In this document: positions 1 to 64,000 of the stretch, piece after piece
Layout: each line of letters opens with the position of its first letter
Numbering within the stretch: the stretch's first letter is position 1
Assembly: GCA_043800705.1 (NCBI GenBank)
Contig: JAZDMS010000035.1
Location: 2,579-66,578 of the forward strand
Reading direction: 5' to 3'
Origin: Candidatus Altiarchaeota archaeon
Lineage (GTDB): Archaea > Altiarchaeota > Altiarchaeia > IMC4 > SCGC-AAA252-I15
DNA length: 64,000 nt
Program-made: the position numbers and the translations under genes
The notes under the pieces: generated by a model
Database searches by the model: none
What the model saw: only the letters and a program-made list of their open reading frames with translations
What the model was told of the DNA's origin: nothing

Positions 1-475
1 TCCACTGAGGCGGCGTCACATAGATTACGCTGAACTTCTGAGTCTCGCCCGGATTAAGGTTAGTTATCACAGTCGTCTTTTCACCGCCGGAAACAACATT
101 GCCTTCTGAGGATTGTAGTTGGGTGACTATCGGGACTGCAGCCATCATCTTAGCGCCATTGTTGGTCACGTACCCCGCCACCATGGCATTCATGTAATAG
201 TCGTCGTCGCATCCGTCAACAGCGACAGAAACCTTGCTGAAGTCAGCCTGAACCGTATCCACGACAGTCGCCTGCGTCGTCGAAGGGGCTGTCGTATCCT
301 CGGTTAACGTCTGTATAGTCGACTTTGCGATCGTCGCAGGCGGATTCGGGTTGTAGACCGTGTATCCGGTCTGGCCGCCCAGGCAACCGGAACTAAGAGT
401 CAACAACACGACTACTAACAGGGCATAAGGAAATATCCCCCCCTCACCAAACGATATTTTTTTATCCTCTTTCAT
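1..475 (-). CDS. lipoprotein with FxLYD-like C-terminal domain (3' end runs off window)
   Basis: Hand translation from ATG 475: MKEDKKISFGEGGIFPYALLVVVLLTLSSGC (lipobox), Thr-rich linker, then GYVTNNGAKMMAAVPIVTQLQSSEGNVVSGGEKTTVITNLNPGETQKFSVIY. The frame stays open to position 1. It is absent from the ORF track because no stop lies in the window. Confidence 0.55.
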   Translation of the reverse strand, partial: MKEDKKISFGEGGIFPYALLVVVLLTLSSGCLGGQTGYTVYNPNPPATIAKSTIQTLTEDTTAPSTTQATVVDTVQADFSKVSVAVDGCDDDYYMNAMVAGYVTNNGAKMMAAVPIVTQLQSSEGNVVSGGEKTTVITNLNPGETQKFSVIYVTPPQW

Positions 476-620
476 TTTTTTCACCTATCTTTGTTTTTTT
501 CTTGACTTTTATTTATCGTTCAAATTTTGATGCTGATAAAGTGCAGGAGACGCACACCGGATTCTGGCACGGGAATCCCGCACTTCATAGATAAACGCCA
601 CAGCCCTGGGCCGCGGGTGT

Positions 621-779
621 TTATTCCCTATCCTCCCTCTCCAAAGACACCCTATCGGTTTTTTGGTCGTTTTTCATGATCTCCCTGTCGGTTCTTTGGT
701 CGTTTTCCATAGAGTCCCTATCGTTTCTCTGATCGGTCAGCAAAGCCGCTCGGTCGTTTCTCTTATCGTCGCTTTCCAT
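621..779 (-). CDS. 52-aa hydrophilic 11-residue-repeat peptide
   Basis: Hand translation: MESDDKRNDRAALLTDQRNDRDSMENDQRTDREIMKNDQKTDRVSLEREDRE. AAAAATGAGGTGGAT lies directly upstream of the ATG. The repeat type matches 5789..6061 and the N-terminus of 6162..7709. It is below the ORF-track length cut-off. Confidence 0.4.
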   Translation of the reverse strand: MESDDKRNDRAALLTDQRNDRDSMENDQRTDREIMKNDQKTDRVSLEREDRE

Positions 780-796
780 ATCCACCTCATTTTTCA

Positions 797-1048
797 TCAT
801 TTATTGGTTAAAATGTTCCTCCCCTTGATCAGCCTGATCAACATCACGATCGCCGCGATTACAAGGAGCATATGGATTATGCCCCCTGCTGCTGCAGTAA
901 CCACGCCCAGCAACCAGAGAATGAGGAGTATGATGATGATGGTCTCTAAGAGACCTCCCACTCCCGAAGATACCACTCCCAGTATCCAGAGAACCACGAC
1001 TACCATAAGTATCGTTTCAATCATATCCATTTTCAGACAACCCCACAA
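797..1048 (-). CDS. small membrane protein, tandem lmo0937-like repeats
   Basis: ILLILWLLGVVTAAAGGIIHMLLVIAAIVMLIRLIKGR matches my recollection of the lmo0937 small-membrane-protein family. A first half-copy (VVVLWILGVVSSGVGGLLE) precedes it. Confidence 0.6.
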   Translation of the reverse strand: MWGCLKMDMIETILMVVVVLWILGVVSSGVGGLLETIIIILLILWLLGVVTAAAGGIIHMLLVIAAIVMLIRLIKGRNILTNK

Positions 1049-1162
1049 TTGCCAGGAAAGCCTTTAATATCCGTGGATGTCATCACTGACTTGTTCGTTT
1101 CTACGTCCTTAATCAAGGACCAGAATTCGATCTCGTCGGTTATATCCGTCTTCTTCGCCATC

Positions 1163-1468
1163 TTATTTCCCCCTGAGCTTCGACATCACGATGACCCCGA
1201 CTATCGCCCCTATGGCTGCCGCGACTACCGTTGCTGATGCCGGGTTCTTCTTCACTTCGCTCTCGATTCGTGCCTCGGCTTTGGACATGTCCTTCTTGAC
1301 CTTTGTCCTGACGTGCTTCGATAGTTTCACCCAGTCGGCCCCTGACATGCTGGCGGCCGTCCTGTAGTTGGCTATCACCTTGTCTTCGGCCTTTTGAAGC
1401 ACGGCCTTTATCTTTTTCTTTTGTTCTTCTGTCAAACTCTCCTTCTTCGCCTTCTTTTTAAAAGCCAT
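1163..1468 (-). CDS. DUF883/YqjD-ElaB-like tail-anchored protein
   Basis: Lys/Glu-rich helical body followed by a C-terminal anchor, VKKNPASATVVAAAIGAIVGVIVMSKLRGK. A shared leader motif lies upstream. Confidence 0.5.
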   Translation of the reverse strand: MAFKKKAKKESLTEEQKKKIKAVLQKAEDKVIANYRTAASMSGADWVKLSKHVRTKVKKDMSKAEARIESEVKKNPASATVVAAAIGAIVGVIVMSKLRGK

Positions 1469-1531
1469 AATCTCACCTATTTTTCCTCATTTGGATTCTG
1501 CCGGATCGTATCGATTAAACCAGCATTATAC

Positions 1532-2059
1532 CTATTTGCATGCGCCCTCAACGCATCCGTTCGGGCATCTGTACCTGAGGGACTTGCTCATATCGCCGTC
1601 ACAGTACGACTCCACTAACCAGTCTGCTCCGTCACAATGGTCAGTCATACTTGATATATCCCAGGTTGTCGTTCCCTTTACGTAAAAATGCCCATTATCT
1701 GAGTCTTTACATCCAGGTCCAGAAACCGAGTTCACGCCGTAGTAGCTGTTTGCAGAGTCTTCCAACACACCGGATTTCTCGTACATCGCCTGAGCGGCTT
1801 TCATCTGGGCGAACCTGTTATCCAGATAAGCCTGACTGACTCCTTGATAAGGCAGACTATCGCCTCGTGCGGGTGCAGGATCTGCCGCTATCTTGATTGT
1901 GTAGCCGGTGACGGGTGGATAGCCAGTCCACAGGACAATTCCCACAATCGCCACTATTCCTCCGATCACCAGGATGGCAAGCAAGGAAAAGACGACGAAT
2001 GCTTTAGCTAAGCCGTTCTCTTTTAGATTCTGCATGATTTTTTCATAGTTTGATTCCAT
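1532..2059 (-). CDS. membrane-anchored extracellular protein with one six-Cys module
   Basis: N-terminal TM segment (FVVFSLLAILVIGGIVAIVGIVLW). The block GDSLPYQGVSQAYLDNRFAQMKAAQAMYEKSGVLEDSANSYYGVN is conserved with 4962..5771. Then comes the module GPGCKDSDNGHFYVKGT...DHCDGADWLVESYCDG...YRCPNGCVEGACK. Confidence 0.7.
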   Translation of the reverse strand: MESNYEKIMQNLKENGLAKAFVVFSLLAILVIGGIVAIVGIVLWTGYPPVTGYTIKIAADPAPARGDSLPYQGVSQAYLDNRFAQMKAAQAMYEKSGVLEDSANSYYGVNSVSGPGCKDSDNGHFYVKGTTTWDISSMTDHCDGADWLVESYCDGDMSKSLRYRCPNGCVEGACK

Positions 2060-2080
2060 TGTTTCACCTCTTCTTTTCCC

Positions 2081-2755
2081 CTATTTGTACAGCCATCCGA
2101 AGATGCCTTTGCTTTCTTTTTCCCTTTGTGCCAGGCCTTGCAGCCTGTTTTGTTCGACGTCTAGTTCTTTGAGCTGTTCGTCGATGAATTGCCCGATTTC
2201 CTCGCTGGTGCCTTTTCGGAGTTCCTTCAATTGCGCTATCCGCGCCCTATTAGCCTTGACCTCCGGCTCTATCTCATTAGCGGCAGTATCGTCCCCCCCA
2301 AACAAAAACCTCTGAAACCAGCCTCTGTTGTTCATCCTTTCTTCTGCCCCTTGGGTTTTGTTGATGGAGTTGTTGAATTGCCGTGCGACCTCAGCCACCT
2401 CCTGGCCGATGCCTCTGTCCTCGGTCATATTCCTCAAAGCCAAAAGGGACATCACGCGCTCCCGCACGACATTCTGGTTTTTGAATTCCTTAGTCTTGTC
2501 CCTGTTGTTGGTTTCGTTATCAACTTTGTCTTTTTCTTCGGAGATTTTCTGCTGGAGTCTCTCTATGACCCGTAATCTAGCCTGGATGCTGGCATCGCTC
2601 GGATTGCCATTCTGCATGCTATTGTTTATCGCATTAATGGCCTGATTTTGGCCTTGGATGCCGTCTTTATTACCCTTGTCCGAGTTTTCGTTTGCTGCGG
2701 AGACAACAGTCACCAGCAAGGAGACTAGGGCCAACAAAACCAATATTTTTTTCAT
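2081..2755 (-). CDS. secreted coiled-coil protein, function unknown
   Basis: Signal peptide MKKILVLLALVSLLVTVVSA followed by Glu/Lys/Asn/Gln-rich helical sequence. Confidence 0.6.
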   Translation of the reverse strand: MKKILVLLALVSLLVTVVSAANENSDKGNKDGIQGQNQAINAINNSMQNGNPSDASIQARLRVIERLQQKISEEKDKVDNETNNRDKTKEFKNQNVVRERVMSLLALRNMTEDRGIGQEVAEVARQFNNSINKTQGAEERMNNRGWFQRFLFGGDDTAANEIEPEVKANRARIAQLKELRKGTSEEIGQFIDEQLKELDVEQNRLQGLAQREKESKGIFGWLYK

Positions 2756-2806
2756 CTTTTTCCCTTTTTTATTTCTGTATGCTTTTTATCCGCGATAAAA
2801 TCAAAA

Positions 2807-2837
2807 GGTGAGGGCGGGTTTTCGTGCGCCCTCCACC
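2807..2837 (-). terminator. hairpin plus T-run downstream of 2843..4582
   Basis: The stem GAGGGCG/CGCCCTC (extendable to GGTG../..CACC) is followed on the minus strand by TTTTGATTTT. Confidence 0.5.
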
Positions 2838-2842
2838 TAAAC

Positions 2843-4582
2843 TTATGCCTTAAGCTTTCTTTTCGCTTCCGCACTCATCAGACGGTTGTCCTGCGCCCAT
2901 ACCCCGTATCCTGCGATTAGACACAATAGCAGCATCAGGTTTCTGAAACCTGCCGCGTATAGGGCTTGCATGGATTGCTCAGAAGGTGACATAGTGTATA
3001 CGGCGTATCCTGCCAGCAATGACGCATCACCATCCCACTCTTGCTCTGCCAGCTGTTGCGGTTCCTGTGTCCTCATTTCTTGGACCGTAGTCAATGTAGT
3101 CGATGTAGTCAATGTAGTGCTTGCTGTAGTAGGCACTGTCGCTACAATCATCGGCCTAACCCTCATTGTCGAAGTCGTTGTGGGGGGTTCGGTCGTTGTC
3201 GGAGCAGTGCATTCTTCATCCACTAAGATACACCTATCTTGTAGACCACAGTACTTATACCCTGCATCAACTGCACATCCATGATTATCCAAAGTCGTGG
3301 TTGTCGGAGCCTCGATTGTTGTTGTGGTGGTAATAATGCGTTTATGTCCTCCGTTTCCGCCGGATGCTATGGTGGTTGTCGTTGTCGTCGTATCATCCGG
3401 ATTTGTGGTCGTTGTCGTGCCAAAATACACCCATATTTCTTTGCTCTGGTTCTCGTTACTCGGATCGGCTTCGTCGGTTACGTACCCGTACAGGCTGTAA
3501 TTGCCAAACAGGTTTAAGCCAAATGTGTCCCAAACGAGGGTATTTGTGCCGTTTACTGGGGGCAATAGATCTTCCACCCCGGGCGTCCCATTGTATGTAA
3601 ACCACAGCCTAAGCAGCGGGTTTGTCCCCTCTTGTACGCCCGCCGTTATGGTTATCGGGTCATCCTGCATAGCCGCCGACACATCGGTCGTGAACTTCGT
3701 TATATAAGGTGGCAGCGTCGTAGTCGTCGTTGTAGTAGGCGTTGGGGTTATTGGCCCTGTGACAGGATTGCCCTCTAAGCTAACCGCAGTCTGTGACAGC
3801 GCTCTGCCGTTCAGTACTGCGCCAGTTTGGATCGCAATATTCGTCATATCCAGGATATTTCCATTGAACGTAGAGTACGTTCCAAGTGTCGTTGTGTCAG
3901 CGACTCTCCAGAAAACATTCGCAGGTATGGCTCCACCGTTGAGTAATACCTTAATGCCGGAATCAACGTCACCAGCTGAGGCGATATTGAGAGTTCCTGG
4001 TATCTGGAATATCCATACATCAGTTGGGCCTCCATTGAGTGTGACATCCGTTGATATTGTCACGCCAGAAGTAAACGTATAAACACCCGGAGTGAGTGTC
4101 AGCCCGCCAAGCTCACCACTTCCAGCGTTGGTATCATCCATTGGACGTGCGCCGGCATCGGTATACGCGGTTCCCATGTCTAATACTGCGTTGTCGACAT
4201 AGGTCTTGTCAGTTGAGCTACCGGCATAACAGGTTATATCGCTGCTACCCGTATATGCCGCATCAACACCGTATATTGTCCCAGATATTTCTGAACAAAA
4301 TATATTGTCCATCGCGGCAGCACTAATCGGACTAGAGCCGATGTCCCCGGTTATAGCAGAACCATGGCTATCGGTGTTCGTGATTCCAGCTTTTGTTAGA
4401 ATCGCGAAATTGCCGGCTGTTCCAAGACCCACAGGTGCCGGCGATGCGTACGCAGACACTTCACATGCCATCACTGAAAAAAACATGAGGCATACTAAAC
4501 TAATTGTTGCTATTTTCATTTGTTCCGTTATTTGTTCCATTATTGTCCACCATTTATATGTTTTTTTACACTTTTTTTCCAT
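2843..4582 (-). CDS. DUF3494 (ice-binding-like) beta-solenoid surface protein with poly-Thr stalks and a C-terminal TM anchor
   Basis: LGTAGNFAILTKAGITNT, ITGDIGSSP, LTLTPGVYTF, VTLNGGPTDVWIFQIPGTLNIA, ANVFWRV and GRALSQTAVSLEGNPVT match the DUF3494 pattern. Several TTTTT runs follow. The C-terminus carries a hydrophobic segment, LMLLLCLIAGYGVWA. Confidence 0.8.
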   Translation of the reverse strand: MEKKCKKTYKWWTIMEQITEQMKIATISLVCLMFFSVMACEVSAYASPAPVGLGTAGNFAILTKAGITNTDSHGSAITGDIGSSPISAAAMDNIFCSEISGTIYGVDAAYTGSSDITCYAGSSTDKTYVDNAVLDMGTAYTDAGARPMDDTNAGSGELGGLTLTPGVYTFTSGVTISTDVTLNGGPTDVWIFQIPGTLNIASAGDVDSGIKVLLNGGAIPANVFWRVADTTTLGTYSTFNGNILDMTNIAIQTGAVLNGRALSQTAVSLEGNPVTGPITPTPTTTTTTTLPPYITKFTTDVSAAMQDDPITITAGVQEGTNPLLRLWFTYNGTPGVEDLLPPVNGTNTLVWDTFGLNLFGNYSLYGYVTDEADPSNENQSKEIWVYFGTTTTTNPDDTTTTTTTIASGGNGGHKRIITTTTTIEAPTTTTLDNHGCAVDAGYKYCGLQDRCILVDEECTAPTTTEPPTTTSTMRVRPMIVATVPTTASTTLTTSTTLTTVQEMRTQEPQQLAEQEWDGDASLLAGYAVYTMSPSEQSMQALYAAGFRNLMLLLCLIAGYGVWAQDNRLMSAEAKRKLKA

Positions 4583-4877
4583 CTATCTTTACCCTTTTTT
4601 CCCTCATTTAGACTCTGCGTGATTGTATCGGATAACCACGTCTCTGTGGCCACCCATTATGATAATAAATTGGGGGTCAAAGCCCCCGTATAATCGGTTA
4701 AGTCCTCATGATGTTCTTGCCTGCCGGGCGGTTCTTGACCATTCCTTTCCCGCAGGGTCGTCCGCCCGTCTTCGCTACGGTTTTTGCCCGGTTCTTGGCT
4801 GCAGTCATCCTGCCGCCCCTGCTTATTTTTGCCATTTTTATTCACCCTTTAATCCTTTTTTTTTTTTAAAAAAATTT

Positions 4878-4910
4878 GAGCTACGGGCCTTTTTAGAGGC
4901 CCGTATGCTC
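4878..4910 (-). terminator. conserved hairpin ACGGGCC-loop-GGCCCGT downstream of 4962..5771
   Basis: 7-bp GC stem at 4883-4889/4898-4904, followed on the minus strand by ATTTTTTT. The loop CTAAAAA matches the hairpin at 6122-6143. Confidence 0.5.
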
Positions 4911-4961
4911 TTGGAGGTATTGATCCTCAATAGAGGATTTCCTCATGTTTCTCTAACTTCC

Positions 4962-5771
4962 CTATTTGCATGCTCCATCGGCGCATCCGTTCGGGCATTT
5001 ATACTGGATAAGTTTGCCAGTATCGCCGCCACAGTACCACTCCCTTAGCCAGACCGCTCCGTCACAGTTGTCCGCTACAGACCATCCGTTCCAGTTCGCT
5101 GTCCCTTTTATGTAGAAGTTTCCGTGATCGGAACTTATGCATCCAGGTCCTGCAGATTCATTCACGCCGTAGTAGCTGTTTGCGGAGTCTTCCAACACAC
5201 CGGATGATTCATACATCGCCTGTGTGGCCTTCATCGATGCGAACCTGCTGTCCAGATAGGTTTGGCTAACCCCCTGATAGGGTAGGCTTTGTCCTTGCGT
5301 TGAGGTCGGTCCCCCAGGGTATGTCCCAGGATCGCCTGTGCCAAGCACCTCTTTTGGGTACCCGTAACCATAGGCGTAACCGTAATGATTTGGGTAGTAA
5401 CCTGTTGCCACTGCTGCCCCGGATATCCAAGATGACGCGTAACCTGTTATCCCAGACCAGAAACTGCTCGATTGCCGGCATTCTCCGTCCATACAGCCGT
5501 TAGGGCATGTGTAACGGAACTGCTTTGCCGCTGCGCCGTCGCAATACCACTCTATCAGTCTCACGACCGGCGCACCACCGCCGTTATTCACGCAATTGTC
5601 AGTGTGGTATATGTAGTTGTTGTTTGCGTCCACTTCCAACACAGAACCCTTGGCATAGATGCTTCCGTAACCGGATGTGTAGCATCCTGGTCCTGTTTGC
5701 GCTATCGCAAAAGTCGCCAAAGACAACAGCATCAGAGTCGCCAAACCGTTCTTTATAACATTTTTTTCCAT
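4962..5771 (-). CDS. secreted protein with two six-Cys modules
   Basis: Signal peptide MEKNVIKNGLATLMLLSLATFAIAQ. Module 1 is GPGCYTSGYGSIYAKGS...DNCVNNGG...IEWYCDG...YTCPNGCMDGEC. Module 2 is GPGCISSDHGNFYIKGT...DNCDGAVWLREWYCGG...YKCPNGCADGACK. Confidence 0.75.
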   Translation of the reverse strand: MEKNVIKNGLATLMLLSLATFAIAQTGPGCYTSGYGSIYAKGSVLEVDANNNYIYHTDNCVNNGGGAPVVRLIEWYCDGAAAKQFRYTCPNGCMDGECRQSSSFWSGITGYASSWISGAAVATGYYPNHYGYAYGYGYPKEVLGTGDPGTYPGGPTSTQGQSLPYQGVSQTYLDSRFASMKATQAMYESSGVLEDSANSYYGVNESAGPGCISSDHGNFYIKGTANWNGWSVADNCDGAVWLREWYCGGDTGKLIQYKCPNGCADGACK

Positions 5772-5788
5772 CGTTTCACCTCATTTTT

Positions 5789-6061
5789 TTATAAAATAGA
5801 TTCTGCTATTTTTTGGTCGTTTTTCAAGGTCACCCTATCGTCTTTTTGATGATCTTTCAAAGTTCCCCTATCGTCTACTTGCTGGCCGTTCAAAGCCGCC
5901 CTATCATCCTTTTGATGGCTGTCCATTATCACTGTCTCGATCTTTTCATCGTTTTTCAATGTTGACAATGCGCTTTTTTGACGGCTTTTCAACGTCTCCC
6001 GAGCGTTTTTTTGACGGCTTTTCATGGCCGACATAGCCTTTGTTTCATCTTTTTTCTCCAT
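5789..6061 (-). CDS. 90-aa hydrophilic protein made of 7 x 11-residue repeats
   Basis: KSRQKNARETL / KSRQKSALSTL / KNDEKIETVIM / DSHQKDDRAAL / NGQQVDDRGTL / KDHQKDDRVTL / KNDQKIAESIL. AAAAAATGAGGTGAGGAT precedes the ATG. Confidence 0.5.
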   Translation of the reverse strand: MEKKDETKAMSAMKSRQKNARETLKSRQKSALSTLKNDEKIETVIMDSHQKDDRAALNGQQVDDRGTLKDHQKDDRVTLKNDQKIAESIL

Positions 6062-6116
6062 ATCCTCACCTCATTTTTTCCACTCCTAGATTATGTCCGT
6101 TTTTCTTCTTTTCCGC

Positions 6117-6149
6117 GAGTTATGGGCCTTTTTAGGGGCCCATAAGCTC
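6117..6149 (-). terminator. conserved hairpin ATGGGCC-loop-GGCCCAT downstream of 6162..7709
   Basis: 7-bp stem at 6122-6128/6137-6143 with the same CTAAAAA loop (minus strand) as 4883-4904. No clear T-run follows, so terminator function is uncertain. Confidence 0.4.
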
Positions 6150-6161
6150 CGGGTTTGTCTT

Positions 6162-7709
6162 TTATCCTACATTGAACTCGCCTACACCATAACCGGTCTG
6201 TATGTTTTTCTCTTGTCCTGGTTGGACTGTAGTCGGGTTGTAGTAGAGGATAACAGAGCTATCGCTTAGGATGCTTTGTTGTCCGTCTATGCTGTAGCCC
6301 CATGCGGTGTCCTTGCTTTGCTTCCAGTCTGCGACGACCAGCTTGTCGGGGGAGGTCATGCCGTCCTTGCCGCCTATGAATCCTATGGCGACGAGGGTCG
6401 GTTGTTCACCCTGGTTGTACGCCTTCCAGTACCCTGCGGAAAGCTGGCTTTGGGAGAATTCATTCTCCGTTGTTATAAGGCCTTTACCTGGTATGAAGAT
6501 CGGCGCTCCGTCGTTCAATCCAACCTTTGTGTCGATAAGCAATCTCGCGCCAATACGGTGGCCGGATACGTCATCGTTCGCCAGCTTGACCTTATTCAAT
6601 ACTGTCGTGTTCTGGATGACGCTCCACTCTTCAACCACGCGTATATTCGAAGGAAGCACCCATTCGCTTACGATTGAGGAACCGCCTATCTTCGGCTTCA
6701 CGGTATTGTATTTATCCATTTGAATGCCGTCTCTTGGGTCGCCAGATGTGGTGTAGAATCGGTCATCAACGTTTATGGTCAGGAAGGTGCCATCCCATGG
6801 GTTGGGGTAGCCATATGTCAGCTTCTCCCAGTTGTTGCCAAATAGTCCGCCAATGGAGAATACGCCTATGTTTTGGTGGTCTTCCACTTCAACGCTGATA
6901 TGGCTGTACCGTTGAAACAGGGGTGCGTTGCTGTCTGGGCCTGTGCCTGTTGTAAACGCCCACACGTAGTCGCTTCTCATCGCATTGCCTGCGAGGTCAT
7001 CGGCCCCGGAGGATATTTTGGCAGTATATCTGGTGTTAGGCTTCAGGTCGTTGTTTGGCGTAAAAATCCCAGTTCTGCCGACATTTTTCACGGTTCCTGC
7101 TATTTGAGTCCCGTCAGGTCCTGTCACTGTGAATGCTCCAGTTACCGTCTGCTCGGACATAGCCTCGCTAAAAGCTGCGAAGATGTCTTTGTTAAGCGGA
7201 ACATTCATCGCATAGTTCTCAGGTTCCGTATAGCTCACCGTCGGCGCGGTCGTATCTGATATATCCTTGACTGCGTATCCGGTTATGGGCGGCGAGATGT
7301 TCCAAAGGACTATCCCCCCCATCCCCAGTATTGCAACTAAACCCAGGAGGGCAAGCGCAAAGAGGGCGAATCCGTTTTGTTTATCCATTTTTTCGGTCAT
7401 TTCAGCCCTCTCATCTGCAATTTTTTGGTCGTTCCTCAACGTCACCCTGGCGTTTTTATGGTCGTTTCTCTGAGTGACCCTGGCGTTTTTCTGATCGTTT
7501 CTCATAGTCACTATATCGTTATTCTGGTCGTTTTTCATAGCCGCCGAGTCGTTTTTCTGATCGTTGTCCAAGGACACCCTATCGTCTTTCTGATCGTTGC
7601 CCAAAGTCGCCGATTCGTTTTTCTGATCGTTGTCCAAGGACACCCTCTCGTTCTTTTCGTCGTTTTTCAAAGACGCTCTGTCGTTTTTTTCATCGCATGT
7701 TTCCATCAT
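6162..7709 (-). CDS. membrane protein: cytoplasmic 9 x 11-residue repeat head, TM segment, SbsA/Big_5-like Ig domain, unknown C-terminal domain
   Basis: N-terminus KNDEKNERVSL/DNDQKNESATL/GNDQKDDRVSL and similar, encoded by 33-bp DNA repeats at about 7400-7700. TM segment FALFALALLGLVAILGMGGIVLW. TAPTVSYTEPENYAMNVPLNKDIFAAFSEAMS...TRYTAKISSGADDLAGN resembles the SbsA Ig-like domain. Confidence 0.75.
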   Translation of the reverse strand: MMETCDEKNDRASLKNDEKNERVSLDNDQKNESATLGNDQKDDRVSLDNDQKNDSAAMKNDQNNDIVTMRNDQKNARVTQRNDHKNARVTLRNDQKIADERAEMTEKMDKQNGFALFALALLGLVAILGMGGIVLWNISPPITGYAVKDISDTTAPTVSYTEPENYAMNVPLNKDIFAAFSEAMSEQTVTGAFTVTGPDGTQIAGTVKNVGRTGIFTPNNDLKPNTRYTAKISSGADDLAGNAMRSDYVWAFTTGTGPDSNAPLFQRYSHISVEVEDHQNIGVFSIGGLFGNNWEKLTYGYPNPWDGTFLTINVDDRFYTTSGDPRDGIQMDKYNTVKPKIGGSSIVSEWVLPSNIRVVEEWSVIQNTTVLNKVKLANDDVSGHRIGARLLIDTKVGLNDGAPIFIPGKGLITTENEFSQSQLSAGYWKAYNQGEQPTLVAIGFIGGKDGMTSPDKLVVADWKQSKDTAWGYSIDGQQSILSDSSVILYYNPTTVQPGQEKNIQTGYGVGEFNVG

Positions 7710-7818
7710 TTCACCTCACTTTTTTCCCCTCATTCGGATTCTGCCCATATGCAGCTGCTGATTCCATGCACCACAAGTACGCATCTACACCGCCTGTGTC
7801 GGATACCTGCCGGGCTGA

Positions 7819-7870
7819 TGTAGAGTAGAATGGAGCGTAGTGTAGAACGGGAAAGCGGAGTAGAACGGAT
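7819..7870. repeat. three direct copies of GTAGAAYGG
   Basis: aGTAGAATGGagcgtagtGTAGAACGGgaaagcggaGTAGAACGG, in the intergenic region upstream of 6162..7709. Confidence 0.5.
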
Positions 7871-8256
7871 CTGCCATCAAGGTCAATGGATAGGACAGAT
7901 GCGCGCGGTTTCAGATTTATCAACCGATAAAAACTTTTTAAAAGAATTAGGAGAAAGTCTGAGACGCTAATTGCGGGTTTCGTAATGAAGCGAACGTCGC
8001 TCCTTTGATATTTTATAGTTTCAGCATTTACCAATAAACCTTCGAGGTTATATCCGAGTGAAGCTTAATGAAGGCATGGGTTACAAAAAGGTTACCCGAA
8101 GTATGGTTTCAGCAGGATTGTTTCACCTGATTTCCCCTGCCCATTTTAGGTGTTTAATAAGGGAAGGGGATTAATAAAGGATGATATATAAACGGATAGG
8201 GTGGTTTGATATAATGAGAGGTTATATTCGTTGTTATCTGTTATGGGTGAGATTTA

Positions 8257-9972
8257 ATGACTTCAAAAGCTGTTAAGCAAAAGTATATTGGGATTGAAAA
8301 GTGCCGCACAGGAATTCGCGGGCTGGATGAGATCACGGAAGGCGGCATACCACGGGGGCGTCCGACGCTCATTTGCGGCGGCGCCGGCTGCGGCAAGACC
8401 TTGATGGCGATGGAGTTCATCGTGCGCGGTGCGCGGGACCTCGGGGAACCCGGGGTTTTCATGGCGTTTGAGGAGACCGAAAAGGATTTGGGGAGCAACA
8501 TCTCCTCCCTCGGCTTCGACCTGCCGGCGTTGGTTGCAGCCAAGAAGGTCGCGGTCGACTACGTTTTCATCGAGCGGAAGGAGATAGAGGAGACAGGCGA
8601 ATACGATCTGGAGGGACTGTTCGTGCGCCTCAACAGCATGATCGACTCCGTCGGGGCTAAAAGGGTCGTGCTTGACGGTCTGGAGGCTCTATTCGCAGGA
8701 CTGCCCAGCGAAGGCATCCTTCGCTCAGAGCTGAGGCGGATGTTCCGCTGGCTCAAGGAGAAGGGCATCACGGCAGTCATAACCGCCGAGCAAGGTGAGA
8801 ATACCCTGACGCGCCACGGTCTCGAGGAGTACGTCAGCGATTGTGTCATATACCTTGACAATAGGTTACAAAACCAGGTTGCGACCAGGAGGGTACGCAT
8901 AATAAAGTATCGCGGCAGCAGTCACGGCACCAACGAATACCCTGCATTGATTGACGAGCAGGGCTTCAGCGTCCTGCCGATAAATACTCTCGGTCTATCC
9001 CACCGGGTGAGCTTGAAACGGATTCCATCTGGGATAGCAAGGCTTGACAATATGCTGTCCGACAAGGGATACTTCAAAGGCTCTAGCATCCTCATCTCGG
9101 GAACCGCAGGGTCGGGGAAGACGAGCGTAGCTATGGCTTACGTAGACAGCGCATGCAAGCGCGGAGAAAAGTGCCTTTACTGGTCGTCCGAGGAGTCGCC
9201 CGAACAGATCGTGAGGAACATGGCCTCAATCGGTTTAGACCTGCAAAAGCACATCGACGCTGGACATCTAATAATTCGCTCCATCCGGCCGACGTTATAT
9301 GGTTTGGAATCCCATCTGGTGAACATTCACAAGATGGTCTCTGAATATAAGCCCGACTCGGTGATTATGGATCCTGTCACCAACCTCAACGAAGTCGGAG
9401 ACGAAGCCGAAATCAAGTCGATGCTGACGAGGGTGATAGACTTCCTGAAATCCCGTGGAATCACAACCATCTTCACCAGCCTAACCGGAATGAAGGTGAA
9501 TGTGGAGCAGTCCGAGGTTGGAGTAAGTTCGCTGATGGACACGTGGATACTCCTTAGGATGGTTGAGTCGGCAAGCGAGCGAAATCGCATAATATTCGTG
9601 CTCAAGAGCCGCGGAATGGCCCACTCTAACCAGATGCGCGAGTTCATACTCAGCGACCATGGAATAGACCTTGTAGACGTATACGAAGGGTCAGGCGGCG
9701 TATTCACCGGCACTGCAAGACTCAACCTGGAGGCCAAGGAAAGGATGGAAGCGCTGGCGTCCGAGCTGAAAGCCGAAGCCCACAAGCGCGAGGTTGAGAT
9801 AGAATGCAAGGGACTGCGGGTGCAAATCGAGGCATTGCAGACGAAGCTTTCGAACGTCAACGAGGAGGGGGCAACGAACGTCAAACAGGAGAGGGACCGG
9901 ACAGACGAAGCCAAGAAAAGCCACACTGACATGGGGCGGGCGCGAGGAAGGGACAAGCAGAAAGATAACTGA
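8257..9972 (+). CDS. kaiC: circadian-clock-type ATPase KaiC with a C-terminal coiled-coil extension
   Basis: Two RecA-like halves with Walker A motifs GGAGCGKT and GTAGSGKT. Catalytic EE pairs occur in FEETEKD and [24 protein letters not shown]...[16 protein letters not shown] aligns with the S. elongatus phospho-site region ISTITDTIILL. A Glu/Lys-rich heptad-like tail of about 85 aa follows. Confidence 0.92.
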
Positions 9973-9973
9973 A

Positions 9974-10273
9974 ATGCCAAAAAGAAAAAAGAAATGGGAT
10001 CTGCGGCTTTATGTCGCAGGGCAGACGCCGCACTCGCTCAAGGCGTTCGCGAACCTCAAGAAAATATGCGACGAACACCTTCCTGGGCAATACACCCTTG
10101 TGATCATCGACCTTCTGAAGGAGCCGAAGCTCGCAGCAGGCGACCAAATAATCGCAGTTCCGACCCTCGTGAGGAAACTCCCCCAACCCATAAAGAAGAT
10201 CATAGGCGACCTCTCCGACACCGAGCGTGTCCTCGTCGGTCTCGACCTGCGGCCAATGACAAACACACTATAA
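9974..10273 (+). CDS. kaiB: KaiB
   Basis: [63 protein letters not shown] is a typical thioredoxin-like KaiB fold sequence. It starts 1 nt after the kaiC stop. Confidence 0.9.
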
Positions 10274-10284
10274 AATGAGAAAAC

Positions 10285-10625
10285 ATGAAAAGTAAAGCAA
10301 AGCATGATAAAACCACCAAACTGATAGAGAAGACGTTTACCGAAGGCGACAAATCCTATTACGTCCTCAGACTATACGTTGCCGGGCTCACTCCAAACTC
10401 CAGCCACGCAATCGATTCGATCAGAAAAATCTGCAATGAATACCTTAAAGGCAGATATGACCTGCAGATAATCGACATCTACAAGCACCCTACACTAGCC
10501 AAGGGGAGCAGATAATCGCCGCACCGACCCTGATAAAGAAACTGCCGCTACCCCTGCGCAGACTCATCGGGAACATGGCGGATGAAAAGAAAACCCTCAT
10601 AGGCCTAGACCTGCGATTCAGATGA
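10285..10625 (+). pseudogene. kaiB: second kaiB interrupted by a 1-nt frameshift in a G run
   Basis: Frame 1 reads YYVLRLYVAGLTPNSSHAIDSIRKICNEYLKGRYDLQIIDIYKHPTLAKGSR*. The shifted frame continues IIAAPTLIKKLPLPLRRLIGNMADEKKTLIGLDLRFR*. One extra G in aagGGGGag would restore LAKGEQIIAAPTL. Confidence 0.75.
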
Positions 10626-10679
10626 GAGTAGCGGATAGTTCTTATTAATCCGTATGGCTAAAACTCGTGCTATCCCTAA

Positions 10680-13079
10680 ATGAAAGACAAAACCGATAGC
10701 AAGCTGCAAAAAGAGAACGCCGATTTGCGCGCCAGACTGGGTGAAGCTGAAGAAACGCTGCGCGCCATCCGCGAAGGGGAAGTGGATGCGATTATAGTCT
10801 CAGGAAACAAGGGAAACCGGGTCTTCTCGCTGTCCGAGTCGGAGAACCTCCATCGCCTGATGGTCGAGACCATGAATGAGGTCGGCATCGCCACGACGCC
10901 GGATGGCACGATACTTTTCTGCAACAATCGGGCCACTGAACTCCTCGCACAGCCGCAGAACAAGCTCTTAGGCCGCAATCTGGCCGAATTTATCGCTTCC
11001 CAGGACATTCATCACTTCAAGGACATACTCAAAATCGCATTGAAGGAGACTACGCACAAAAGGATTCTATTCCAGTCCAGGAATGGCAACTCCATCCCCC
11101 TGGAAATATGGGCAAGCCACCTCAAAAGCCAAGGAAATCCCATAATAAGCCTCGTCGCGACAGACCTGTCCCAATTAGAGGCGGTGCAAAACCTAGTAAA
11201 ACAACTGAGGGAGAGCGAGGAGAAGTTTCGCGGAATCGTAGAGACTGCTAGGGAGGGCATAATAACCGCTACTCTAGGCGGTAATTTCACCTTCGTTAAT
11301 CAGATGATGGCAGACATGCTCGGCTATCCAGTCGATGAAATCCTGAACAAAACAAGTTTGGATTTCAGCTTCAAAGACTTGAAAAAGCCAGTTCTGGACT
11401 TAAGAAACGAGCTAAAAACCAAAAAGATATTGAGTGGCGAGTTCAAGTTCCGCCGCAAAGACGGCTCAGTGCTGTGGTCAAGCTATAACGCTTCGCCGAT
11501 TTTCGACAGCAGTGGACGACACGTAGCCAATCTTGCCATGCATACGGACATCACCGAACGCAAGAAGGTCGAAGCCAAGATAAAACAGGCCGAGGAGGAC
11601 CTTCGGCAGACCCGCGATTACCTGGAGAACCTCCTGAACTACGCGAACGCACCGATCATCGTATGGGATAAAATGCAGAGGATATTCAGGTTCAACAAGG
11701 CTTTCGAACACCTTACAGGATACACAGCCCATGACGTGATAGGGAAAAGGCTGGATATTCTCTTCCCGAAAGACAACCGAAAGGAGTCATTGGATAAGAT
11801 CAAGCAGACAGCTGTGGGGGATTACTGGGAATCCGTCGAGATTCCGATACTCCAAAAGGACGGAGAAGTAAGGATAGTGCTATGGAACTCGGCGAACATC
11901 TACGACAAGGACGGCAAGACTATACTATCGACGATAGCGCAGGGACAGGATATCACCGCACGGAAGAATGCGGAGTTGGAGCGCGAACACTTCATCAGCA
12001 AGGTCCAGCAGCTGTCGGCGGAGGCCCAGATGAAGGCGAACGAACTCGAAGCGATTTTCAAGTCAATGGCTGAGCCGCTGATCATCTATGACGTGTCCGG
12101 AAAGGCGGTAAAACACAACCAAGCAATGTCAAAGATGCTGGGCTTCGACCCAGCAGGGCTGACAATCCGGGGGATTATGGGAAAAATTTCCCTCATGACT
12201 GAGGAGGGCGCTCCCTTCAATGTCGAGGAAACCCCCGAAGGCCGCGCGTTAAAAGGCGAGACCGTGCATGACGTGAAGCTGATATTCAAATACGAGACTG
12301 GGAGGGAGAAGATTGTGCTATCGAACTCAGCCCCCATAATCACCAAGGGGAAGGTGACTGGCGTGATAGTCGTATGGCATGACATAACCGAGACGGAAAA
12401 GGTCAAGAAGCTGAGGGACAGGATGCTGAGGGACCTGTCGCACCAGCTGAAAACCCCGCTGTCGATAATCGAGATGGGACTTGAACGTCTTTCAAAAGAA
12501 TCCAGCGACAGCGGCGGACACCACCATCAGAACATGGACATGATCCTTAGGAACACACGACAAACGAGGGAGCTCGTAACGAAGATACTGAAGCTCAGCA
12601 GGCTCGAGTCCGGAAGTGAGAAGGTGAAGAGAGCGAGATTCGACCTGGCTAAGGAGATGTTAGGGGCGTTGGCTGATTTGATGCATCTGGCAGAGGAGAA
12701 ACGGCTGGTACTGACGTATCATGGGCCCGCCAACCTAGAAGTGAATTCAGATAGAGATAAGGTGATGGGGTCAATCACCAACCTAGCGGAAAACGCCATA
12801 AAATACACCGAGACCGGGGATATAGACGTAAAGCTTGACGAATTCGCGGATAACGTCGTTGTCGAAGTCTTAGACACAGGCGTCGGCCTCAGCGAAGAGG
12901 ACATCGAAAATGTGTTCAACGCTTTCTACAAGGTCGATCCTAGCGTGCCAGGTGCGGGAGTAGGACTGAACATAGTGGCTGAGAACATGAAGCTCCTGGG
13001 CGGAAGCATCAAGGCAGAGTCCCAAGGCCATGGCAAAGGCAGTGTTTTTAAGTTGACAATACCAAAGGGAACCAAATGA
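10680..13079 (+). CDS. multi-PAS sensor histidine kinase
   Basis: N-terminal coiled coil (LRARLGEAEETLRAIREGEVDAIIV) and several PAS/PAC blocks (e.g. DITERKKVE, DITARKNAE). H-box LSHQLKTPLS. HATPase_c motifs NLAENAIKYT, DTGVGL and GAGVGLNIV. Confidence 0.9.
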   Translation: MKDKTDSKLQKENADLRARLGEAEETLRAIREGEVDAIIVSGNKGNRVFSLSESENLHRLMVETMNEVGIATTPDGTILFCNNRATELLAQPQNKLLGRNLAEFIASQDIHHFKDILKIALKETTHKRILFQSRNGNSIPLEIWASHLKSQGNPIISLVATDLSQLEAVQNLVKQLRESEEKFRGIVETAREGIITATLGGNFTFVNQMMADMLGYPVDEILNKTSLDFSFKDLKKPVLDLRNELKTKKILSGEFKFRRKDGSVLWSSYNASPIFDSSGRHVANLAMHTDITERKKVEAKIKQAEEDLRQTRDYLENLLNYANAPIIVWDKMQRIFRFNKAFEHLTGYTAHDVIGKRLDILFPKDNRKESLDKIKQTAVGDYWESVEIPILQKDGEVRIVLWNSANIYDKDGKTILSTIAQGQDITARKNAELEREHFISKVQQLSAEAQMKANELEAIFKSMAEPLIIYDVSGKAVKHNQAMSKMLGFDPAGLTIRGIMGKISLMTEEGAPFNVEETPEGRALKGETVHDVKLIFKYETGREKIVLSNSAPIITKGKVTGVIVVWHDITETEKVKKLRDRMLRDLSHQLKTPLSIIEMGLERLSKESSDSGGHHHQNMDMILRNTRQTRELVTKILKLSRLESGSEKVKRARFDLAKEMLGALADLMHLAEEKRLVLTYHGPANLEVNSDRDKVMGSITNLAENAIKYTETGDIDVKLDEFADNVVVEVLDTGVGLSEEDIENVFNAFYKVDPSVPGAGVGLNIVAENMKLLGGSIKAESQGHGKGSVFKLTIPKGTK

Positions 13080-13453
13080 ACGTTAAGCCAAAGATTCTGG
13101 TGGTCGAGGACAACCTGGACATACAGTCGATATACTCCCAGATACTTCCAGGAAAATACGACATCACACAGGTCACCAACACGAAGGACGCCTGGAAGGC
13201 GATCTCAGAGACAGAATACGACCTCATGATACTCGATATCATACTGCCCAAGGGCGCTCAGGGAGACAGGTTCTACATCCAGTTAAGCCAGAACCCGGAA
13301 TTCTCCCAGATACCAGTGCTCTTTGTAACGGTCATAGACGACCACATGGAGGCGAAGACGCTCGGGAACATCAACCGGGCAGAGTGGCTGACTAAACCGT
13401 TCACGGAAGAGGCGCTTTTGGCAAAGATAAAGACAGTGCTCTCAAAAAAGTAG
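13076..13453 (+). CDS. single-domain response regulator (CheY-like receiver)
   Basis: KILVVEDNLDI, DLMILDIILP and TKPF motifs. Its ATGA start overlaps the kinase stop. Confidence 0.85.
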   Translation: MNVKPKILVVEDNLDIQSIYSQILPGKYDITQVTNTKDAWKAISETEYDLMILDIILPKGAQGDRFYIQLSQNPEFSQIPVLFVTVIDDHMEAKTLGNINRAEWLTKPFTEEALLAKIKTVLSKK

Positions 13454-14183
13454 GCGGCTGCGACAATCATCAATCCCCCCTACTTTTGTCAGAATATATG
13501 CAAAAAACAAAAACCGGCAGGTTTTTATACCTGTATGCGTATATAATCACGGAGTAACTATTGAATAAAAACTTCGAAGAAAAAACAAGCGGATATGCCC
13601 TAAAAGAGAGGCATGCTATTTTTAATAACGGTTCATCCTTTACCGAGCCATCTAACATAAACGGCGTTAATGGATCCACCATAACTTTCCCGTTTTTTAT
13701 TGAAACACATAAAACTTTACCGAAGGTTCTGTTTACGAAAGGCGGAGTTGCCGGGACTGAATTGGCTGGCCGAACAAGGAGTGATGTGAGGGCTGCCATG
13801 GATCCGGGGATGGTTAATGCGACTGTTGCGCGTGAATGCGATGCTTTTTCTAGATTTGGCGAATCCGACAACTCCCCTCACGATCATTCACCGTTGGGTT
13901 TCATATCGGAATTTTGTCATTGGAAGAGGTGAAACTATGCGAAATACTGCAGAGAAACAAAGGAGAAAGGGATATGGGGGCAATGTGAATGAAGGCGTCA
14001 CAGCAGCAAAGTTCGCCCTATCGAATGAAGTTAAGAGGCTGATGCCGTCGACCAGATTATACTGGTGTAGGGAGCCAACGTGGTGTTACCGTTGAAAGTG
14101 CAGCTTAAACAAAAAAGCCAAAAAATGCAGCGCTTGCATCGAGATGAAAGGTGAAGGGATGCGTGTATGCGGTGGTGGGAAAG

Positions 14184-14315
14184 ATGAATGGCGTGAACAA
14201 TACGGGAGATCTTCCGGCAGACGCAGTTGCCGTCTGTCTGGTTTGCGGCAGCCCGTCTGCCGAGTCGGAACACTGCACCTTCTGCAACAAATACCTGCGG
14301 GGGGTTGGGGCCTGA
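14184..14315 (+). CDS. possible 43-aa zinc-ribbon peptide
   Basis: Hand translation: MNGVNNTGDLPADAVAVCLVCGSPSAESEHCTFCNKYLRGVGA (CxxC...CxxC). A GGTGG lies about 8 nt upstream. Weak support. Confidence 0.25.
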   Translation: MNGVNNTGDLPADAVAVCLVCGSPSAESEHCTFCNKYLRGVGA

Positions 14316-14316
14316 G

Positions 14317-14574
14317 ATGAAAGGAGACGCTCAAACCGGCATGTCCGGCAAAAAACAACCCCTGGATGCGAAAGTCTTTGATGACAAAACATCAGTCCGA
14401 AAGGCAAAATCAAGCCTGAAGAGGGTTTTAAAAGACGTCATAAGGATGGCAGAAACCGAAAGCAGGATCGAGGCTGTTAGGATACGGAATCTGATCCTCG
14501 CCGATCTGGCAGTAATCGAGCCGGCATTATCCGTGAATAAAGGAGATGGCGAAATGATGCCATACGATAATTAA
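14317..14574 (+). CDS. possible 85-aa hypothetical protein
   Basis: Internal ATG of ORF 14227..14574, 1 nt after the zinc-ribbon stop: MKGDAQTGMSGKKQPLDAKVFDDKTSVRKAKSSLKRVL... No recognisable domain. Confidence 0.3.
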   Translation: MKGDAQTGMSGKKQPLDAKVFDDKTSVRKAKSSLKRVLKDVIRMAETESRIEAVRIRNLILADLAVIEPALSVNKGDGEMMPYDN

Positions 14575-14613
14575 TTGAATGCGAATAAAGGTGCGAAGTT
14601 TAAAGGTGGAAAA

Positions 14614-14943
14614 ATGGACGGATATGAACAACTACCCTCAGAGGGAATAGGAACATTGCAAGAGACGGTAAAGATGCTAGGGAAACAGTGGGCGATACCC
14701 ATACTTGTGGAGATACAGCAATCCCCCCGGGAGAAGGCCGGTTTTAGGGAATTACAGAACAGGCTGGATAATATCAGCTCAAAGGTGCTTTCTGAGAGGC
14801 TTAAGGAGATGGTGGAACACGACATTCTCAAGCGAAGAGTGAACGCCAACCTGTCCCCAATTAGGGTCAATTACCGGCTGACAAAGAAAGGCAATGTCGC
14901 ATGTCATGTCCTCAACAGGCTAATTGAATGCTCCATGGCCTAG
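14614..14943 (+). CDS. HxlR-family winged-helix transcriptional regulator
   Basis: LGKQWAIPILVEI...FRELQNRLDNISSKVLSERLKEMVEHDILKRRV...YRLTKKG. The start is placed at ATG 14614, which sits behind GGTGGAAAA. Confidence 0.8.
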   Translation: MDGYEQLPSEGIGTLQETVKMLGKQWAIPILVEIQQSPREKAGFRELQNRLDNISSKVLSERLKEMVEHDILKRRVNANLSPIRVNYRLTKKGNVACHVLNRLIECSMA

Positions 14944-15049
14944 ACGATGAGGTAACCAATCCGTTACCCTCGCCTATATACTCTCAAGCGCAGATGTGTG
15001 TTGAGAGCTTTCCCATATCCTTCTGATTCGAAAAAGGCTAGGCTATATC

Positions 15050-15925
15050 ATGGTTCTGGAGTCTATTGTCGTGCCGGAAAGATGGTTGCATCATCCTATG
15101 CGGATGTTAGTGATAGGCCTAGTGTACTCCCTTCTTGGGATAATGCTTGGAATCCTGTTATTCGGAAGATACGCGAGCGTCGCAGGCATATTCCTCACCA
15201 CGATCCCGCTTGTAGTGATATGGTACCATGCGATCTACGATGAAGAGAGGAAGTCCATGGAAAAAAGCACGGAACACATGCACCTTGCTCAGTACAAACA
15301 TATCCTCTGGTTCTTTATCTTTCTCTTCGTAGGAATGGTATTCGCCTATAGCCTCTGGTTCACATTCATGCCGCTTGCTCTGGTCACGGTGTCAACAGCG
15401 ATCCAAATAGATACGATTTACTCCATACAGAACCAATTCGCAGCCACTGGTGCATCGACCTTGGATACCAACGATCTGGTGGTCATTCTTTTAAACAATT
15501 TGCGTGTCCTCCTTTTTTGCATAATATTCTCATTCGTCTATGGCGCCGGGGCGATATTCATCCTCAGTTGGAACGCTTCTGTGATAGGGGTCGCAATAGG
15601 CAATATGGGGAGGGAAGGTTTGGCGCGATTAGGCCAACTGGGCCAAAGCCCATCAATCATGACCTATTTCAGCGTCCTTCCGGTGAGCATCAGCTACCTG
15701 ATACACGGCCTGCCAGAGGTTGTAAGCTACTTCTTCGGGATCCTTGCAGGAGGCATAATATCCGAGGCAGTAGTCTGCCACCATTATAGAGAACCTGAGT
15801 TCTGGCGGGTAATCAAGGATTCATCCTCACTGATACTTGTATCTTTAATGATTTTATTGCTGGCAGCGCTGATAGAGGTCTACGTCACTCCCGTCTTGTT
15901 CGACCCGCTAAAGGCCATAACCTAG
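15050..15925 (+). CDS. SpoIIM/DUF95-like integral membrane protein
   Basis: Multi-TM protein. LLNNLRVLLFCIIFSFVYGAGAIFILSWNASVIGVAIG resembles the SpoIIM/DUF95 core. Confidence 0.5.
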   Translation: MVLESIVVPERWLHHPMRMLVIGLVYSLLGIMLGILLFGRYASVAGIFLTTIPLVVIWYHAIYDEERKSMEKSTEHMHLAQYKHILWFFIFLFVGMVFAYSLWFTFMPLALVTVSTAIQIDTIYSIQNQFAATGASTLDTNDLVVILLNNLRVLLFCIIFSFVYGAGAIFILSWNASVIGVAIGNMGREGLARLGQLGQSPSIMTYFSVLPVSISYLIHGLPEVVSYFFGILAGGIISEAVVCHHYREPEFWRVIKDSSSLILVSLMILLLAALIEVYVTPVLFDPLKAIT

Positions 15926-15983
15926 GGACTATGACCATCGGGGGCATTGGTGCATAAAAAGGCCGCCGGCGAATCATAGCCTT

Positions 15984-16808
15984 ATGAGAAAGGCGGCCGT
16001 CGTTGTCGCGGCGGTGTTGGCACTGTTGGCGGCGTATTCCCTCATCGAGCCGTACCTCATCCTGGTGAACCGGGTCGATTTCGCGGACGATAGGTTGCCG
16101 GAATCGTTCGACGGCAAGAGGATCGTGTTCGTATCGGACATCCACTGCGGGCCGTTGTTCTCGATTGGCAGGACCAGGGAGCTCGTCGATAGCATAGACG
16201 GGCTCGAACCGGACATGATACTCCTTGGGGGGGATTACATCTCCAGCGACGACATCTTCAACACTGGAGACCGGATCGGGCCTTGCCTCGGGGAGTTCAG
16301 CCGCCTGAAAGCCCCCCTCGGGGCGTATGCGGTCCTCGGAAACCATGAGAACTGGGCGGGGAGGGACAGGGCTATGAATTCGTTGGAGTCGGCGAGTATC
16401 AGGGTCATTGACAATGACGGTGTTTGGGCCTCATCCGGGAACGGCAGCATCAGGATAGCGGGAGTCGCCGACTTATGGACGCAGCGGCAGGACTTCAATG
16501 CCGCATTGGACGGAGCCAAAGCGAGTGACTACACCATACTCCTGTCACACAACCCGGACATCGCAGAATACCTCAGATCAGACAGCATTGCATTGGTCCT
16601 CTCAGGCCACACCCACGGAGGACAGGTGACGTTATTCGGCCTATGGACGCCCTATCTGCCTTCGAATGCGGGACAGAAGTACGCAGGAGGATTCGTGAAG
16701 ACGAACCACACGACCGTCTTCGTGACGAAAGGCGTAGGCACGACCGGTCTTCCGATGAGGTTCTTCGCAAGGCCGGAGATCGTCGTCCTCACACTGCACC
16801 GGGAGTGA
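15984..16808 (+). CDS. metallophosphoesterase (YkuE-like), N-terminal TM
   Basis: VFVSDIHCG, GGDY, GNHE, SHNP and SGHTHGGQ motifs. Confidence 0.85.
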   Translation: MRKAAVVVAAVLALLAAYSLIEPYLILVNRVDFADDRLPESFDGKRIVFVSDIHCGPLFSIGRTRELVDSIDGLEPDMILLGGDYISSDDIFNTGDRIGPCLGEFSRLKAPLGAYAVLGNHENWAGRDRAMNSLESASIRVIDNDGVWASSGNGSIRIAGVADLWTQRQDFNAALDGAKASDYTILLSHNPDIAEYLRSDSIALVLSGHTHGGQVTLFGLWTPYLPSNAGQKYAGGFVKTNHTTVFVTKGVGTTGLPMRFFARPEIVVLTLHRE

Positions 16809-18282
16809 TGCCCTCGGCGGCATCCCATTTGACGAGGCTCCTGCGAAGGATGACGATCGAGGCCGGCAGGAGCACGATGGCATACAGCGCCGTCAGCGAC
16901 AGCGACAGCATCTGGCTTGCGTACCCTGTCATGAAGAGGACCGCAGGCAGTATGAGCGGCGGCAGTATCGCCAGGACGTAGAGCGCGAACACTCCGCCGC
17001 TGTAGAGCATGACGTTCGGCTTAAGCCCGGTGAGATATGCAGTGACGGCAACGGAATAGGCCGCAACGGAAGCCGCGAGCAGAAGACCCGCGGGGAGGAA
17101 GACCAGCGCAGGGGCGAGGAGGGAGTAAGAGGCTGCGATGATGGGCGTCCCTACTGCGACTGATACGGCCCCGTAAAGGGCGAGCTTCGATGCCATTATG
17201 TAGCTCGTATGGATCGGCATGAATGCGTAAAGTTCCTCGAAGTCGAGCTCCGTGAGCCAGCTGTAGAGACTCGTCGAGACAAGGCCTGTCATCAGCGAGA
17301 TCAGCATCATGAAGTGGTAGGTTTCAATCGGCAGGAGCCTCGAGAAGAAGGACACCATAGCTACGACGGCGACTATGGGCAGGCCGAAGCTCATGAAGAT
17401 CTTCCCGATTCCCCCTTCGCTGCGGTTCAGGTCCAGGAGGTCCTTCGCGACGAACGGAGAGAGTCTGCCGAACCCAAGCTTGCCGACCAGTGATACATAT
17501 TGGTTGTGGTAGCGCCTTGCGGACAGGCGATAGTCGACCTTCAGTGCCCAGATCGAAGACGCCGACAATGTGAATGCCAAGGCCAGTGCGATAAATGCGT
17601 CCTGTGGGCTGTGATGGAGGTAAAACTGAAGCGGCGGCAGAAGGGATGAGAGCCCTTCCAGGCTGAGCCAGGCCGGGTCATGGAGGGAGTACGCGAAAGT
17701 CCCTGCAAAGACGGCGGCAAGGAGCGCTTTCCCAAGGTGTGCGTATGCAGTCGTTGCGGCGAAGCTCAGGGAGAGGCCGAACAGGAACGTCAGTGCCAGC
17801 GAGGCTGCGAGATATGGGACGGAAGCCAGCGTCAGCCCCAGCATAAGCCTCGAGGGCGCATATGCCGCGAAGAAGGGGAGTATGAGGAAGAATGCGTAGA
17901 ATATCGTGTCCTTGAGCACGAAGTTTGCGAATATCCCGCGCTCCGAGACCGGGAGGGTCCTGCTCGCATACGCGATCAGGCTTATGTCGCCGAGCCTGCG
18001 GTTCAGCGCCTCCTGCCCCATGAAGCCGAAGCCCCCGACAGACAGGCCGAAGAAGAGGTATATCAGGTGCATGACGGCGGCCATCTGTTCGCTTGTCAGA
18101 AGCAGCCTGTAGATGGGCAGAAGCATCGATGCCGTGAATGCGAGGATAGCCATGATTATCGGGAAGAAGCTGAAGCTCCTGTTGCCAAGAAGGATGGAGT
18201 GCATCCTCCACTCCTCCCTCATCATATGCCTAAGCAGTGGGAGCATCCCCCCCTCCGACGAGGTCAATGAACAACTGCTCAA
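16789..18282 (-). CDS. ABC exporter permease (polytopic membrane protein)
   Basis: About 12 hydrophobic segments, directly downstream of the ATPase gene. The true start is probably an internal Met (18246 or 18225). Confidence 0.65.
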   Translation of the reverse strand: MSSCSLTSSEGGMLPLLRHMMREEWRMHSILLGNRSFSFFPIIMAILAFTASMLLPIYRLLLTSEQMAAVMHLIYLFFGLSVGGFGFMGQEALNRRLGDISLIAYASRTLPVSERGIFANFVLKDTIFYAFFLILPFFAAYAPSRLMLGLTLASVPYLAASLALTFLFGLSLSFAATTAYAHLGKALLAAVFAGTFAYSLHDPAWLSLEGLSSLLPPLQFYLHHSPQDAFIALALAFTLSASSIWALKVDYRLSARRYHNQYVSLVGKLGFGRLSPFVAKDLLDLNRSEGGIGKIFMSFGLPIVAVVAMVSFFSRLLPIETYHFMMLISLMTGLVSTSLYSWLTELDFEELYAFMPIHTSYIMASKLALYGAVSVAVGTPIIAASYSLLAPALVFLPAGLLLAASVAAYSVAVTAYLTGLKPNVMLYSGGVFALYVLAILPPLILPAVLFMTGYASQMLSLSLTALYAIVLLPASIVILRRSLVKWDAAEGITPGAV

Positions 18283-18961
18283 GGTGTTCGCGCCTCTTCA
18301 ACAGGTCGTGTATCGGGCCTTCAGCAACGATTTCACCCTTATTGAGGATGGCTACCTCGTCGCACAGCTCTTCGACGGTCTCCAGGAGGTGGCTGCATAT
18401 GAAGACGGAATTCCCCTCCTTCGCATATCCTTTGAGGAAGTCCTTCACCCGCTTCTGCGCTATCGGGTCCAGGTTGACGAGAGGCTCGTCGATGAACACT
18501 ATAGTGGGCTTGTGGAGGAATGCCTGGCTGACCATCAGCTTCTGCCTGGTGCCCCTCGAAAGGTCCTTGCAGAGGACGTTCCTGTGGCCGTCGTAGTCCA
18601 ACAGCTTGAACCACCTGTCCGCCTCCTTTTCCCAGCCCATTATCCCGCGGATCTCGGCGACGAACGACAGGTATTCCTCTGCCGTGAGGAAGCTCGGAGG
18701 CGACTCCTGCTCGGGGATGATGCCCACCTTTCTGCGGACGCCGACTGGATCTGAGACGGCGTCCAAGCCCAGGACGGAGACCCTCCCCGAAGTGGGCTTG
18801 ATCTGGCCGGTAAGGGACTTGATGATCGTCGTCTTGCCGGCTCCGTTTGGGCCGACGAGGCCGAAGATGCTCCCGGAACCTACCGAGAACGAGACGCCTT
18901 TGACGGCCTTTACTGTGCCATAATCCTTGACGAGGCTCTCGACGGAGACTACGATCGTCAT
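18230..18961 (-). CDS. ABC transporter ATP-binding protein
   Basis: Walker A GPNGAGKTT, signature LSRGTRQKL, Walker B VFIDEP. Confidence 0.9.
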   Translation of the reverse strand: MTIVVSVESLVKDYGTVKAVKGVSFSVGSGSIFGLVGPNGAGKTTIIKSLTGQIKPTSGRVSVLGLDAVSDPVGVRRKVGIIPEQESPPSFLTAEEYLSFVAEIRGIMGWEKEADRWFKLLDYDGHRNVLCKDLSRGTRQKLMVSQAFLHKPTIVFIDEPLVNLDPIAQKRVKDFLKGYAKEGNSVFICSHLLETVEELCDEVAILNKGEIVAEGPIHDLLKRREHLEQLFIDLVGGGDAPTA

Positions 18962-18991
18962 GGCTACATATTGTGCGCGCGACTTATTAGC

Positions 18992-20511
18992 CTAGTTCTT
19001 AGCGGGAGGCTCCTTTTTTCCCGGAGCAGAGGGCAGATTCTCGTGCAAGGCTTCGATTTCGCCGTCTCTGACAGCCTGCGTGGATATCCCAAACTTTGCA
19101 CCCGCCAGGATGTTATGTATCATGGAGTACCTCCTCAAGGGGGAGACCTGAAGACCGGTTTCCTTGGCCATCCCAATGACATCGAGCTCCCGCTGGAGAA
19201 GGTTGATCAATCCGGCACCCACACCATGTTCGGCCAGGATCGGGAGGTCACCGGCCATATAATCGCCGACGTCGACGCCGGTCCAATTCAGGTCAGGCAC
19301 AAGGCCTCTGCGTCGGGCATATCCAGTGACTTTCGTTCCCGGAAAAAGCGTCGTTCCCGCTACCAGCTTGGTCTCCACGCCGTATTCCTCAGCAAGCATG
19401 TATGCCATCATATTGCTTCCGATGAGATCGTCTATGTTCTCCCCTGGGAGGCCTAGTATGAAGTATGCTGTAGATCTGATGCCCAACTCCTTCAGCCAAC
19501 CCGCGACTTTCCCGACATCCTGATTGGTGAACTTCTTTCCAAGGACACGCTCCCTCACGCCTTCGTTCGCCGACTCTATCCCGAATTCCACTTTTTGCAG
19601 CCGTTGTCACGCATTATCTTAAGAAGTTCCCGGTCAACGGTCGATATCGTGATATTCGACGTCCAGATTGCCGTCGGGTCTATCCGCCCCATACCCTTCG
19701 CTATCTCGATGACTCTCCCCCTGTCGGAGGTGAACGTGTCGTCAACGAACTGGATGAGCTCGGGATTGAATCTGCCATACAGCCATCGGACTTCGGACAG
19801 GACGTTTTCCGGGCTGCGGTACCTGACTTTACGGCCCGTGAAGGCAGACCCTGAGCAGAACATGCAGGCGAATGCGCAGCCGCGGGAGGTCGAGACAGGA
19901 AACGATGTAAATGTCTTCTTGCACATACCTATATAGTATCTGGGTATGTCAAACAGGTCCCATGCGGGGAAAGGCAGGCAGTCAAGGTCTTCGTTGAATG
20001 GGTGGCAGCGGTTGTGGACAGGCTTTCCCCCGACCCTGAAGCTCCAGCCCAAGAGGCCGCCCAAGCTGCCTTCGAGCTCTCCACTGCTTCCGGAGGATTT
20101 TACCGCTGACATGAGCTCGACCATGGCCTGCTCGCCCTCCCGCCTGCAGATCCCGTCGAATAAGCCCTCTTTGAGATAGTCGCCGGCAGTGAATCCCATG
20201 TGCGGGCCTCCGCCGACCACGAACACGCCGGGCTTCTCGTCCTTCGCGGTTTTCGCTATCGCTGAAATGTAGAGCCTGTTCGAGGTCAGGCCGTATATTC
20301 CCACGACCGTGGGGTCGACTCGCCTCATCGTCGCCTCCACGGATTCGATGACATGGCCTGTCTCTGCGAAGCTGAGGTCTTCGACCGCCACCTGGAAGCC
20401 CGCCTGCCTCACGGATGCCGCCACATACGCCAGCCCCAACGGGGGATAAGGATATCCGCCCGCGACGAGGCCGGCATCGGCGGCATTGATCAACAACAGG
20501 TCAGTCGCCAT
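18992..20511 (-). pseudogene. B12-binding-domain radical SAM enzyme split by a 1-nt frameshift
   Basis: The N-terminal part (19576..20511) carries the B12-like domain and SRGCAFACMFCSG (CX3CX2C), and ends ...MRDNGCKKWNSG*. The second ORF (18992..19591) starts (V)EFGIESANEGVRERVLGKKF, which is the expected continuation. One extra base at ggctgcaaaaag|tggaattc would give GCKKVEFGIES. Confidence 0.75.
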
Positions 20512-20552
20512 ATAGGGATAATGGAGGGACTGGAGTAAATACCTTCAGCGCA

Positions 20553-21056
20553 TCACTGCGGCTTGTAGCAGGAATCGGGTACGATGTTGCGCTCGATTAT
20601 CTTCGGCACCTGCCCGTACTTCGTGTAGTCCGGTAGGTGGCTCACATAGGTCGTGGTCGTGGTCGACTGCGGCGGCCTGTATTCGAGCGTGGTCGACGCG
20701 GATGTGGTCGTCGTGTATCGAACCAATGTAGTCGTGGACGTCGACGAAGTAGTGGCCGTAGAGGATGTCGATGATGTTGTCGTGGTCGCCGGGGCCTCTG
20801 ATCTTCCGCCGTCCATCGCATATGCGGCGCCAAGGCCTACGATGAGCAGGGACAACGCTGCCAGGATCGTCGAAAAAAGCGCACCACCGACCAGTAGAGG
20901 CCTCTTCTTTACCATGGCTGATATTACCGCTTGTGGGAATTTATCCTGCATCCTATGAGCCATGACAGCAATTCGGCGGGCAAAACGACCGCTAAAGCCG
21001 CTGCGACAGGCAAAAGGGCGTCGAACAAGGCGGACCCGGTCCCGCATAGGAGGCAC
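20553..21056 (-). CDS. membrane-anchored Ser/Thr-rich protein
   Basis: TM segment LLVGGALFSTILAALSLLIVGLGAAYA followed by TTTTSSTSSTATTSSTSTTT. The start is probably an internal Met. It is the last gene of the cop operon strand. Confidence 0.45.
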   Translation of the reverse strand: MPPMRDRVRLVRRPFACRSGFSGRFARRIAVMAHRMQDKFPQAVISAMVKKRPLLVGGALFSTILAALSLLIVGLGAAYAMDGGRSEAPATTTTSSTSSTATTSSTSTTTLVRYTTTTSASTTLEYRPPQSTTTTTYVSHLPDYTKYGQVPKIIERNIVPDSCYKPQ

Positions 21057-21061
21057 ATTTT

Positions 21062-21871
21062 CTAGTCCTTTGGCATATAGTGGAACATGTCGAGGGACGT
21101 GTTCGTCGGCTCCAGGATGCCTGCTACGTATGCGTCGGCGCCGAAGAATCCGTCCAGCCTGTCCCCCACGCCCTTGATGAGCCCTTCGTCCATCATCATC
21201 TTCGCCTCGGAGGCGCCGAGGACAAGGGGTGCGTATGTCCTGTTCTGGTTGGCATGCAGGTCGATTCCCGCGAAGTCCAGGCTGACGACGGCCCTGTCAT
21301 CCTTTATCGGTTTGAAACCGTCCAGGCTCCCCTGGGCGAACCGCAGCGCCGTCGGCCAGTTCGTGCCTTCTTTGTCGATGTAGTAGAAGAATTTAGGCAT
21401 CTTCTCCTCGGTGTATTTCACTGTTATCGCCTCTCCCGGCGGTAGGGAGTCGTATGTCTCCTTCGGCAGGATATGCATCATGTCCATGAGCGTGCCGGTC
21501 CTCTTGAGCATCCCGGTCACCCGCGTCTGCCTGCCCAGGAATCCTTCATCGACTGTGTAGCCCCAAATGGCTTGCGAGACGGTTATGTTGTTTTCCTCTG
21601 CCATGTCTTTTGCCTCTTCGTAGCCCAGTACCATGGAATCCGCTTCCGGGACTGGATCGCCCATGACGACGGGCACGCTCGAGAGTCTGCCTACAGGCAC
21701 ATATGCCAGAATCTCGGGGGCGTCCTCTTCGAACAGAACCTTTATCTTCATATCGCCGAACACCATCGGGTTTATTCCCTGGCTCATGCTGAAATAACCC
21801 TGCTGGTACAATGCCGCGGAACCCAGCAGGATCACCAAAGCCGTGAACGCGAATGCCTTCTTGTTTTCCAT
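21062..21871 (-). CDS. exported protein of unknown function (internal duplication), co-oriented 1 nt after copA
   Basis: Signal/anchor MENKKAFAFTALVILLGSAALY. The motif pair GMLKRTGTLMDMMHILPKE and GILEPTNTSLDMFHYMPKD marks two related halves. Confidence 0.6.
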   Translation of the reverse strand: MENKKAFAFTALVILLGSAALYQQGYFSMSQGINPMVFGDMKIKVLFEEDAPEILAYVPVGRLSSVPVVMGDPVPEADSMVLGYEEAKDMAEENNITVSQAIWGYTVDEGFLGRQTRVTGMLKRTGTLMDMMHILPKETYDSLPPGEAITVKYTEEKMPKFFYYIDKEGTNWPTALRFAQGSLDGFKPIKDDRAVVSLDFAGIDLHANQNRTYAPLVLGASEAKMMMDEGLIKGVGDRLDGFFGADAYVAGILEPTNTSLDMFHYMPKD

Positions 21872-21872
21872 C

Positions 21873-24059
21873 TTAATCCAACCTCCCGTATTTCAGAAGC
21901 AGCGAGTTCGTGACGACGGAGACGGAGCTCAACGCCATCGCACCACCCGCGATGATCGGCGAAAGGAGCCATCCCGTGAACGGATATAGGAGCCCCGCCG
22001 CGACCGGTATGCCGAGGGTGTTGTAAAACAGCGCCCAGAACATGTTCTGCCTGATCTTGCCCATCGTCGCCTTGCTAAGCCTGATGGCCTTCACGATGTC
22101 CAGGGGGTCGTTTCGCATGAGGACTATGCCGCCGGACTCCATCGCGACATCCGTGCCGGAAGCCATGGCCACGCCGACGTCGGCCTGGGCGAGCGCGGGT
22201 GCGTCGTTTATGCCGTCGCCGACCATCGCCACCTTCATCCCCTCGGACTGCAGCTTTTTCACGTGACCTGCCTTGTCCTGGGGCAGGACTTCTGCGAAGA
22301 CGCTATCCACGCCAAGCTGGCGTCCCACGGCCTCAGCAGTCCGCCTGTTGTCTCCGGTTATCATATACACTTTGATCCTCATCTTCTTCAGGCGCTCCAC
22401 CGCCTCCTTCGAGGACTCCTTGATCGTGTCCGCGATCGCGACGATGGCTGCCAGTTTCCCGTCGACCGACAGCGTGACGGCGGTCTTTCCCTCGTCTTCC
22501 AGCCTGCAGAGCCTTGGCTCAAGAACCGAACAGTCGACCTTTTCGTTGGAAAGGAGGGCCCTGTTGCCGAGGACCACCCTCTTGAAGTCCACGATGGCCT
22601 CCACGCCCTGGCCCGGGACGGCCTTGAAGTCGAGAGGCTCGCCGGGGGCGACTCCCTTGGCTTTGACGTATTCCAGTACCGCCTCGGCCAGCGGGTGTTC
22701 GCTGTTCTTCTCTACAGCACCCACATACTGAAGGACGGTCTCCTCGCTGAAGCCCTCCAAGACGATGAAATCCGTCACCGAAGGCTTGCCTTTCGTCAGC
22801 GTCCCGGTCTTGTCCAGGACGACCGCATTTATCCTGTGGGCGGTCTCCAGCGCATCCCCGCTCTTTATGAGCACGCCTTCCCCTGCGCCGCGGCCGACGC
22901 CGACCATTATCGCAGTCGGCGTAGCGAGGCCCAGGGCACATGGGCAGGATATGACGAGGACGGACACGGCTATCGTGAGCGCAAAGGCGAAGCTCTTGCC
23001 CATGATGAAGTACCATGCCAGAAACGACAGCAATGCAATGATTATGACCACGGGAACAAAGTAGCTGGATACGACGTCCGCGAAGCGCTGTATCGGCGCC
23101 CTGCTGCCTTGAGCGTCTTCGACGAGGCGTATGATCTGCGCGAGCGTCGTCTCGGAGCCGACCTTCGTGGCCTTGAACCGGAACGAGCCGTGCTTGTTTA
23201 TCGTGGAGCCGATGACTGTGCTTCCCGCCGTCTTTTCTACCGGGATGCTCTCCCCGGTGATCATGGACTCGTCTATGCTCGACGAGCCGGATACGATTAT
23301 CCCGTCAACCGGGACCTTCTCCCCCGGCTTGACGACGACTATGTCGCCCGCCCTGACCGAGTCGACGGGCACTACAGCCTCCACTCCGTCGCGGACTACT
23401 GTGGCCGTCTTGGGCCGCAGGTCCATGAGCTTCCGAATAGCCTCCCCGGTCCTGCCTTTTGCGCTCATCTCCAGGTATTTCCCGGCCAGAACGAAGGTTA
23501 TGAGGACAGCCGACGTCTCGAAGTACTGGTCCGCCATCGGCTTCGTAAGCATGATCGCGACGCTGTAGATGTATGCTGCAGAGGTGCCCACCGCGACGAG
23601 GGTGTCCATGTTGCTGGTCCTGTTCTGAGCTGCGGCCCACGCCCCCCGGTAGAACCTGGAGCCCGCGATGAACTGTATCGGCGTGCAAAGGAGGAACAGG
23701 ACGAATATCCTGTAGGGGAAGTCCATGATGAACATCCCTATGAGGAAGGCTGGCAGCGCGATGGCGACCGAGCCTATCAGAAGGCGCCTCAGTTCGACTA
23801 TCTCCCGCTTCTTCTCCAGCTCCTCGAGGCCCTTGTCGGCTTCGGTCGAGACGGTGGCGCCGTAGCCTTTCTTCTTCACTGCCTCGATCAGCTTCGGCAC
23901 GTCGAGCTTCGATTCGTCGTATTCCACGTGGGCCTTCTCCGTGGAGAGGTTCACGTTCGCGGAAACGACGCCGTCAGTCTTCTGAAGCCCCCGTGTCACA
24001 AGCGCCGAGCAGCTTGCGCAGTGCATACCCGAAATCTTGAGGTTGATCTTCTTAGCCAT
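21873..24059 (-). CDS. copA: copper-translocating P1B-type ATPase
   Basis: N-terminal HMA motif [33 protein letters not shown]. Confidence 0.95.
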
Positions 24060-24068
24060 ATCAGATCA

Positions 24069-25961
24069 TCACATCATCCCGCAGCCGCAGCCGCTGGACG
24101 GCTTAGCCTGTGCGCCGGAGCCTAATCCCCCGCCGCCCATCATCCCGCATCCTCCGGTGCCTCCGCAGCCGCAACTTCCGCCGCTTGGGGCGGCAGGCGC
24201 CTCAGCCAGGGCATTTTTCACCTGCGCTGCGTCGGTCAAGTCCACATTCTCCTTGACGATGAAATTGCCCTTGATCATACCCATCCAGCAGCTCCATGGG
24301 ACCGTTCCAGCCTTATCTGGCGTGAACTCCACAGTCTGCTGCCCCTTCTTTATGTCGAACTGGAGGCCGAGACTCGGGACCTTTATCCCGCTGTTGCATC
24401 CCGTTAACTGTTGCCCGTCGATGACCCATTTCACCGGGACTCCGGCCTTGAGGACGAACGTGTTAGGCTGCCAGCCGGATGCGGTCACGTTCATATGGAT
24501 CGTCTGGTATCCTTCGGAGCCGGCATTCTTCTGCCCGACCGCGGTTGTGGTCGACGGACTGCCTGATGCAGTGGTCGTCGGAGCAGGCGCGGACCATGCA
24601 GCCTGAGACTGGGCCACGGGCCCCCCCTTCGCAGCCACGTCGTCCCTTACGATAAATGTGCCGGGGATCATGCCCATCCAACAGCTCCACGGGACCGTCC
24701 CCGCCTCCGCCGGCGTGAACGTTATCGTCTGCATGCCTTTTTTTATGTCGAATTTCAGGCCGTACTTAGGCACCTGTATCGCGCTATTGCAGCTTGTGAT
24801 CTGCTGGCCGTCGATTATCCATTTCACGGGCACCCCCGTCTTCAGGATGAACCGGTCAGGCTGCCACCCATAGGCGGTCACGTTCATCCGTATCACCTGG
24901 CTGCCTTCTGCGTCCATTTCCACGGCGTCGCCTGAGGGCGACTGCATCACCGTGGGCGCAGCATTCGCGACGACGGTGTTGACGTCGTAGCCCGTGCCGG
25001 TCAGCGCTATTCCCCTGTTTATCATCACCAGTCCAAGGAGCAGCACAACCGCCCCGGAATATTTCAATATCTTTTTTGTCATCTTGATACTGAGAAAGGA
25101 GGTTATGACCCCGAACCCGAGCAGGAGGGGGAGTGTCCCGAGGCCGAATGAGACCAGATATATCGCCCCATAGTATGGGCTGCCGGACGCCGCAGCCAGC
25201 AGGTAAATCGCCTGCAGCGGACCGCACGCTATCATGAGGCCGTTCAGTAGGCCGATCGACGTCGGACTGTTGGTGGACTGTATCCTGGATGAGACGAATG
25301 TGGGGGTGCTGAGCCTAAGGCTGCGTAGGAGGTTCACACCCAGCATGTTCAAGCCGAACAAAATCAGGAAAAGACCGGCGATGACGGCTGCGACCCCCCG
25401 AAGAAGGGGAGTGAATGTGAAGAACGAGCCTAAGAGGCCGAATACCGCCCCGAAGAATCCGTACGACAGCGTCTTTGCTAGGCCGTATTTCACGTGTGAT
25501 ATGTAGCTTGATCCCTTCCGGGCGGCGTAGCTTACGACGAATCCGCCGCACATCGCTATGCAGTGGAAGCCGGTGAACGCTCCGACAACGAAGAGGAGCG
25601 GGATGGAGATATCCTTCCCTATTGAGGGCGCGTAGGATTCCATGAACGGGGCGATGGCCAGGTAGGCCCCGGCCACCAAGGCAAGGACTCCGATGATCGG
25701 CAGAGCGTCCGATACGCCGGACGATGAGCCGTCCTTGCAGGCGTATCCCTTCTCCTCGATAGCGGATCTTATCCGGTCATATGTCTCCGTCTGTCCATCA
25801 TAGGTCACCTCGCATATGCCTTTCCCGTAGTGTGCCGCGACGTGTACGACGCCCGGCACCTTCTGGACATGCCTCGCGATTATCTTCTCGCAGCCTGTGC
25901 AGACCATCCCGTCTATTCCGATGCTGTCCGTCTTCTGGCCGCTAGCGTGTGTTTTTTTCAA
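24069..25961 (-). CDS. fusion protein: HMA domain, DsbD_2/TauE-like membrane domain, two cupredoxin-like domains, Cys/Gly/Met-rich tail
   Basis: GMVCTGCEKI (HMA). TM region with FHCIAMCGGF and MIACGPLQAIYL. Two repeats of about 95 aa (...GVPVKW(I/V)IDGQQ(I/L)T(S/G)CNS...TVPWSCWMGMI(P/K)G(T/N)FIV). Tail SGGSCGCGGTGGCGMMGGGGLG...SSGCGCGMM. Confidence 0.8.
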   Translation of the reverse strand: MKKTHASGQKTDSIGIDGMVCTGCEKIIARHVQKVPGVVHVAAHYGKGICEVTYDGQTETYDRIRSAIEEKGYACKDGSSSGVSDALPIIGVLALVAGAYLAIAPFMESYAPSIGKDISIPLLFVVGAFTGFHCIAMCGGFVVSYAARKGSSYISHVKYGLAKTLSYGFFGAVFGLLGSFFTFTPLLRGVAAVIAGLFLILFGLNMLGVNLLRSLRLSTPTFVSSRIQSTNSPTSIGLLNGLMIACGPLQAIYLLAAASGSPYYGAIYLVSFGLGTLPLLLGFGVITSFLSIKMTKKILKYSGAVVLLLGLVMINRGIALTGTGYDVNTVVANAAPTVMQSPSGDAVEMDAEGSQVIRMNVTAYGWQPDRFILKTGVPVKWIIDGQQITSCNSAIQVPKYGLKFDIKKGMQTITFTPAEAGTVPWSCWMGMIPGTFIVRDDVAAKGGPVAQSQAAWSAPAPTTTASGSPSTTTAVGQKNAGSEGYQTIHMNVTASGWQPNTFVLKAGVPVKWVIDGQQLTGCNSGIKVPSLGLQFDIKKGQQTVEFTPDKAGTVPWSCWMGMIKGNFIVKENVDLTDAAQVKNALAEAPAAPSGGSCGCGGTGGCGMMGGGGLGSGAQAKPSSGCGCGMM

Positions 25962-26164
25962 TCTTTCACCGTGTATCCGAGGGCTGTTATCGCATTCTTG
26001 ACTTTTTCAGCGTCCAGTTTCCCCTCGTATTTGACGATGACCGTTCCGTCTTTGTGGCTTGCATGCACGGACTTGACGCCGTCTATCTCTCCGACGTCCT
26101 CCTTCACCAGCGCCTCGCAGCTTCCGCAATGCATCCCGCCGACTTTGATCTTCAGCTCTTCCAT
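25958..26164 (-). CDS. copZ: copper chaperone (HMA domain)
   Basis: MEELKIKVGGMHCGSCEALV... The start is placed at the internal Met behind GAGAGGTAAAAAA. It overlaps the next gene start by 4 nt. Confidence 0.8.
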   Translation of the reverse strand: MEELKIKVGGMHCGSCEALVKEDVGEIDGVKSVHASHKDGTVIVKYEGKLDAEKVKNAITALGYTVKD

Positions 26165-26214
26165 TTTTTTACCTCTCGATATCGATACGATGAAACTGAC
26201 TATAAGCATGTGGG

Positions 26215-26228
26215 TGAAACTAGTTTCA
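26215..26228. promoter_or_regulatory. perfect 14-bp palindrome TGAAACTAGTTTCA upstream of copZ
   Basis: It overlaps the nifU stop codon. A further AGTTTCA half-site lies about 20 nt closer to copZ, and a TTATAG box sits between them. Confidence 0.35.
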
Positions 26229-26693
26229 ACACGCCCCTTGCGTGTGCTCGATCTCCGTCCTCTCCCGCCTGATGCGAAGGTGCGCCGCTTCGAGCTCCGG
26301 GGGCATCTTGATGCCCTTCTTGGAGTAGTAATCGTAGACCGCCTCCTTCAGGGCGTCCGCAGCCAGCATCGAGCAGTGGAGCTTCACCGGCGGCAGCCCA
26401 CCGAGCGACGACGCAATGTCCTGGTTGGTGACCGCCAGCGCCTCATCGATCGTCCTGCCCTTGGCAAGCTCCGTGGCCTTGCTGCTTGTCGCTATGGCGG
26501 CCGCGCATCCGAGCGTCTTGAACTTGATGTCTTCGACGTAGTCCTTCCCTTCGGGGTTCCTGCCGACGCGGAGGTAGACCCACATCAGGTCTCCGCAGCG
26601 CATGTTCCCAGCCTCCCCAACCCCGTCCGCGTCCGCGATCTCGCCAACGTTCCTCGGGTTCTGGAAATGGTCCATTACGTCTTTGCTGTACAT
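26226..26693 (-). CDS. iscU: Fe-S cluster scaffold NifU/IscU-like
   Basis: MDHFQNPRNVG, NMRCGDLM, LGCAAAIATSS and LPPVKLHCSMLA motifs. Confidence 0.9.
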   Translation of the reverse strand: MYSKDVMDHFQNPRNVGEIADADGVGEAGNMRCGDLMWVYLRVGRNPEGKDYVEDIKFKTLGCAAAIATSSKATELAKGRTIDEALAVTNQDIASSLGGLPPVKLHCSMLAADALKEAVYDYYSKKGIKMPPELEAAHLRIRRERTEIEHTQGAC

Positions 26694-26697
26694 GGGT

Positions 26698-27849
26698 TCA
26701 CCTCTTGAGCGGGCTTATGCGCCTGAGCCCCTCTACTTCCTGCTTGAGGACTTCGACCGCATAGTCGATGTCTTCTTCCTTCGTCTCGTGCCCTACGGTC
26801 ATCCTAAGGCTGCCATGCGATTCCTCTGCCGGAAGCCCGATTGCCGTGATTACGTGGCTCGGCTCCAGGCTCTGCGAAGAGCATGCCGAACCGGTTGAAC
26901 AATATATGCCCTTCGCGTCGAGGCGCAGGAGCAGCGACTCCCCTTCGATCGCCTTGAACGTGAAATTCGCGTTGTTTGCAAGCCTGCGCGTCGGGTGGCC
27001 GTTGAGCCTGACGGATCCGATGCCGCCGATCACGCCGCTGATGAGCCTGTCCCGGAGCACTCTCATCCGCTGCACATCCTGCGGGGTCGCAATATCCGCA
27101 GCCTTTGCGAAACCAACGATTCCTGCTACGTTCTCGGTGCCCCCCCGCATCTTTGACTCCTGCTGCCCCCCATGCTGTGTTGGGGTCAGCCTAATGCCTC
27201 GCTTCACTATAAGGGCGCCGACACCTTTGGGGCCGTTTATCTTGTGGGCGTTTATGCTCACCATGTCCAGGTCCATCTTCTTCAGGTCTATTTCCTCCTT
27301 CGTGAACGACTGGCAGGCGTCGGTGTGGAATGGGACGTTTTTTTCCTTTGCGGCCTTTGCGATCCCCGCTATGTCCTGCACCGTCCCGATCTCGTTGTTT
27401 GCGTGGCCGACCGTCACCAGTATCGTGTCCTTCCGTATCGCCTGCCGCACCTGCTCTGGGCTCACGGCCCCGTATTCGTCGACTGGGAGGTATGTGACCT
27501 CGAATCCCTGGATCTCAAGCCATTTGAGGGGATTGATGACGGAGCTGTGCTCTATGCGGGTCGTTATTATATGGGTCCCCATCTTCCTGTTCAGAAGCGC
27601 GATGCCCTTCAGCGCCAGGTTGTTGGATTCGGTCCCTCCCGAGGTGAACACGACCTCGCTGGGGTTTGCACCCACCAGACAGGCCAGCCTTGCCCTGCTT
27701 TCCTCGATCGCCTCGTATGCCTGCCTCCCAAGGGCATGCAGCGAGTTCGGGTTGCCATATCTTTCCCGAAAGTACGGCAGCATGGCTTCCAGCACCTCCT
27801 TGCGCAATGGCGTCGTAGCCGCGTTGTCCAGGTATATTTGCCTCATCAT
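26698..27849 (-). CDS. iscS: cysteine desulfurase NifS/IscS
   Basis: IYLDNAATTP, SINAHKINGPKG (PLP Lys), GSACSS (active-site Cys). The start is placed at ATGATG 27849 rather than the TTG used in the ORF track. Confidence 0.92.
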   Translation of the reverse strand: MMRQIYLDNAATTPLRKEVLEAMLPYFRERYGNPNSLHALGRQAYEAIEESRARLACLVGANPSEVVFTSGGTESNNLALKGIALLNRKMGTHIITTRIEHSSVINPLKWLEIQGFEVTYLPVDEYGAVSPEQVRQAIRKDTILVTVGHANNEIGTVQDIAGIAKAAKEKNVPFHTDACQSFTKEEIDLKKMDLDMVSINAHKINGPKGVGALIVKRGIRLTPTQHGGQQESKMRGGTENVAGIVGFAKAADIATPQDVQRMRVLRDRLISGVIGGIGSVRLNGHPTRRLANNANFTFKAIEGESLLLRLDAKGIYCSTGSACSSQSLEPSHVITAIGLPAEESHGSLRMTVGHETKEEDIDYAVEVLKQEVEGLRRISPLKR

Positions 27850-27860
27850 AACACCGTTAA

Positions 27861-27874
27861 TTAACAATTGTTAA
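27861..27874. promoter_or_regulatory. candidate operator TTAACAATTGTTAA (perfect palindrome) 11 nt upstream of the nifS ATG
   Basis: Seen directly. It overlaps a second palindrome, GTTAATTAAC. Related boxes lie at 32634, 41364 and 41437. Confidence 0.5.
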
Positions 27875-27931
27875 TATACTCACATATGTGGGAAAAGACA
27901 TTTAAGTACCCCCTAGTATCCTTTAGGTCAC

Positions 27932-28408
27932 CTAATTTAAAACGATGATGTTTGTGAGGCCCCTCCTTCTGCGCTCCAAGAGGCGCCTTGACTCGAGTGA
28001 GTCGAGCGTCCTCGTCACCCTGACCTTCGACCAGCCCAGCTTGTCCACTATGTCGCGCTGGAACATCGTGCCCGACGATTCGATTATGAGCCGGTAGACC
28101 TCCCGTTCCTCTGGGTCTAGCTTGCCTAGGTTCTTGTCCCAAGACGCTCTGCCATCGGCGGGTATGATGTCTTTCCCCTTCAAGGCGAGGACTGCGCCGA
28201 AGATGAAGAGGAGGGCGACTATCCCCGCACCGAAGTAAAAATAGTCCGGAATTGAGAACCGCCTCATCGTGCACGTATCCCCGCAGGTGCAGGAATCGTT
28301 CGCCGAGCCGGCCAGCCCGTCGAGAAAAAGGAAAAGCACAACAGACATGGACAGCGCCAAAATGACGATTACAAGGCCCAATTCGCGCACACCGAAACTT
28401 AATTTCAT
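27932..28408 (-). CDS. membrane-tethered winged-helix (MarR-like) regulator with a CxCxxxC motif
   Basis: Two TM segments flank SANDSCTCGDTCTMRRF. C-terminal HTH: EREVYRLIIESSGTMFQRDIVDKLGWSKVRVTRTLDSLESRRLLERRRRG. Confidence 0.6.
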   Translation of the reverse strand: MKLSFGVRELGLVIVILALSMSVVLFLFLDGLAGSANDSCTCGDTCTMRRFSIPDYFYFGAGIVALLFIFGAVLALKGKDIIPADGRASWDKNLGKLDPEEREVYRLIIESSGTMFQRDIVDKLGWSKVRVTRTLDSLESRRLLERRRRGLTNIIVLN

Positions 28409-28412
28409 AACA

Positions 28413-29291
28413 TCATGCCTCGCATTTCACCGCTTTCGACCCGGATAGCATCTTCACCAGCGCGCAGCTCCTGCAGACCTCGTTCGACGAGGGTTCTCCA
28501 CAAAGCCTGCAAGAGCGGACATTCGCTCCGCTGAAACCCCCCCTCAGGCTCGGCAGAGCCTCGACAAGGCCCCGCACCATAGACTCCTTGGTCCCGGGCA
28601 TCTTGGCCTCGAAGCCGTTCAGGTAGCCTTTGACCTCGGTCCTGTACGAGTCCAACGAGCAGGGGCATGGCTCGTATTGGACAGGGAACCCGCGTATCTG
28701 GGAGTATCTCTTGACTTCCTCTTCGAGGCAGAAGTAGAGGGGCTTGATCCTGGGAACGAACCGCTCGTCCGGGGCTATCCCGGACTTCGGCCCGCTCCGA
28801 GCCATTGCAGCTATGTCTCCCCGGACGTAGTTCATCAGAAGGGTCTGGGCCTCGTCGTCCATGTTGTGGCCTGTCGCGATCGACGTCGCCTTAAGCCGCT
28901 TAGCCTCCCTGTTGAGGATGTTGCGCCTGATGACCCCGCAGATGGTGCATGAGTTCATGTGTATCCCCTTCCCGTCGAGGACGGACTTCATGTAGCATAC
29001 GGAGCATCCGTAGAGGTCGCGCATGTGCACTACGTGCAGGACGATCCCGTTTTCTCTGCAGAACGCCTGGATGTTCCCGAGGTTCCGCCTGGAATGCTCG
29101 CCGAGAAGCTGGTCGATCGTGAGCCCTTCGACGACGTAGCCGAGCTTCTTTAGGAGATAGAGGGCGGTAGTGGAGTCCTTCCCGCCGGATACTGCGACAA
29201 GGACCTTCTCGCGAGGCTTCAGGAGACGATGATTCAGGATAGTCGAGCGGACCTTCGTTTCGAACCGGGAAATGAACTTTTTGTCGTCCAC
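28413..29291 (-). CDS. PP-loop ATPase, TtcA/TtuA/NcsA-family tRNA thiolase
   Basis: VLVAVSGGKDSTT (SGGxDS PP-loop) plus Cys pairs CSVC, CTIC and CRLCG...CRSC. Confidence 0.8.
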   Translation of the reverse strand: MDDKKFISRFETKVRSTILNHRLLKPREKVLVAVSGGKDSTTALYLLKKLGYVVEGLTIDQLLGEHSRRNLGNIQAFCRENGIVLHVVHMRDLYGCSVCYMKSVLDGKGIHMNSCTICGVIRRNILNREAKRLKATSIATGHNMDDEAQTLLMNYVRGDIAAMARSGPKSGIAPDERFVPRIKPLYFCLEEEVKRYSQIRGFPVQYEPCPCSLDSYRTEVKGYLNGFEAKMPGTKESMVRGLVEALPSLRGGFSGANVRSCRLCGEPSSNEVCRSCALVKMLSGSKAVKCEA

Positions 29292-29292
29292 G

Positions 29293-30684
29293 TCAAACCC
29301 TCTCGACGGTCGACGATCCGTCCTTCTGGTCCTTGATCTTCAAACCCCGTTTAAGGAGTTCGTCCCTCAACCGGTCGGATTCTACCCAGTTCTTCGCAGC
29401 CCTCTGGAGGTCCCTCTCTTTTATGAGACCTTTATCATCGTCTGTCAAGTCGATGCCCGAGCCAAGGCGTAGGCCCATTACCCCGAAGAGGTCGTCGAAT
29501 ACGGCCTCAGCAGCCGTCAGGGATTCCGGAGAGTCTCCGCCTGCGTCCAAGACCGCGTTTACATGCCGCACGGAGTCGAATAACGCCCCGACAGCCTGGG
29601 GCGTGTTGAAGTCATCGTCCATATGGGCATCGAACACCCCCCTGAGCCTCTGCACATCATCTTTCGCAGCCGACCCAGATCCCTTCGCTGACCGGATTGC
29701 AAAGGAGATCCTCGTTTTGAAATCCGCAAGCCGCTGCGCGGCCTTTTTCGCGTTTTCCACGTTCTGCGTGGAGTAGTCCACCGGACTTCGATAGTGTGTC
29801 TGCAATATGAAAAGCCGGAACGCGTCGGCGCTGTACGTCTTCAGGAACTCCCGGACTGCCAGGATGTTTCCGAGGCTCTTGCTCATCTTCTCCCCCGACG
29901 AATTGAGGAATCCGGTATGCATCCAGTACCTGACGAACGGCCTCTTCCCGGTCAACGCTTCGCTCTGTGCGATTTCGTTCTCGTGGTGGGGGAATATCAG
30001 GTCGAGGGCGCCGCCGTGGATGTCTATCTGGTCGCCGAGGTGCCTCTGGCTCATGACCGTGCATTCGATGTGCCATCCCGGGCGGCCTACCCCCCAGGGG
30101 CTCTCGAATCCGAGCTCGCCCTCCCCGGTCCTCTTCCAAAGCGAGAAATCCAGAGGCGTCCGCTTGTCTGGATCGGGCTCGACACGGTGCTGGCCAAGCT
30201 GCTTGGTATCCTGGTTGGATAGGAGGCCGTAGCCTTCTGCCTTGGAGACGTCGAAGTAGACGCCCTTTTCAGTCACGTAGGCTATGCCCTTGCGTATGAG
30301 CGCTTCTGTTGCGGCTATTATTCCGCCGATGTTCTCCGTGACCTTCGGATATGCGTCGGCTTCGAGGAGGCCGAGGCTTCTCTGGTCTTCGTATGCCCGC
30401 CTCGCATATTCCTTCGAAAGTTCGAGCGGCCTGGTATTCCGTTCCTTGGCCCGCTTGATGATCTTGTCGTCGACGTCGGTGACGTTCTGTATGTACCGGA
30501 CCCTGTAGCCGCGGTACCGCAGGTACCGGAGGATCGAATCGAACGCCACATAGGTCCTTGCATGGCCTATGTGCATGTCGTCGTAGACAGTGAGGCCGCA
30601 GATGTAGACCCGGACTTCCCCGTCTGTGAGCGGCTTGAAGTCTTCAGTCTTCCTCGTCAATGTGTTGTATACCCTGAGTGCCAT
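29293..30684 (-). CDS. cysS: cysteine--tRNA ligase
   Basis: HIGHARTYV (HIGH) and KMSKSLGN (KMSKS) motifs. 463 aa. Confidence 0.95.
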   Translation of the reverse strand: MALRVYNTLTRKTEDFKPLTDGEVRVYICGLTVYDDMHIGHARTYVAFDSILRYLRYRGYRVRYIQNVTDVDDKIIKRAKERNTRPLELSKEYARRAYEDQRSLGLLEADAYPKVTENIGGIIAATEALIRKGIAYVTEKGVYFDVSKAEGYGLLSNQDTKQLGQHRVEPDPDKRTPLDFSLWKRTGEGELGFESPWGVGRPGWHIECTVMSQRHLGDQIDIHGGALDLIFPHHENEIAQSEALTGKRPFVRYWMHTGFLNSSGEKMSKSLGNILAVREFLKTYSADAFRLFILQTHYRSPVDYSTQNVENAKKAAQRLADFKTRISFAIRSAKGSGSAAKDDVQRLRGVFDAHMDDDFNTPQAVGALFDSVRHVNAVLDAGGDSPESLTAAEAVFDDLFGVMGLRLGSGIDLTDDDKGLIKERDLQRAAKNWVESDRLRDELLKRGLKIKDQKDGSSTVERV

Positions 30685-30695
30685 TTAAAAAAATT

Positions 30696-30790
30696 AGCGA
30701 GGGAAGGGATTCGCACCCTTGGTGGTACGGTTTGCCGTGGCGTTTTTGGCCTTTGCAGACCGTTCTGTTGGGCTACTCCAGCACCCTCGC
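30696..30790 (-). tRNA. tRNA-Cys(GCA)-like gene with an insertion of about 20 nt 3' of the anticodon and a non-canonical T-loop
   Basis: Minus strand: GCGAGGG-TG-CTGG..CAG-A-ACGGT-CTGCAA-[AGGCCAAAAACGCCACGGCA]-A-ACCGT-..-AAGGG-TGCGAAT-CCCTT-CCCTCGC-T. The acceptor (7 bp), anticodon (5 bp) and T (5 bp) stems are perfect. The T-loop has G where U55 is expected, and the D-loop lacks GG. Folded by hand, not verified by software. Confidence 0.5.
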
Positions 30791-30877
30791 ATATGTATCA
30801 AATAACGTGTTGTGTTTTAAATGCCGGAGGTAAAAATCACGAAGCGATTTTATTGGACTCCAGCACCCTCGCATGCA

Positions 30878-30968
30878 GTTTTCTGTTTTCGGTTTTCCGT
30901 TTTCCGATGTCTTTATTAGACATTCATTATTTTTTAATGCCCGAAACCGGAGACTGGAAACTGAAAAC
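30878..30968. repeat. inverted arrays of four GTTTTCN heptamers flanking a small palindrome
   Basis: GTTTTCT GTTTTCG GTTTTCC GTTTTCC, then GATGTCTTTATTAGACATTC, then ...CCGAAAC CGGAGAC TGGAAAC TGAAAAC. The right arm ends 1 nt before the cysE stop codon. Confidence 0.6.
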
Positions 30969-30969
30969 A

Positions 30970-31572
30970 TCATATGTTCCACTCCGGCGGTTTTTCCCCG
31001 GCCTCTTTGGGGTCTTTGTATCTTACGTAGGCCCCTTCGACGATGCGCAGCTGTCCTTTTGAGGTGACTACTGTGGAGTCTTCGGGGATGTCGTCGATTA
31101 TGACCGTGTGCGCCCCGATTCTGCTGTTTTTCTTCACTATTACGGGGCCGAGTATGGCTGCTCCTACGCCGATGGTGACGTTGTCTTCGATGGTGGGGTG
31201 TCTTTTGTTGCCTTTTTTGTCCCTCCACCAGCCGTGTCCTCCCAGTGTGACGCCGTGGTAGAGCATGACGTTGTCTCCTATCTCCGTCGTTTCCCCGATG
31301 ACTACCCCGGTGGCGTGGTCGATGAAGAACCGTTTCCCTATCTTCGCTGCGGGGTGGATCTCCGCGCCCGTGAGGAAGCGGCCGAGGTAGGATATCGCCC
31401 TTGGTATGAACGGGAGGCCTATGCTGTGCAGGGCGTGTGATATCCGGTAGAGGATTATGGCCTGTACGCCGGGGTACAATACCACTTCCAGGAAGTTTAT
31501 CCCCTTCTTGAGCGCAGGGTCCTTTTCGTATGCCACCTGGAAGACGTCGAACATCCTATTTCCTCTCCTCAT
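30970..31572 (-). CDS. cysE: serine O-acetyltransferase
   Basis: Hexapeptide-repeat core [43 protein letters not shown]. Confidence 0.9.
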
Positions 31573-32488
31573 ACAGCGGTGTCGAAAGGTATCTTTCGCC
31601 GGTGTCGGGGACGATGACCAATACGCGTTTTCCTTTTCCGAGCCGTTTAGCGACCGCCAGTGCCGCCCATACGTTCGCTCCGGAGGATATGCCTGCGAGG
31701 ATTCCCTCCTCCTTCGCCAGCCGCTCCGATGTCTTGTACGCGTCCTCGTTCTTCACCTGTATCACTTCGTCGACCAGCTCCTTCCGGTATATGTCCGGGA
31801 CGAATCCGGCCCCAATGCCCTGTATCTTGTGGGGGCCTGGTTGTCCTCCCGAGAGGACGGGGGAGTCTGCGGGCTCGACTGCGATGAATCTTGCGTTGAT
31901 GAATTTCTTCTTGAAGAAGGTCGCTATTCCGGTTATCGTCCCTCCTGTTCCGACTCCGGCGACGAATGCGTCGAATGAGCCGACTTCCGCCATTATCTCC
32001 TGCGCCGTTGTCTCGATGTGGGCTTTGATGTTGGCCTTGTTCTTGAACTGCTGGGGGATGAAGATGTGCGGCCCTTCCTTGGCGATCTCCTCGGCCTTGG
32101 CTATCGCGCCTTTCATCCCCTTTGCACCCTCAGTCAGGATGAGCTCGGCTCCGAATGCCTTCAGTATCTTCCGTCTCTCCAAGCTCATCGTCTCCGGCAT
32201 CGTCAGCTTAAGCCGGTATCCTTTGACTGCCGCGACCATGGCAAGCCCTATTCCCGTGTTGCCAGAGGTGGGCTCGACTATGATGCTTTCCTTCTTCAGG
32301 ACGCCCGCCTTCTCGGCTTCCTCGATCATGTACAATGCTATCCGGTCCTTCACCGAGGAGCCGGGGTTGAAGTATTCCAGCTTGGCTACCACTTCCGCGT
32401 CGTTTGGGCCGGGCAGCCTGTTGAGTCTCACGTGGGGTGTTCCGCCTATCGTCTCCAGTATGTTGTTTTTGATCGTCATTTGATTCAC
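31556..32488 (-). CDS. cysK: cysteine synthase (O-acetylserine sulfhydrylase)
   Basis: NPGSSVKDR (PLP Lys), [22 protein letters not shown]. Confidence 0.93.
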
Positions 32489-32633
32489 CTCTTTGTTATG
32501 CGTGTGGATATAAAAATCAAAGTTCGTATTGTGTCCGGGTTTTTGTTTTGTGTCAGGCGTTTATAGCCTACACTGGCAGAAACAACAGCCGCATGAGCGG
32601 GCCGTGAATGCAGTTATTCCCAGATCCATTTTG

Positions 32634-32647
32634 TTAACGATTGTTAA
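32634..32647. promoter_or_regulatory. candidate operator TTAACGATTGTTAA in the cysK/thiI divergent region, 4 nt before the thiI ATG
   Basis: Seen directly. It also reads as the direct repeat TTGTTAA-CGA-TTGTTAA. Confidence 0.45.
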
Positions 32648-32651
32648 TATT

Positions 32652-33833
32652 ATGGTGGTCCCATATAAATACTCACCCAGAGTTAATCTTAAAGTGGACT
32701 TCGACTGCATCCTCATTAGATACGGGGAAATAGGCCTGAAAGGCGGGAATCGGGGATTTTTCGAAAGGAAGCTCCAATCCAACATCGTTTGGGCGCTTAA
32801 GCGGGAGGGCGCCGTCTACGAAGTCGTGAAGAGGGTCCAGGGAAGGTTTCTCGTCGTATCAAAGGACGCCAAGGCTCTAGAGGCGGTAAGGAACGTCTTC
32901 GGGATAGTCTCATACAGTCCGGCCAATATGGTAGGATGTGGGGTTGAGGAGTTGTGTGAGGCAGCCGTGAAGATAGTGGTCGCCTCGAAGCCCGATTCGT
33001 TCAGGGTAACGACGCAGAGACTGGACAAGAGGATGGATACGACCTCACAGAAGATCAACGAGGCCGTCGGGGCCGGGATCGTCGCGAGGACCGGTGCCAA
33101 AGTCAGCCTAAAGTGCGCCAAATTGGATATCGGATTGGATGTCACCGGCGACTGCGCATACATCTTCACTGAAACGTTCGCAGGGCTCGGAGGCCTTCCA
33201 GTCGGCGTCTCGGCAAGGGTGCTGTGCCTCCTTTCCGGGGGTATCGACAGCCCGGTCGCCGCATGGCTGATGATGAAGAGGGGGTGCCAGGTTACGCTGG
33301 TCCATTTCATGCACGAGCAGGGGTGCAGGCTGCCTACGAAGATAGAGTGCCTTTATCGGTCCCTTTGCAGGTTTGGCCCCGGCCTCAGGCTGATAGTCGT
33401 CCCTGCCGCGGAGCTTGAGCGGGAGATCATCATGAAGGCGCCTTCGAAGGACAGGATAGTCATACTAAGGAATATGTTCCTCAAGGCTGCGGTGAAGCTA
33501 CTGCGCTCCGAGAGGGCCCACGCCATCGTCACCGGAGACAACGTGGGACAGGTGGCGTCGCAGACGATAGAGAACATGGAGGCTTATCAGGCAGGCATCG
33601 ACGCCCTCGTCCTGAGGCCGCTGGCATGCTATGACAAGCAGGAGATAATTGATCTGGCCAGGAGGGTCGGGACCTTCGAGGAGTCGACGTCCGCTTACGT
33701 CGACTGCTGCAGCTTCCTCGTCCCGAAGCATCCGCAGACGAAGGCCACCGCGGAGGATGTGGATTCGTCGGTCAGGTCCATGGACGAGGGCATATTGGAC
33801 CTGATTCTCTCGAAGATGATTTTCATCGATTAG
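32652..33833 (+). CDS. thiI: tRNA 4-thiouridine synthase ThiI (THUMP + PP-loop)
   Basis: ILIRYGEIGLKGGNRGFFE and LLSGGIDSPVAAW (PP-loop). The start is placed at ATG 32652 (MVVPYKYS). Confidence 0.88.
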   Translation: MVVPYKYSPRVNLKVDFDCILIRYGEIGLKGGNRGFFERKLQSNIVWALKREGAVYEVVKRVQGRFLVVSKDAKALEAVRNVFGIVSYSPANMVGCGVEELCEAAVKIVVASKPDSFRVTTQRLDKRMDTTSQKINEAVGAGIVARTGAKVSLKCAKLDIGLDVTGDCAYIFTETFAGLGGLPVGVSARVLCLLSGGIDSPVAAWLMMKRGCQVTLVHFMHEQGCRLPTKIECLYRSLCRFGPGLRLIVVPAAELEREIIMKAPSKDRIVILRNMFLKAAVKLLRSERAHAIVTGDNVGQVASQTIENMEAYQAGIDALVLRPLACYDKQEIIDLARRVGTFEESTSAYVDCCSFLVPKHPQTKATAEDVDSSVRSMDEGILDLILSKMIFID

Positions 33834-35077
33834 TCCGTGAGCCTTTTTTCGCCTTCCAGGAGCCTGATGCCGGTGGCGTCCTGGGCGACTTCGAGCATTC
33901 CACGGTATCTTCCGTCACTGCCCCGTAATGCGAAGAAGCGGAGGCATACGAATTTCCCCCGAAGCTGGAGCCAGTACTCGTCCGCGTCTTTCTGCCCGGA
34001 CTTGAACTCCTCAATGAGCCTGTTGAGCGCCTTGCCGGCCTTGGCCGGATACATGCTCTGGATCCTTGAGCCGATAGAGTCAGGGTTCCTTGCCGTGATC
34101 CTTTGTCTGGTCCCCTGGTTGTAGTAGACCACTATGTCGTTCTCGTCGACGAATGTCACGTCCAAGGGGAGGCTCTTGAGCAGGAGATTGACCTGTTCGT
34201 GCGTCAGGTTGCCGACATCCATATCGAGGCCTCCTGTGACTTGGACCCTGTCCGATGGCTTCGGCATGAATCCGTCCAGGGGGGACCCGTCTGATTGGGA
34301 CACATCTGCGGGGCGGATGCTGTCCCATTCATCAGCTGACATCAGGCTCAAAGCGCCGGGCAATAGGCTGTATTCCTCCTTCTTGATCTGGTCGCGCATT
34401 GTATGCATGAGGCGCCTAAGGGTCGTGATCGATGCGGGAGCAGACTCGTTCACCTGCTTCTTGGCGAGCCGCAGAAGGGTTCTTGCGTCCTCCTCCCGGG
34501 CCCTCAGGCCTTTCATAGGCTCGACGTAGCCCTTCGATTCCAGGATCGGGAAAAGCCGGGCTTCCAGGTTGGCATAATGCTCGACGTTTTCGGATAGCCG
34601 CTCGATATGCTTTGCAAGGACGTGCTTGACCGCGGAGAACGTCTTATTGTCCCATGTCCCGACAGCTCCGACGAGGCCGTCTATTTCCGACATGACCTTC
34701 TGCGCCTGTGCGTTCTCCGAAAGGTATGTGTCGATTAGGTGGCCTTGCGGGGCTTGAACTTTGACGCCCGCCTTCTCAGCGGCCTGGAAGACGTCCAGCG
34801 GCTTTGGGCCCTCTGCATGGGGGGCAATATTCCCAGCGCCTTTGCCCCCTTCGTTCCTTTGTATCTCGCCATTAAGTGCCCGGATGAGGTTTGCGACGTC
34901 GACGCCGCCCATACCCGCAAGCTCCTGGAGGGTGGCGATGTTCCCCATGGTCTTCCTCACGAGAGGATTGCGCAGACGGTCGTATTTTGGCGAGACGTTC
35001 AGGAGGAAATCAAGGAGGTAGGGATATTTCAGGAACAAGGCCCCCATCTTAGTCTCAGGTGCAAGGTCCACGGACAA
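33830..35077 (-). CDS. DUF1858/hemerythrin-like/DUF438/PAS protein
   Basis: N-terminus LFLKYPYLLDFLLNVSPKYDRLRNPLVRKTMGNIATLQELA (DUF1858-like). C-terminal PAS-like part (VTFVDENDIVVYYNQG...RFFALRGSDGRYRGMLEVAQD). Start uncertain: TTG 35077, GTG 35071 or ATG 35047. Confidence 0.7.
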   Translation of the reverse strand: MSVDLAPETKMGALFLKYPYLLDFLLNVSPKYDRLRNPLVRKTMGNIATLQELAGMGGVDVANLIRALNGEIQRNEGGKGAGNIAPHAEGPKPLDVFQAAEKAGVKVQAPQGHLIDTYLSENAQAQKVMSEIDGLVGAVGTWDNKTFSAVKHVLAKHIERLSENVEHYANLEARLFPILESKGYVEPMKGLRAREEDARTLLRLAKKQVNESAPASITTLRRLMHTMRDQIKKEEYSLLPGALSLMSADEWDSIRPADVSQSDGSPLDGFMPKPSDRVQVTGGLDMDVGNLTHEQVNLLLKSLPLDVTFVDENDIVVYYNQGTRQRITARNPDSIGSRIQSMYPAKAGKALNRLIEEFKSGQKDADEYWLQLRGKFVCLRFFALRGSDGRYRGMLEVAQDATGIRLLEGEKRLTD

Positions 35078-35093
35078 GATTATGAACCGAAGA

Positions 35094-35792
35094 TTATAAG
35101 CCCTCGGCCATGCTGTCAAGGAGCAGGAAAATGAGCCTTTTGGTCTCGCTGGTCCTCCAGGCATTGGTAAGGATCCCGTAAGGAGTACCTACGTATCTTC
35201 CGGGGACCAAGTCATCAGCAGATTCTGTTGCCATGGTCCGGACGTCCTGCATTGAGTATTCCAGGTGAAACTGTAGGCCGACGACTTTCCCGTCCAAGCC
35301 TTCGAATGCCTGGTTTGCGCAGGCCTTGCTCGCCGCGGTCCTCGTGCAGCCTTCAGGTATCGTGAATGTGTCTGCGTGCCAGTGCATAGGCCGGAATTTT
35401 TCCGGAAATCCCGCGAATGCCCGTGAACGGCGTCCTTCATCGGTGATGGATGTCTCATGCCAGCCGATCTCCCGTTCATTATTGCGGGTGACTTTCCCCC
35501 CAAGGATTATTGACAGAAGCTGCGCCCCCAGGCAGACTCCGAGGACGCATTTTTTCGCATCAACGGCCTCCGCCAGGAAAGTCTTCTCTCTGGCAAGCCA
35601 GGCGTGCTTCTCATCTGCGTAGGCGTTCATAGGGCCGCCCAAAACAGCAATCAGGTCGAAATCACCCACCAGGGGCAGTGATTCCCCAAGGTATAGGCGC
35701 GTGCATGCCGTCTTATGTCCCCTCTCCCTTGCCCAGGCGGCGATGTTAGCCGGCCCTTCGTTGGGGACATGCTGCAGGAGATGTACATTCAT
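35094..35792 (-). CDS. class I glutamine amidotransferase-like protein
   Basis: VLGVCLGAQLL nucleophile elbow and HWH...FHLE. GuaA-N-like size. Confidence 0.8.
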   Translation of the reverse strand: MNVHLLQHVPNEGPANIAAWARERGHKTACTRLYLGESLPLVGDFDLIAVLGGPMNAYADEKHAWLAREKTFLAEAVDAKKCVLGVCLGAQLLSIILGGKVTRNNEREIGWHETSITDEGRRSRAFAGFPEKFRPMHWHADTFTIPEGCTRTAASKACANQAFEGLDGKVVGLQFHLEYSMQDVRTMATESADDLVPGRYVGTPYGILTNAWRTSETKRLIFLLLDSMAEGL

Positions 35793-36100
35793 TGGCGTAT
35801 CATTACCAATAGCATCTTGAACCTTTTTATCGCCTTAAGCGCGTGGGTTTTGTTCGCCGGCATGATTATGTATTCGCCTGCCTTCAGCGTATGTGGCGTT
35901 CCGGCGATTGAGACCTCGGCCTCTCCGTCAAGGACCTGGACGAATGCGTCGAACGGGGCTGTGTGCTCGGACAGGCCCTGGCCGGCGCCGAATGCGAACG
36001 ACGTTATCGACCCCGCCTGCTTGTCGATTATTTCCCTGCTGATTATCGAATCGTCCTGGTAGTCGAGTTCCAGACGCCCCGGTTTCCCTGCCTGCATCAT
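35789..36100 (-). CDS. cupin domain protein
   Basis: GLSEHTAPFDAFVQVLDGEAEVSIAGTPHTLKAGEYIIMPANKTHALKA. Confidence 0.75.
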   Translation of the reverse strand: MMQAGKPGRLELDYQDDSIISREIIDKQAGSITSFAFGAGQGLSEHTAPFDAFVQVLDGEAEVSIAGTPHTLKAGEYIIMPANKTHALKAIKRFKMLLVMIRQ

Positions 36101-36318
36101 ACGGCCACCACAGACCGCACCTTAGGCACTACAGCCCTTATGTGCCGCTCTATCCCGTGCTTCAGGGTCATCTGGCTCATCGGGCATCCGCAGCATCCGC
36201 CGGTGAGGCGGACTTTCACGACTCCGTCCTCGGACACTTCGACCAGTTCCACTCCTCCGCCGTCGGCCTCCAGCATCGGCCTCACTTCCCCCAACGCCTT
36301 CTCAACTTCTTCTTTCAT
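36097..36318 (-). CDS. NifU C-terminal (Nfu-type) Fe-S carrier domain protein
   Basis: MKEEVEKALGEVRPMLEADGGGVELVEV...LTGGCCGCPMSQMTL. Its ATGA start overlaps the stop of 36315..37199. The longer ORF 36097..36684 is an artefactual extension. Confidence 0.8.
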   Translation of the reverse strand: MKEEVEKALGEVRPMLEADGGGVELVEVSEDGVVKVRLTGGCCGCPMSQMTLKHGIERHIRAVVPKVRSVVAV

Positions 36319-37199
36319 TTTTCCCATTCCTCCGAGAGTATCTCTCCCCTTATGCTCACGATTATCGATTTTATCGGAACCTTCCTCTTCGCCTGCGATG
36401 CGGCCCCCTTTACCAGGTGAACCAGTCCTCCGCAGCATGGGACCTCCATCATCACGACAGTGAGGGTGTTGACTTTCGCGTCGTCGATGAGGGATGCTAT
36501 CTTTTGGGCATAAACGTCCTGGTCTGAGTCCAGTTTCGGGCATGCTATGGCGATGCTCCTGCCGGAGAGTATCCTGCCGTGGAATCCTCCGAGCGCGTAT
36601 GCGGTGCAGTCCGCGGCGATGACCACGTCCTTCCCTCGGTAGTATGGCGCCTGCGGCGAAACCAGATGCAGTTGGATAGGCCATTGGCGAAGCTGCGACG
36701 ACGTGTCGCCGGTCTCATCGCCCCCTGTTTTCCGGTCTTCGGTCTTCGGTCCTCCGTCTTCAGTCTCGAAGCTCACCATCCTCGACCCCGGACAGCCTCC
36801 GCCGTCTGAGGGGCAGCCTCCACCCGAACCGTGCAGGTCCGGGGCCGGTATCCCCTTGTCCTTCAATGCGGCAAGTGCCTCCTTTAGGTAGCCGAATTCG
36901 CCGTGCTCCTTCAGGTGGATGAGATGCGCCTTGATCGTGTTCGGTCCTGCCTTAATGATGTTCTCCATGACCTTCTTCTCCTCGTACGGCTTCGCATCCC
37001 GCTCCACAACCTTCATAGCCCCGGTGGGGCAGTGGCCCACGCATGCGCCAAGGCCGTCGCAGAACAGGTCGCTTATGAGCCGCGCCTTCCCATCTATTAC
37101 CTGGAGCGCACCTTCAGGGCAGTTTGGGATGCATTGCCCGCATCCGTTGCATTTGTCCTCTTCGACCGCTATGATCTTCCGTTTAGCCATTTTTCCCAC
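36315..37199 (-). CDS. 4Fe-4S dicluster domain protein with an uncharacterised Cys-rich C-terminal domain
   Basis: CNGCGQCIPNCP and CDGLGACVGHCP ferredoxin motifs. C-terminus contains IACPKLD and EVPCCGGL. Confidence 0.75.
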   Translation of the reverse strand: MGKMAKRKIIAVEEDKCNGCGQCIPNCPEGALQVIDGKARLISDLFCDGLGACVGHCPTGAMKVVERDAKPYEEKKVMENIIKAGPNTIKAHLIHLKEHGEFGYLKEALAALKDKGIPAPDLHGSGGGCPSDGGGCPGSRMVSFETEDGGPKTEDRKTGGDETGDTSSQLRQWPIQLHLVSPQAPYYRGKDVVIAADCTAYALGGFHGRILSGRSIAIACPKLDSDQDVYAQKIASLIDDAKVNTLTVVMMEVPCCGGLVHLVKGAASQAKRKVPIKSIIVSIRGEILSEEWEK

Positions 37200-37530
37200 C
37201 CATCCTGACGCATTTTCCCCCTCCGGCGAGTATGCCGCACTGGCAGAGGTCTCCCCCGAATTCTCCCATATAGGAGTCTATGGAAGCCAGTAAAGGTGAG
37301 GCGAATCTATCGTCGAGCGAGTAAAGGACATTCTTTCCTTCCCGCCTGGATGCGACAAGGCCCCATGCGTCAAGGAGCGCGAGACTGTGACTTATCCGGC
37401 TCTGCTCGAGACCCGTCTTTTTGCATATTTCCGATACATTTTTTGGTCCACCCCTCAGGGATGAGACAACGGAAAGCCGGGTGCGGTTGCCCAACGCCTT
37501 GAAGAAGAGTTCATATGAACATTTTTTCAT
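37183..37530 (-). CDS. ArsR/SmtB-family transcriptional regulator
   Basis: FKALGNRTRLSVVSSLRGGPKNVSEICKKTGLEQSRISHSLALL. Confidence 0.85.
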   Translation of the reverse strand: MKKCSYELFFKALGNRTRLSVVSSLRGGPKNVSEICKKTGLEQSRISHSLALLDAWGLVASRREGKNVLYSLDDRFASPLLASIDSYMGEFGGDLCQCGILAGGGKCVRMGGKNG

Positions 37531-37589
37531 ATGAGTATAATGGTTCCGGAAGATATTTATGGAGTGCAGTAACCGTGCGGTAATCGTCC

Positions 37590-38147
37590 TCAGATCTTCT
37601 GGGCCTTGTCTGCGGCTTCGATCACAAGGTTCACTACGTTCACCAGTGTCTTCTTGTCCTTAACAGACCCGTTGTCGACATAGGATATGTCGTGCCTTCC
37701 GATGGTGAACCCTATTCCGCACGAGGTTATCTTCCCCTGCATGTCGGCGTCCAGATATCTTTTAACCGTCTCAGGGTCTCCGCCTTTTACCCTGAATCTG
37801 CCCATGAACTCCGGGTTGACGCATTCGAATTTCATGAAACCCGGCTTCCTTGCGGCACCGGCCAGGTAGTCGGCCTTCCCGACGGTGAATCCCTCTCCGA
37901 CGTTCCCGTTGTGGATTACCCGTACCCGAAGAGAAACGCCGACAGTGTCGATGATAACCTCGAATCCTCGGATGTGGCCGTTGGCCCTCGACGCGCCCAT
38001 GAACTGCGACGAGTAGGCGAGGCCGAGCTCTGATGCGACGGATTTTATGAGGCGGCCGCGGCCGCTTGCGCGAAACGCCTTCAATGCGATGAGAGACGCG
38101 ACTGCCGCTATCGCAGCCAATGCTATAAGACCGATGTCCATTGCCAC
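37590..38147 (-). CDS. N-terminally anchored hypothetical protein
   Basis: TM segment MAMDIGLIALAAIAAVASLIALKAF. No recognisable domain. Confidence 0.5.
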   Translation of the reverse strand: MAMDIGLIALAAIAAVASLIALKAFRASGRGRLIKSVASELGLAYSSQFMGASRANGHIRGFEVIIDTVGVSLRVRVIHNGNVGEGFTVGKADYLAGAARKPGFMKFECVNPEFMGRFRVKGGDPETVKRYLDADMQGKITSCGIGFTIGRHDISYVDNGSVKDKKTLVNVVNLVIEAADKAQKI

Positions 38148-38227
38148 GGATAGTACTTCGGAGTGTATATTAAAGTCTTGTATGTTACCGGGTGGAAACC
38201 CTTTAATGTAATAATCTTCCCGCCATC

Positions 38228-38635
38228 ATGGTTGACATGGATGGGTCAATCGCCATTTCGCTCGTAATGGCGGTCGCAGCGGCTTCGGGCTGTATCTCAT
38301 CCGGGGGCGTTTACGATGTTAGCCTGCATGAGGGAAGGAGCATTATAGATGACAACAGGGGAAACCCTGATTTCGTCATCCTGGACGTGCGTACTCCCGA
38401 AGAGTACTCGGCTGGCCATATTGAGGGGGCAGTGCTTTTGGACTTTGAGGCCGATGACTTCAAACAGAAGGCCGATGGGCTGCCGAGGCAGAAGACATAT
38501 ATAGTATACTGCAGGAGCGGCCGAAGGAGCGCTGAGGCCGTCAATGCATTGTCCGGGCTGGGTTTCAGGGACCTCCACAACATGAGGGGCGGGATAACGG
38601 AGTGGAAGGCAGAGGGGTACCCCACAGTCAGTTAG
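38228..38635 (+). CDS. rhodanese-domain sulfurtransferase (lipoprotein-like signal)
   Basis: VILDVRTPEEYSAGHIEGA, active-site loop YCRSGRRS, and AAASGC lipobox. Confidence 0.85.
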   Translation: MVDMDGSIAISLVMAVAAASGCISSGGVYDVSLHEGRSIIDDNRGNPDFVILDVRTPEEYSAGHIEGAVLLDFEADDFKQKADGLPRQKTYIVYCRSGRRSAEAVNALSGLGFRDLHNMRGGITEWKAEGYPTVS

Positions 38636-38751
38636 GCTTTTTATCATCTGGCATGAGTCCGTGCAGGAGCCATCCCTTCGCCCCCGGTTTGCACGGGGCA
38701 TTTCTTTTCTCGCATCTTCCATCGAGCTCATGTGGGCAGCTCCAGGCCATC

Positions 38752-39885
38752 TTACCGTTCTAGGGCGTTCTTTTCTAGAAAGTCGACGAGGACGTTGCCG
38801 AGGGTGTTGTTGTAGACGAGGAATGCGTCGTGGCCGTATGGGAGGTCCAGTTTCCGGTAGACTGATGGGACTCCCGCCTCCGCGAGCCCTGCGAAAACCT
38901 CCTCGACCTGCTGCGGCGGATAAAGCCAGTCCGACGTGAATGAGACCAGCAGCACCTTCGCCTTGACCGTCTTGAACACGTCCTTCAGATCCCTCCTTCC
39001 GCCTTCGGTGAGGTCGAACTGGTCTATTGCGTTCGTGATGTAGAGGTAGCTGTTGGCGTCGAACCTGCGCACGAAGCTCTTGCCGTTGTAGTCGAAGTAG
39101 CTTTGCAGCTCGTACTCTATCCCGAACTTTTTCTTTCCGTTCTTCCCCTTAACCTTCTCCCTGCCGAACTTCTTAAGGAGGGTCTCCTGGCTGAGGTATG
39201 TGACGTGCCCGATCTGCCGCGCCAGCGACAGGCCGCGCTTCGGCTGCCCCCTCGGGTAGTAGTTGCCTCCGTTGTAGTCGGGGTCGGAGAGGATTATCCT
39301 CCGGCCTATGTCGTTGAAGACGAACCCTATAGGGTACTGCTTCGCCGACGCTGCGACGACTATGGCGGACTTCACGCTGTCAGGGTAGTCGACGGCCCAC
39401 TGCAGCGCCTGCATCCCGCCCAGGCTGCCGCCGGTGACGCAATGCAGTTTCTTTATTCCAAGATGGTCGATGAGCTGCTTCTGCGCGCGGACGATGTCGC
39501 GGACGGTGATTATCGGGAAGTCGAGGCCATATGGTTTCCGTGTCTTGGGATTTATGGAAGACGGGCCGGTCGAGCCCCTGCATCCGCCTATGACGTTCGA
39601 GCAGATGACGAAGTATTTTCTCGTATCGAAGGACTTCCCAGGGCCGACTGCCACATCATACCAGCCGTGCTTACTGGATCCGATCCTGCTCTTTCCGGCG
39701 GCGTGGGCGTCTCCCGACAGGGCGTGGCAGAGGAGGATGACATTGGTGCGCTCAGCGTTGGGTTTCCCGTATGTCTCGTACGCTATCCGGACGGGAGCCA
39801 GCTTTTCGCCGCTATCGAGCGCGAGCTCCGGGAATTCCCAGTATTTTGTCTTCACGACCCCTACAGATCCGTGCCTTCTTGCCAT
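38752..39885 (-). CDS. metX: homoserine O-acetyltransferase
   Basis: ILLCHALSGDAHAAG and GGSLGGMQALQW (nucleophile elbow). The start is placed at the internal Met MARRHGSVGV. The upstream part of the track ORF overlaps a better small ORF in another frame. Confidence 0.9.
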   Translation of the reverse strand: MARRHGSVGVVKTKYWEFPELALDSGEKLAPVRIAYETYGKPNAERTNVILLCHALSGDAHAAGKSRIGSSKHGWYDVAVGPGKSFDTRKYFVICSNVIGGCRGSTGPSSINPKTRKPYGLDFPIITVRDIVRAQKQLIDHLGIKKLHCVTGGSLGGMQALQWAVDYPDSVKSAIVVAASAKQYPIGFVFNDIGRRIILSDPDYNGGNYYPRGQPKRGLSLARQIGHVTYLSQETLLKKFGREKVKGKNGKKKFGIEYELQSYFDYNGKSFVRRFDANSYLYITNAIDQFDLTEGGRRDLKDVFKTVKAKVLLVSFTSDWLYPPQQVEEVFAGLAEAGVPSVYRKLDLPYGHDAFLVYNNTLGNVLVDFLEKNALER

Positions 39886-39896
39886 CTTCTTTCCCC

Positions 39897-40037
39897 CTAA
39901 CAGCCGCATGATATGCGGCCTTTTAATTGTGCCCCACAATGCCAGCATCTGCCCGTGGTGACCGCGATGTGCCGGAATATGCATCCATGGCAGTTGTCGC
40001 AGACAACCTCCTGAGGCTTCTTTTCCTTCGTTGTCAT
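39897..40037 (-). CDS. 46-aa zinc-ribbon peptide between metY and metX
   Basis: Hand translation: MTTKEKKPQEVVCDNCHGCIFRHIAVTTGRCWHCGAQLKGRISCGC. GGAGGT lies 8 nt upstream of the ATG. It is below the ORF-track cut-off. Confidence 0.4.
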   Translation of the reverse strand: MTTKEKKPQEVVCDNCHGCIFRHIAVTTGRCWHCGAQLKGRISCGC

Positions 40038-40041
40038 CTTT

Positions 40042-41334
40042 CTATACCTCCTTCAAGGCTCCGTCCAAGTCGGCGGTTATGTCGTCGACGTTCTCGAGGC
40101 CTATAGACAGCCGGACCAGGTCGGGGGTGATGCCGCCCTCCAGGAGCTGTTTCTCAGATAGCTGGCTGTGTGACGTGCTTGCCGGATGCAACGCAAGGCT
40201 CTTCGCGTCGCCGACGTTCGCCAGATGCGAGAACAGCTTCAGACCGTTTATCAGCTTCTCGCCGGCCGGCCTTCCTCCTTTGACGCCAAAGACGATCACT
40301 CCGCCGTATCCCTTCTTCAGGTACTTCTTGGCATTGTCATGTGTCGGGTGCGTGTCGAGGCCGGGGTATTTGACCCAGGTCACTTTGTCGTGGGCTTCGA
40401 GGTGTTCCGCGACCTTCAGGGCGTTCTGACTGTGCCGCTCTAGCCGCAGGTTCAGGGATTCCAGCCCCTGCAGGAATATCCACGAGTTGTCCGGGCTTAT
40501 GCAGCCGCCGAGGTTCCGTAAGGGGACCAGCCTCATTCGGAGTATGTATGCCAGGGGGGTCAACGGGCCGAGGTCGAACGCGTATCTGAGGCTGTGGTAG
40601 CTCGCGTCCGGTTCCGTAAGGAGCGGGTGTTTCTTCGATTTGCTCCAGTCGAATCTCCCGCTGTCGATGACCGCGCCGCCTATCGCAGTCCCGTGTCCGC
40701 CTATCCACTTCGTCAGCGAATGGGCGACTATGTCCGCTCCGTGCTCGATCGGGCGCAGAAGGTACGGCGTCGTGAATGTGCTGTCTATGATGTAGGGTAT
40801 GCCGTTGTTGTGGGCGATGTCCGCCAGCTCCTTGAAGTCGGGGACGTTCAATGCCGGATTTCCGATTGTTTCCGTGAATAGCGCCTTCGTCTTCGGCGTG
40901 ATCGCCTTCTTCGCCTTGTCCGGGTCAGTTGGGTCGAAGAAGTTCGTCCTTATCCCAAAGTCGGGGAGGATGTTGTTGAACTGGGTATAGGTCCCCCCGT
41001 ACAGGTCGTTGGCTGACGCTATCTCGTCGCCGACCCTCGCAAGGTTGATTATGCTGTAGAAAATCGCAGTAGTGCCGGACGATAGCGCCAGCCCTCCGAC
41101 TCCGCCTTCAAGGGCGGCTAGGCGTTTTTCAAGCACATCGGTGGTCGGGTTCATGAGCCGGGTGTATATGTTCCCGAGCTCCTTCAGCCCGAACAGGTTC
41201 GCGGCGTGCGTTGCGTCCTTGAAGACATAGCTCGACGTCCTGTGAACGGGCACCGCCCTCGCCAGAGTCGTGGGGTCTACTTCCTGACCTGCATGAATTG
41301 CCTTCGTTTCGAATTTTTTATCCTCTTGCGCCAT
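40042..41334 (-). CDS. metY: O-acetylhomoserine sulfhydrylase (PLP-dependent)
   Basis: FETKAIHAGQ and HSLTKWIGGHG (PLP Lys). 430 aa. Confidence 0.92.
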   Translation of the reverse strand: MAQEDKKFETKAIHAGQEVDPTTLARAVPVHRTSSYVFKDATHAANLFGLKELGNIYTRLMNPTTDVLEKRLAALEGGVGGLALSSGTTAIFYSIINLARVGDEIASANDLYGGTYTQFNNILPDFGIRTNFFDPTDPDKAKKAITPKTKALFTETIGNPALNVPDFKELADIAHNNGIPYIIDSTFTTPYLLRPIEHGADIVAHSLTKWIGGHGTAIGGAVIDSGRFDWSKSKKHPLLTEPDASYHSLRYAFDLGPLTPLAYILRMRLVPLRNLGGCISPDNSWIFLQGLESLNLRLERHSQNALKVAEHLEAHDKVTWVKYPGLDTHPTHDNAKKYLKKGYGGVIVFGVKGGRPAGEKLINGLKLFSHLANVGDAKSLALHPASTSHSQLSEKQLLEGGITPDLVRLSIGLENVDDITADLDGALKEV

Positions 41335-41363
41335 TTTCGTTTTACCTCCAACAATCCGTGGAG

Positions 41364-41376
41364 TAACAATCGTTAA
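41364..41376. promoter_or_regulatory. candidate operator (TTAACGATTGTTA on the metY strand) just downstream of a TATA-like box
   Basis: Minus strand: ATATTTATATAAGAC-TTAACGATTGTTAC-...-GGAGGTAAAACGAAA-ATG. Confidence 0.45.
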
Positions 41377-41436
41377 GTCTTATATAAATATCTTTCGTTT
41401 TTTTTATGCAGATTAGCATAACTTATGCATATTAAA

Positions 41437-41450
41437 TTAACTATTGTTAA
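41437..41450. promoter_or_regulatory. candidate operator TTAACTATTGTTAA 8 nt upstream of the HTH gene
   Basis: CATATTAAA-TTAACTATTGTTAA-GTCTATAG-GTG. Confidence 0.45.
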
Positions 41451-41458
41451 GTCTATAG

Positions 41459-41749
41459 GTGAAACTTCCATGTGAACAGGCATTGTGGTACGTCCTTCCG
41501 CAGATACGCGCGGACATAGCAAGGGAACTCATCGAGAGGGGGATGAACCAAAAGCAGGCTGCGAAGAAGCTGGGCGTCACTCCGTCTGCCGTCTCCCAGT
41601 ACCTGAACAAGAAAAGGGCAGGCAAGCTTAAGCTGCCGGCAGACTACTCCAGCCTGATCAAGGATGCAGTAGAGGACATCATCAAGAACGAAGACGACGA
41701 GGTGCTGTCCGTAACGATCTGCAAATGCTGCGCCAAATCCAGAGGCTGA
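41459..41749 (+). CDS. small HTH transcriptional regulator with an N-terminal Cys and a C-terminal CxCC
   Basis: GMNQKQAAKKLGVTPSAVSQYLNKKR helix-turn-helix. Cys residues occur in KLPCEQ and TICKCCAK. GTG start as in the ORF track. Confidence 0.65.
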   Translation: MKLPCEQALWYVLPQIRADIARELIERGMNQKQAAKKLGVTPSAVSQYLNKKRAGKLKLPADYSSLIKDAVEDIIKNEDDEVLSVTICKCCAKSRG

Positions 41750-41892
41750 ACGAAAGGGTTTTTGGGTATTCTCAAATAGGATGTATGGCTGGCCGCAAGA
41801 TCGCGAGCGGGATTTAAACGGACAGACACAATAACAATCCCGACAATAATATTCCCGATAAAATACCTGAAGTATGCGGTAAAGGCGACAAG

Positions 41893-43749
41893 ATGAACAG
41901 TACCCTAACCAAGGCGTGCATGATCCTCGCGCTCGCGGGATTCGCAGCCGGTGCCGCATCATACGAGGCAGACGGACACTTCGCGAAGGCGGAGGAGGAC
42001 TACCGGCTCCAGACATACAGGAATGCGCTGATTGAGGTGTTTCTCGCAAGGGACGAATACAACGAGTCCGGCAACATCTGGGGGATGCAAAAGTGCGACC
42101 GGCTCGTGACGCAGATCGAGTCCTCGATGAACCCGACACAGATCGCCGACACATACTACGGGATAGCGAGCGACTACTTCACGGATTCGCAGGACGACAC
42201 GGAGGCCCTCGGAAGGGCCGCCAGGATGGGGGAACGCTGCGTCGCTGTCTGCTTCACGAACATCACATGCGGACTCAGGTGCGCCGACCTGGCCGGCAAG
42301 GCGAACGCCAGGATCAACGACATCGTCAACAGGTGCATAAGGGAGGCGCAGGCGCGGCTGCAGAGCGCCAAGGACAACATTGACGACTACCTGAACGCGC
42401 GCGAACTTGCGACTAGCGCCAGCGCGAAATTCTCGGAATGCGGATACAGGAAGGGCGTCGAAGAGGCCTCTTCGGTGCTGGCTTCGATCGACGAGAAGAT
42501 GAGGAATGTCAGGATGAACGCAGCCGCGCTCACCGACCAGGCATACGAGGACTATGCCAGAGGGGACAACGAATCCTGCGTCCAGAACGCCAACAAGTCG
42601 CTCAGCCTCTATGGAAGGATAGGGGACCCGGACGGCATGCAGAAGGCGAGGATGATACTCGAAGAATGCGAGGGGACGCTCAGGGACTGGGAGACGCAGC
42701 TGAACAAGGATGCGGGGGAGTACATGCAGGACGCATACGACGCATACAAGGTCGACATGCCCCCCGACTGCGACAGCGCCGCGAGGAACGCGACCGCCGC
42801 AAAGGGCCTCTACCAGCAACTTTACGACAAATTCAGCGTGCAGGAGAAGGACAAACCCACGAACCTCCAGTTCAAGACCGGAGAATACGCGGTAAAACTG
42901 TCGCAGGTCGCAGCTCTCATCGCGGACATCCAGACGGTCAAGTCGCACGTCATAGCATTGGACACCGCCGAAAGCTTCTACATGAGGGCGTTCGACGAAT
43001 ACCTCGTACACAACTACAACGACGCGAGGTCGTACGTCAGGAAGGCCAAGGAGATGTTCCAGGGGAACGAGGACTACCCCAACGCAAGAAAATGCGACTC
43101 CCTGGCCGCCAGGATAGAGGAGGACGACGGGAAGATGACGCAGGCCACAGCCCACCTGGAGGAGGCGAAGAGGATGCTGGACGACTTCAGGTTCCAGGAG
43201 GCCTTGACCGGATTGTCGAAGGCAAGGGGGCTGTACCTGGCCATAAAGTACGATGAAGGGGCGAAGAAGGCTGACCAGCTGGAGGCCTCGATAACACAGG
43301 TCGCGGCAAAACTGGGCAAAGCAAACGACTTCCTGTCCAAGGCCGCAGCCTACAGGCGAGAGGGGAGATACGAGGATGCGATAGCCGCCGCCACCGAGGG
43401 GCGCCTGATCTACTCCGAGATAAAGCATGCAAAAGGCGTCGAATCGGCGGACAAGCTCATCACAGAAGGCAGGAGGATAATGGATGAAGAGGCCGGCAGG
43501 AGGAGCCTCTACATAGTCTGCGCACTCTTCGTGTTCGTCGTCTCTGCAGCTCTGGCCGTACAATACAGGAGCAGGAAGTCGGCGGTGGAGGAAAAGCTCA
43601 GGAGGGGCGAGGTTGAGGCGCAGGAGAAGATGCGCAGGCAGACGGAGGCGATGAGCATAAGGACAGAGGAGGAGACGAAGACTCAGGTGGAGACCGAACT
43701 TCGGAGGCTCGTCGACAGCGAGCGGAAGAAGATCGACGACGGCCTCTGA
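41893..43749 (+). CDS. large helical-repeat (TPR-like) exported protein with a C-terminal TM and charged tail
   Basis: Signal-like MNSTLTKACMILALAGFAAGAAS. Recurrent Y..A...Y..G.Y..A helical-pair pattern. TM segment LYIVCALFVFVVSAALAVQY followed by a Glu/Arg/Lys tail. Confidence 0.7.
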   Translation: MNSTLTKACMILALAGFAAGAASYEADGHFAKAEEDYRLQTYRNALIEVFLARDEYNESGNIWGMQKCDRLVTQIESSMNPTQIADTYYGIASDYFTDSQDDTEALGRAARMGERCVAVCFTNITCGLRCADLAGKANARINDIVNRCIREAQARLQSAKDNIDDYLNARELATSASAKFSECGYRKGVEEASSVLASIDEKMRNVRMNAAALTDQAYEDYARGDNESCVQNANKSLSLYGRIGDPDGMQKARMILEECEGTLRDWETQLNKDAGEYMQDAYDAYKVDMPPDCDSAARNATAAKGLYQQLYDKFSVQEKDKPTNLQFKTGEYAVKLSQVAALIADIQTVKSHVIALDTAESFYMRAFDEYLVHNYNDARSYVRKAKEMFQGNEDYPNARKCDSLAARIEEDDGKMTQATAHLEEAKRMLDDFRFQEALTGLSKARGLYLAIKYDEGAKKADQLEASITQVAAKLGKANDFLSKAAAYRREGRYEDAIAAATEGRLIYSEIKHAKGVESADKLITEGRRIMDEEAGRRSLYIVCALFVFVVSAALAVQYRSRKSAVEEKLRRGEVEAQEKMRRQTEAMSIRTEEETKTQVETELRRLVDSERKKIDDGL

Positions 43750-43825
43750 CGCGGATATATATTGCATGATTCGCAGTATAATCCATCCAAACGGAAAATC
43801 TTTGACATGACAGGGTTGATTTCAA

Positions 43826-45118
43826 GTGATTGAGCCTAAAAATTTCCTCTTCGTCTCGCTGGATGCGCTGATCGGCGACACCGCATGGCAGGTCGTCAAG
43901 GAAGGGCACAACGTAAAGTACTACATCGACGACAAGGAGGAGAAGGACGTGGCCGACGGCTTCGTCCCCAAGGTCGACGACTGGCAGAAGGAGGTCGCCT
44001 GGGCGGACGTCGTCGTATTCGATGACGTCCTCGGCCACGGCACCTTCGCTAAGAAACTGAGGGACGAGGGCAAGCTCGTCGTCGGAGGGACCCCGTACAC
44101 CGACATGCTCGAAGACGACAGGCAGTTCGGCCAGGAGGAGCTGAAAAAGGCGGGAGTCAACATCATCCAGCAGCAGATGTTCACGTCGTTCGAGGATGCG
44201 CAGGAATACGTCCGCTCGAACCCCGGAAAATACGTGATAAAGCCGAGCGGCGAGGCGCAGAACATGAAACAGCTCCTGTTCGTCGGCGAGGAAGACACCG
44301 GCAGGGACGTCATCCAGGTCCTCGATCACTACAAGATGGTGTGGTCGAAGAAGATCAAGGAGTTCCAGCTTCAGAAGAAGATCGGCGGCGTCGAGGTCGC
44401 GGTCGGGGCGTTCTTCAACGGCAACGAGTTCATATACCCCATAAACGTCAACTTCGAGCACAAGAAGCTGTTCCCGGGGAACATCGGCCCCTCCACGGGG
44501 GAAATGGGAACGAGCATGTTCTGGAGTCCCCCGAACAACCTGTTCAAGGAGACGCTCGCGAGGATGGAGACTAAACTGAAGGAGGAACACTACGTCGGAT
44601 ACATGGACATTAACTGCATAGTCAACGCCAACGGCGTCTACCCCCTTGAGTTCACGGCGAGGTTCGGCTACCCGTGCCTGTTCATACAGCAGGAGGGGAT
44701 GCTGATGCCGATGGGGGACTTCTTCCTCCAGCTGGCGAGGGGGGAGAAGTTTCAGCTGAAGACCAGAAGCGGGTTCCAGATAGGAGTGAGGATAATCGTC
44801 CCGCCGTACCCGTTCACCGACAACGAGGCCTTTGAGACGCACAGCAAGGAGGCGGTCATAATCTTCAAGAAACCGGAGGACAGGGAGGGATACCACATAG
44901 AGGACGTGAAGCTCGTCGACGGAGAATGGGTCGTCGCGGGAACCACCGGCGTCGTCCTCACCGTCTGCGGCTGCGGGCAGACGATGCAGCAGGCCAGGCA
45001 GAGGGCATACTACAAAGTCAACAACGTCATACTACCCAACAGGTACTACAGGCTTGACATAGGGGAAAGGTGGGCCGAAGACTCCGACAGGCTGCACAAC
45101 TGGGGATACCTGAGATAG
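43826..45118 (+). CDS. PurD-family ATP-grasp protein (divergent phosphoribosylamine--glycine ligase-like)
   Basis: YVIKPSGEAQ, GPSTGEMGT (compare PurD GPNTGGMG) and EFTARFGYP (compare EFNxRFGDPE). The canonical N-terminal GGGGREHA is absent. Confidence 0.55.
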   Translation: MIEPKNFLFVSLDALIGDTAWQVVKEGHNVKYYIDDKEEKDVADGFVPKVDDWQKEVAWADVVVFDDVLGHGTFAKKLRDEGKLVVGGTPYTDMLEDDRQFGQEELKKAGVNIIQQQMFTSFEDAQEYVRSNPGKYVIKPSGEAQNMKQLLFVGEEDTGRDVIQVLDHYKMVWSKKIKEFQLQKKIGGVEVAVGAFFNGNEFIYPINVNFEHKKLFPGNIGPSTGEMGTSMFWSPPNNLFKETLARMETKLKEEHYVGYMDINCIVNANGVYPLEFTARFGYPCLFIQQEGMLMPMGDFFLQLARGEKFQLKTRSGFQIGVRIIVPPYPFTDNEAFETHSKEAVIIFKKPEDREGYHIEDVKLVDGEWVVAGTTGVVLTVCGCGQTMQQARQRAYYKVNNVILPNRYYRLDIGERWAEDSDRLHNWGYLR

Positions 45119-45120
45119 AA

Positions 45121-45726
45121 TCAGTCCTTTTCTTCAGTGGGCACCGACTGCTTCGGCTGCGGACCCGTTGTCTCTGCTTGAGGCTGCTCATCCATCAGGA
45201 ATACCGCCGCAGCGAGGGTCGTCGTCCATTTGCCGTCCTTGTCGCCTTCCGCGGATTGAACGATGTTAGAAGTCCGGTATATGTTTCCGCTCGTCTTATA
45301 GACCTGCTCCCGCTCCTCCCACGCAGTGGTGGGGTCGAAGTCGATGCCTAAAGTGGTCGCAAGCATCGTCGCTGCCATGTCCTCCGCGTATTCGCCGGCC
45401 TTCTTCGCGGTCTCGCCGTATGAGTGATGCTCTGACAGATAACCGTAGCCCTTGTCTGGGGCCGCGAGGCCGATAGCCGAGGAAATGAGCCTGTTGGGCT
45501 CGCTGGTCTCGTTCCTGGCCAATACGACGAAGGTGATCGACCCGGGCCTGAGGTTCTTAAGGCCTTCGTTTGCGGAGATGATCTTGCAGTGCGGCGGAAG
45601 GATGCTTGAGACGGTGACGAGGTTGCATTTTTCGATGCCCGCCTTTCTGAGGGCGAGTTCGAACGACGCCAGCTTGTCCTTGTGGACCCCGACACCCTTC
45701 GTGAAAAAGCACTTCTTTGGTATCAT
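45121..45726 (-). CDS. pdaD: pyruvoyl-dependent arginine decarboxylase
   Basis: [39 protein letters not shown] (self-cleavage Ser-Ser). An acidic or Pro-rich C-terminal extension follows. Confidence 0.88.
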
Positions 45727-45838
45727 TATCCAGAGGACCTCTTATGGCTCCATCCCGGAGAAAACGCATTTATCCATGTGTTTACTGGCCATATATTCGT
45801 TATATTGAAATATAAACGCCCACTTTTCAGCCGGGAAA

Positions 45839-46711
45839 TCAGCCGGATTTTCGACATGAGACGTACCCCATCACCTTGTAGGCGAGTTTTGCGGCCAGGA
45901 AATCGGGACTCTTGTTCTTTTCAGGACTCAGTTCCATCAGGTCGAATCCGACGACCTCCCGCTCCCCGATGACCGATTTCAGTATCTTCAAGGAGTCGTA
46001 CCACCCGAGGCCGCCTGGCTCCGGTGTCCCGGTGGACGGCATGATCGACGGGTCGAATCCGTCTACATCGAATGTTATGAAGACCTTCTCTTTAAGGGCG
46101 GATATTATATCCGCGGTCCTGTCCCTTTGCAGGACGTCCGATGCGAAGTATAGCTTGCCTTCAGCCCTTAGCCGCTTCACAAGGTCCGCTTCGTCGTCGC
46201 CTAGGCTGCGTATGCCGACATGGACTGTGTCGGCGAACTCCCTGATCCTCGCCATCGCGCACGCGTGGCTGTATCTTGAACCCCCATAGGATTCGCGCAG
46301 GTCGCTGTGGGCGTCAAACTGGAGGACTGATACCCCGCAGTGCATATCAGCCACCGCCTTAGCTACGCCGACTGACACTGAGTGCTCGCCGCCGAAGACG
46401 ACGGGGAACTTCCCGTCAGCCAGCACCCGGCCGACGGAGGCCTCCACTGTCCGGATCATCACCTCGGGCCCGGCCTTGATAGACAACGGCTGCAGGGTGG
46501 CGATGCCGCACTCGGCAGGAGTGCAGTCCAGTTCCTCGTCGTAGAGCTCCAGGTACCGGGACGCCTCGAGTATGGCGGCAGGCCCCCTTGCGGCCCCCTT
46601 GCCATAGCTTGTGGTTAGCTCATAAGGCACCGGCAGTACGACAAAACGGGCATTAGCGTAGCCGCTGTGGGACGCATCCAAACCGCAGAATACGGGGGAC
46701 TTAGGTGCCAT
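45839..46711 (-). CDS. speB: agmatinase (arginase family)
   Basis: GGEHS, QFDAHSDL, ITFDVDGFDPS and TGTPEPGG motifs. Confidence 0.9.
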   Translation of the reverse strand: MAPKSPVFCGLDASHSGYANARFVVLPVPYELTTSYGKGAARGPAAILEASRYLELYDEELDCTPAECGIATLQPLSIKAGPEVMIRTVEASVGRVLADGKFPVVFGGEHSVSVGVAKAVADMHCGVSVLQFDAHSDLRESYGGSRYSHACAMARIREFADTVHVGIRSLGDDEADLVKRLRAEGKLYFASDVLQRDRTADIISALKEKVFITFDVDGFDPSIMPSTGTPEPGGLGWYDSLKILKSVIGEREVVGFDLMELSPEKNKSPDFLAAKLAYKVMGYVSCRKSG

Positions 46712-46797
46712 CTGATTGAAGTATACGGGAAAAGGATAAATATACTTTACATTTGGTTACGGATAGGTTTTTAACGCGGTAACCGAATAGGATACCT

Positions 46798-46971
46798 GTG
46801 GAAGGGGACGCCAATCCGAGATACAGGTGCAAGCTGTGCGGATACGTATACGACCCTGCAAAGGGCGACCCGGACTCCGGCATCAAGCCTGGAACAAAGT
46901 TCAAGGACATCCCTGAGGCCTGGAGGTGCCCCATATGCGGGGCGACGAAGGCCGACTTCGAGAAGGTCTGA
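46798..46971 (+). CDS. rub: rubredoxin
   Basis: Hand translation (GTG start): (M)[56 protein letters not shown]. It has two CxxCG knuckles. It is below the ORF-track cut-off. Confidence 0.8.
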
Positions 46972-47028
46972 ACGGCCGCACAGTGCTCGCTGTAGTTTGA
47001 GGATAAATAAAAGAAGGAGGGTGAACAT

Positions 47029-47529
47029 ATGATCGACAAAAAAATCGAGGATGGATTTAACAGCCAGATTAATGCAGAGTTATATTCGGCATACCTGTAC
47101 CTGTCGATGGCGGCATACTTCGAATCTGAAAACTTCAAAGGATTCGGGAAATGGATGAGGGAGCAGTCGCTTGAGGAGTCAAAGCACGCCATGAAGTTCT
47201 ATGACCACATAATGGAAAGGGGCGGAAAGGTGACCCTAAAGCCGATAGAAGGCCCTAAGACCGAGTGGAAGAGCCCGCTGGATGCGTTCGAGGATGCCTA
47301 CAGCCATGAGCAGAAGGTAACGGCCATGATCAACGGCCTAGTCGAATTGACGGCCTCAGAGAAGGACAATCCCGGCAACAGCATGCTGCAATGGTTCGTG
47401 GACGAGCAGGTTGAGGAGGAAAGGAACGCCAGGGAGATAGTCGCCTTCCTGAAGAGGATAAAGGATGCGGGGGGAGCCCTCATGATGATCGACCACAGGC
47501 TCGGAAAGCGGGGACAGAAGAAGGAATGA
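47029..47529 (+). CDS. ftn: ferritin
   Basis: NAELYSAYLYLSMAAYFE...EESKHAMKFYDHI...EQKV diiron ligand pattern. Confidence 0.9.
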   Translation: MIDKKIEDGFNSQINAELYSAYLYLSMAAYFESENFKGFGKWMREQSLEESKHAMKFYDHIMERGGKVTLKPIEGPKTEWKSPLDAFEDAYSHEQKVTAMINGLVELTASEKDNPGNSMLQWFVDEQVEEERNAREIVAFLKRIKDAGGALMMIDHRLGKRGQKKE

Positions 47530-47538
47530 GGTAGGGGG

Positions 47539-47796
47539 ATGGCCGACAGGAAGGTATTGGTGTACAGCACGCCTGCGTGCCCGTATTGCAGGATGGCGAA
47601 GGACTACCTGAGCAGGAAAAGCATCGCGTTCAAGGATATCGACATCGCAGCCGACAGGGAAAAAGCCAAGGAGATGATAGAACTGAGCGGACAGATGGGA
47701 GTCCCGCAGATAGTGATCGGCAAAAACGTCATCGTCGGCTACGACCCCGACGAGATAGAGAATGCGCTTAAGCATGGTGATTCCGATGAACGCTGA
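47539..47796 (+). CDS. glutaredoxin-like protein
   Basis: VYSTPACPYCRMAKDYL, GVPQIVIG. Confidence 0.8.
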   Translation: MADRKVLVYSTPACPYCRMAKDYLSRKSIAFKDIDIAADREKAKEMIELSGQMGVPQIVIGKNVIVGYDPDEIENALKHGDSDER

Positions 47797-48958
47797 AATA
47801 AGGAAGGGCATACATTCGATAGGGTCTTTGGACTGGGACAGGAGGCTCTTCGATGAGCTGATACCGCTTCCTGACGGCACATCATACAACTGTTATCTGG
47901 TGAGGGGAAGCCAGAAGACGGTACTGATAGACACAGTCGACCCTGCGAAGGAGGGGGAACTGGTCGCGAATCTCGAAATACACGGGCTGAGGGCGATCGA
48001 CTACGTCGTCGCCCACCACGCAGAACAGGACCACTCTGGCTCGATCCCGAAGGTCCTGGAGATGTATCCGGGGGCGAAGGTCCTATGCACAGAAAAATGC
48101 AAGGAGCTTCTGAAAGACCATCTCAAGGTCGCTGAAGACAGGTTCATGACCGTCAAGGACGGCCAGGAAGTCCCGCTCGGAGGCAGGACCCTGACATTTA
48201 TCCATACACCCTGGGTCCACTGGCCCGAAACCATGGTGACATACCTCAAAGAGGACGAGATCCTATTCAGCTGCGACTTCTTCGGCAGCCACCTTGCGAC
48301 AAGCAGCTTATATGCCGCAGACAATCCGAAGGTCCTTCAGAGCGCGAAGAGGTACTACGCAGAGATAATGATGCCGTTCCGGGGGATCATAAGGAGCAAC
48401 CTCGAAAAGCTGAGACCCCACAAGATCGGGCTCATAGCCCCAAGCCACGGACCAATCCACGAAAAGCCGCAGGTGATAATCGACTCATACAGGGAATGGA
48501 CGTCGGACGCCGTCAAGAACGAGGCCGTCATAGCATACGTCTCGATGCACGGCTCGACGAGGCAGATGGTGGACCACCTGGTCGAAGCCCTCATGGAAAG
48601 GGGCGTAACTGTCAAGCCGTACAATCTCCCTAAGACCGACATCGGCGAACTGGCCATGGACCTCGTCGACGCAGCCACCCTTGTGGTCGCGACGCCGACA
48701 GTCCTCGTCGGACCACACCCCGCAGCAGTCTACGCCGCATTCCTGACAAACGCGCTTCGGCCCAAGCTCAGGCACGTGGCGGTGATCGGCTCATACGGTT
48801 GGGGCGGCAAGGCGGTGGAGACCCTAGCATCGATGATAGGCAACCTCAAGGCCGAAGTCCTCGAGCCGGTACTGGCCAAAGGCCAGCCGAAGGAGAAGGA
48901 TTTCAAGGCATTGGATAGGCTTGCGGACTCTATAGCCGAAAGGCATAAGAAGCTGTAA
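47786..48958 (+). CDS. fprA: flavodiiron protein (FprA-type O2/NO reductase)
   Basis: Metallo-beta-lactamase-like HHAEQDHSG and a C-terminal flavodoxin domain (AYVSMHGSTRQM). The start is placed at ATG 47786. Confidence 0.88.
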   Translation: MNAEIRKGIHSIGSLDWDRRLFDELIPLPDGTSYNCYLVRGSQKTVLIDTVDPAKEGELVANLEIHGLRAIDYVVAHHAEQDHSGSIPKVLEMYPGAKVLCTEKCKELLKDHLKVAEDRFMTVKDGQEVPLGGRTLTFIHTPWVHWPETMVTYLKEDEILFSCDFFGSHLATSSLYAADNPKVLQSAKRYYAEIMMPFRGIIRSNLEKLRPHKIGLIAPSHGPIHEKPQVIIDSYREWTSDAVKNEAVIAYVSMHGSTRQMVDHLVEALMERGVTVKPYNLPKTDIGELAMDLVDAATLVVATPTVLVGPHPAAVYAAFLTNALRPKLRHVAVIGSYGWGGKAVETLASMIGNLKAEVLEPVLAKGQPKEKDFKALDRLADSIAERHKKL

Positions 48959-48959
48959 A

Positions 48960-49898
48960 ATGCACGACCTGATAATCGTCGGGGCCGGACCAGCAGGCAT
49001 AACGGCCGCGGTATATGCGGCGAGAAAGACGACGAAGACGCTAGTCCTGTCCAAGGACGTCGGCGGGCAGGCGGCGCAATCCTGGGATATAGAGAATTAC
49101 ACGGGATACCAGTTCATAACCGGGCCCGAGCTTGCCAAAAAGTTAGAGGAACACCTGAAGAACCCTAACATCGAGTCGAAGATCGGAAAAGCCCATGAGG
49201 TGGTCTCCATCGTAAAAGCCGGGGATGGATTCAAGGTCAAGACGACGGAGGCAGAACATGATGGCAGGACAGTCATCGTGGCCTCCGGGCGTAAGCCAAG
49301 GCGCCTGAACGCCCCAGGGGAGAGCGAGTTCAAGAACCGGGGTGTCACCTACTGTGCCACATGCGACGGACCCCTCTTCGCAGGCAAGGACGTGGCGATA
49401 ATCGGGGGGGGTAATTCGGCATTGGATGCCGCCATGCAGATGATCCCCCTGGCAAGGAGGATATACATGATAGACATGGCAGACCACATAATAGGCGATA
49501 CCGTGATACTCGAAAAGGTAAGGGCAGCACCAAATGTCCAGATAATGAGCAGGACGAAGGTGAGGGAGATCGTCGGCAGCAGGTTCGTGCAGGGGATAAA
49601 GGTCAGCGAAGTGGGCGGGGATGCCAGAACCATCCCCGTAGAGGGCGTCTTCATAGAGATAGGCTCGATGCCTGCGAACGAACCCGGATGCGATGTGAGC
49701 TTCAACGAGAGGGGGGAGATAAAGGTCAACGAAAGGTGCGAGACGAACGTCCCCGGCCTGTTCGCCGCAGGCGACGTGACCAACGTCCCTGAGAAGCAGA
49801 TAATAGTCGCAGCTGGGCAGGGCTGCATAGCCAGCCTGAGCGCATTCAGATACATATCGAGGCAGAATAACAAAGAGGTGGGACACAATGACGAATGA
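48960..49898 (+). CDS. thioredoxin-reductase-like FAD/NAD(P)H oxidoreductase
   Basis: [26 protein letters not shown] redox motif, [12 protein letters not shown]. Confidence 0.85.
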
Positions 49899-50268
49899 AA
49901 GGGGAGACATATACAGGTGCGGGACATGCGGGAACATAGCCGTTACATTGCACGCAGGCGGGGGGACATTGGTATGCTGCGGAAACGACATGGAACTGAT
50001 GAAGGAGAAGACGGAAGACCAGGGCAACGAGAAACACGTCCCCGTCATAGAAAAGACACCGAATGGCTACAAGGTCAGGGTAGGCTCGGTCCAGCACCCG
50101 ATGGAGGAAAAACACCACATAATGTGGATTGAACTCATCGCAGACGGCAAAAGCTACAGGGAATTCCTGAAGCCCGGAATGAAGCCGGAGGCCGAATTCT
50201 GCCTGAGCGCGGCGACTGTAGCCGCGAGGGAATACTGCAACATCCACGGACTGTGGAAGTCGAAATGA
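49888..50268 (+). CDS. dfx: desulfoferrodoxin (2Fe superoxide reductase)
   Basis: N-terminal CGTCGN...VCCG desulforedoxin site. [20 protein letters not shown] and YCNIHGLW centre II ligands. Confidence 0.9.
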
Positions 50269-50277
50269 GGATTTGAG

Positions 50278-51102
50278 ATGAAAGAAAGAACTGCGATGCT
50301 GGTTGCGACATTTGTAGCCTTTGTCCTGATATCCGGATGCATGGAAAGCCAGACCCAGGCCACTACGACAACAGGCGGCGGCGACCGGCAGTCGGTTGTG
50401 AAGGTGTCATCCGGCTCGCTTGGCAGGATACTGACAGACGCCTCAGGCAGGACGCTGTATGTGTTCACAAAGGACGAAAGCGGAAAAAGCAACTGCGCAG
50501 GCCAATGCGCCCAGAACTGGCCGCCTCTTCTAGTCGAAGGACAGCTTCTGAGTGGAGAGGGGGTGACAGGCGACCTTGCCACGATACCCAGATCCGACGG
50601 CGCGATGCAGGCGGCCTACGTGGACATGCCGCTATACTACTTCGCGCAGGACGCGAACCCCGGAGACGTCAAAGGCCAGGCAGTCAACGGCGTATGGTAC
50701 GTCGTCAACCCCGACACCGGCCCGGTGATTCCATCGCCGCAGGCGACAGATGCCCAGGTGACGACGACACAACCACAGGTCACGACTACCGCAGGCGATC
50801 CATCGGAGCCCAATGGGCTTCTGATAGCGAAGACCGCGGACGTCGCCCCCGGCGCAAGCGTCGACTTCATTTACGATGGAGGGAAGGCGATACTCGTAAA
50901 CGTCGGCGGGACATATGTTGCCTACGTGAACTCATGCCCACACAAGGGATGTGCGACCGTATATGAGGGTTCTAAGCTTACATGCCCCTGCCACAACTCC
51001 CAATTCGACGCCAAGAGCGGGGGTGTGTTAAAGGGACCGGCGACCACTCCATTGACCACCATCAGCGTCAAAGTCGTCGGAGACGGGATATACGCCCCAT
51101 AG
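50278..51102 (+). CDS. lipoprotein: COG4315-like (Yx[FWY]xxD) repeats fused to a Rieske [2Fe-2S] domain
   Basis: Lipobox LISGC. GRILTDASGRTLYVFTKDESGKSNCAGQCAQNWPPLL and MPLYYFAQDANPGDVKGQAVNGVWYVV. Thr-rich linker. CPHKGC...CPCHNSQF. Confidence 0.75.
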   Translation: MKERTAMLVATFVAFVLISGCMESQTQATTTTGGGDRQSVVKVSSGSLGRILTDASGRTLYVFTKDESGKSNCAGQCAQNWPPLLVEGQLLSGEGVTGDLATIPRSDGAMQAAYVDMPLYYFAQDANPGDVKGQAVNGVWYVVNPDTGPVIPSPQATDAQVTTTQPQVTTTAGDPSEPNGLLIAKTADVAPGASVDFIYDGGKAILVNVGGTYVAYVNSCPHKGCATVYEGSKLTCPCHNSQFDAKSGGVLKGPATTPLTTISVKVVGDGIYAP

Positions 51103-51144
51103 GCCGAAAAACGGCCAGGCCATGCGCCTGGCCGGATTGTTCGT

Positions 51145-51912
51145 ATGGACCTGTTAACGCTATTTTCCGCATTCGCCTACGGACTGTCCAGCAGCCTGAG
51201 CCTCTGCCTCGCATCATGTCTGCCGTTCTATATGCCGATACTGTTCGGCTATGGCCAGGACAGGAGGGGGGGAATCGTCCTCTCGCTCGGGTTCGCGGCC
51301 GGCAGGTTCGCGGGATACCTGTCCCTCGGCGCGGTCGCGGCGTGGATGGGGGCGGAGTTCATCGGATTCTTCAGCGGGACGTTCCCCGCCGTCTCGAGCT
51401 GGATAGTCTTCGTGTTCGGGATATTGACGGTTTTCTACGGCATACTGATTCTTGCGAAGGCAAAAGTCGGGTTCCTTTCGGAGGGGCGATGCAGGACATA
51501 CATCGACAAGGCAGGCGGCGCGGGGAATCCTATCCTCGGCACCCTAGCCCTCGGATTCGTCTCGACCATCACCCCCTGCGTCCCGGTATTCACATTCCTG
51601 CTGCTGCCTTTCGCGCTCGGAAAGATCTGGGAGACCGCGATGGTCACGGTGGCGTTCGGCCTCGGGGCGAACATGGCATTCGTCGCCATAGGCTTCGCCA
51701 TAGGATTGGGGATGGAGAACGTCAAGGAAAGGTTCAACAGTGCGAAGAGGCCGCTCGAGGTCTTCAGCGCCGCGGCGCTCATGGTTTTCGGGACGTTCTA
51801 TGCGCTTTGGGCTTCGGGGCCGCTGCTATTCGGCTGGAGCAACGCCAGTTACACGCTGCCTTCAGTCTACGATTTCACGGATTTCCTGGGATATCTTCTG
51901 AGAATTCCCTGA
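51145..51912 (+). CDS. DsbD_2/CcdA-like polytopic membrane protein
   Basis: Six or more TM segments. Membrane-embedded Cys pair LSLCLASCLPF and TITPCVPVF. Confidence 0.5.
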   Translation: MDLLTLFSAFAYGLSSSLSLCLASCLPFYMPILFGYGQDRRGGIVLSLGFAAGRFAGYLSLGAVAAWMGAEFIGFFSGTFPAVSSWIVFVFGILTVFYGILILAKAKVGFLSEGRCRTYIDKAGGAGNPILGTLALGFVSTITPCVPVFTFLLLPFALGKIWETAMVTVAFGLGANMAFVAIGFAIGLGMENVKERFNSAKRPLEVFSAAALMVFGTFYALWASGPLLFGWSNASYTLPSVYDFTDFLGYLLRIP

Positions 51913-52351
51913 GCTTCTGCGTATAGGACCCGGATTTCACCTCGGACTCGGTCAGCCCTAATGTCGCCGTCGGCTTAAGGCCCGACAGTTCCCCCATGTG
52001 TTTCACTGCCCTGTCTCCGCCGGAGCCGCCGTATGTGGCGAAGAACGCCGCCTTCCGCATCTTCCCCTTCATCCGAGTCAGATATGTCCTCACCGCAGGG
52101 GACATCGTCATCGCCCAGACCGGCGTGCCTACCACGACGATATCGTACTGGGACGGATCGTATTTTACGGATCCCAAATCCGTGAGCTTCTTCATAGCCG
52201 CATCCTTTCCACCCATCATATAGCCGATCGGGCCTTTGCGGCCCTTTTTGTCTGTCAGCTCCTCGACGTCGGAACCGAGGATTTTAGCCAATTCCTCCGA
52301 AACCTTCCTCGTCGAACCGTCCCTGGAGTAGTAGACGACTAAGCTTTTCAT
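51875..52351 (-). CDS. flavodoxin-like protein
   Basis: MKSLVVYYSRDGSTRKVSEELAKIL...IVVVGTPVWAMTMSP. The 288-aa track ORF has an Arg-rich artefactual N-terminal extension. Confidence 0.8.
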   Translation of the reverse strand: MKSLVVYYSRDGSTRKVSEELAKILGSDVEELTDKKGRKGPIGYMMGGKDAAMKKLTDLGSVKYDPSQYDIVVVGTPVWAMTMSPAVRTYLTRMKGKMRKAAFFATYGGSGGDRAVKHMGELSGLKPTATLGLTESEVKSGSYTQKLREFSEDIPGNP

Positions 52352-52403
52352 GTCAGAGGATATGCTCAAGGAGATAAATACTCGAGCCAAAGACGAGGAA
52401 GGA

Positions 52404-52781
52404 CTAAGACATCTGCTCGAGCGCCAGGTGGCATTGACCCCTGACCGAAGGATCCGTAATCCTGTCGCAGAGGCGCGGGTCCTTTGTTGCGACTCCGACG
52501 CGCCCGTAACAAAGCTCCCTCGTCTGGGCCTTCTTGACCTTGTCGCAGATGGACTCGTCCTTGAGGGTCGACGCCGTGTTGATGTAGCATAGGTCCTTAA
52601 GCTTGTCGTCCGTCTTCGAGTCGCACGCATCCTCGCTCGCATACACCGGCGTGTCGTTGCCCGCCCGCTCGTCCCTCGGAAGGACCGTCGAGCTCGTCGA
52701 CCCAGACTGGACAGCCGACGAATCCTCCAAACAACCCGCACAAAGGACCGACAAGGCCAATAAGGCCATAGGGTAATGCAT
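52404..52781 (-). CDS. lipoprotein with three Cys-pair repeats
   Basis: Lipobox LCAGC. Repeats CDSKTDDKLKDLCY / CDKVKKAQTRELCY / CDRITDPSVRGQCH. Confidence 0.55.
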   Translation of the reverse strand: MHYPMALLALSVLCAGCLEDSSAVQSGSTSSTVLPRDERAGNDTPVYASEDACDSKTDDKLKDLCYINTASTLKDESICDKVKKAQTRELCYGRVGVATKDPRLCDRITDPSVRGQCHLALEQMS

Positions 52782-52822
52782 AGATTTTATTAGCAGACAA
52801 ACCTTATATTTGCAGGTTAACT

Positions 52823-54118
52823 ATGGAGGTCGGGATAATAGGGGGAGGCATCGGGGGCCTATATTCAGCCTATCGGCTGCAGAAGAGAGGGATAAAGACC
52901 ACCGTTTTTGAGAAGGGAGAGGATATTGGCGGACTTGCCGCCTGCACCAGGGTAGAGGGGGCGCCTATCGAAAGATACTACCACCATTTCTTCGGATCCA
53001 ATGATGTTCTGATATCCCTCATCCGTGAATTGGACCTTCAGGACGACATAACCTGGGCGAATACAAAGATGGGATTCTACTGCGACGGGGAGATATATCC
53101 ATTCGGCTCCCCGGAGGACCTCCTAAGGTTCAAGCCGCTCAAGGTAGCGGACCGGCTGCGGCTCGGTTTCTTCCTAACATGCCTGAAATTTCTAAAAGAC
53201 GGGTCTGGACTCGACGGGATCAATGCAGATGAATGGCTTGTGAGATGGTGCGGAAGAGAGGCGTACGAAAAGATTTGGGGGCCTCTCCTCAAGGCAAAGT
53301 TCGGGAACCGCAAGGGAGACGTGTCCGCAGCATGGATTTGGGGCAGGGTGCATGAGAGGGCTGGAAGCAGGGGGGAAAACGGCCTCAAGGAGGAGCTTGG
53401 CTACCTAAATGGAGGCTTTGGGAGGATATTATGCGCTTTGGAGCAGTCCATTATCTCCGATGGGGGGTGGGTTCTGCGCAACTCCGAAGTCGTTAGCCTG
53501 GGCCGGGAAGGAGAAAGGGTGTCCTGCACCCCCAAGGACGGGACCAGACACAACTTTGATAGGGTCATATCTACCGTACCGTTGCCTATCTTCATCAGGA
53601 TCGCTGAAAGGCTCCCCGAAGAATTCCGGAAACGGCTTGCGAAAGTGAAGTATGCAGGGGTGATATGCGCCGTGCTCAGGCTTCGAAGACCCCTGGGGAA
53701 ATATTACTGGATCAACATATCCGATCCAGCCATCAAGGCATCAGGCGTTCTGGAACACACCAACTTCATCGGACCGGAGAACTACGGAGGCGCATCAATA
53801 GCATATGGGTTCAACTATGTCGATGACTGGAAACTGGCTGAGGATAAGACTGACGAGGAGGCCGTGTCAGGGTATGTCGACGACTTCAAGGCTATTTTCC
53901 CTGGATTCAGGAAATCCGACGTATTGGGAGCCGAAGTCAGCAGGTACGAGTTCGCGACGCCGGTCTACACGACCGGATTCTCCAGGGCAATGGAAGAACT
54001 CGCGAATCCACTACCCGCCGTATACGTCATTAGTACCGTCCAGATCTATCCTCGAGGAAGGACAATCGACAATACGCTAAGGGTATGCGACGATGTTTTG
54101 AAGCTGATTAAAAAATGA
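52823..54118 (+). CDS. FAD-dependent oxidoreductase (amine oxidase/phytoene desaturase-like)
   Basis: VGIIGGGIGGLYSAYRLQKRGIKTTVFEKGEDIGGL dinucleotide-binding motif. Confidence 0.8.
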   Translation: MEVGIIGGGIGGLYSAYRLQKRGIKTTVFEKGEDIGGLAACTRVEGAPIERYYHHFFGSNDVLISLIRELDLQDDITWANTKMGFYCDGEIYPFGSPEDLLRFKPLKVADRLRLGFFLTCLKFLKDGSGLDGINADEWLVRWCGREAYEKIWGPLLKAKFGNRKGDVSAAWIWGRVHERAGSRGENGLKEELGYLNGGFGRILCALEQSIISDGGWVLRNSEVVSLGREGERVSCTPKDGTRHNFDRVISTVPLPIFIRIAERLPEEFRKRLAKVKYAGVICAVLRLRRPLGKYYWINISDPAIKASGVLEHTNFIGPENYGGASIAYGFNYVDDWKLAEDKTDEEAVSGYVDDFKAIFPGFRKSDVLGAEVSRYEFATPVYTTGFSRAMEELANPLPAVYVISTVQIYPRGRTIDNTLRVCDDVLKLIKK

Positions 54119-55851
54119 GAAGAAATAGGGGGATCGGATTAGACAATGCCATGATAGCATTGGTTGCGGTGATATTCGCGACCTCCGTCTTCCTGGCATA
54201 CAGGCACGAACAGGCATTCAGAATCACGAGCGTGGAATATTCAAGGAACGGTTCCCCGTACAGGGATGCTCCGATGCCGTTTTGGGGAGGCGACGGAACA
54301 TTCATCATCAACTACACAACAAACAGGGAATCTATCCGGCTGATCTTTTTTGCGAACGACTGCGTGCAGGAGATCGAAATCGAGGGGAAGAGGGTCTACG
54401 AGGCCGAATGCACGCACTGCAAGGATTGCTCCGGACTGGGCGCCAGAATGGCCGTAAATCCGAACACGGCCAACACAATTAAGGTAAAGACAAAGAACCT
54501 AGACGATCTGCCCGCATTCTTCATTGAAAACGCCGAAAGCAGCCTTGTAGCGAGGGTGTCGGCGATATCGTCTTTTATCTGCCTATTAGGGATGATTTGG
54601 ATCAGGTCCAGGGGGGAGATGCTCAGGGAGTTCTTACAAAAGGCCTTTAAGGCTCTGTCGACAAACAGGTACATGGCCGCAGTCATCATCCTGTCCTTTG
54701 CCGTGCAGCTTACGCTTGCGGTGAGCACGACAAGGTCCCAGGACGTACAGAACTGGGTGGTCTGGACGGAGAGCCTGTTCCATAACGGCAGATTAGACCT
54801 GACATCGCTTCATCCCGACTTCAGATACATTGAAAACCTGTACATGAACAAGCCGCCGGGCGCATACCTGTATCCGTTTGCCATCATCCGCGCATTGTTC
54901 GGATTCAGCCACGTTTATCTGCTCTATCTGACGAGGCTTCCACCCATTTTGGGGACTTTGATCGCCGGATATGCGATCTGGGATATTTTAAGGCCAATAG
55001 GCGGAAAGTCCGCAATTATCGCGGCTTCGGCTTATCTTCTGAATCCCGCAGTCTGGGTGGAGGCTGCGGTACAGGGGAAACACGACGCACTAACGATAGC
55101 ATTCCTCCTTTTGGCGGTAAAAAACCTCGAAAAGGGGCGGTTCCCGATTTACTTCGGCTTATCCGTCCTAGGCAAACAGTTCGCCCTCTTCTGCCTTCCG
55201 TGGATTATCATGGGAAGGAGGATGCTAAAGCCCGCAGTATACGCCGGCACAATATTCATCATCCTAGCCCTGCCTTTCCTGGCCTACAACCCCCTACTTT
55301 TCATTAAGAGGATGATCGTCACCCACACAGAGGACATGCCAAACCGGTTGTCGTGGATGTCCACGGTTGGGCTTGATGCGAACAATGAGGGGGTTTTGAT
55401 TACGAAGGCTTTCCTCGCGTTATATTTCATCATGCTTATGGCAGGGGCCCATTTCATCAAGACTGACGAATACCGCTCAACAGCCATCGTTTACTGCCTA
55501 TTCATCCTTTTCAGCAAGACCGTGCAGGACCAATATTTCCTCTGGACCCTCCCGTTTCTACTTTTGGCTCACTTCAGCCATCGGAGGCTGATCCTCCCGG
55601 CAGCATACGTAGTGGGGAGCCTGTCGATCCTTTTCTCCTTCGAGGGCACGCAGTTCACGTTGGGGCCCGATTACCAGAAAATTTGGAACATGCTTATTGC
55701 GGTGGCCTACCTTGCCGCATGCATCGACATGATTCGTTTTCCAAAGGCATTGAACGTCAAAGTTCCGAAGAATCGACAACGTCGGCGTCTTCTGACCCAG
55801 AGTAAAACCGCGGATCAATCCGCACCCTCAAAAGATCTGAAAGCGCCCTGA
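54115..55851 (+). CDS. polytopic GT-C-type membrane glycosyltransferase-like protein (DUF2029/PMT-like)
   Basis: Many TM segments after an extracellular N-domain. It sits beside GT2 and GtrA genes. The family assignment comes from topology and context only. Confidence 0.55.
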   Translation: MRRNRGIGLDNAMIALVAVIFATSVFLAYRHEQAFRITSVEYSRNGSPYRDAPMPFWGGDGTFIINYTTNRESIRLIFFANDCVQEIEIEGKRVYEAECTHCKDCSGLGARMAVNPNTANTIKVKTKNLDDLPAFFIENAESSLVARVSAISSFICLLGMIWIRSRGEMLREFLQKAFKALSTNRYMAAVIILSFAVQLTLAVSTTRSQDVQNWVVWTESLFHNGRLDLTSLHPDFRYIENLYMNKPPGAYLYPFAIIRALFGFSHVYLLYLTRLPPILGTLIAGYAIWDILRPIGGKSAIIAASAYLLNPAVWVEAAVQGKHDALTIAFLLLAVKNLEKGRFPIYFGLSVLGKQFALFCLPWIIMGRRMLKPAVYAGTIFIILALPFLAYNPLLFIKRMIVTHTEDMPNRLSWMSTVGLDANNEGVLITKAFLALYFIMLMAGAHFIKTDEYRSTAIVYCLFILFSKTVQDQYFLWTLPFLLLAHFSHRRLILPAAYVVGSLSILFSFEGTQFTLGPDYQKIWNMLIAVAYLAACIDMIRFPKALNVKVPKNRQRRRLLTQSKTADQSAPSKDLKAP

Positions 55852-56518
55852 TAACCCTGAGAGGGCCGTATTTGCTTGCCCCCCAAGTCCGGGGATTGTG
55901 CTTTGTCTCTATTTCGCAAACCCTGAAACCACGGAGGTAGAGGATTGTGGGGATGAATCTGTGAGTCTGGCTTCGTAGGCGTAGCCCCTTAAGGCATCGC
56001 CCCCGGTATGCCCGCAGGGAACATCCTTCATCGTGCATTCCATCGTTGACTATCAATGTCCGGGCGAGATTGCCAAAAGATGAGACAAACCGCTTGAGGA
56101 GGGGGTCGTTTCTGTCCCGCCTCCAGCCGCATACGCAGTCGTATCCGTCATCCAGCCGTTTGATGAGCTTAGGTATGTCGGAGGGGTCGTTTTGCAGGTC
56201 CGCATCCATTTGTACAACCACGTCCCCCCTGCATCGTCTGAAACCCACATCCAAAGCAGCAGTCTGTCCGAGGTTCGTATGCAGTCTTACGACCCTCACC
56301 AACCCATCAGAGCCATGTACCGACTTCATCTCCTCGTACGTCCCGTCGGTGCTGCAATCGTCGACGAACACTATCTCGTATCGGAGCCCGCAATGCGCCA
56401 ACACCTTCGTCAGCTGCAGATAGAGCGGCCGGATATTGCCCCTCTCGTTGTTTGCCGGCACCAGCACACTCAAGTCCACTGATTTTTTCATAGGGGGTAA
56501 TGAAATTGTTTTCCCCAT
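55757..56518 (-). CDS. family 2 glycosyltransferase (polyprenyl-phosphate sugar transferase-like)
   Basis: LSVLVPANNE, VFVDDCSTDGT, QMDADLQNDP. Confidence 0.88.
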   Translation of the reverse strand: MGKTISLPPMKKSVDLSVLVPANNERGNIRPLYLQLTKVLAHCGLRYEIVFVDDCSTDGTYEEMKSVHGSDGLVRVVRLHTNLGQTAALDVGFRRCRGDVVVQMDADLQNDPSDIPKLIKRLDDGYDCVCGWRRDRNDPLLKRFVSSFGNLARTLIVNDGMHDEGCSLRAYRGRCLKGLRLRSQTHRFIPTILYLRGFRVCEIETKHNPRTWGASKYGPLRVIRALSDLLRVRIDPRFYSGSEDADVVDSSEL

Positions 56519-56524
56519 TAAATG

Positions 56525-56932
56525 TCAGAAGTCCTCCTGGAAGACCTTCCGCTTGTAGGTGAGGTATTTGAAGACGAACGTGCACGCCGTCACCGAGACG
56601 ATCGATAGCATGTAGTAGAGGCCCATGTTTTCGGTGATGAACTTCACCAGGGTGATGTTGAGGGCGTAGAACACCGCGATGAGAAGCACGTACCTGATGA
56701 ATCTCTGTCCCGCCTTCCCCTTTGCTTTGAATATGACCTTCATAGTGAGTACGAAGCTGAGGATTATCGTCAGGGAAAGGGAGACCGCATAGGAGTGAAA
56801 GTAGTAGATCCCCGCATATTCGGTCAGGACGTATGTCAATGCCAGCAGGAGGGAATACGTGAATCCGTTGACGCAGACGTATTTCACGAATTTGGAGGAC
56901 AGGGTCTTTCGAATCATGCCTGAAAAATCCAT
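56525..56932 (-). CDS. GtrA-like membrane protein
   Basis: FVKYVCVNGFTYSLLLALTYVLTEY and four TM segments. The start is placed at the internal Met MDFSGMIRK. Confidence 0.75.
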   Translation of the reverse strand: MDFSGMIRKTLSSKFVKYVCVNGFTYSLLLALTYVLTEYAGIYYFHSYAVSLSLTIILSFVLTMKVIFKAKGKAGQRFIRYVLLIAVFYALNITLVKFITENMGLYYMLSIVSVTACTFVFKYLTYKRKVFQEDF

Positions 56933-57162
56933 TTTGTCACTTCGGTGAGGCATCCATAGGGGGGATATGTTTTGCGGTGGGGTTGTCCTGTGTTCACTCC
57001 TAGATTGGGAGAGCATCACTTCGCCCAGAGACGAACCTTGTAGGGTTCATGGTTGCGCAGGGGCCGTTTCCACCGCAATGTTGCCTGTACCTCTTGACGC
57101 CAGCCGTTCATCAGATCGCGGAGGCCTTCGCAGGCAGGCTAGAATATTAGGGGCGGACTCGC

Positions 57163-58356
57163 TTATAAGCTGCCGTCAAACACCTTCAAGGCGCAGTATT
57201 TGCCGCACATGCTGCATTCCCCGCCTTTCTCGTGTTTCCCGCGCGTCTGCCCGGCCCAAGGATCAATGGCGTTTTTGAACATTGTCTTCCAATCCAGCCG
57301 CCTTCTGGCCTTGCTCATCGCATCGTCCCTCTCGGTGCGGCCTAGTTTCACGATGTCGGCTGCATGGGCTGCGATCTTCGACGCTATCACACCCTCCCTC
57401 ACGTCCTCCACGTCGGGTAGGCCTAGGTGTTCGCTCGGGGTTACGTAGCAGAGGAAGTCTGCGCCATACATGCCTGCGACCGCGCCGCCGATGGCGGACG
57501 TTATGTGGTCATGACCCACTCCAATATCGGTCACCAGCGGGCCGAGAACATAGAAGGGGGCGTTGTGGCAGACCGCCTTCTGAAGCCGCATATTGTATTC
57601 TATCTGGTCGAGGGGGACGTGGCCCGGGCCTTCGACGATGACCTTCACTCCGTGCTCCCATGCGCGGGAGGTGAGCTCGCCTAACACCTTCAATTCGGAA
57701 AGTTGCGCATCGTCTGTGGCGTCGCGGATGCACCCAGGCCTTAGGGCGTCTCCGAGGCTTACGACGACGCCGTATTCAGCTAGGACTTCCATTATCAGGT
57801 CGAATCCGATATATAGGGGGTTTTCAGCCCTATTCTTCATCATCCAGGCCGCCAGGAAGCAACCACCCCTGCTTGTGATCGGGATAGTCCTCTTCTTGGC
57901 GTACATTATCCCCTGGAGGGTCAATCCTGCGTGGATGGTCATGAAATCCACCCCGTCCCTGCACTGCTCTTCGATCTCCTTCAGGTAGTCCTCTATCGTG
58001 AATTGCAGGCGCTTATGGGCATAGACCTGGTAGATGGGTACGGTCCCCAGTGGAACGTCCATTTCCGCCAGAAGCCTCCTCCTGGTCTTCGGAGTATTGC
58101 CGTCGACGCTCAAGTCCATCAACGCATCAGCTCCGGCCTCAACCGCCACCCTGGCCTTCCTCAGCTCCCGGACCATGCTGCTGCCGTCCGGCGACGTCCC
58201 TATGTTGGCGTTGACCTTAGTGGAGATGCCGGCGCCGACGGCCATCGGCTTGATCCTACGCCGGGGATTCCCGACGACTACGACGCTGCCGTCCCGGACA
58301 CGCCGGGCCAGCTTTGTCTTCGAAATCCCCTCATCCTTGGCGACCTTATCCAACAT
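57163..58356 (-). CDS. thiC: phosphomethylpyrimidine synthase
   Basis: MTIHAGLT, VEGPGHVPL, GADFLCYVTPSEHLGLP and C-terminal CSMCGKYC. Confidence 0.93.
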   Translation of the reverse strand: MLDKVAKDEGISKTKLARRVRDGSVVVVGNPRRRIKPMAVGAGISTKVNANIGTSPDGSSMVRELRKARVAVEAGADALMDLSVDGNTPKTRRRLLAEMDVPLGTVPIYQVYAHKRLQFTIEDYLKEIEEQCRDGVDFMTIHAGLTLQGIMYAKKRTIPITSRGGCFLAAWMMKNRAENPLYIGFDLIMEVLAEYGVVVSLGDALRPGCIRDATDDAQLSELKVLGELTSRAWEHGVKVIVEGPGHVPLDQIEYNMRLQKAVCHNAPFYVLGPLVTDIGVGHDHITSAIGGAVAGMYGADFLCYVTPSEHLGLPDVEDVREGVIASKIAAHAADIVKLGRTERDDAMSKARRRLDWKTMFKNAIDPWAGQTRGKHEKGGECSMCGKYCALKVFDGSL

Positions 58357-58626
58357 TTTCGAAACTATTATACGGCAAACCCTATATACTATGAGCTCAA
58401 ATAAAATAAGCTGATAACATTCGGGTTAAGCTTTATAATCGGATAATCCATATCAGATAACCCAATCGATCGCCATTAAGCCCACGCGAAGCAGCCGTTT
58501 AAGGCTGGCGAAGTTGCCATTGCAGACTCGCGAGGAGGAGTCGCAAGACATACTGCAGGGCAGTATGAAGACCTTCGCCCCCGGGGCTCGAGGCCACAAT
58601 ATTAGACAAAAAAAAATTAAAAAAAA

Positions 58627-58700
58627 GCCCACGTGTGGTAGCGGATATCCCTGCAGCCTTACTAAGGCTGGCTCATTTATCATCTTCGCCTACGTGGGCT
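58627..58700 (+). other. decayed tRNA-like copy (acceptor, D and anticodon-type arms present, T-arm missing)
   Basis: GCCCACG-TG-TGGTAGCGGATATCC..CAGCC-TTACTAA-GGCTG-..no T arm..-CGTGGGC. The same acceptor stem and A-rich upstream tract as the tRNA-Arg at 58738. Confidence 0.35.
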
Positions 58701-58737
58701 CGATGACACAACAAAAGACAAAAAAAACCAAAACAAA

Positions 58738-58809
58738 GCCCACGTGGGGTAGCGGATATCCTGGTGGCTTGCGGAGCCGCAGACTCGGGTTCGAATCCCG
58801 ACGTGGGCG
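58738..58809 (+). tRNA. tRNA-Arg (anticodon GCG)
   Basis: GCCCACG-TG-GGGT-AGCGGATA-TCCT-G-GTGGC-TTGCGGA-GCCGC-AGAC-TCGGG-TTCGAAT-CCCGA-CGTGGGC-G. Canonical T-loop, A14 and GG in the D-loop. Hand-folded. Confidence 0.85.
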
Positions 58810-59124
58810 TATCGTATCACGACAAAGGGAATTCTTATCACGAGCACGTCGGGATGTCACAACCTCGAAGGTTGTGCATAATCCCGACGTGGGCGCCAAT
58901 TCATATCACGATATCACGGGCAGGTCGGGATGACATGGCTCCGCAGAGTCATGGAATCCCGACGTGGGCGCGAAGTAAGGTCACGAACACGTCGGGAGGT
59001 CGCAGCATCGCGGGTTGTACAGAGTCCCGGCACGGACGCTTAAGGCCATACAGATTGCGAATCCGCACCATAGGCGGCCGGGATGTAAAAAGCCGAATGT
59101 TTTTTAGTAAAATCCCGACGTGGG
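58794..59124 (+). repeat. four direct copies of the tRNA-Arg 3' end (AATCCCGACGTGGGCG), three embedded in imperfect hairpin units
   Basis: 16-mers at 58794, 58880 and 58955, and a 14-mer at 59111. Each downstream copy is preceded by its complement (CACGTCGGGAT or GGTCGGGAT) and a variable central stem-loop. Confidence 0.7.
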
Positions 59125-59164
59125 GGCATCTTCTGTTTTGGGTTTTTATTTGGCTGTGCGTAGT

Positions 59165-59692
59165 ATGTGTCCTATGGGCGAGGATGAGGGGGTTATTTGG
59201 GTCAAATCGTCCGCTGACATCCCCAGGAACGATTTTCTCAATTTCAGCCCGCAGGAGCTGAAGGCCAGATATCCGAAGATTCCGTTGGAGGATTTGCTCC
59301 TTCAGAGGCATATCTTCTTCCCGAGGAAGTTTTCGCTGCCGCCTCAGGTGGACAAGGCCACGTTGAAGTACAGGCAGAACCTCATCCTTAAGGGGCCTTC
59401 TGACCTGAAGGATTCCATTTTCTTGGATATGCCGGTTGAGGATATCAACAGACAGTTCCCCCAGTTCTCCCCTGAGGATATTGCCGGGGAGAAGGCTGTC
59501 CGGGAGGTGCGCCAGCTCATGAAGAAGATCACCGGCAGTCTGAAAAGCAGGGACCTGAATACGAAGGATAATGTGCTTGCCGACATCTCGAAGGCGAGGC
59601 GCAGCCTCGCGAACGCGTCATCCTCATCGGAGGAGATGGTTAAGGCGATGCAGTGGATCCTTCAGATCGAGGAGAACGTCAACCGCTGGTAG
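59165..59692 (+). CDS. hypothetical protein
   Basis: Open frame from ATG 59165 (MCPMGEDEGVIWVKSSADIPRNDF...). Charged and helical, with no recognisable domain. The region looks lower in GC. Confidence 0.45.
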   Translation: MCPMGEDEGVIWVKSSADIPRNDFLNFSPQELKARYPKIPLEDLLLQRHIFFPRKFSLPPQVDKATLKYRQNLILKGPSDLKDSIFLDMPVEDINRQFPQFSPEDIAGEKAVREVRQLMKKITGSLKSRDLNTKDNVLADISKARRSLANASSSSEEMVKAMQWILQIEENVNRW

Positions 59693-59697
59693 CTGGC

Positions 59698-60390
59698 TCA
59701 CACAGCCTTGTCGGGGTAGATTATCCTGTATACGCCGTATATGGAGGACATCAGCGAGGCTATTGAGAATGAGAATACGAAATATACAATCAGCTTTACG
59801 GGCCATGCCTCTACGTCGAAGCTGTCCATTGGCAGGAGTATGAGGAGCGAGAAGAATATGGATACGAATAGGAAGAGGAACTGGTTAGATATGATCAGCT
59901 TGATCTTTTGCTCCTCCTTCATGAGAGATGATAGGGTGACGATGCTGTATTGGACCGCTCGGTAGTTTGATTCCATCCGCTTGTGCCCCTCCCCCCATCC
60001 GCGGAGATAGTCGAGGAATTCGTCGTCGTTGGAGAATATCTTGGAGAAGTCCGGGTCCGCGATCCTGCGGATGAGCTCCTTGCGTATCTGGACGATCTTG
60101 TTCTTGATGGTCTCGATGTAGAATATGAGGAATGCTCCGAGGATGCCGACCATCGCCGCGTAGCCTTGGGCGATGCTCGAGAACAGGTACCTGAGCGATT
60201 CGAGGCGGAAGTACACGGCAGGATAGGTGAGTAGGTCAAATAGCGCAAGAAGCAGTGTGAAGCTGATCGAGAACAGCAGTATGGATATGTGCTTGTCAGG
60301 GTATTTGAGGAATATCAGGGTCGTCGCCAGGGCGAACACTATGGGCAGAATCGAAAGCGGCAGTGCGATGCATATCGGGTCTAATGCCAT
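59698..60390 (-). CDS. hypothetical membrane protein
   Basis: TM clusters at the N- and C-termini around a charged central segment. No recognisable domain. Confidence 0.55.
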   Translation of the reverse strand: MALDPICIALPLSILPIVFALATTLIFLKYPDKHISILLFSISFTLLLALFDLLTYPAVYFRLESLRYLFSSIAQGYAAMVGILGAFLIFYIETIKNKIVQIRKELIRRIADPDFSKIFSNDDEFLDYLRGWGEGHKRMESNYRAVQYSIVTLSSLMKEEQKIKLIISNQFLFLFVSIFFSLLILLPMDSFDVEAWPVKLIVYFVFSFSIASLMSSIYGVYRIIYPDKAV

Positions 60391-60451
60391 TTTAGTACTA
60401 CTATTCTTTGGCCATATTAATACGTTCGAGGGGCTAATATATTGGGGTTAT

Positions 60452-60706
60452 ATGAACCATGAGAAATTCAGGGCACAGATGAGGCTGCAGGGCATCCACA
60501 GGGGGACATTCGTGGTCTGTCACACGGCAAACAGCATATGCACGGGTTACGTCGAAGGCATCTGCTACCCCACAAAGAGGAGGGGATTCGTCAATCTGGC
60601 GGGGACGCGGAAGATCAACCAAGGCCGCGGGGAGGACTGGTATGACCACATATACAGCGTCCGGCTGAGCAGGATTCGGACCGTGAATGCTATGAAGGAG
60701 CTTTAG
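60452..60706 (+). CDS. hypothetical 84-aa protein
   Basis: Internal ATG of ORF 60227..60706 (MNHEKFRAQMRLQGIHRGTFVVCHTANSICTGYVEGICYP...). It ends 1 nt before the methyltransferase gene. Confidence 0.35.
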   Translation: MNHEKFRAQMRLQGIHRGTFVVCHTANSICTGYVEGICYPTKRRGFVNLAGTRKINQGRGEDWYDHIYSVRLSRIRTVNAMKEL

Positions 60707-60707
60707 G

Positions 60708-61823
60708 ATGGGCGGGCCCCCTTGCGAGTATTTCGGCGTTTGCGGAGGATGCTCCCTCCAAGGCGTCGAATACGGGGCGCAGGTCGGGCGCAAGAGGAGG
60801 ATGCTGGCCGACGCACTCGGATTCGAGGATGTGGAGGCCCATTCCCTTGGCGAGTTCTCCTATCGGACCAGGATGGATTTCGCCTTCCACGGAGGAGGGC
60901 TTGGTTTCCGTCGCAGGGGCAGCTGGAGGGAGTTCTTCGATGTCGAATCCTGCATGATATCCAATCTGAGGATCAACGATCTGCTTGCGGAGTTGAGGGT
61001 GTTTTTCAAGGAGGTGGACGCATTCGATCCATCCTCGCATGGGGGAACATTTCGTTATGCTATCTTGAGGGCTCCGGGGGACGATTCATCGGTCTCGTTC
61101 GTCCTCAACAAGGATTCTCCGAGGCTTGCGGGGGCGCTGGACAGGGTTAGATCGTTCGCTTCGTCGACGTCTGCGGAGAATGTCATGGCAGCATACGTCC
61201 CGTCCCGGACTGATGCGAGCCTGTCACGCGACTATGAGGTCGTCAAGGGGGGTGATATGCTTTCTGAGTCATTCCTCGGAAAGGCGTTCAAGTACCACAT
61301 CCAGGGCTTTTTCCAGAACAACCACGGAGTCGCGGAGCTGATGCACTCCTACTGCCGCAGGCTTCTCATGGCGCATGATACGCGAAGCGCTCACCTTTTG
61401 GACCTGTACGGCGGGGCTGGTACGTTCGGCATAGTCAACTCCGACCTTTATAGGTCCGTGAAGATCGTGGAATCAGATCCGGGGTGCATCGGTGCCGCGC
61501 GCATGAACATCGAAGCCAATGGAGCGGGGAATGCGGAGGCCGTCCTGTCCGACGCCAAATTTTTAGGCCGGCTGGACCTGCCAGTTCCGGTCCATGTCAT
61601 AACCGATCCGCCCAGGGCTGGGATGCATCCCAAGGCGGTGAAGCGGCTTCTGGAGATGAGGCCGGATGTTGTCGTCTATGTGTCGTGCAACGTCAGGCAG
61701 CTGGCCGGGGATATCCGAAAATTTTCAGGCTATGATGTGGTGAATGCCGCATTATTCGATATGTTCCCGCAGACGCCGCACATCGAGGCTGTGGTTGAGC
61801 TCAGGCGACAGGCCAGAGAGTGA
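60708..61823 (+). CDS. RumA/TrmA-family RNA (uracil-5-)-methyltransferase
   Basis: N-terminal Fe-S Cys cluster CEYFGVCGGCSLQ. SAM motif DLYGGAGTFG. DPPRAGMH, YVSCN, DMFPQTPHIE. Confidence 0.88.
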   Translation: MGGPPCEYFGVCGGCSLQGVEYGAQVGRKRRMLADALGFEDVEAHSLGEFSYRTRMDFAFHGGGLGFRRRGSWREFFDVESCMISNLRINDLLAELRVFFKEVDAFDPSSHGGTFRYAILRAPGDDSSVSFVLNKDSPRLAGALDRVRSFASSTSAENVMAAYVPSRTDASLSRDYEVVKGGDMLSESFLGKAFKYHIQGFFQNNHGVAELMHSYCRRLLMAHDTRSAHLLDLYGGAGTFGIVNSDLYRSVKIVESDPGCIGAARMNIEANGAGNAEAVLSDAKFLGRLDLPVPVHVITDPPRAGMHPKAVKRLLEMRPDVVVYVSCNVRQLAGDIRKFSGYDVVNAALFDMFPQTPHIEAVVELRRQARE

Positions 61824-62403
61824 CCCTCTGTGCGACCATGTTCTGGGAGGACTGTATCACGATCATCGTCTTGGGTCCGTTGTTGGGTATGATGCTGATT
61901 CGCATGTCCTCGTCTTCGAATAATCCCCGGTCCAACTTCACAATGATGTTGATGACGTCTCCGACGTTGATGTATCCACGTTCGTATAATGACGCCCTTT
62001 TCCTGTAGTAGACCATGTATTTCTGGGTTGTCGACGCCAGGCACTCCAAATCGCATGTGTCGTTGTAGGACAGAAGCTGCTCCGTGTTATCTATCTCTAC
62101 GTGTATGAGGGTGGTGTTCAATGGCAGGGTCAGGGTCCCTGGCAACAAGCGGGTCATCATCTGGATGTCAGTGATCCTGTGAGGAGTTCCTGTAGGGCTG
62201 GGGTCCCGGCCTATGATGCTTATGACCTCCACACCTGCGGCTACGTTCTTCCGGGCCTCCGTGCTGTGGCTTATCTCCTTCTGTGTGAGGCTGGAACTTG
62301 TGGTGAGTAGGAATATGCCGGCCACCGCGGTCGTTATGGTCAGTGCTATGAATATTATGAGCGAATCAAGGCTGGTCAGTCCGCGTCGGCGTCTGGTCTT
62401 CAC
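61801..62403 (-). CDS. archaeal type IV pilin/archaellin-like protein (class III signal peptide)
   Basis: MKTRRRRGLTSLDSLIIFIALTITTAVAGIFLL matches the archaeal prepilin/archaellin N-terminal pattern. Confidence 0.6.
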   Translation of the reverse strand: MKTRRRRGLTSLDSLIIFIALTITTAVAGIFLLTTSSSLTQKEISHSTEARKNVAAGVEVISIIGRDPSPTGTPHRITDIQMMTRLLPGTLTLPLNTTLIHVEIDNTEQLLSYNDTCDLECLASTTQKYMVYYRKRASLYERGYINVGDVINIIVKLDRGLFEDEDMRISIIPNNGPKTMIVIQSSQNMVAQRVTLWPVA

Positions 62404-62446
62404 ATTCAGTTATTTGTCTTGGGGAAATATATAAGCCGTATCGGGG

Positions 62447-63013
62447 CTAATGGGTCCGCAGTGTGGCGTTTCTCGTTGTTGTGAGGCCCCTTGGGACTTC
62501 GCATGTCTCCCAGACGCCGAATTTCATGTTCACCTTCGCGGAGGTGTAGCCGCATTCGCTGCCTGGGACCTTGGAGCTGAAGTCGTTGTAATCCGCCACT
62601 GCGTTGGTGAGGTTGTAGGTGACTGTCGCGAACTTTTTAGAATCAGCCCAATCGCTCGGTTTCCCGGTCTTGTCCCCGAATGCTGGCTTGCTCTGGCACC
62701 GGGTGGTGATGGTGCTGGCCTCGGTGAACGTGTCTTCGCAGACATAGAAGGGGGCTTCGGTGGTCGTGGTAGTGTCGGTCGTAGAGGTGGTGGTCGTCGA
62801 GGTTGAGCTCGTCGACGTGGTGGTGGACGTTGTCGTCGACGTTGTGGAAGTCGTCGATGTCGTCGTGGTCGGGAAGAGTGCGGCGGATACGTCGGGGATT
62901 TCCAGCTCCGGCTGCATTATCATGTAGGCGCCCACGACCACGACCACCAGTATGGTGGCTGCGACAAGCAACAAAAGCACTCCCCCAAGCAGGTATTCTG
63001 GCGCGATTTCCAA
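62447..63013 (-). CDS. N-terminally anchored surface protein with a poly-Thr/Ser stalk
   Basis: TM segment LLGGVLLLLVAATILVVVVVGAYMI, then TTTSTTSTTSTTTSTTTSTSSTSTTTTSTTDTTTTT, then a Cys-containing globular end. Confidence 0.55.
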   Translation of the reverse strand: MEIAPEYLLGGVLLLLVAATILVVVVVGAYMIMQPELEIPDVSAALFPTTTTSTTSTTSTTTSTTTSTSSTSTTTTSTTDTTTTTEAPFYVCEDTFTEASTITTRCQSKPAFGDKTGKPSDWADSKKFATVTYNLTNAVADYNDFSSKVPGSECGYTSAKVNMKFGVWETCEVPRGLTTTRNATLRTH

Positions 63014-63044
63014 TGTGTAATCTTAAGGTAGTCGGCCCTTATAT

Positions 63045-63995
63045 TCACGTTTTTTTTGGCTTGCACAGGCCGTCGAAGTAGTCGTCTGCGTCGCACTCGT
63101 CCTCTGGGCCGAAGACGCAGACGCCGTATTCCCTCCCGCTCAGGCGTTTTTTGACCCTGTATGCGTGGCCGTTTTCTTCGCAGAACCTGGCGGCCGCATC
63201 GTATACGCTGGATTGGAGGGTCGTCGTTGTCGTGGAGCATTCGCCCACCATGAACCCGAGGGTGGAGGTGCTCTTTGTGAATGTGGTGCAGGCTATGCAC
63301 GGGTTTGTGAAAGTCCGCCAGTCTGTCTTGTTCGATGCCTGGGGCGTGTGCTCTATGAATGCGCAGACTGGGTTATAGTCGATTACGCACGGTTCCCGGC
63401 TAACATAGCCCTGGCAGTTCGTGAGGTTTCCGCTGGCCTGATCGCATCTTCCGGAGAAGTACGCCTCCTCCTCGCACATGCCGCCGTCCGGGAACACGCA
63501 TATGTTGAACGTCGCACCCGTGGGCTGCCGCTTCTGCTTAAGGTGGAAGCCCTTTTCGATGCAGAAACTAGATGCGATGCCTTCGAATTGGCTTACGATG
63601 CAGACGCCGTCCACGCAGCTTTTGCGAACGCCTACCGGCTGATCCTCTGTGACGCAGTCCCCCTCGAATATGCACCTTTCGGAGACGGCCTCTGATGCAG
63701 TCTTTACGACCCCGTTGTCTATCCGTAGCAGGACTGAATGGGATTTTCTTCCGCAGTCGAAGGTCATCCTGAAAACCCAGCAAGAGGGGCATCCGGCATC
63801 GGTGGAGGATGCGAGCTTCAATCCTCCGCAGTCCGACAGGAAGGATGACATGTTCTTCACGTAGGCTTCGGCTGCGATCCTGTTCTCGACCTGCCCCATT
63901 GGGATGTAATGCAGCGTCGTCGTCTCGGCCACGGAAGTGGTGGTCGTTTCAGGTTCCGGCTGGCTCATGCAACCCATAACCAGGGCTGAGGCCAT
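63045..63995 (-). CDS. lipoprotein with two DUF333-like modules and a Kazal-like module
   Basis: Lipobox LVMGC. ASSFCIEKGFHLKQKRQPTGATFNICVFPDGGMCEEEAYFSGRC and AARFCEENGHAYRVKKRLSGREYGVCVFGPEDECDADDYFDGLC are DUF333-like. CVIDYNPVCAF...TFTNPCIAC is Kazal-like. Confidence 0.65.
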   Translation of the reverse strand: MASALVMGCMSQPEPETTTTSVAETTTLHYIPMGQVENRIAAEAYVKNMSSFLSDCGGLKLASSTDAGCPSCWVFRMTFDCGRKSHSVLLRIDNGVVKTASEAVSERCIFEGDCVTEDQPVGVRKSCVDGVCIVSQFEGIASSFCIEKGFHLKQKRQPTGATFNICVFPDGGMCEEEAYFSGRCDQASGNLTNCQGYVSREPCVIDYNPVCAFIEHTPQASNKTDWRTFTNPCIACTTFTKSTSTLGFMVGECSTTTTTLQSSVYDAAARFCEENGHAYRVKKRLSGREYGVCVFGPEDECDADDYFDGLCKPKKT

Positions 63996-64000
63996 CAGGA

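What the first reader, a model, noticed from the sequence alone, without database searches (positions are those of the whole stretch)
621..7709. Hydrophilic 11-residue (33-bp) tandem repeat found both as free mini-ORFs and as the cytoplasmic head of a membrane protein
Three loci carry the same repeat type, with consensus about (K/R)ND(Q/E)K(N/D)xR(V/A)(S/T)L. It occurs 9 times at the N-terminus of 6162..7709, before its TM segment. It occurs 7 times as a stand-alone 90-aa ORF (5789..6061) ending 17 nt before the secreted six-Cys protein gene. It occurs about 4 times as a 52-aa ORF (621..779) upstream of a lipoprotein gene. An 11-residue period is characteristic of LEA-group-3, apolipoprotein and synuclein-type amphipathic helices that bind membrane surfaces. 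Occurrence both fused and unfused, always just 5' of an exported-protein gene, suggests a modular accessory element (a chaperone, targeting or membrane-surface factor, or a leader peptide). I do not recognise it as a described family.
Basis: partly seen in the sequence, partly recalled or inferred. Interest (0 to 1): 0.7.

Follow-up and report, generated by a model that had tools for sequence, protein, structure and literature searches.

The report
Unannotated 11-residue repeat proteins in Altiarchaeia
An uncultivated archaeon (Altiarchaeota) encodes a very water-loving 11-amino-acid repeat, both as the inner head of a cell-surface protein and as small separate proteins that annotation missed; it is real and under selection, but it is not the membrane-binding helix first proposed, and its function is unknown.

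Summary
Three minus-strand arrays of 33-bp/11-aa units sit in perfect register: about 9 units at the N-terminus of ORF C (6162..7709), 7 in ORF B (5789..6061) and 4 in ORF A (621..779). The window is a Candidatus Altiarchaeota MAG.

The repeats are protein-coding and selected. B is kept ungapped in a related contig with dN/dS 0.22; the other five frames have stops and ratios of 0.49-1.95. The head of C is kept in a distant Altiarchaeia genome (pN 0.24, pS 0.74), which also has a free mini-ORF 15 nt upstream of C. So fused and free forms are both conserved, and a free copy lies next to C in all three genomes. Frameshift fusion and gene-remnant readings are rejected.

The free ORFs are absent from a 15-billion-protein collection. 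No Pfam, NCBIfam or PDB family matches.

The LEA/apolipoprotein/synuclein reading fails. The hydrophobic moment at the 3-11 helix angle is about zero. Instead the charges form stripes (+ at positions 4, 8, 11; - at 6, 10; Asn at 5, 9).

My best guess, at low confidence, is a cytoplasmic, helix-prone, electrostatic interaction module. Function remains untested.

The parts
7413..7706 (-). Repeat head of ORF C. It is a partial first unit (METCDEKNDR) plus 8 units of 11 aa, ending in ...LRNDQKIAD.
   Evidence: It is coding and constrained against the L055 ortholog (pN 0.24, pS 0.74, no stops).
7712..7717 (-). Shine-Dalgarno GAGGTG of ORF C, within the extended motif AAAAAGTGAGGTGA.
7302..7370 (-). 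Single transmembrane segment of ORF C (FALFALALLGLVAILGMGGIVLW, residues 114-136), followed by the SPPITGYAVKD motif.
   Evidence: The same arrangement is present in L055.
7398..7412 (-). Linker GAGAGGGCTGAAATG. It looks like an SD plus ATG (Met104) and resembles the B-to-six-Cys junction. It is not conserved in L055.
6162..7301 (-). Extracellular body of ORF C. It comprises a Big_5 Ig-like domain (6948..7256) and a C-terminal domain of about 260 aa with no family match.
   Evidence: Pfam PF13205, E = 8e-26. Homologs P0004-P0006 of the C-terminal domain carry ordinary signal peptides and no repeats.
6120..6145 (-). Conserved hairpin TTATGGGCCCCTAAAAAGGCCCATAA between the C stop and the B start.
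   Evidence: There is a compensatory change in L001 and a similar stem in L055.
5789..6061 (-). Free mini-ORF B, 90 aa, 7 units, with GAGGTG at 6067..6072.
   Evidence: dN/dS is 0.22 against L001 with no indels; all other frames have stops. AlphaFold2 predicts a helix over residues 2-89, pLDDT 90.
4962..5771 (-). Secreted six-Cys protein gene. Its own SD lies 17 nt after the B stop.
621..779 (-). Free mini-ORF A, 52 aa, 4 units, with GAGGTG at 783..788. It abuts the stop of the DUF5670 gene.
   Evidence: The start of a homolog is present at the end of L001.
797..1030 (-). DUF5670 small membrane protein gene, immediately upstream of A.
   Evidence: Pfam PF18919, E = 1.7e-16. It is conserved in L001 and L055.
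2..475 (-). Putative lipoprotein gene, 145 nt downstream of A and cut by the window end.
   Evidence: No family match.

Best explanation
SHOWN. The 33-bp repeats encode a real, selectively constrained polypeptide module that has so far been found only in Altiarchaeia. The module starts directly at the initiator Met (ME...) and consists only of 11-residue units with consensus (V/A)(S/T)(L/M)xND(Q/E)K(N/D)DR. It is 36-56% charged, has no aromatic residues or Pro, almost no Gly, and a GRAVY of -1.2 to -2.1.

The module occurs in two forms:
- As the roughly 100-aa N-terminal head of a conserved single-pass surface protein, with the order head, TM, Big_5, C-terminal domain.
- As separately initiated small proteins of 52-92 aa. 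One of these lies directly next to that surface-protein gene in each of the three genomes seen.

INFERRED. The head and the free proteins are cytoplasmic. They have no signal peptide, and homologs of the C-terminal domain are exported.

INFERRED MECHANISM (about 0.3-0.35 likely). The module is a helix-prone polyampholyte. On a 3-11 helix its residues sort into straight stripes: positive at positions 4, 8 and 11, negative at 6 and 10, and an uncharged Val/Ser-Thr/Asn/Asn seam at 1, 2, 5 and 9. Same-sign charges stack at i+3/i+4, so an isolated helix is not self-stabilised. It would fold and bind only when its stripes are neutralised by a partner. The simplest partner is another copy. The free copies next to C are net positive (+1 to +3) and would zip onto the net-negative membrane-anchored head (-1 to -5). 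This would form a membrane-proximal complex under the surface protein. It does not work as a lipid-embedding amphipathic helix.
For: Identity and coding:
- B against its L001 homolog shows 89 ungapped codons, differences by codon position of 7/10/20, and dN/dS 0.22. Flanking genes give 0.06-0.24. The five other frames have 2-13 stops and ratios of 0.49-1.95.
- The C head against the L055 ortholog gives pN 0.24 and pS 0.74 with no stops, while four of the five other frames are near 1. The exception, -1, gives 0.36 but has 8 stops.
- Strong SD motifs lie 3-5 nt before each ATG.

Conservation of both forms:
- L001 keeps the order C, B, six-Cys ... DUF5670, A.
- L055/L176 has free ORF U 15 nt upstream of a C ortholog that carries 10 units and no internal Met before its TM.
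- The C body is 67% identical between the window and L055.

Stripes:
- The charge moment is largest at the 98.2-degree harmonic in five of six arrays (0.21-0.28). It falls in the top 0.4-15% of column permutations.
- Opposite-sign i+3/i+4 pairs are depleted (6-13 observed against 12-20 expected), and same-sign pairs are enriched.

Other points:
- Helix-proneness: AlphaFold2 models B as one helix, pLDDT 90.
- Charge complementarity of adjacent partners is shown.
- The repeat mRNA has no RNA structure signal (z = +0.56).
Against: - No experiment or co-folding supports an interaction.
- AlphaFold2 modelled the same repeats in full-length C as low-confidence coil, pLDDT about 30. The helical state is therefore uncertain, and Asn/Asp-rich sequence has modest helix propensity.
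- The charge-complementarity argument rests on three small net charges. A is net -5 and is not next to C.
- Only three genomes are known, so adjacency could reflect duplication history rather than function.
- Free copies resemble C heads more than they resemble each other. This also fits repeated partial duplication of the 5' end of C.
Confidence: 0.35

Rival explanations
1. The repeats are hydrophilin/LEA-like protectants. On this reading they are disordered cytoplasmic polyampholytes that shield proteins or membranes during water, cold or osmotic stress, and they are encoded in a small stress-type gene island.
For: - The sequences are extremely hydrophilic with an 11-mer period.
- The conserved neighbours include DUF5670, a tail-anchored protein with a weak DUF883_C-like match (E = 0.17), a very basic 45-aa protein and a DUF3494 ice-binding-like protein, in both the window and L055.
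- LEA 11-mers alone can protect cells (PMC8670023).
Against: - There is no LEA_4 or other Pfam match.
- There is no apolar stripe.
- Gly content is 0-2 residues, below the hydrophilin criterion of more than 6% (criterion from my own knowledge).
- A protectant role does not explain why one copy is welded to a surface protein in two distant genomes.
- The stress character of the neighbours is weakly founded.
Confidence: 0.2
2. The free ORFs are cis-acting 5' cassettes. On this reading they are partial duplicates of the 5' end of gene C (promoter, SD and well-translated A-rich leader) that drive downstream genes by translational coupling. In C itself, the charged head mainly fixes the N-in topology of the signal anchor. 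The peptides would have no function in trans.
For: - The B stop lies 17 nt before the six-Cys ATG, with the SD in between. The U stop lies 15 nt before the C ATG.
- Five genes share the motif AAAAA(T/G)GAGGTG-N3-5-ATGGAR.
- Free copies are closer to C heads than to each other.
- The linker in the window's C looks like a former SD plus ATG junction.
Against: - Purifying selection acts on the B peptide sequence itself: dN/dS is 0.22, and the unit-by-unit order and length are conserved.
- A lies 145 nt from the next gene, at the end of an operon.
- The repeat mRNA is not unusually unstructured compared with shuffles (z = +0.56).
Confidence: 0.15
3. The repeats form 3-11 amphipathic helices that lie on the membrane surface, like apolipoproteins, synuclein or LEA-3, and they assist export or membrane targeting of the neighbouring proteins.
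For: - The 11-residue period has no indels.
- The repeats sit next to a TM segment in C and next to exported-protein genes.
- B is predicted to be helical.
Against: - The hydrophobic moment at 98.2 degrees is 0.02-0.07, lower than in most random column orders.
- Only two apolar positions occur per unit (1 and 3), and they fall on opposite sides of the helix.
- No family profile matches.
- The association with exported-protein genes is uninformative in a region where most genes are exported.
Confidence: 0.05
4. The free ORFs are non-functional by-products, that is, decaying fragments of duplicated or frameshifted genes.
For: - They are absent from the 15-billion-protein collection.
- They sit at different positions in different genomes.
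Against: - B is intact, has the same length and is under constraint at dS 0.45.
- All free ORFs keep a strong SD and an ATG.
- The six-Cys gene has its own conserved start and signal peptide in both genomes.
Confidence: 0.08

Closest known systems
Group 3 LEA proteins (Pfam LEA_4; 11-mer motif of Dure 1993, as described in PMC8670023)
   Same: Both have tandem 11-residue units, are very hydrophilic, are predicted to be helix-prone rather than globular, sort charges by position, and are cytoplasmic.
   Different: There is no profile match. The positions that form the apolar stripe in LEA (1, 2, 5, 9) are Val/Ala, Ser/Thr, Asn and Asn here. The hydrophobic moment at the 3-11 angle is about zero. 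Here the module is also fused to a membrane protein.
Exchangeable apolipoprotein / alpha-synuclein / perilipin 11-mer amphipathic helices (3-11 helix; PMC5889406)
   Same: Both show an 11-mer period kept without insertions over about 100 residues. Both show higher-order super-repeats: 22 aa here and 33 aa in Plin4.
   Different: Those families require a non-polar face to sit on lipid, and this repeat has none. The sequences are unrelated. No lipid-droplet or lipoprotein context is known in these archaea.
Single alpha-helix (ER/K, SAH) domains
   Same: Both are long, highly charged stretches predicted as one uninterrupted helix (B).
   Different: SAH domains are stabilised by dense opposite-charge pairs at i to i+4. 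Here those pairs are depleted and same-sign pairs are enriched. The composition is also rich in Asn and Asp rather than Glu.
Type I fish antifreeze proteins (TX10 11-residue repeat helix; PMC5304152)
   Same: Both have an 11-residue period that lines up the same side chains in a straight row along a helix. Here that row is an uncharged seam of small or amide residues, and a DUF3494 ice-binding-like gene lies nearby.
   Different: Type I AFPs are 60-75% Ala and secreted. These repeats are under 10% Ala, 36-56% charged and cytoplasmic. No ice-related evidence exists.

Membership tests
Group 3 LEA (LEA_4) | Tandem 11-residue repeat units | tested here: met
Group 3 LEA (LEA_4) | Match to the curated family profile (Pfam LEA_4) | tested here: not met
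   A, B and the C head match no Pfam family at E <= 0.1, and no NCBIfam family either.
Group 3 LEA (LEA_4) | Apolar stripe giving an amphipathic helix | tested here: not met
   The binary hydrophobic moment at 98.2 degrees is 0.02-0.07, against 0.20 for the idealised LEA 11-mer. 61-97% of column permutations are more amphipathic.
Group 3 LEA (LEA_4) | Disordered in water, helical on drying; protects against desiccation | not testable with these tools
   This needs CD or FTIR and survival assays.
Apolipoprotein / synuclein / perilipin 11-mer amphipathic helix | 11-mer period without indels | tested here: met
Apolipoprotein / synuclein / perilipin 11-mer amphipathic helix | Non-polar face on a 3-11 helix | tested here: not met
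   See; alpha-synuclein residues 1-95 gave 0.14 in the same test. The dominant hydrophobic harmonics are 164 and 65 degrees, not about 98.
Apolipoprotein / synuclein / perilipin 11-mer amphipathic helix | Lipid-induced folding and binding | not testable with these tools
   This needs liposome and CD experiments.
Single alpha-helix (ER/K) domain | Dense opposite-charge pairs at i to i+3/i+4 | tested here: not met
   6-13 pairs were observed against 12-20 in shuffles. An idealised (E4K4)n control gave 133 against 77.
Single alpha-helix (ER/K) domain | Stable isolated long helix | tested here: inconclusive
   B is modelled as a helix over residues 2-89 with pLDDT 90. The C head is modelled as coil with pLDDT about 30.
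Type I antifreeze protein | Ala-rich (over 60%) TX10 helix with a Thr/Ala ice-binding face | tested here: not met
   The composition is under 10% Ala and 36-56% charged. Only the 11-residue period is shared.
Hydrophilins | High hydrophilicity and Gly above 6% | tested here: not met
   GRAVY is -1.2 to -2.1, which meets the first criterion, but Gly is 0-2 residues per protein. The criterion is from my own knowledge.
Translationally coupled upstream/leader ORF | Stop within about 20 nt of the downstream start, with an SD at the junction | tested here: inconclusive
   This is met for B to six-Cys (17 nt) and U to C (15 nt). It is not met for A (145 nt). The peptide itself is under selection.
Big_5 (SbsA-type Ig-like) surface proteins (ORF C body only) | Pfam PF13205 above the gathering score | tested here: met
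   91.2 bits against a cutoff of 23.6. The L055 ortholog scores 89.8 bits.

The most novel reading that the evidence does not exclude
The repeat is a new structural class of 3-11 helix that carries no hydrophobic face. Instead it has straight positive, negative and Asn/Val/Ser-Thr stripes. Small soluble copies would zip electrostatically onto the cytoplasmic head of a surface protein. Alternatively, the uncharged 11-residue-periodic seam would order water or ice in the manner of type I antifreeze helices, working together with the conserved neighbouring DUF3494 ice-binding-like protein.
Probability: 0.12. Interest if true: 0.65.

Novelty: new variant of a known kind. Interest (0 to 1): 0.4.

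Why it matters
- It adds a conserved, selected but unannotated small-protein family to Altiarchaeota, a poorly understood phylum. None of the free ORFs is in a 15-billion-protein collection.
- It is a clear example of one repeat module used both in cis, as a membrane-protein head, and in trans, as small proteins next to it.
- It shows that an 11-residue period alone does not imply a lipid-binding amphipathic helix. Here the periodicity organises charge and amide stripes instead.
- If the stripes mediate assembly, this would be a simple, designable electrostatic helix-pairing code.
- If function stays unknown, it remains a lineage-specific repeat of modest general interest.

Tried and rejected
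1. Word-indexed protein searches with the C head and with an alignment of A, B, B-L001 and the C head returned nothing. They did not even return P0001, which is in that database. These are therefore tool blind spots, not evidence of absence.

2. The exhaustive profile search of 1.84 billion representatives gave 13 hits, all other kinds of 11-mer repeat proteins. A local test showed that C and B-L001 would have scored 140 and 109 bits. The library therefore lacks them, and the negative result is weak.

3. DNA pattern scans:
Of 119 loci only L055 is related.
   - The JGI metagenome scan with a 3-unit pattern gave 27 loci, none related.
   - The viral contig scan found none related.

4. A PDB profile search found nothing, with a best E-value of 3.1.

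5. RNA-structure reading: the repeat mRNA of C folds no better than shuffles (z = +0.56). The z of -3.1 around B comes from the hairpin after C.

6. Antisense coding: the antisense frame is open, but its dN/dS is about 1.

7. Programmed frameshift or read-through from B into six-Cys was rejected, because the frame offset is not conserved and a TGA lies in frame.

8. A true start of C at Met104 was rejected. L055 has no such Met, and the head is constrained.

9. A class III (prepilin-like) cleavage at NG|F before the TM was considered. The motif K-x-N-G precedes the hydrophobic segment in three window proteins, but it is absent from the L055 ortholog, so I dropped it.

10. Full-length AlphaFold2 of C was too poor (mean pLDDT 49.6) for a fold search of the C-terminal domain.

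11. Paralogs of the C-terminal domain (P0004, P0005) lie in unrelated contexts. No repeat ORF was found near P0005 (L174); no DNA could be fetched for P0004.

Full report
**What is there**

The window (GC 54.7%) belongs to a MAG labelled Candidatus Altiarchaeota archaeon. ORF C is identical to NCBI protein P0001, annotated 'Ig-like domain-containing protein'. Neighbouring ORFs carry V1875_ locus tags.

On the minus strand, three arrays of 33-bp units lie in perfect register:

| Array | Coordinates | Content |
|---|---|---|
| C | 6162..7709 | A partial unit at the initiator Met, 8 full units, then a linker, one TM segment (residues 114-136), a Big_5 domain (E = 8e-26) and an unassigned C-terminal domain of about 260 aa |
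| B | 5789..6061 | 90 aa, 7 units |
| A | 621..779 | 52 aa, 4 units |

Lag-11 identity is 0.35-0.54, against 0.07-0.10 in shuffles, and none of 2000 shuffles reaches it. A unit HMM finds nothing else in the 64 kb. The three proteins align collinearly from Met1 (ME...), and B and C end alike with (K/R)NDQKIA(E/D).

**Coding or not**

Each array is preceded by GAGGTG 3-5 nt before its ATG, within a shared motif AAAAA(T/G)GAGGTG.

A related 2961-bp contig, L001 (GCA_040961665.1), keeps the gene order C, B, six-Cys, 45 aa, 102 aa, 42 aa, DUF5670 and the start of A.

- B is 89 aa there, against 90 aa in the window, with no indel.
- Its differences fall 7/10/20 by codon position, and dN/dS is 0.22. 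Flanking genes give 0.06-0.24.
- The other five frames contain 2-13 stops and give ratios of 0.49-1.95.

A distant genome, L055/L176 (Candidatus Altiarchaeia archaeon MFD12011, GC 45%), has an ortholog of C.

- Its body is 67% identical to the window's C, and its head has 10 units.
- Over 98 ungapped head codons, pN is 0.24 and pS is 0.74 with no stops. Four of the other frames are near 1; frame -1 gives 0.36 but has 8 stops.
- The L055 head runs straight into the TM segment with no internal Met. The head is therefore part of the protein, even though the window's linker (7398..7412) looks like an old SD plus ATG junction.

The repeats are therefore translated sequence under purifying selection in both the fused and the free form.

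**Free against fused**

L055 has a free 92-aa ORF, U, of about 7 units. It has its own SD and ends 15 nt before the ATG of C. No other array lies within 21.5 kb.

A free copy therefore lies directly beside gene C in all three genomes: downstream in the window and L001, upstream in L055. The six-Cys gene is absent from the L055 locus.

- Free copies resemble C heads more than they resemble each other.
- The copies next to C are net positive (+3, +1, +3), while the heads are net negative (-5, -1).
- A lies elsewhere, abutting the DUF5670 stop and 145 nt from the lipoprotein gene.
- About 8 of 10 genes in this stretch encode membrane or exported proteins. Being '5' of an exported-protein gene' therefore carries no information.
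- Frameshift fusion of B with six-Cys is excluded. The offset to the ATG is 2 (mod 3) in the window and 1 in L001, and a TGA within the SD closes the downstream frame.

**Distribution**

- None of A, B, B-L001 or U is in the 15-billion-protein collection, whereas C, its L055 ortholog and the neighbouring genes are. The small ORFs are systematically unannotated.
- Pfam, NCBIfam and PDB give no match.
- The protein database searches are weak negatives because the tools cannot see even the known members.
They found none in JGI metagenomes or in viral contigs.

On present evidence the family is restricted to Altiarchaeia.

**Physical character**

- The arrays are 36-56% charged, with up to 29% Asn plus Gln. 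They have no Pro or aromatic residues and 0-2 Gly.
- AlphaFold2 models B as one helix over residues 2-89 with pLDDT 90. It leaves the same repeats in full-length C as coil with pLDDT about 30. Helicity is therefore plausible but conditional.
- On a 3-11 helix, which is the geometry of 11-mer repeat helices (PMC5889406), the two apolar positions (1 and 3) fall on opposite sides.
- The hydrophobic moment at 98.2 degrees is 0.02-0.07. The same test gives 0.14 for alpha-synuclein and 0.20 for an idealised LEA 11-mer. Between 61% and 97% of random column orders are more amphipathic.
- In contrast, the charge moment peaks at exactly this harmonic in five of six arrays (0.21-0.28, top 0.4-15% of permutations).
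- The resulting stripes are Lys/Arg at positions 4, 8 and 11, Asp/Glu at 6 and 10, and an uncharged seam of Val/Ala, Ser/Thr, Asn and Asn at 1, 2, 5 and 9.
- Opposite-sign i+3/i+4 pairs are depleted and same-sign pairs are enriched, which is the reverse of SAH domains.
- The repeat mRNA has no excess structure.

**Interpretation**

The identity is well supported, at about 0.9: this is a lineage-specific, cytoplasmic, repeat-only protein module used in cis and in trans.

The mechanism is inference. I favour an electrostatic, fold-on-binding helix-pairing module in which free copies dock on the membrane-anchored head, at about 0.35. The rivals are:

| Reading | Probability |
|---|---|
| LEA-like protectant | 0.2 |
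| Cis-acting 5' cassette or topology determinant | 0.15 |
| Non-functional duplicates | 0.08 |

The 11-residue uncharged seam next to a conserved DUF3494 gene allows an ice- or water-ordering reading analogous to type I AFPs (PMC5304152). Composition and location argue against it.

**Verdict**

- This is a new variant of the 11-mer repeat protein theme, with no family membership.
- Interest is moderate.

Noticed in passing
window 8257..13079 (+): KaiC (PF06745, E = 4e-107), KaiB (PF07689, E = 2e-26) and a multi-PAS histidine kinase lie in a row. This is a KaiBC clock-like module in an Altiarchaeota MAG, and it is divergent from the repeat locus.
   Followed up: partly
window 6120..6145 (-); L001 ~515..545; L055 ~2390..2415: A conserved GC-rich hairpin follows the stop of ORF C. 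L001 shows a compensatory T-to-C / A-to-G change and L055 has a G-U variant. It may be a terminator or processing site separating C from B.
   Followed up: partly
window 783..788, 2065..2070, 5777..5782, 6067..6072, 7712..7717 (-): Five genes of this cluster (A, the 175-aa ORF, six-Cys, B and C) share an extended initiation region, AAAAA(T/G)GAGGTG(A/G)-N3-5-ATGGA(A/G). All five begin Met-Glu.
   Followed up: partly
window 7270..7300 (-), 1532..2059 (-), 4962..5771 (-): A motif P-P-(I/V)-T-G-Y follows the N-terminal TM in C and in the 175-aa ORF, and SGITGYA occurs inside the six-Cys protein. K-x-N-G precedes the hydrophobic segment in all three proteins. The meaning is unknown.
   Followed up: no
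window 1532..4582 (-): This block holds the 175-aa Cys-module protein, a 224-aa secreted protein and a 579-aa DUF3494 ice-binding-like protein. It is absent from the syntenic contig L001. The six-Cys protein is a tandem of the Cys module that ends Y.CPNGC.DG.C.
   Followed up: partly
window 4698..4835 (-): A 45-aa extremely basic ORF (MAKISRGGRMTAAKNRAK...) is conserved in L001 (91% aa identity, dN/dS 0.06) and in L055. It has no family match.
   Followed up: partly
L176 15768..16781: In the L055 genome the repeat/surface-protein island is flanked by an IS110-family transposase. It sits between two sets of Mrp/complex-I-like (Proton_antipo_M, NADHdh) genes, which suggests a variable island.
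   Followed up: no
proteins P0015, P0016, P0021, P0013: These are unrelated proteins with superficially similar 11-residue repeats: ATIKGDQNNDS, TLKxHQKxEKx after a signal peptide, and VTLGDDQTDPx. None has a Pfam family. 11-mer polar repeats appear to recur independently.
   Followed up: partly

Follow-up and report, generated by a model that had tools for sequence, protein, structure and literature searches.

Results

Organization of the kai cluster

Five genes lie on the forward strand at positions 8257-13453 of the window (the whole 64-kb stretch of DNA analysed), encoding in order a KaiC, a KaiB, a second, interrupted KaiB, a histidine kinase with four PAS domains and a CheY-like receiver (Table 1). 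The junctions are tight, with 1 nt between the kaiC stop codon and the start of the first kaiB, a further gap of 11 nt, and an ATGA overlap in which the receiver start overlaps the kinase stop codon. Two TATA-like boxes, GATATATAAAC (8183-8193) and TTGATATAATG (~8207-8217), were read by eye in the AT-rich stretch before kaiC, as was a Shine-Dalgarno-like GGTGA (8247-8251) upstream of the gene. These signals are putative, and sigma-70 and terminator scans gave scores no higher than those of shuffled sequences. A preceding sequence-only reading had reported no kaiA-like ORF. Indeed, tblastn across the window with a KaiA probe (594 bits against PDB KaiA) gave a best E-value of only 0.35, and Pfam matched none of the small ORFs surrounding the cluster.

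Table 1 Features of the kai cluster in window coordinates; the ends of kaiC, type A kaiB, the kinase gene and the receiver gene are exact in the ORF listing.
Feature	Position	Strand	Basis
Putative expression signals 5' of kaiC	8180-8256	+	Direct sequence reading
kaiC, 571 aa, KaiC2/R. sphaeroides type	8257-9972	+	PF06745 (two stretches), NF006799, PDB 8dba
Ser424-Ser425, predicted autophosphorylation pair of KaiC	9526-9531	+	Alignment
C-terminal helix, residues 485-567, predicted coiled-coil dodecamerisation/allosteric tail	9709-9957	+	AlphaFold2, family alignment
kaiB type A, 99 aa, R. sphaeroides KaiB orthologue	9974-10273	+	PF07689, PDB 8fwj_M
kaiB type B, interrupted	10285-10625	+	ORFs in two frames
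Sensor histidine kinase, 799 aa	10680-13079	+	Pfam: four PAS, HisKA, HATPase_c
Kai-operon-specific kinase N-terminal module, residues 5-182	10692-11225	+	Colinearity across loci
Single-domain CheY-like receiver, 125 aa	13076-13453	+	Pfam Response_reg

KaiC is a two-domain protein of the KaiC2 type

KaiC matched the Pfam KaiC family PF06745 in two stretches (357 bits) and passed the NCBIfam model NF006799 (688 bits, cut-off 408); its score against TIGR02655 was 311 bits, below the cut-off of 546. Among PDB entries, the dodecameric R. sphaeroides KaiC 8dba was the best match with 611 bits, compared with ~300 bits for S. elongatus KaiC, and the archaeal single-domain homologues, PH0186 among them, scored 57-121 bits. 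The top Foldseek matches were 8fwj, 8fwi and 8dba over 521-554 columns, the C-terminal helix included. An identical protein from an Altiarchaeota MAG at NCBI is already named KaiC. Phylogenetic placement, a check proposed by the sequence-only reading, put the protein in a neighbour-joining tree within the C-terminal-extension clade, together with R. sphaeroides KaiC. An identity as an archaeal KaiC-like ATPase was ruled out by the scores (611 versus at most 121 bits), NF006799 and the tree placement.

The protein comprises CI (residues ~16-242) and CII (~253-480), followed by the C-terminal helix. Both ATPase halves are intact, as had been claimed, each with a Walker A motif (K47/T48 and K288/T289), catalytic glutamates (E72/E73 and E312/E313) and an arginine finger (R219 and R452). 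The Ser-Ser pair noticed at the phospho-site was confirmed by alignment as S424/S425, matching S413/S414 of R. sphaeroides and S431/T432 of S. elongatus; such a pair is the KaiC2 signature (PMC5520375, PMC10076222). Moreover, the Rhodobacter allosteric network (bioRxiv 10.64898/2026.04.01.715469) has counterparts in W430, F447, L449, M460 and R461, and E379 occupies the position of the inhibitory R385 in S. elongatus and of E369 in Rhodobacter.

The C-terminal helix

The coiled-coil check that had also been proposed was run on the tail. AlphaFold2 predicted residues 485-567 as a single helix with a block-mean pLDDT of ~72-90 over residues 490-560, and the tail aligned without gaps across 63 homologues and, also by Foldseek, with the Rhodobacter dodecamer chains (8dba/8fwi). 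Glu, Lys, Arg and Asp make up 43% of the tail, which has a conserved a/d core (V513, L520, I524, L527, L531 and V534; nt 9793-9861) and a conserved end motif, MGRARGRD (family consensus LARARKAD). The distal coil carries G538 and N541 where the family favours hydrophobic residues. The heptad-like pattern described earlier held at the family level, where conserved hydrophobic columns recur with a 3.5-residue periodicity (34 of 20,000 permutations), but not for this KaiC alone, for which a crude a/d test was not significant (reached by 1310 of 20,000 shuffles). The extension of ~85 aa proposed at that time describes the whole helix, whereas the true extension is ~60 aa relative to S. elongatus KaiC, or ~70 aa if counted from the Rhodobacter delta-coil cut, which corresponds to A501.

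The sequence-only reading had further stated that the coil makes R. sphaeroides KaiC independent of KaiA. This account of the mechanism was imprecise: in R. sphaeroides KaiC, nucleotide exchange and autophosphorylation keep their wild-type rates in the delta-coil truncation, an exposed A loop is given as the reason for KaiA-independence, and the coil is required for fast autodephosphorylation and dodecamer stability (PMC10076222).

One intact and one interrupted kaiB

The type A KaiB scored 92 bits against PF07689, and its best PDB match was R. sphaeroides KaiB (8fwj_M, 106 bits), compared with 53 bits for Legionella 4kun. In the type B gene, the 5' part (10285-10515) encodes 76 aa before a TAA, and the 3' part (10506-10625) continues in the -1 frame, with the break at a G4 run (10503-10506); one G added at this run gives a 113-aa KaiB. 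What had been read from the cluster stands for the gene content, the KaiC features and the presence of a second kaiB sequence, except that this kaiB is broken. The frameshift may reflect decay of the cluster or a mere sequencing error.

Histidine kinase and receiver

The multi-PAS kinase and CheY-like receiver recognised earlier were both recovered by Pfam. The kinase consists of an N-terminal coiled-coil and PAS module, three more PAS domains, HisKA with H588 (nt 12441-12443) and HATPase_c with the N, G1 and G2 boxes all present. The N-terminal module (~180 aa) is made up of LRARLGEAEETLRAIREGEVDAIIV followed by a PAS fold. Of 66 related loci, 62 have a kinase gene with this module in colinear arrangement, and it is likewise colinear in the R. 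sphaeroides HWE kinase. The receiver has D12, D54, T85 and K107; as a fifth gene, it is not conserved among the related loci compared.

Related loci, host and origin

The operon layout was compared with 80 related loci (L001-L080), which are spread over many bacterial phyla and four lineages of archaea. The bacterial hosts include Verrucomicrobiota, Planctomycetota, Acidobacteriota, Chromatiaceae and Desulfobacterota, and the archaeal ones are Methanosarcinaceae, Methanotrichaceae, Thermoplasmatales and Bathyarchaeia MAGs. The order KaiC, KaiB-A, KaiB-B, kinase is the norm, being kept in 52 of the 76 loci having a KaiB, archaeal lineages included, so that the operon conservation the sequence-only reading had asked about is evident; a RefSeq example is Pararhizobium qamdonense p3. 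None of 160 related loci retrieved has an Altiarchaeota host, and no other Altiarchaeota KaiC2 is among the best KaiC matches.

The archaeal host assumed earlier agrees with the flanking genes. The CysRS and SpoIIM-like genes have their best named matches in independent Altiarchaeota MAGs; for the SpoIIM-like gene, 1.6 kb downstream of the receiver, the best Altiarchaeota matches show 45-59% identity, in addition to relatives at 82-89%. A relative's contig, L084, carries an 82%-identical SpoIIM orthologue with no kai genes beside it, and there SpoIIM adjoins a homologue of the Cys-rich ORFs found upstream of the cluster here (4962-5771 and 1532-2044). Because the SpoIIM-like gene downstream and the Cys-rich ORFs upstream match Altiarchaeota relatives, both flanks are Altiarchaeota-like.

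The cluster lies inside a 16-kb low-GC segment. A sharp GC step occurs at ~15950, with the SpoIIM-like gene on its low-GC side, and the GC3 of the kai genes is 0.65-0.71 versus 0.72-0.81 for core genes. Repeated surface-protein genes are abundant in this segment. The nearest named KaiC relatives are bacterial (63-70% identity), and in the neighbour-joining tree KaiC and an 80% relative nest among bacterial sequences, with other archaeal KaiC2 elsewhere. Given the low-GC segment and this nesting, lateral acquisition by the Altiarchaeota host, raised earlier as a possibility, is likely, and the sequence comparison suggests a transfer from bacteria to Altiarchaeota.

Discussion

The cluster probably represents a KaiA-independent KaiBC phospho-switch of the KaiC2/Rhodobacter type that is coupled to a two-component pathway, and its Altiarchaeota host most likely obtained it from bacteria. 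The sequence-only reading had likewise proposed a KaiBC system of the Rhodobacter type, and neither the tree nor the tail tests contradicted it. The KaiA-free KaiC2 family is already known, and only the host, an Altiarchaeota archaeon, is unusual. By analogy, KaiC hexamers would pair tail-to-tail via their C-terminal helices, and with a permanently exposed A loop KaiC would autophosphorylate on S425 and S424 at high ATP. A drop in ATP/ADP would lead to dephosphorylation through the coil-coupled allosteric network and CI-bound type A KaiB. The KaiC phosphorylation state would then be a delayed readout of cell energy charge, acting as an hourglass and not as a self-sustained clock, and the co-transcribed PAS kinase might either take redox or small-molecule input or pass the KaiBC state to the CheY-like receiver. 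In this scheme, the oligomeric state, kinetics, KaiB binding, kinase link and physiological timing role are presumed from analogy, and the function as timer or energy-charge switch is transferred wholly from the 49%-identical R. sphaeroides protein. Altiarchaeota are not known to be exposed to day-night cycles or to make use of them, and a timing role is therefore speculative.

Alternatively, the genes might be laterally acquired cargo in a variable low-GC segment, decaying or inactive, with the frameshifted kaiB-B as the first visible lesion. The -1 frameshift itself, the compositionally atypical segment with its many repeated surface-protein genes, the lack of the cluster at the corresponding position of the close relative and the lack of another Altiarchaeota KaiC2 among the best matches would all fit. 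We consider this unlikely, however, as no truncation affects KaiC, KaiB-A, the kinase or the receiver, and their catalytic residues are all intact. A single type A KaiB suffices in R. sphaeroides, so loss of KaiB-B need not disable the system, and one-base homopolymer changes are also typical of assembly errors. That bacterial kai DNA was misjoined to, or misbinned with, an archaeal contig is very unlikely. The source is a MAG, the closest named KaiC relatives are bacterial and the GC step is sharp, but this step is away from the cluster edge, the SpoIIM-like gene and Cys-rich ORFs on the two sides are Altiarchaeota-like, the kai GC3 is intermediate and not foreign, and no repeat able to cause a misjoin brackets the cluster.

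The system could also be a stress or metabolic regulator without time-keeping, as in Legionella pneumophila KaiBC, or, at the opposite extreme, a self-sustained circadian oscillator; both together seem rather improbable to us. KaiC2 homologues have been tied to the Legionella stress response and to adaptive growth of R. palustris under cycles (PMC5520375, PMC4794148), and the host here is non-phototrophic, although the KaiB is far nearer to that of R. sphaeroides than to that of Legionella. A stress regulator would differ from the preferred KaiBC phospho-switch in physiology, not in molecular mechanism. Self-sustained oscillation is unlikely without KaiA, and the Rhodobacter system depends on an external ATP/ADP cue (PMC10076222).

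Comparison with known Kai systems

Operons of kaiC, kaiB and a PAS/kinase gene and archaeal KaiB2/KaiC2 pairs have been published previously (PMC4794148, PMC5520375). The present cluster shares gene order, two KaiB paralogue types and the kinase N-terminal module with the widespread KaiC2 loci (KaiC identity 55-80%), but differs in its frameshifted type B kaiB and in the separate receiver gene after the kinase. It resembles the KaiBC hourglass of Rhodobacter (Cereibacter) sphaeroides (KaiC-RS and KaiB-RS), whose structures are available (PDB 8DBA, 8FWI, 8FWJ and 8DB3; Pitsawong et al. 2023, PMC10076222), in lacking KaiA and in having a KaiC of two domains that bears a Ser-Ser phosphosite, an equally long C-terminal helical extension, conserved allosteric-network residues and Glu at the S. 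elongatus R385 position. In both, a KaiB orthologue is encoded directly after KaiC, and the kinase that comes next shares the N-terminal coiled-coil and PAS module. In contrast, the R. sphaeroides kai genes are on a plasmid of a phototrophic alphaproteobacterium, with one KaiB (type A, no type B gene), a 478-aa HWE kinase and no adjacent receiver, whereas the archaeal cluster has a type B kaiB remnant, a 799-aa four-PAS HisKA/HATPase_c kinase and a translationally coupled receiver.

The proto-circadian system of Rhodopseudomonas palustris is also described as a KaiA-less kaiC-kaiB-PAS/HK operon (Ma et al. 2016, PMC4794148), and its KaiC2-type protein is an autokinase with raised ATPase activity (PMC4794148), but its function is bound up with light-dependent nitrogen fixation and growth, for which Altiarchaeota offer no obvious counterpart. 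KaiABC of S. elongatus PCC 7942 has a homologous KaiC (34% identity), KaiB, the CI/CII ATPase architecture and the phosphosite position in common with the present system. The latter lacks KaiA, has a Ser-Ser rather than a Ser-Thr pair and a C-terminal helix longer by ~60 aa, and has no SasA, CikA or RpaA output; autonomous oscillation is not expected of it. The archaeal KaiC-like ATPases (PH0186, PH0284, SSO2452 and ArlH/FlaH) share the RecA-superfamily KaiC fold but have one domain, without the phosphosite, tail or KaiB partner of the Altiarchaeota KaiC.

KaiC belongs to the KaiC2 type

The KaiC encoded in the cluster is of the KaiC2, or R. sphaeroides, type and is closer to it than to KaiC1/KaiC3 or archaeal KaiC-like proteins. 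KaiC matched PF06745 twice (357 bits, Pfam) and NF006799 at 688 bits (cut-off 408), did not pass the cyanobacterial equivalog model TIGR02655 (311.5 bits, cut-off 546), and stayed under the cut-offs of the KaiC_arch_3, KaiC_arch_4 and thermo_KaiC models (all NCBIfam). When all PDB chains were searched with phmmer, the top matches were the R. sphaeroides structures 8dba, 8fwi and 8db3 (597-611 bits), aligned over residues 11-567 with the tail included, whereas S. elongatus and Thermosynechococcus KaiC scored about 290-300 bits and archaeal single-domain homologues at most 121 bits. An archaeal KaiC-like ATPase, with one RecA-like domain of about 230-260 aa and no KaiB partner, was ruled out by the two domains and the length of 571 aa. 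An AlphaFold2 monomer model (63 homologues as input, mean pLDDT 75) comprised two RecA-like domains and a single helix, residues 485-567, and the first 17 Foldseek matches of this model were all R. sphaeroides KaiC chains, with up to 554 columns aligned. In a neighbour-joining tree with S. elongatus KaiC as root (34% identity; sequence checked and identical to PDB 1U9I), the protein fell within the extension-bearing clade, in which R. sphaeroides KaiC (49% identity) is basal. By score and by tree, the clustering with non-clock archaeal KaiC-like ATPases that the sequence-only reading had listed for checking was not observed. The public NCBI record already annotates the protein as KaiC; exact-sequence look-ups of KaiC, of the SpoIIM-like protein encoded downstream and of one homologue (P0244) returned no record.

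As had been read from the sequence, both ATPase halves are intact. The CI half keeps Walker A K47/T48, catalytic E72/E73 and arginine finger R219, and the CII half keeps K288/T289, E312/E313 and R452, respectively. The Ser-Ser pair reported at the phosphosite position was exact in coordinates and motif: S424/S425 align with S413/S414 of R. sphaeroides and S431/T432 of S. elongatus. Such a pair occurs in 59-61 of the 63 clade members, and Ser-Ser instead of Ser-Thr is a criterion of KaiC2 (PMC5520375, PMC10076222). The counterparts of the Rhodobacter allosteric network are W430, L432, F447 (for Tyr), L449, M460 (for Val) and R461. In addition, E379 occupies the place of the inhibitory R385 of S. 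elongatus and of E369 of R. sphaeroides; Glu for the inhibitory Arg385 has been tied to high constitutive kinase activity (2026 preprint, bioRxiv 10.64898/2026.04.01.715469). The KaiC2 type is further characterised by a dodecamer whose 12-helix coiled-coil bundle shifts register on phosphorylation, and by autophosphorylation independent of KaiA with dephosphorylation governed by ATP/ADP; the residues for these activities are conserved in the present KaiC.

Features of the kai cluster and its surroundings in the window
Feature	Position (nt)	Strand	Description
Ice-binding-like protein	2843-4582	-	579 aa; ice-binding-like domain (DUF3494, PF11999), 186 bits
kaiC	8257-9972	+	571 aa; ORF listing, Pfam, NCBIfam
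Predicted KaiC phosphosite, S424/S425	9526-9531	+	Alignment
kaiB type A	9974-10273	+	99 aa; PF07689
Second kaiB, 5' ORF	10285-10515	+	76 aa; partial KaiB match
Sensor histidine kinase	10680-13079	+	799 aa; four PAS stretches, HisKA, HATPase_c (Pfam/NCBIfam)
CheY-like stand-alone receiver	13076-13453	+	125 aa; Pfam
CopA-type copper P-type ATPase	21873-24059	-	
Protein adjoining CopA	24069-25961	-	630 aa; HMA domain and weak cupredoxin (nitrosocyanin-like) match
CysRS	29293-30684		Next-best matches 54-70% in independently binned Altiarchaeota/Altiarchaeales MAGs, then other archaea
Pyruvoyl-dependent arginine decarboxylase	45121-45726	-	Adjoins agmatinase
Agmatinase	45839-46711	-	Adjoins arginine decarboxylase

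The C-terminal tail of KaiC

A heptad-like tail of about 85 aa had been proposed, with a coiled-coil prediction as its check. The helix of the AlphaFold2 model has block-mean pLDDT values of about 72-90 across residues 490-560, and the roughly 85 residues from the TGxARLxQEA motif to the terminal LARARKAD motif align with zero gaps among the 63 homologues. Strongly hydrophobic conserved columns of this alignment (513, 520, 524, 527, 531, 534, 538 and 541) follow a 3-4 spacing, and the spectral power of the family hydrophobicity profile is maximal at a period of 3.5, a value as high being reached by 34 of 20000 column permutations. The tail of KaiC itself is 43% charged, and the heptad contrast in this single sequence was not significant (1310 of 20000 shuffles reached the value); this weak test was superseded by the family-level periodicity. 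Since G538 and N541 occupy core positions, the distal coil of KaiC may be weaker than average. The delta-coil cut of R. sphaeroides KaiC (E490) corresponds to A501 and the C-terminal end of S. elongatus KaiC falls opposite residue ~511, so the extension proper is about 60-70 aa. The proposed tail is thus borne out as a predicted helix with family-wide heptad periodicity, but its extension proper is shorter than proposed and its own sequence is only weakly heptad-like.

The function ascribed to this tail needs revision. Pitsawong et al. (PMC10076222) reported an extension of about 50 aa together with Ser-Ser sites in the kaiC2 subgroup, and showed that the tails of R. sphaeroides KaiC form a 12-helix bundle coupling two hexamers. 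Deletion of the coil left nucleotide exchange and autophosphorylation, for which the exposed A loop is responsible, unchanged, but abolished fast ADP-driven dephosphorylation and destabilised the oligomer. KaiB binds CI and speeds the reset, and the cue of the system is the ATP/ADP ratio (PMC10076222). Therefore, the view that the coil makes Rhodobacter KaiC independent of KaiA is only partly right: the A loop confers this independence, and the coil is needed for fast dephosphorylation.

Two kaiB genes, one of them broken

The first KaiB, KaiB-A, covered profile positions 1-81 of 82 of PF07689 (92 bits, cut-off 27), scored slightly below the cut-off of NF006798 (107.5 against 110 bits), and matched R. 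sphaeroides KaiB at 106 bits. A second kaiB had also been noted downstream of kaiC. Both genes are indeed present, but the second is cut by a frameshift. Its 5' ORF covers KaiB profile positions 1-45 only (Pfam) and ends in TAA after 76 codons, and the other 39 KaiB codons (EQIIAAPTLIKKLPLPLRRLIGNMADEKKTLIGLDLRFR) lie in a different frame from 10506. The two halves jointly cover KaiB residues 1-45 and the remainder, and the break is a -1 frameshift. Insertion of a single G in the G4 run (10503-10506) restored a 113-aa protein, KaiB-B, which scored 85-91 bits against solved KaiB structures.

Three origins of this break were weighed. Programmed -1 frameshifting was ruled out, because the site GCC AAG GGG AGC does not fit the slippery heptamer X XXY YYZ. 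The break may be either a homopolymer sequencing error, in which case an intact gene would be read through the G run, or the mark of a true pseudogene. The frameshift site had no exact match in metagenome contigs, protein-guided scans of genome and metagenome collections gave no relative exceeding 67% identity, and the 80%-identical KaiC relative (P0002) sits on a contig of only 2252 nt.

Kinase, receiver and operon conservation

The cluster ORFs lie exactly where the sequence-only reading had placed them (ORF listing), and its multi-PAS histidine kinase and CheY-like receiver both held up. The kinase carries H588 and the N, G1 and G2 boxes, and the receiver has the complete residue set D12, D54, T85 and K107. 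No LOV or haem signatures were seen by eye in the PAS domains. The kaiC-kaiB spacer is 1 nt, followed by 11 nt to the second kaiB and 54 nt from the restored kaiB-B stop (10625) to the kinase start, and the kinase and receiver genes overlap by ATGA. Scans for sigma-70 promoters and intrinsic terminators stayed at shuffle level, as expected in an archaeon, and Rfam gave nothing besides a tRNA-Arg.

The operon conservation suggested for checking was examined in one genome per GTDB species, which yielded 80 loci with a KaiC identity of 55-67%; their gene content was determined by phmmer on all ORFs. Bacterial hosts included Verrucomicrobiota, Planctomycetota, Acidobacteriota, Chromatiaceae, Desulfobacterota, WOR-3, Spirochaetota, NC10 and others, and four loci came from archaeal MAGs (Thermoplasmatales, Bathyarchaeia, Methanotrichaceae and Methanosarcinaceae). 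The commonest gene order, which holds for most of the 80 loci, is KaiC, KaiB, KaiB, kinase. The first KaiB scored best with KaiB-A and is thus type A, to which R. sphaeroides KaiB belongs, and the second scored best with the repaired KaiB-B (type B); the A-then-B order was found in 52 of the 76 loci having a KaiB. The type-B clade is nearly clean (58 B and 4 A-labelled sequences). DIYQQP and PLPLRRFIG motifs and an N-terminal extension of about 20 aa are family-wide features of type B, on which we found no paper. Kinase residues 5-182 have a colinear counterpart at the start of the gene behind the KaiBs in 62 of 66 loci; this module combines a coiled coil (LRxRLxEAEETLRAIRxGEVDAxxV) with a PAS fold after it. 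The transmitter part of that gene is variable among loci, and no separate receiver is conserved in them as a fifth gene.

Genomic context and origin of the kai cluster

Proteins identical to KaiC, CysRS and the SpoIIM-like protein were found in NCBI in a 'Candidatus Altiarchaeota archaeon' MAG, on a contig of 96,306 nt. The arginine decarboxylase/agmatinase pair represents an archaeal-type polyamine route, in keeping with an archaeal host. GC content is about 0.49 at 1-15950 and rises to about 0.58 in most of the downstream sequence (15984-52000), and GC3 is 0.46-0.71 in the former segment and 0.72-0.81 in core genes. The sharp step coincides with the 58 nt that separate the SpoIIM-like gene (15050-15925) from a metallophosphoesterase gene (15984-16808), and genes to either side of it have their best matches in Altiarchaeota. 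A bacterial/archaeal chimera boundary at this step was ruled out because genes on the low-GC side are also Altiarchaeota-like: the SpoIIM-like protein has Altiarchaeota proteins (45-59%) as its best matches, in addition to relatives at 82-89%.

The contig of the 82% SpoIIM relative (L084, GC 0.39) carries no kai genes, and a homologue of the Cys-rich ORFs found upstream of the kai cluster precedes its SpoIIM gene. Thus, the cluster is embedded in Altiarchaeota-type DNA and missing at the matching place of a relative. In the neighbour-joining tree, KaiC and its 80% relative nest amid bacterial sequences, and the remaining archaeal KaiC2 proteins fall in three other places. GC3 of the kai genes (0.65-0.71) is higher than in the neighbouring island genes (0.46-0.62) and lower than in core genes. 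Acquisition from bacteria, probably not very recent, is therefore favoured by these flanks, the kai-free relative, the intermediate GC3 and the nesting in what is a distance tree, in line with the lateral origin suggested earlier. The cluster is not flanked by direct or inverted repeats, so mobile-element boundaries could not be defined.

Several other features were observed in the window. Paralogous 300-nt blocks (74% identity) at 1531-1830 and 4961-5260, with a homologue at L084:1604-2161, belong to Cys-rich secreted ORFs on the minus strand (about 1532-2044 and 4962-5771). Tandem repeats of 33 nt at 642-769, 5792-5952 and 7404-7696 encode 11-aa 'NDQKNxxxTLx' units that head the N-termini of three minus-strand genes, including those of a Big_5-domain protein (6162-7709) and a 90-aa ORF (5789-6061), which look like a local surface-protein family. 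A near-identical 33-nt palindrome (GAGCTACGGGCCTTTTTAGAGGCCCGTATGCTC) follows each of two minus-strand genes, at 4878-4910 and 6117-6149, possibly as a common terminator or a regulatory hairpin. The 1.1 kb between the receiver and an HxlR-family regulator gene (14575-14943), at 13454-14575, contains only ORFs without a Pfam match. In the high-GC part, two pairs of long antisense ORFs, each about 600 aa, overlap over nearly their whole length, at 41893-43749 (+)/41959-43767 (-) and at 21873-24059 (-)/22263-24125 (+); the plus-strand member of the latter pair is a shadow ORF, as its partner is CopA.

Proposed mechanism and implications

For the steps beyond residue conservation and synteny, we infer a scheme from homology with R. 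sphaeroides KaiBC. KaiC would form tail-to-tail double hexamers and autophosphorylate on S425 and S424 without KaiA. Rising ADP would then lead to its dephosphorylation, with help from KaiB-A on CI and from the allosteric network linked to the coil, so that energy charge would be read out in the manner of an hourglass. A phosphorelay ending on the CheY-like receiver would be coupled, in either direction, most obviously through the Kai-specific N-terminal module of the kinase. The type-B KaiB, which is present in most KaiC2 operons, absent from R. sphaeroides and broken here, may act as a further regulator that has gone unrecognised, such as an adaptor linking KaiC to the kinase module.

Altiarchaeotes are non-phototrophic, typically anoxic or subsurface archaea. 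It is rather unlikely, in our estimate, that this one runs a working KaiBC hourglass of bacterial derivation, with a two-component output that follows swings in energy charge, or in a diel or pulsed supply of substrate, after a delay; if it did, Archaea would have their first functional KaiB-containing timer. An active cluster would extend the Rhodobacter-type KaiBC hourglass to a deeply branching, lightless archaeal lineage, and would favour energy-charge timers or switches over light-dependent clocks as well as lateral spread of KaiBC between domains. The two-KaiB form as the common KaiC2 operon, together with the conserved kinase module, provides testable leads on how KaiBC is coupled to signalling, to which the window itself contributes one further, partly damaged example.

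Comparison with known Kai systems

A canonical KaiABC oscillator has KaiA and a TIGR02655-type KaiC, neither of which was found within the window. As the sequence-only reading had it, there is no kaiA-like ORF: tblastn of the 64-kb window gave a best E of 0.35 with a KaiA probe (594 bits against PDB KaiA), and the ORFs around the kai cluster have no KaiA domain (Pfam). KaiA is known from cyanobacteria only (PMC5520375). Archaeal KaiB has been reported from four genera only, each with KaiC2 alongside (Schmelling et al., PMC5520375), and our literature search found no paper linking Altiarchaeota to a Kai system.

The cluster is real, and its family is already described, structurally characterised and widely distributed. 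What is new here is the Altiarchaeota host and the broken type-B kaiB and, at the family level, the finding that the two-KaiB architecture is prevalent and that the kinase carries a conserved module. To our knowledge, R. sphaeroides KaiBC is the only KaiC2 system studied biochemically. In contrast to the two-KaiB form, which is already annotated as such on a Pararhizobium plasmid (RefSeq), the operon of R. sphaeroides KD131 (plasmid pRSKD131A) consists of kaiC, one kaiB and an HWE kinase, with no type B. The HWE kinase starts with the same module as the cluster kinase (36% identity over 91 aa, E 2e-14), as does the Pararhizobium kinase (33% over 182 aa). The kaiC, kaiB and PAS-containing histidine kinase genes of the cluster are co-oriented and tightly spaced, as in the kaiC-kaiB-PAS/histidine-kinase operon described from R. 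sphaeroides and R. palustris (PMC4794148).

Follow-up and report, generated by a model that had tools for sequence, protein, structure and literature searches.

Genes and sequence elements at the locus

The DNA analyzed here is a 64-kb stretch (the window) of a Candidatus Altiarchaeota metagenome-assembled genome (MAG), and it brings together genes for cysteine and methionine synthesis, Fe-S cluster assembly, and sulfur relay (Table 1). The nifS-iscU, cysK-cysE, and metY-metX pairs lie on the minus strand, while thiI and the gene for a 96-residue HTH_3 protein lie on the plus strand. cysK-cysE is followed on its own strand by tRNA-Cys, cysS, a TtuA-like gene, and a DUF7343 gene. Four copies of a palindromic box with the consensus TTAAC-n-AT-n-GTTAA are found in the intergenic regions of this gene set, and a short Cys-rich open reading frame (ORF) followed by an RNA hairpin precedes cysK.

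Table 1. Positions of the genes, boxes, and leader elements discussed in the text (window coordinates)
Feature	Position	Strand	Basis or remark
iscU	26226-26693	-	Pfam NifU_N, 1.6e-44
nifS	26698-27849	-	NCBIfam TIGR03402, 2.7e-150
nifS-iscU	26226..27849	-	Predicted target operon
Variant half-site pair TTAACGGTGTTAT (TTAAC-N3-GTTA type)	27848..27860	-	Abuts box 1, overlaps nifS start codon
Box 1, perfect palindrome TTAACAATTGTTAA	27861..27874	.	Candidate nifS-iscU operator; exact match and conservation
DUF7343/MarR-like protein, membrane-anchored	27932-28408		Other candidate binder
cysE	30970-31572	-	TIGR01172, 3.9e-57
cysK	31556-32488	-	TIGR01139, 2.1e-133
cysK-cysE	30970..32488	-	Predicted target operon, firm
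RNA hairpin GUGUAGGC-UAUAAAC-GCCU(G)ACAC	32550..32573	-	Leader stop codon in loop
Cys-rich leader ORF, MDLGITAFTARSCGCCFCQCRL*	32561..32629	-	Upstream of cysK; orthologues in 14/14 loci
Box 2, TTAACGATTGTTAA	32634..32647	.	Candidate operator of the cysK-leader promoter; 14/14 cysK loci alike
thiI	32694..33833	+	Family N-terminus and deposited annotation (P0202, 379 aa)
ArsR-type protein	37183-37530		Other candidate binder
metX	38752-39984	-	NF001209, 1.2e-140
metY	40042-41334	-	TIGR01326, 3.9e-186
metY-metX	38752..41334	-	Predicted target operon
Box 3, TTAACGATTGTTAC on metY strand	41363..41376	-	Candidate metY-metX operator; box in 8/8 metY loci
Box 4, TTAACTATTGTTAA	41437..41450	.	Candidate autoregulatory operator; exact match and conserved order
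HTH_3 (XRE-type) protein, 96 aa	41459..41749	+	Pfam HTH_3; candidate cognate repressor/sensor

The box is rare and recurs at orthologous promoters

Exact matches to TTAACNATTGTTA occur in the window at 27861-73 (both strands), 32634-46 (+), 41364-76 (-), and 41437-49 (+). These four copies compare with 0.00 expected from window shuffles, and all four are intergenic, though long ORFs cover ~91% of the window; no further site with two or fewer mismatches was present in the 64 kb. The four occurrences named in a preliminary description of this DNA are therefore real, and the distances given there hold except for that to the thiI start. A matrix scan, which that description had envisaged for the whole genome, covered the window and, in relatives, ~200 kb surrounding the corresponding genes. 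With a symmetrised matrix built from 41 Altiarchaeota sites, the four boxes scored 26.3, 24.2, 23.2, and 20.6 bits, and nothing else in the window exceeded 8 bits, leaving a gap of 12 bits to the next-best site. At 13658, within a long non-coding stretch, there is a weak match of the N3 type that we consider insignificant.

The ~200 kb of Altiarchaeota loci contained 41 sites with at most one mismatch against ~1 expected by our estimate; with few exceptions they are intergenic and keep a fixed position in the promoters of orthologous genes. Their half-sites are invariant while the flanks diverge, and no repeated flanks are common to them. Phylogenetic footprinting, proposed earlier as a check, placed the box at the same promoter position in other Altiarchaeota, upstream of metY in 8/8 loci, cysK in 14/14, nifS in 5/5, and the regulator gene in 16/17 (the last count takes in the TTAAC-N3-GTTAA variant). 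Relatives also have boxes ahead of the genes for a 4Fe-4S protein and a CDGSH Fe-S protein and ahead of tRNA-Cys. The box thus recurs upstream of functionally linked genes and of their orthologues. Among the matches listed in a metagenome scan with NifS, 295 kb of unrelated NifS loci taken as a control contained no copy, and nifS of Ca. Altiarchaeum hamiconexum has no box.

Promoter geometry

The geometry described here rests on TATA-like sequences and on predicted transcription starts; leaderless promoters, in which ~24 to 35 nt separate TATA from the start codon, are a common type in the window. Box 1 overlaps a TATA-like TATATTAA (27871-27878, minus strand), and 11 nt lie between the box and the first ATG of nifS, whose transcript is predicted to be leaderless. 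Both its perfect palindromy and this distance agree with the preliminary description, and the box is kept upstream of nifS in loci L001, L167, L168, and L170. The variant pair next to it has an identical copy in L167 and reads TTAACAGTGTTAA in L168, and N3-type pairs are also seen at regulator promoters. The use of both N4 and N3 spacings is unusual for one rigid dimer and counts against the repressor reading set out below.

Box 3 lies 4 nt downstream of TTTATATA (41381-41388), the order on the metY strand being TATA (ATATTTATATAAG), GAC, and box; the metY ATG, with GGAGGT as its Shine-Dalgarno (SD) sequence, comes ~29 nt after the box. TATA followed by the box after 3 to 4 nt is found in 7/8 metY loci. 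The placement of this box right after a TATA-like sequence was as first described; since it reads TTAACGATTGTTAC, its outermost base is a mismatch. Box 4 directly follows ATATTAAA (41429-41436) and, as noted from the start, ends 8 nt before the GTG of the small Cys-containing HTH gene, whose transcript is likewise predicted to be leaderless. The order TATA, box, 7 to 9 nt, start codon recurs in the window (W) and in L002, L004, L007, L009, L010, L011, and L035. An N4 or N3 box stands within ~100 nt upstream of the regulator gene in all but one of its 17 loci, whatever the divergent neighbor (metY, cysK, the CDGSH protein, or others).

At cysK, 16 nt separate TATTTATA (32664-32671, minus strand) from box 2 downstream of it, and the ATG of the leader ORF follows after another 4 nt; the SD sequence of the cysK operon, AAGGTGAT, is conserved. 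cysK-cysE had been put forward as a merely possible target, and it now appears to be a firm one, the arrangement of box and leader promoter being found in all relatives. The case of thiI turned out differently. The ATG 4 nt beyond box 2 that had been taken for its start is probably not the start codon; the deposited annotation and the family N-terminus favor GTG 32694, 46 nt beyond the box, and the transcript is probably leaderless from TATAAATA (32664-32671). In the window, box 2 is thus upstream of the thiI TATA and not between TATA and start, a position that would suit activation rather than repression at thiI. Among contigs with thiI homologues, those in which thiI and cysK are divergent neighbors have the box, and those with another arrangement (L086, L035) have none; a metagenome scan with ThiI found nothing. 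We therefore rejected thiI as a conserved regulon member. The single-factor regulon first suggested keeps nifS-iscU, cysK-cysE, metY-metX, and the regulator gene, all of them footprinted, and loses thiI.

The spacing from TATA to box is 0 to 4 nt at metY, the regulator gene, and nifS and 15 to 16 nt at cysK. In nearly all metY, nifS, regulator, and cysK-leader loci, the box falls between, or over, TATA and the predicted start, which agrees with the earlier suggestion of a repressor-type position at or just downstream of TATA and fits an autoregulated repressor.

A small HTH_3 protein with conserved cysteines

The product of the gene behind box 4 is 100% identical to the 96-residue product annotated in the MAG and matches Pfam PF01381 with 34.6 bits (cut-off, 23; E = 2e-08). 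It has no ligand-binding domain. Its cysteines are Cys5 and C88-x-C90-C91; the three in the tail never vary, and C5 is kept in 90% of sequences or more. An N-terminal Cys and a CxxC tail are typical of the wider family. The protein thus has the three or four conserved cysteines looked for in an Fe-S sensor, in a pattern shared across the family. An AF2 model consists of five helices in a compact, all-helical fold with an HTH (pLDDT, 78.8), the N-terminal Cys segment being poorly modeled (pLDDT, ~55). PDB sequence and fold searches gave generic HTH similarity only, the best fold matches being C.Esp1396I, KorB, and XRE proteins, none at E ≤ 0.001.

The subfamily with an N-terminal Cys and a C-terminal CxxC or CxCC counts 723 representatives at E ≤ 1e-10, and its members were found in archaea and in Chlorobiaceae. 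No specific Pfam or NCBIfam model matched it, and the cluster names of distant members were uninformative. The Chlorobiaceae homologues keep the recognition helix (T41, A44-Y48, K52, and R53 invariant), TAAC-N3/4-GTTA is enriched 40- to 60-fold in the 300 nt upstream of their genes, and they lie in front of resB-ccsA-dsbD rather than of genes for sulfur assimilation.

A Cys-rich leader ORF and a covarying hairpin precede cysK

In 14/14 cysK loci an ORF of 18 to 25 codons begins 1 to 5 nt past the box. Cysteine makes up 15.3% of its residues, compared with 1.6% in the proteins of the window, and across all loci 47 of the 48 cysteines fall within the last 10 residues, while the N-terminal parts are unconserved. 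These loci therefore have the short ORF, enriched in Cys codons and conserved in these codons only, that is looked for in a leader-peptide attenuator. The hairpin that holds the leader stop codon in its loop was detected in 12/12 loci tested (z, -1.2 to -6.3), with compensatory pair changes at four stem positions, as would be seen in a conserved RNA structure. This result comes from folding anchored on the stop codon and pair counting; MAFFT misaligned the variable loops, and RNAalifold on the MAFFT alignment of the cysK leader was uninformative. The hairpin is followed on its 3′ side by CGGAC, a conserved box, and by a U5 run (32512-32516); by reading the sequences we found a run of U5 to U9 in 12/14 leaders and by inspection a possible helix between the Cys tract and GGAC in ~9/14. 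Leader folds showed no consistent SD-masking helix, and Rfam returned no family for the leader or elsewhere within 26 to 42 kb.

The leader ORF and hairpin are, on these grounds, a candidate Cys-tRNA-sensing attenuator in an archaeon. To our knowledge, leader-peptide attenuation has so far been described in bacteria only; transcription-translation coupling does exist in Archaea. A literature search did not find a leader-peptide attenuator in Archaea. Two other Cys-rich ORFs in the window were set aside: that at 41342-41419 starts upstream of the metY TATA, and that at 58981-59049 lies within tRNA-Arg fragment repeats.

A proposed autoregulated sulfur repressor and its alternatives

The presence of the box at sulfur-gene promoters and at that of the HTH_3 gene itself makes it most likely the operator of the HTH_3 protein. 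From these patterns we infer the binding protein, its repressing action, its signal, the transcription starts, and the action of the leader. An HTH_3 dimer would contact each TTAAC half-site with one recognition helix, the centers of the two half-sites being 9 bp apart. Since each site overlaps TATA or lies shortly after it, and covers the predicted start, the bound protein should block TBP/TFB or RNA polymerase and would repress its own gene along with nifS-iscU, metY-metX, and the cysK-cysE cluster. The lack of a ligand-binding domain, together with conserved Cys5 and CxCC, suggests that the signal most likely acts through these thiols; our preferred candidates are an Fe-S cluster and a state dependent on sulfide or persulfide, either of which would report sulfur sufficiency and so restrain both sulfur assimilation and the assembly of Fe-S clusters by negative feedback. 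The cysK cluster would probably have a second, independent layer in which ribosome stalling senses Cys-tRNA(Cys). Taken jointly, this reading (T-TAAC-n-AT-n-GTTA-A as operator of the HTH_3 protein, repression, a thiol-read signal, and the second layer at cysK) is in our view probable.

The nature of the signal is where the strongest competitor arises. Operator, repressor, and regulon could all be as proposed while what the cysteines detect is oxidation of thiols (disulfide stress) or a thiophilic metal (Cu/Zn, CopY-like), derepression then serving to replenish thiols and repair Fe-S clusters under stress. CopY carries its C-terminal Cys cluster on a small repressor, and the HTH_3 protein recalls that layout; in conserved synteny, nifS-iscU is followed by HMA, DsbD_2-cupredoxin, and P-type ATPase genes; and the position of the Chlorobiaceae homologues ahead of resB-ccsA-dsbD (thiol-disulfide chemistry and cytochrome c maturation) means that the family signal may be thiol redox or metal. 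The conserved targets, namely the two sulfide-consuming assimilation steps CysK and MetY and tRNA-Cys, fit control of supply better, and oxidative stress on thiols is rare in the sulfidic habitats of Altiarchaeota and Chlorobiaceae, which are strict anaerobes; we regard sensing of oxidation or metals as rather unlikely. It is still less probable that a different factor binds the box and that the HTH_3 gene is a mere member of the regulon. The DUF7343 gene, whose end is 57 nt away from box 1, has the same syntenic place in L001, L010, and L084/L167, a DUF7343 gene follows a distant family member in L081, and an ArsR-type protein is also encoded nearby. The box nevertheless accompanies the HTH_3 gene in 16/17 loci, some of them short contigs on which neither a DUF7343 nor an ArsR gene is near, the nifS box of L168 has no DUF7343 neighbor, and similar inverted repeats lie upstream of the bacterial homologues.

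We assign an equally low probability to an activator or dual regulator that would, for example, switch genes on under sulfur limitation instead of acting as a plain repressor. The box 16 nt upstream of the thiI TATA is in an activator-type position, and several regulator promoters have boxes 45 to 100 nt upstream of the start, but the metY, nifS, regulator, and cysK-leader boxes have the predicted geometry of classic occlusion by archaeal repressors in nearly all loci, and thiI has no box whenever it does not adjoin cysK. A non-regulatory origin, whether core-promoter element, chance AT-rich palindrome, or mobile-element relic, seems very improbable. The box does abut TATA and is AT-rich, as archaeal promoters are; against this, its distance from TATA varies between the two ranges given above, half-sites stay invariant as flanks diverge, and its occurrences are restricted to one functional gene set, with 0 expected by shuffles and without repeated flanks.

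Relation to known regulators and significance

In its logic, the proposed repressor resembles bacterial IscR (Rrf2), an autoregulated sensor with Cys ligation that represses the desulfurase/scaffold operon through a palindrome over the promoter. The likeness is a functional analogy only: the two proteins are not homologous, the 96-residue HTH_3 protein having no Rrf2 match in Pfam or NCBIfam and not being an Rrf2 winged-helix protein with three Cys and one His, and the promoters here are of the archaeal TATA/TFB type, with a regulon that also takes in Cys and Met synthesis. Corynebacterium McbR (TetR) shares the metY, metX, cysK, and cysE content, autoregulation, and a palindromic operator, and can be grouped with the master sulfur-assimilation regulators CymR and CysB. 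These regulators respond to SAH or OAS and have domains for ligand binding or partner proteins, whereas the protein described here consists of an HTH and a Cys motif only and belongs to another protein family and another domain of life.

SurR of Thermococcales is an archaeal Cys (CxxC) switch tied to sulfur, with a motif that also contains GTT and AAC triplets. It is a double winged-helix protein of ~230 residues that binds GTTn3AAC and controls hydrogenase and S0-reduction genes; here the half-sites stand in reverse order (TTAAC-N4-GTTAA), the protein is of the HTH_3 type, and the targets are biosynthetic. The spacing differs as well, in agreement with the preliminary description, which had not recognized the box as a SurR motif. 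Neither GTTn3AAC nor an ArsR-like double winged helix with CxxC was found, and PDB sequence and fold searches gave no SurR match. XRE/Cro-type HTH_3 repressors share the PF01381 DNA-binding domain, the palindromic operator, and autoregulation, while the N-terminal Cys and C-terminal CxxC/CxCC define a separate, unnamed subfamily.

Our literature search found no defined archaeal master regulator of Cys/Met synthesis or of Fe-S assembly. The locus offers a candidate protein, operator, and regulon for which in vitro work does not need cultivation, and it is a first starting point for assigning functions within a large, unnamed family of Cys-containing HTH proteins. We can only tentatively suggest that this lineage controls sulfur assimilation and Fe-S assembly by two stacked devices of kinds not yet known from Archaea, an HTH_3 mini-repressor that would read sulfur, Fe-S, or thiol status through its four-Cys site and a Cys-tRNA-sensing attenuator before cysK-cysE-tRNA(Cys)-cysS. 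In this equally tentative picture, green sulfur bacteria would share the mini-repressor and have kept for it an operator similar to TTAAC/GTTAA.

The leader ORF and hairpin are a testable candidate for amino-acid-sensing attenuation in an archaeon and, if the reading holds, would be the first leader-peptide attenuation system in that domain. The closest parallel is the mycobacterial "Cys ribulon" of polycysteine leaderless short ORFs (bioRxiv 10.1101/834739), in which a short ORF at the extreme 5′ end of a transcript for cysteine metabolism likewise conserves its clustered Cys codons alone and ribosome pausing is the proposed means of sensing. The archaeal leader differs in carrying its cysteines in the last ten codons and its stop codon in a covarying hairpin. 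An RBS-sequestering duplex is not evident in its folds, the U-run suggests termination, and the leader is combined with a candidate protein operator.

A conserved palindromic box at sulfur gene promoters

Conservation across related genomes supports a reading in which the palindrome TTAAC-n-AT-n-GTTAA would be the operator of an autoregulated repressor, the 96-aa HTH_3 protein encoded in the window, and in which a leader-peptide attenuator would act in addition upstream of cysK; it is this conservation that supports the system as a whole. The components belong to known kinds; the Cys-containing HTH family is uncharacterized. To our knowledge, no regulator has been described in Archaea for either function.

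The preliminary description had reported a box recurring close to the start codons of sulfur genes. Its box sequences and distances proved correct when checked against the window sequence, and the recurrence was confirmed, with exact matches to TTAACNATTGTTA at four loci compared to an expectation of 0.00 from window shuffles. When the tolerance was raised to three mismatches, sites with two or fewer were found only at the same four loci, and a symmetrized matrix built from 41 sites (consensus T-TAAC-n-AT-n-GTTA-A) scores these at 20.6 to 26.3 bits and the rest of the window below 8 bits. The window lies on a 96-kb contig from a Candidatus Altiarchaeota MAG. Genes confirmed in it are nifS/iscU, cysS, cysE, cysK, thiI, metX, metY, and those for a DUF7343 protein, a TtuA-like tRNA thiolase, and the 96-aa HTH_3 protein, of which an identical product is included in the deposited MAG annotation.

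Table. Positions of boxes, RNA features, and neighboring genes in the window
Feature	Position	Strand	Remarks
Box, nifS-iscU	27861	both	
Box, cysK leader	32634		
Box, metY-metX	41364	-	
Box, regulator gene	41437		
TTAAC-N3-GTTAA site	27848-27860		abuts nifS box
Leader ORF	32629-32561	-	encodes MDLGITAFTARSCGCCFCQCRL
Leader ORF and hairpin region	32550-32629	-	conserved Cys-rich ORF, covarying hairpin
tRNA-Cys(GCA)	30696-30790	-	between cysE and cysS; 20-nt intron after anticodon loop
16-nt copy of tRNA-Cys 5' end (GCGAGGGTGCTGGAGT)	30857-30872		82 nt upstream of tRNA-Cys
Region with HMA-DsbD_2-cupredoxin membrane protein gene	21873-26693	-	after nifS-iscU, same strand
DUF7343/MarR-like small regulator	27932-28408	-	membrane anchored; just upstream of nifS box
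DUF1858-hemerythrin-PAS protein	33830-35164	-	convergent with thiI
294-aa 4Fe-4S protein	36315-37199		
ArsR-type small regulator	37183-37530	-	before 4Fe-4S protein
tRNA-Arg(GCG)	58738-58809		
tRNA-Arg(GCG) fragments	58600-59130		around the gene
Stretch without convincing ORF	13454-14100		

With an alignment of regulator homologs as query, 80 loci were collected from species-representative genomes (15 from Altiarchaeota, the others from Chlorobiaceae), and extra loci were added via ThiI and NifS homologs. The box is present in all 15 Altiarchaeota loci, and the footprinting in relatives that the preliminary description had proposed finds it kept at each promoter type. All eight metY loci have it, seven of them with a strong TATA (TATTTATAT) 3 to 4 nt ahead of it; at nifS it stands directly before the start codon in 5/5 loci, one of which (L168) retains it despite a different upstream neighbor; and at cysK it lies, in 14/14 loci, always 15 to 16 nt downstream of the TATA and 145 to 200 nt upstream of the ATG. 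Sixteen of 17 regulator genes carry a box: eight loci have the order TATA, box, 7 to 9 nt, start codon, and the remainder have either a TTAAC-N3-GTTAA variant or a box with the standard 4-nt spacer farther off. As a control, 80 unrelated NifS loci (295 kb), taken from the matches listed in a metagenome scan, contained no box, nor was one found at nifS of Ca. Altiarchaeum hamiconexum.

Additional boxes in relatives precede genes for a 4Fe-4S protein and a CDGSH Fe-S protein and, in one locus (L016, positions 1710 to 1802), a tRNA-Cys gene. This last box lies 4 nt before the tRNA gene and has its own TATA, which would put tRNA-Cys within the proposed regulon. The 3-nt-spacer site, a second type with the same half-sites, also occurs upstream of the regulator gene in loci L001, L003, L005, L006, L008, L016, and L084, and it is the predominant type in Chlorobaculum.

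The deposited ThiI (379 aa) starts at GTG 32694, five residues before the family model alignment begins. TATAAATA lies 30 nt upstream of this GTG, matching the leaderless geometry common in the window, and box 32634 is therefore upstream of the thiI TATA. On the opposite strand, the TATA-box pair at 32634 is the cysK-leader promoter present in all relatives. Where thiI lies elsewhere in the genome (L035 and L086, the latter belonging to the MAG that also contains L010), no box was found, so thiI is a neighbor and not a conserved target. The regulon originally proposed is thus supported by the conserved boxes of metY, nifS, cysK, and the regulator gene, but thiI drops out and the cysK leader takes its place. 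The DUF1858-hemerythrin-PAS protein encoded next to thiI may act as a sensor of O2/NO or iron inside the sulfur cluster.

A Cys-rich leader upstream of cysK

An ATG-initiated ORF of 18 to 25 codons is found in 14/14 cysK loci (the window and L001, L003, L007-L011, L015, L016, L035, L060, L084, and L085), starting 1 to 5 nt past the box in 13 of them and 38 nt past it in L007. The N-terminal parts of the peptides are unrelated among loci, and the tails are Cys rich, with the usual ending C-Q-C-R-(V/L/A); cysteine makes up 48/313 residues (15.3%, versus 1.6% in window proteins), 47 of them within the last ten positions. A hairpin takes its 5' arm from the final codons of the ORF and encloses the stop codon in its loop. 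All 12 loci tested for it have this structure (z-scores of -1.2 to -6.3), with compensatory changes at four stem positions, e.g., A-U/C-G/U-A and G-C/C-G/U-A/A-U. A conserved CGGAC box lies 3' of it, a U5-U9 run follows in 12/14 loci (counted by reading the sequences), and a conserved Shine-Dalgarno sequence (AAGGTGAT) precedes cysK. An Rfam search found no family matching the leader, and no consistent SD-masking helix was seen in the folds of the 14 leaders.

Mycobacteria offer the nearest parallel with their polycysteine leaderless short ORFs, where ribosomes stalling at Cys codons relieve attenuation (bioRxiv 10.1101/834739). Our literature search found no Cys-codon leader-peptide device of this kind reported for Archaea. 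We present the cysK leader as a candidate attenuator that would sense Cys in an archaeon. Control would operate through termination at the U-run or through cysK translation; we infer both the step and its direction.

The regulator family

The regulator matches HTH_3 and no NCBIfam model, and among solved structures only generic HTH proteins matched. Its AF2 structure (pLDDT 78.8) comprises five helices, with the N-terminal segment ill defined. Homolog alignments show no variation at C88, C90, or C91 and almost none at C5, with C88 and C91 making up a CxxC. A profile search with the family retrieved 2130 representatives with E<=0.001, of which 723 reach E<=1e-10. These are mostly of 95 to 130 aa and have in common an N-terminal P-C-E, an AAVSQY recognition helix, and the CxxC tail, frequently with additional Cys/His; in the source records they are called just "XRE family" or "helix-turn-helix domain-containing."

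The Chlorobiaceae homologs (loci L012-L083) share 52 to 59% identity and the same four cysteines and are encoded near bshC, upstream of resB-ccsA-dsbD and often divergent from a small CxxCH heme-binding protein, suggesting interdomain transfer and a different regulon. TAAC-N3/4-GTTA repeats are enriched 40- to 60-fold in the 300 nt upstream of the homolog gene and cluster at -120 to -140, which independently supports the predicted link between protein and half-site.

Proposed mechanism and signal

Every conserved box either overlaps the TATA or the predicted start of transcription or lies between the two. Archaeal repressors that block recruitment of TBP/TFB or polymerase, such as MDR1, LrpA, NrpR, Phr, and TrmB, normally sit there, and the regulator bound at its box would, by position, act as such a block. 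Since the protein has no effector domain, its cysteines are likely the sensor. Thiol redox or a metal is a less likely but plausible signal, given the genes of DsbD and HMA type that follow nifS-iscU and the resB-ccsA-dsbD context of the Chlorobiaceae homologs. We prefer Fe-S or sulfide status as the signal because the conserved targets comprise two sulfide-consuming steps, the desulfurase/scaffold pair, and tRNA-Cys.

Beyond nifS-iscU, the HMA-DsbD_2-cupredoxin gene is followed, by synteny with relatives, by a heavy-metal P-type ATPase gene; since this order is kept in three further loci (L167, L168, and L170), both may be coregulated with the Fe-S genes. Two other small regulators, of DUF7343/MarR-like and ArsR type, are encoded in the window (see the table), and the L001 ortholog of the 4Fe-4S protein behind the latter has its own box.

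tRNA genes and an ORF-poor stretch

In several relatives the downstream cluster reads cysK-cysE-tRNA(Cys)-cysS. The window tRNA-Cys(GCA) was not detected by ARAGORN or Rfam and was found by alignment to the relatives' intron-less genes; part of its 5' end is duplicated nearby. One region of several hundred bases lacks a convincing ORF and could house a non-coding RNA; weak box-like sequences there (13622 and 13658) were judged to be due to chance. The tRNA-Arg(GCG) gene is surrounded by fragments of itself, four 3'-end copies (AATCCCGACGTGGGCG) and two 5'-half copies, which resemble what recurrent integration at the tRNA would leave behind.
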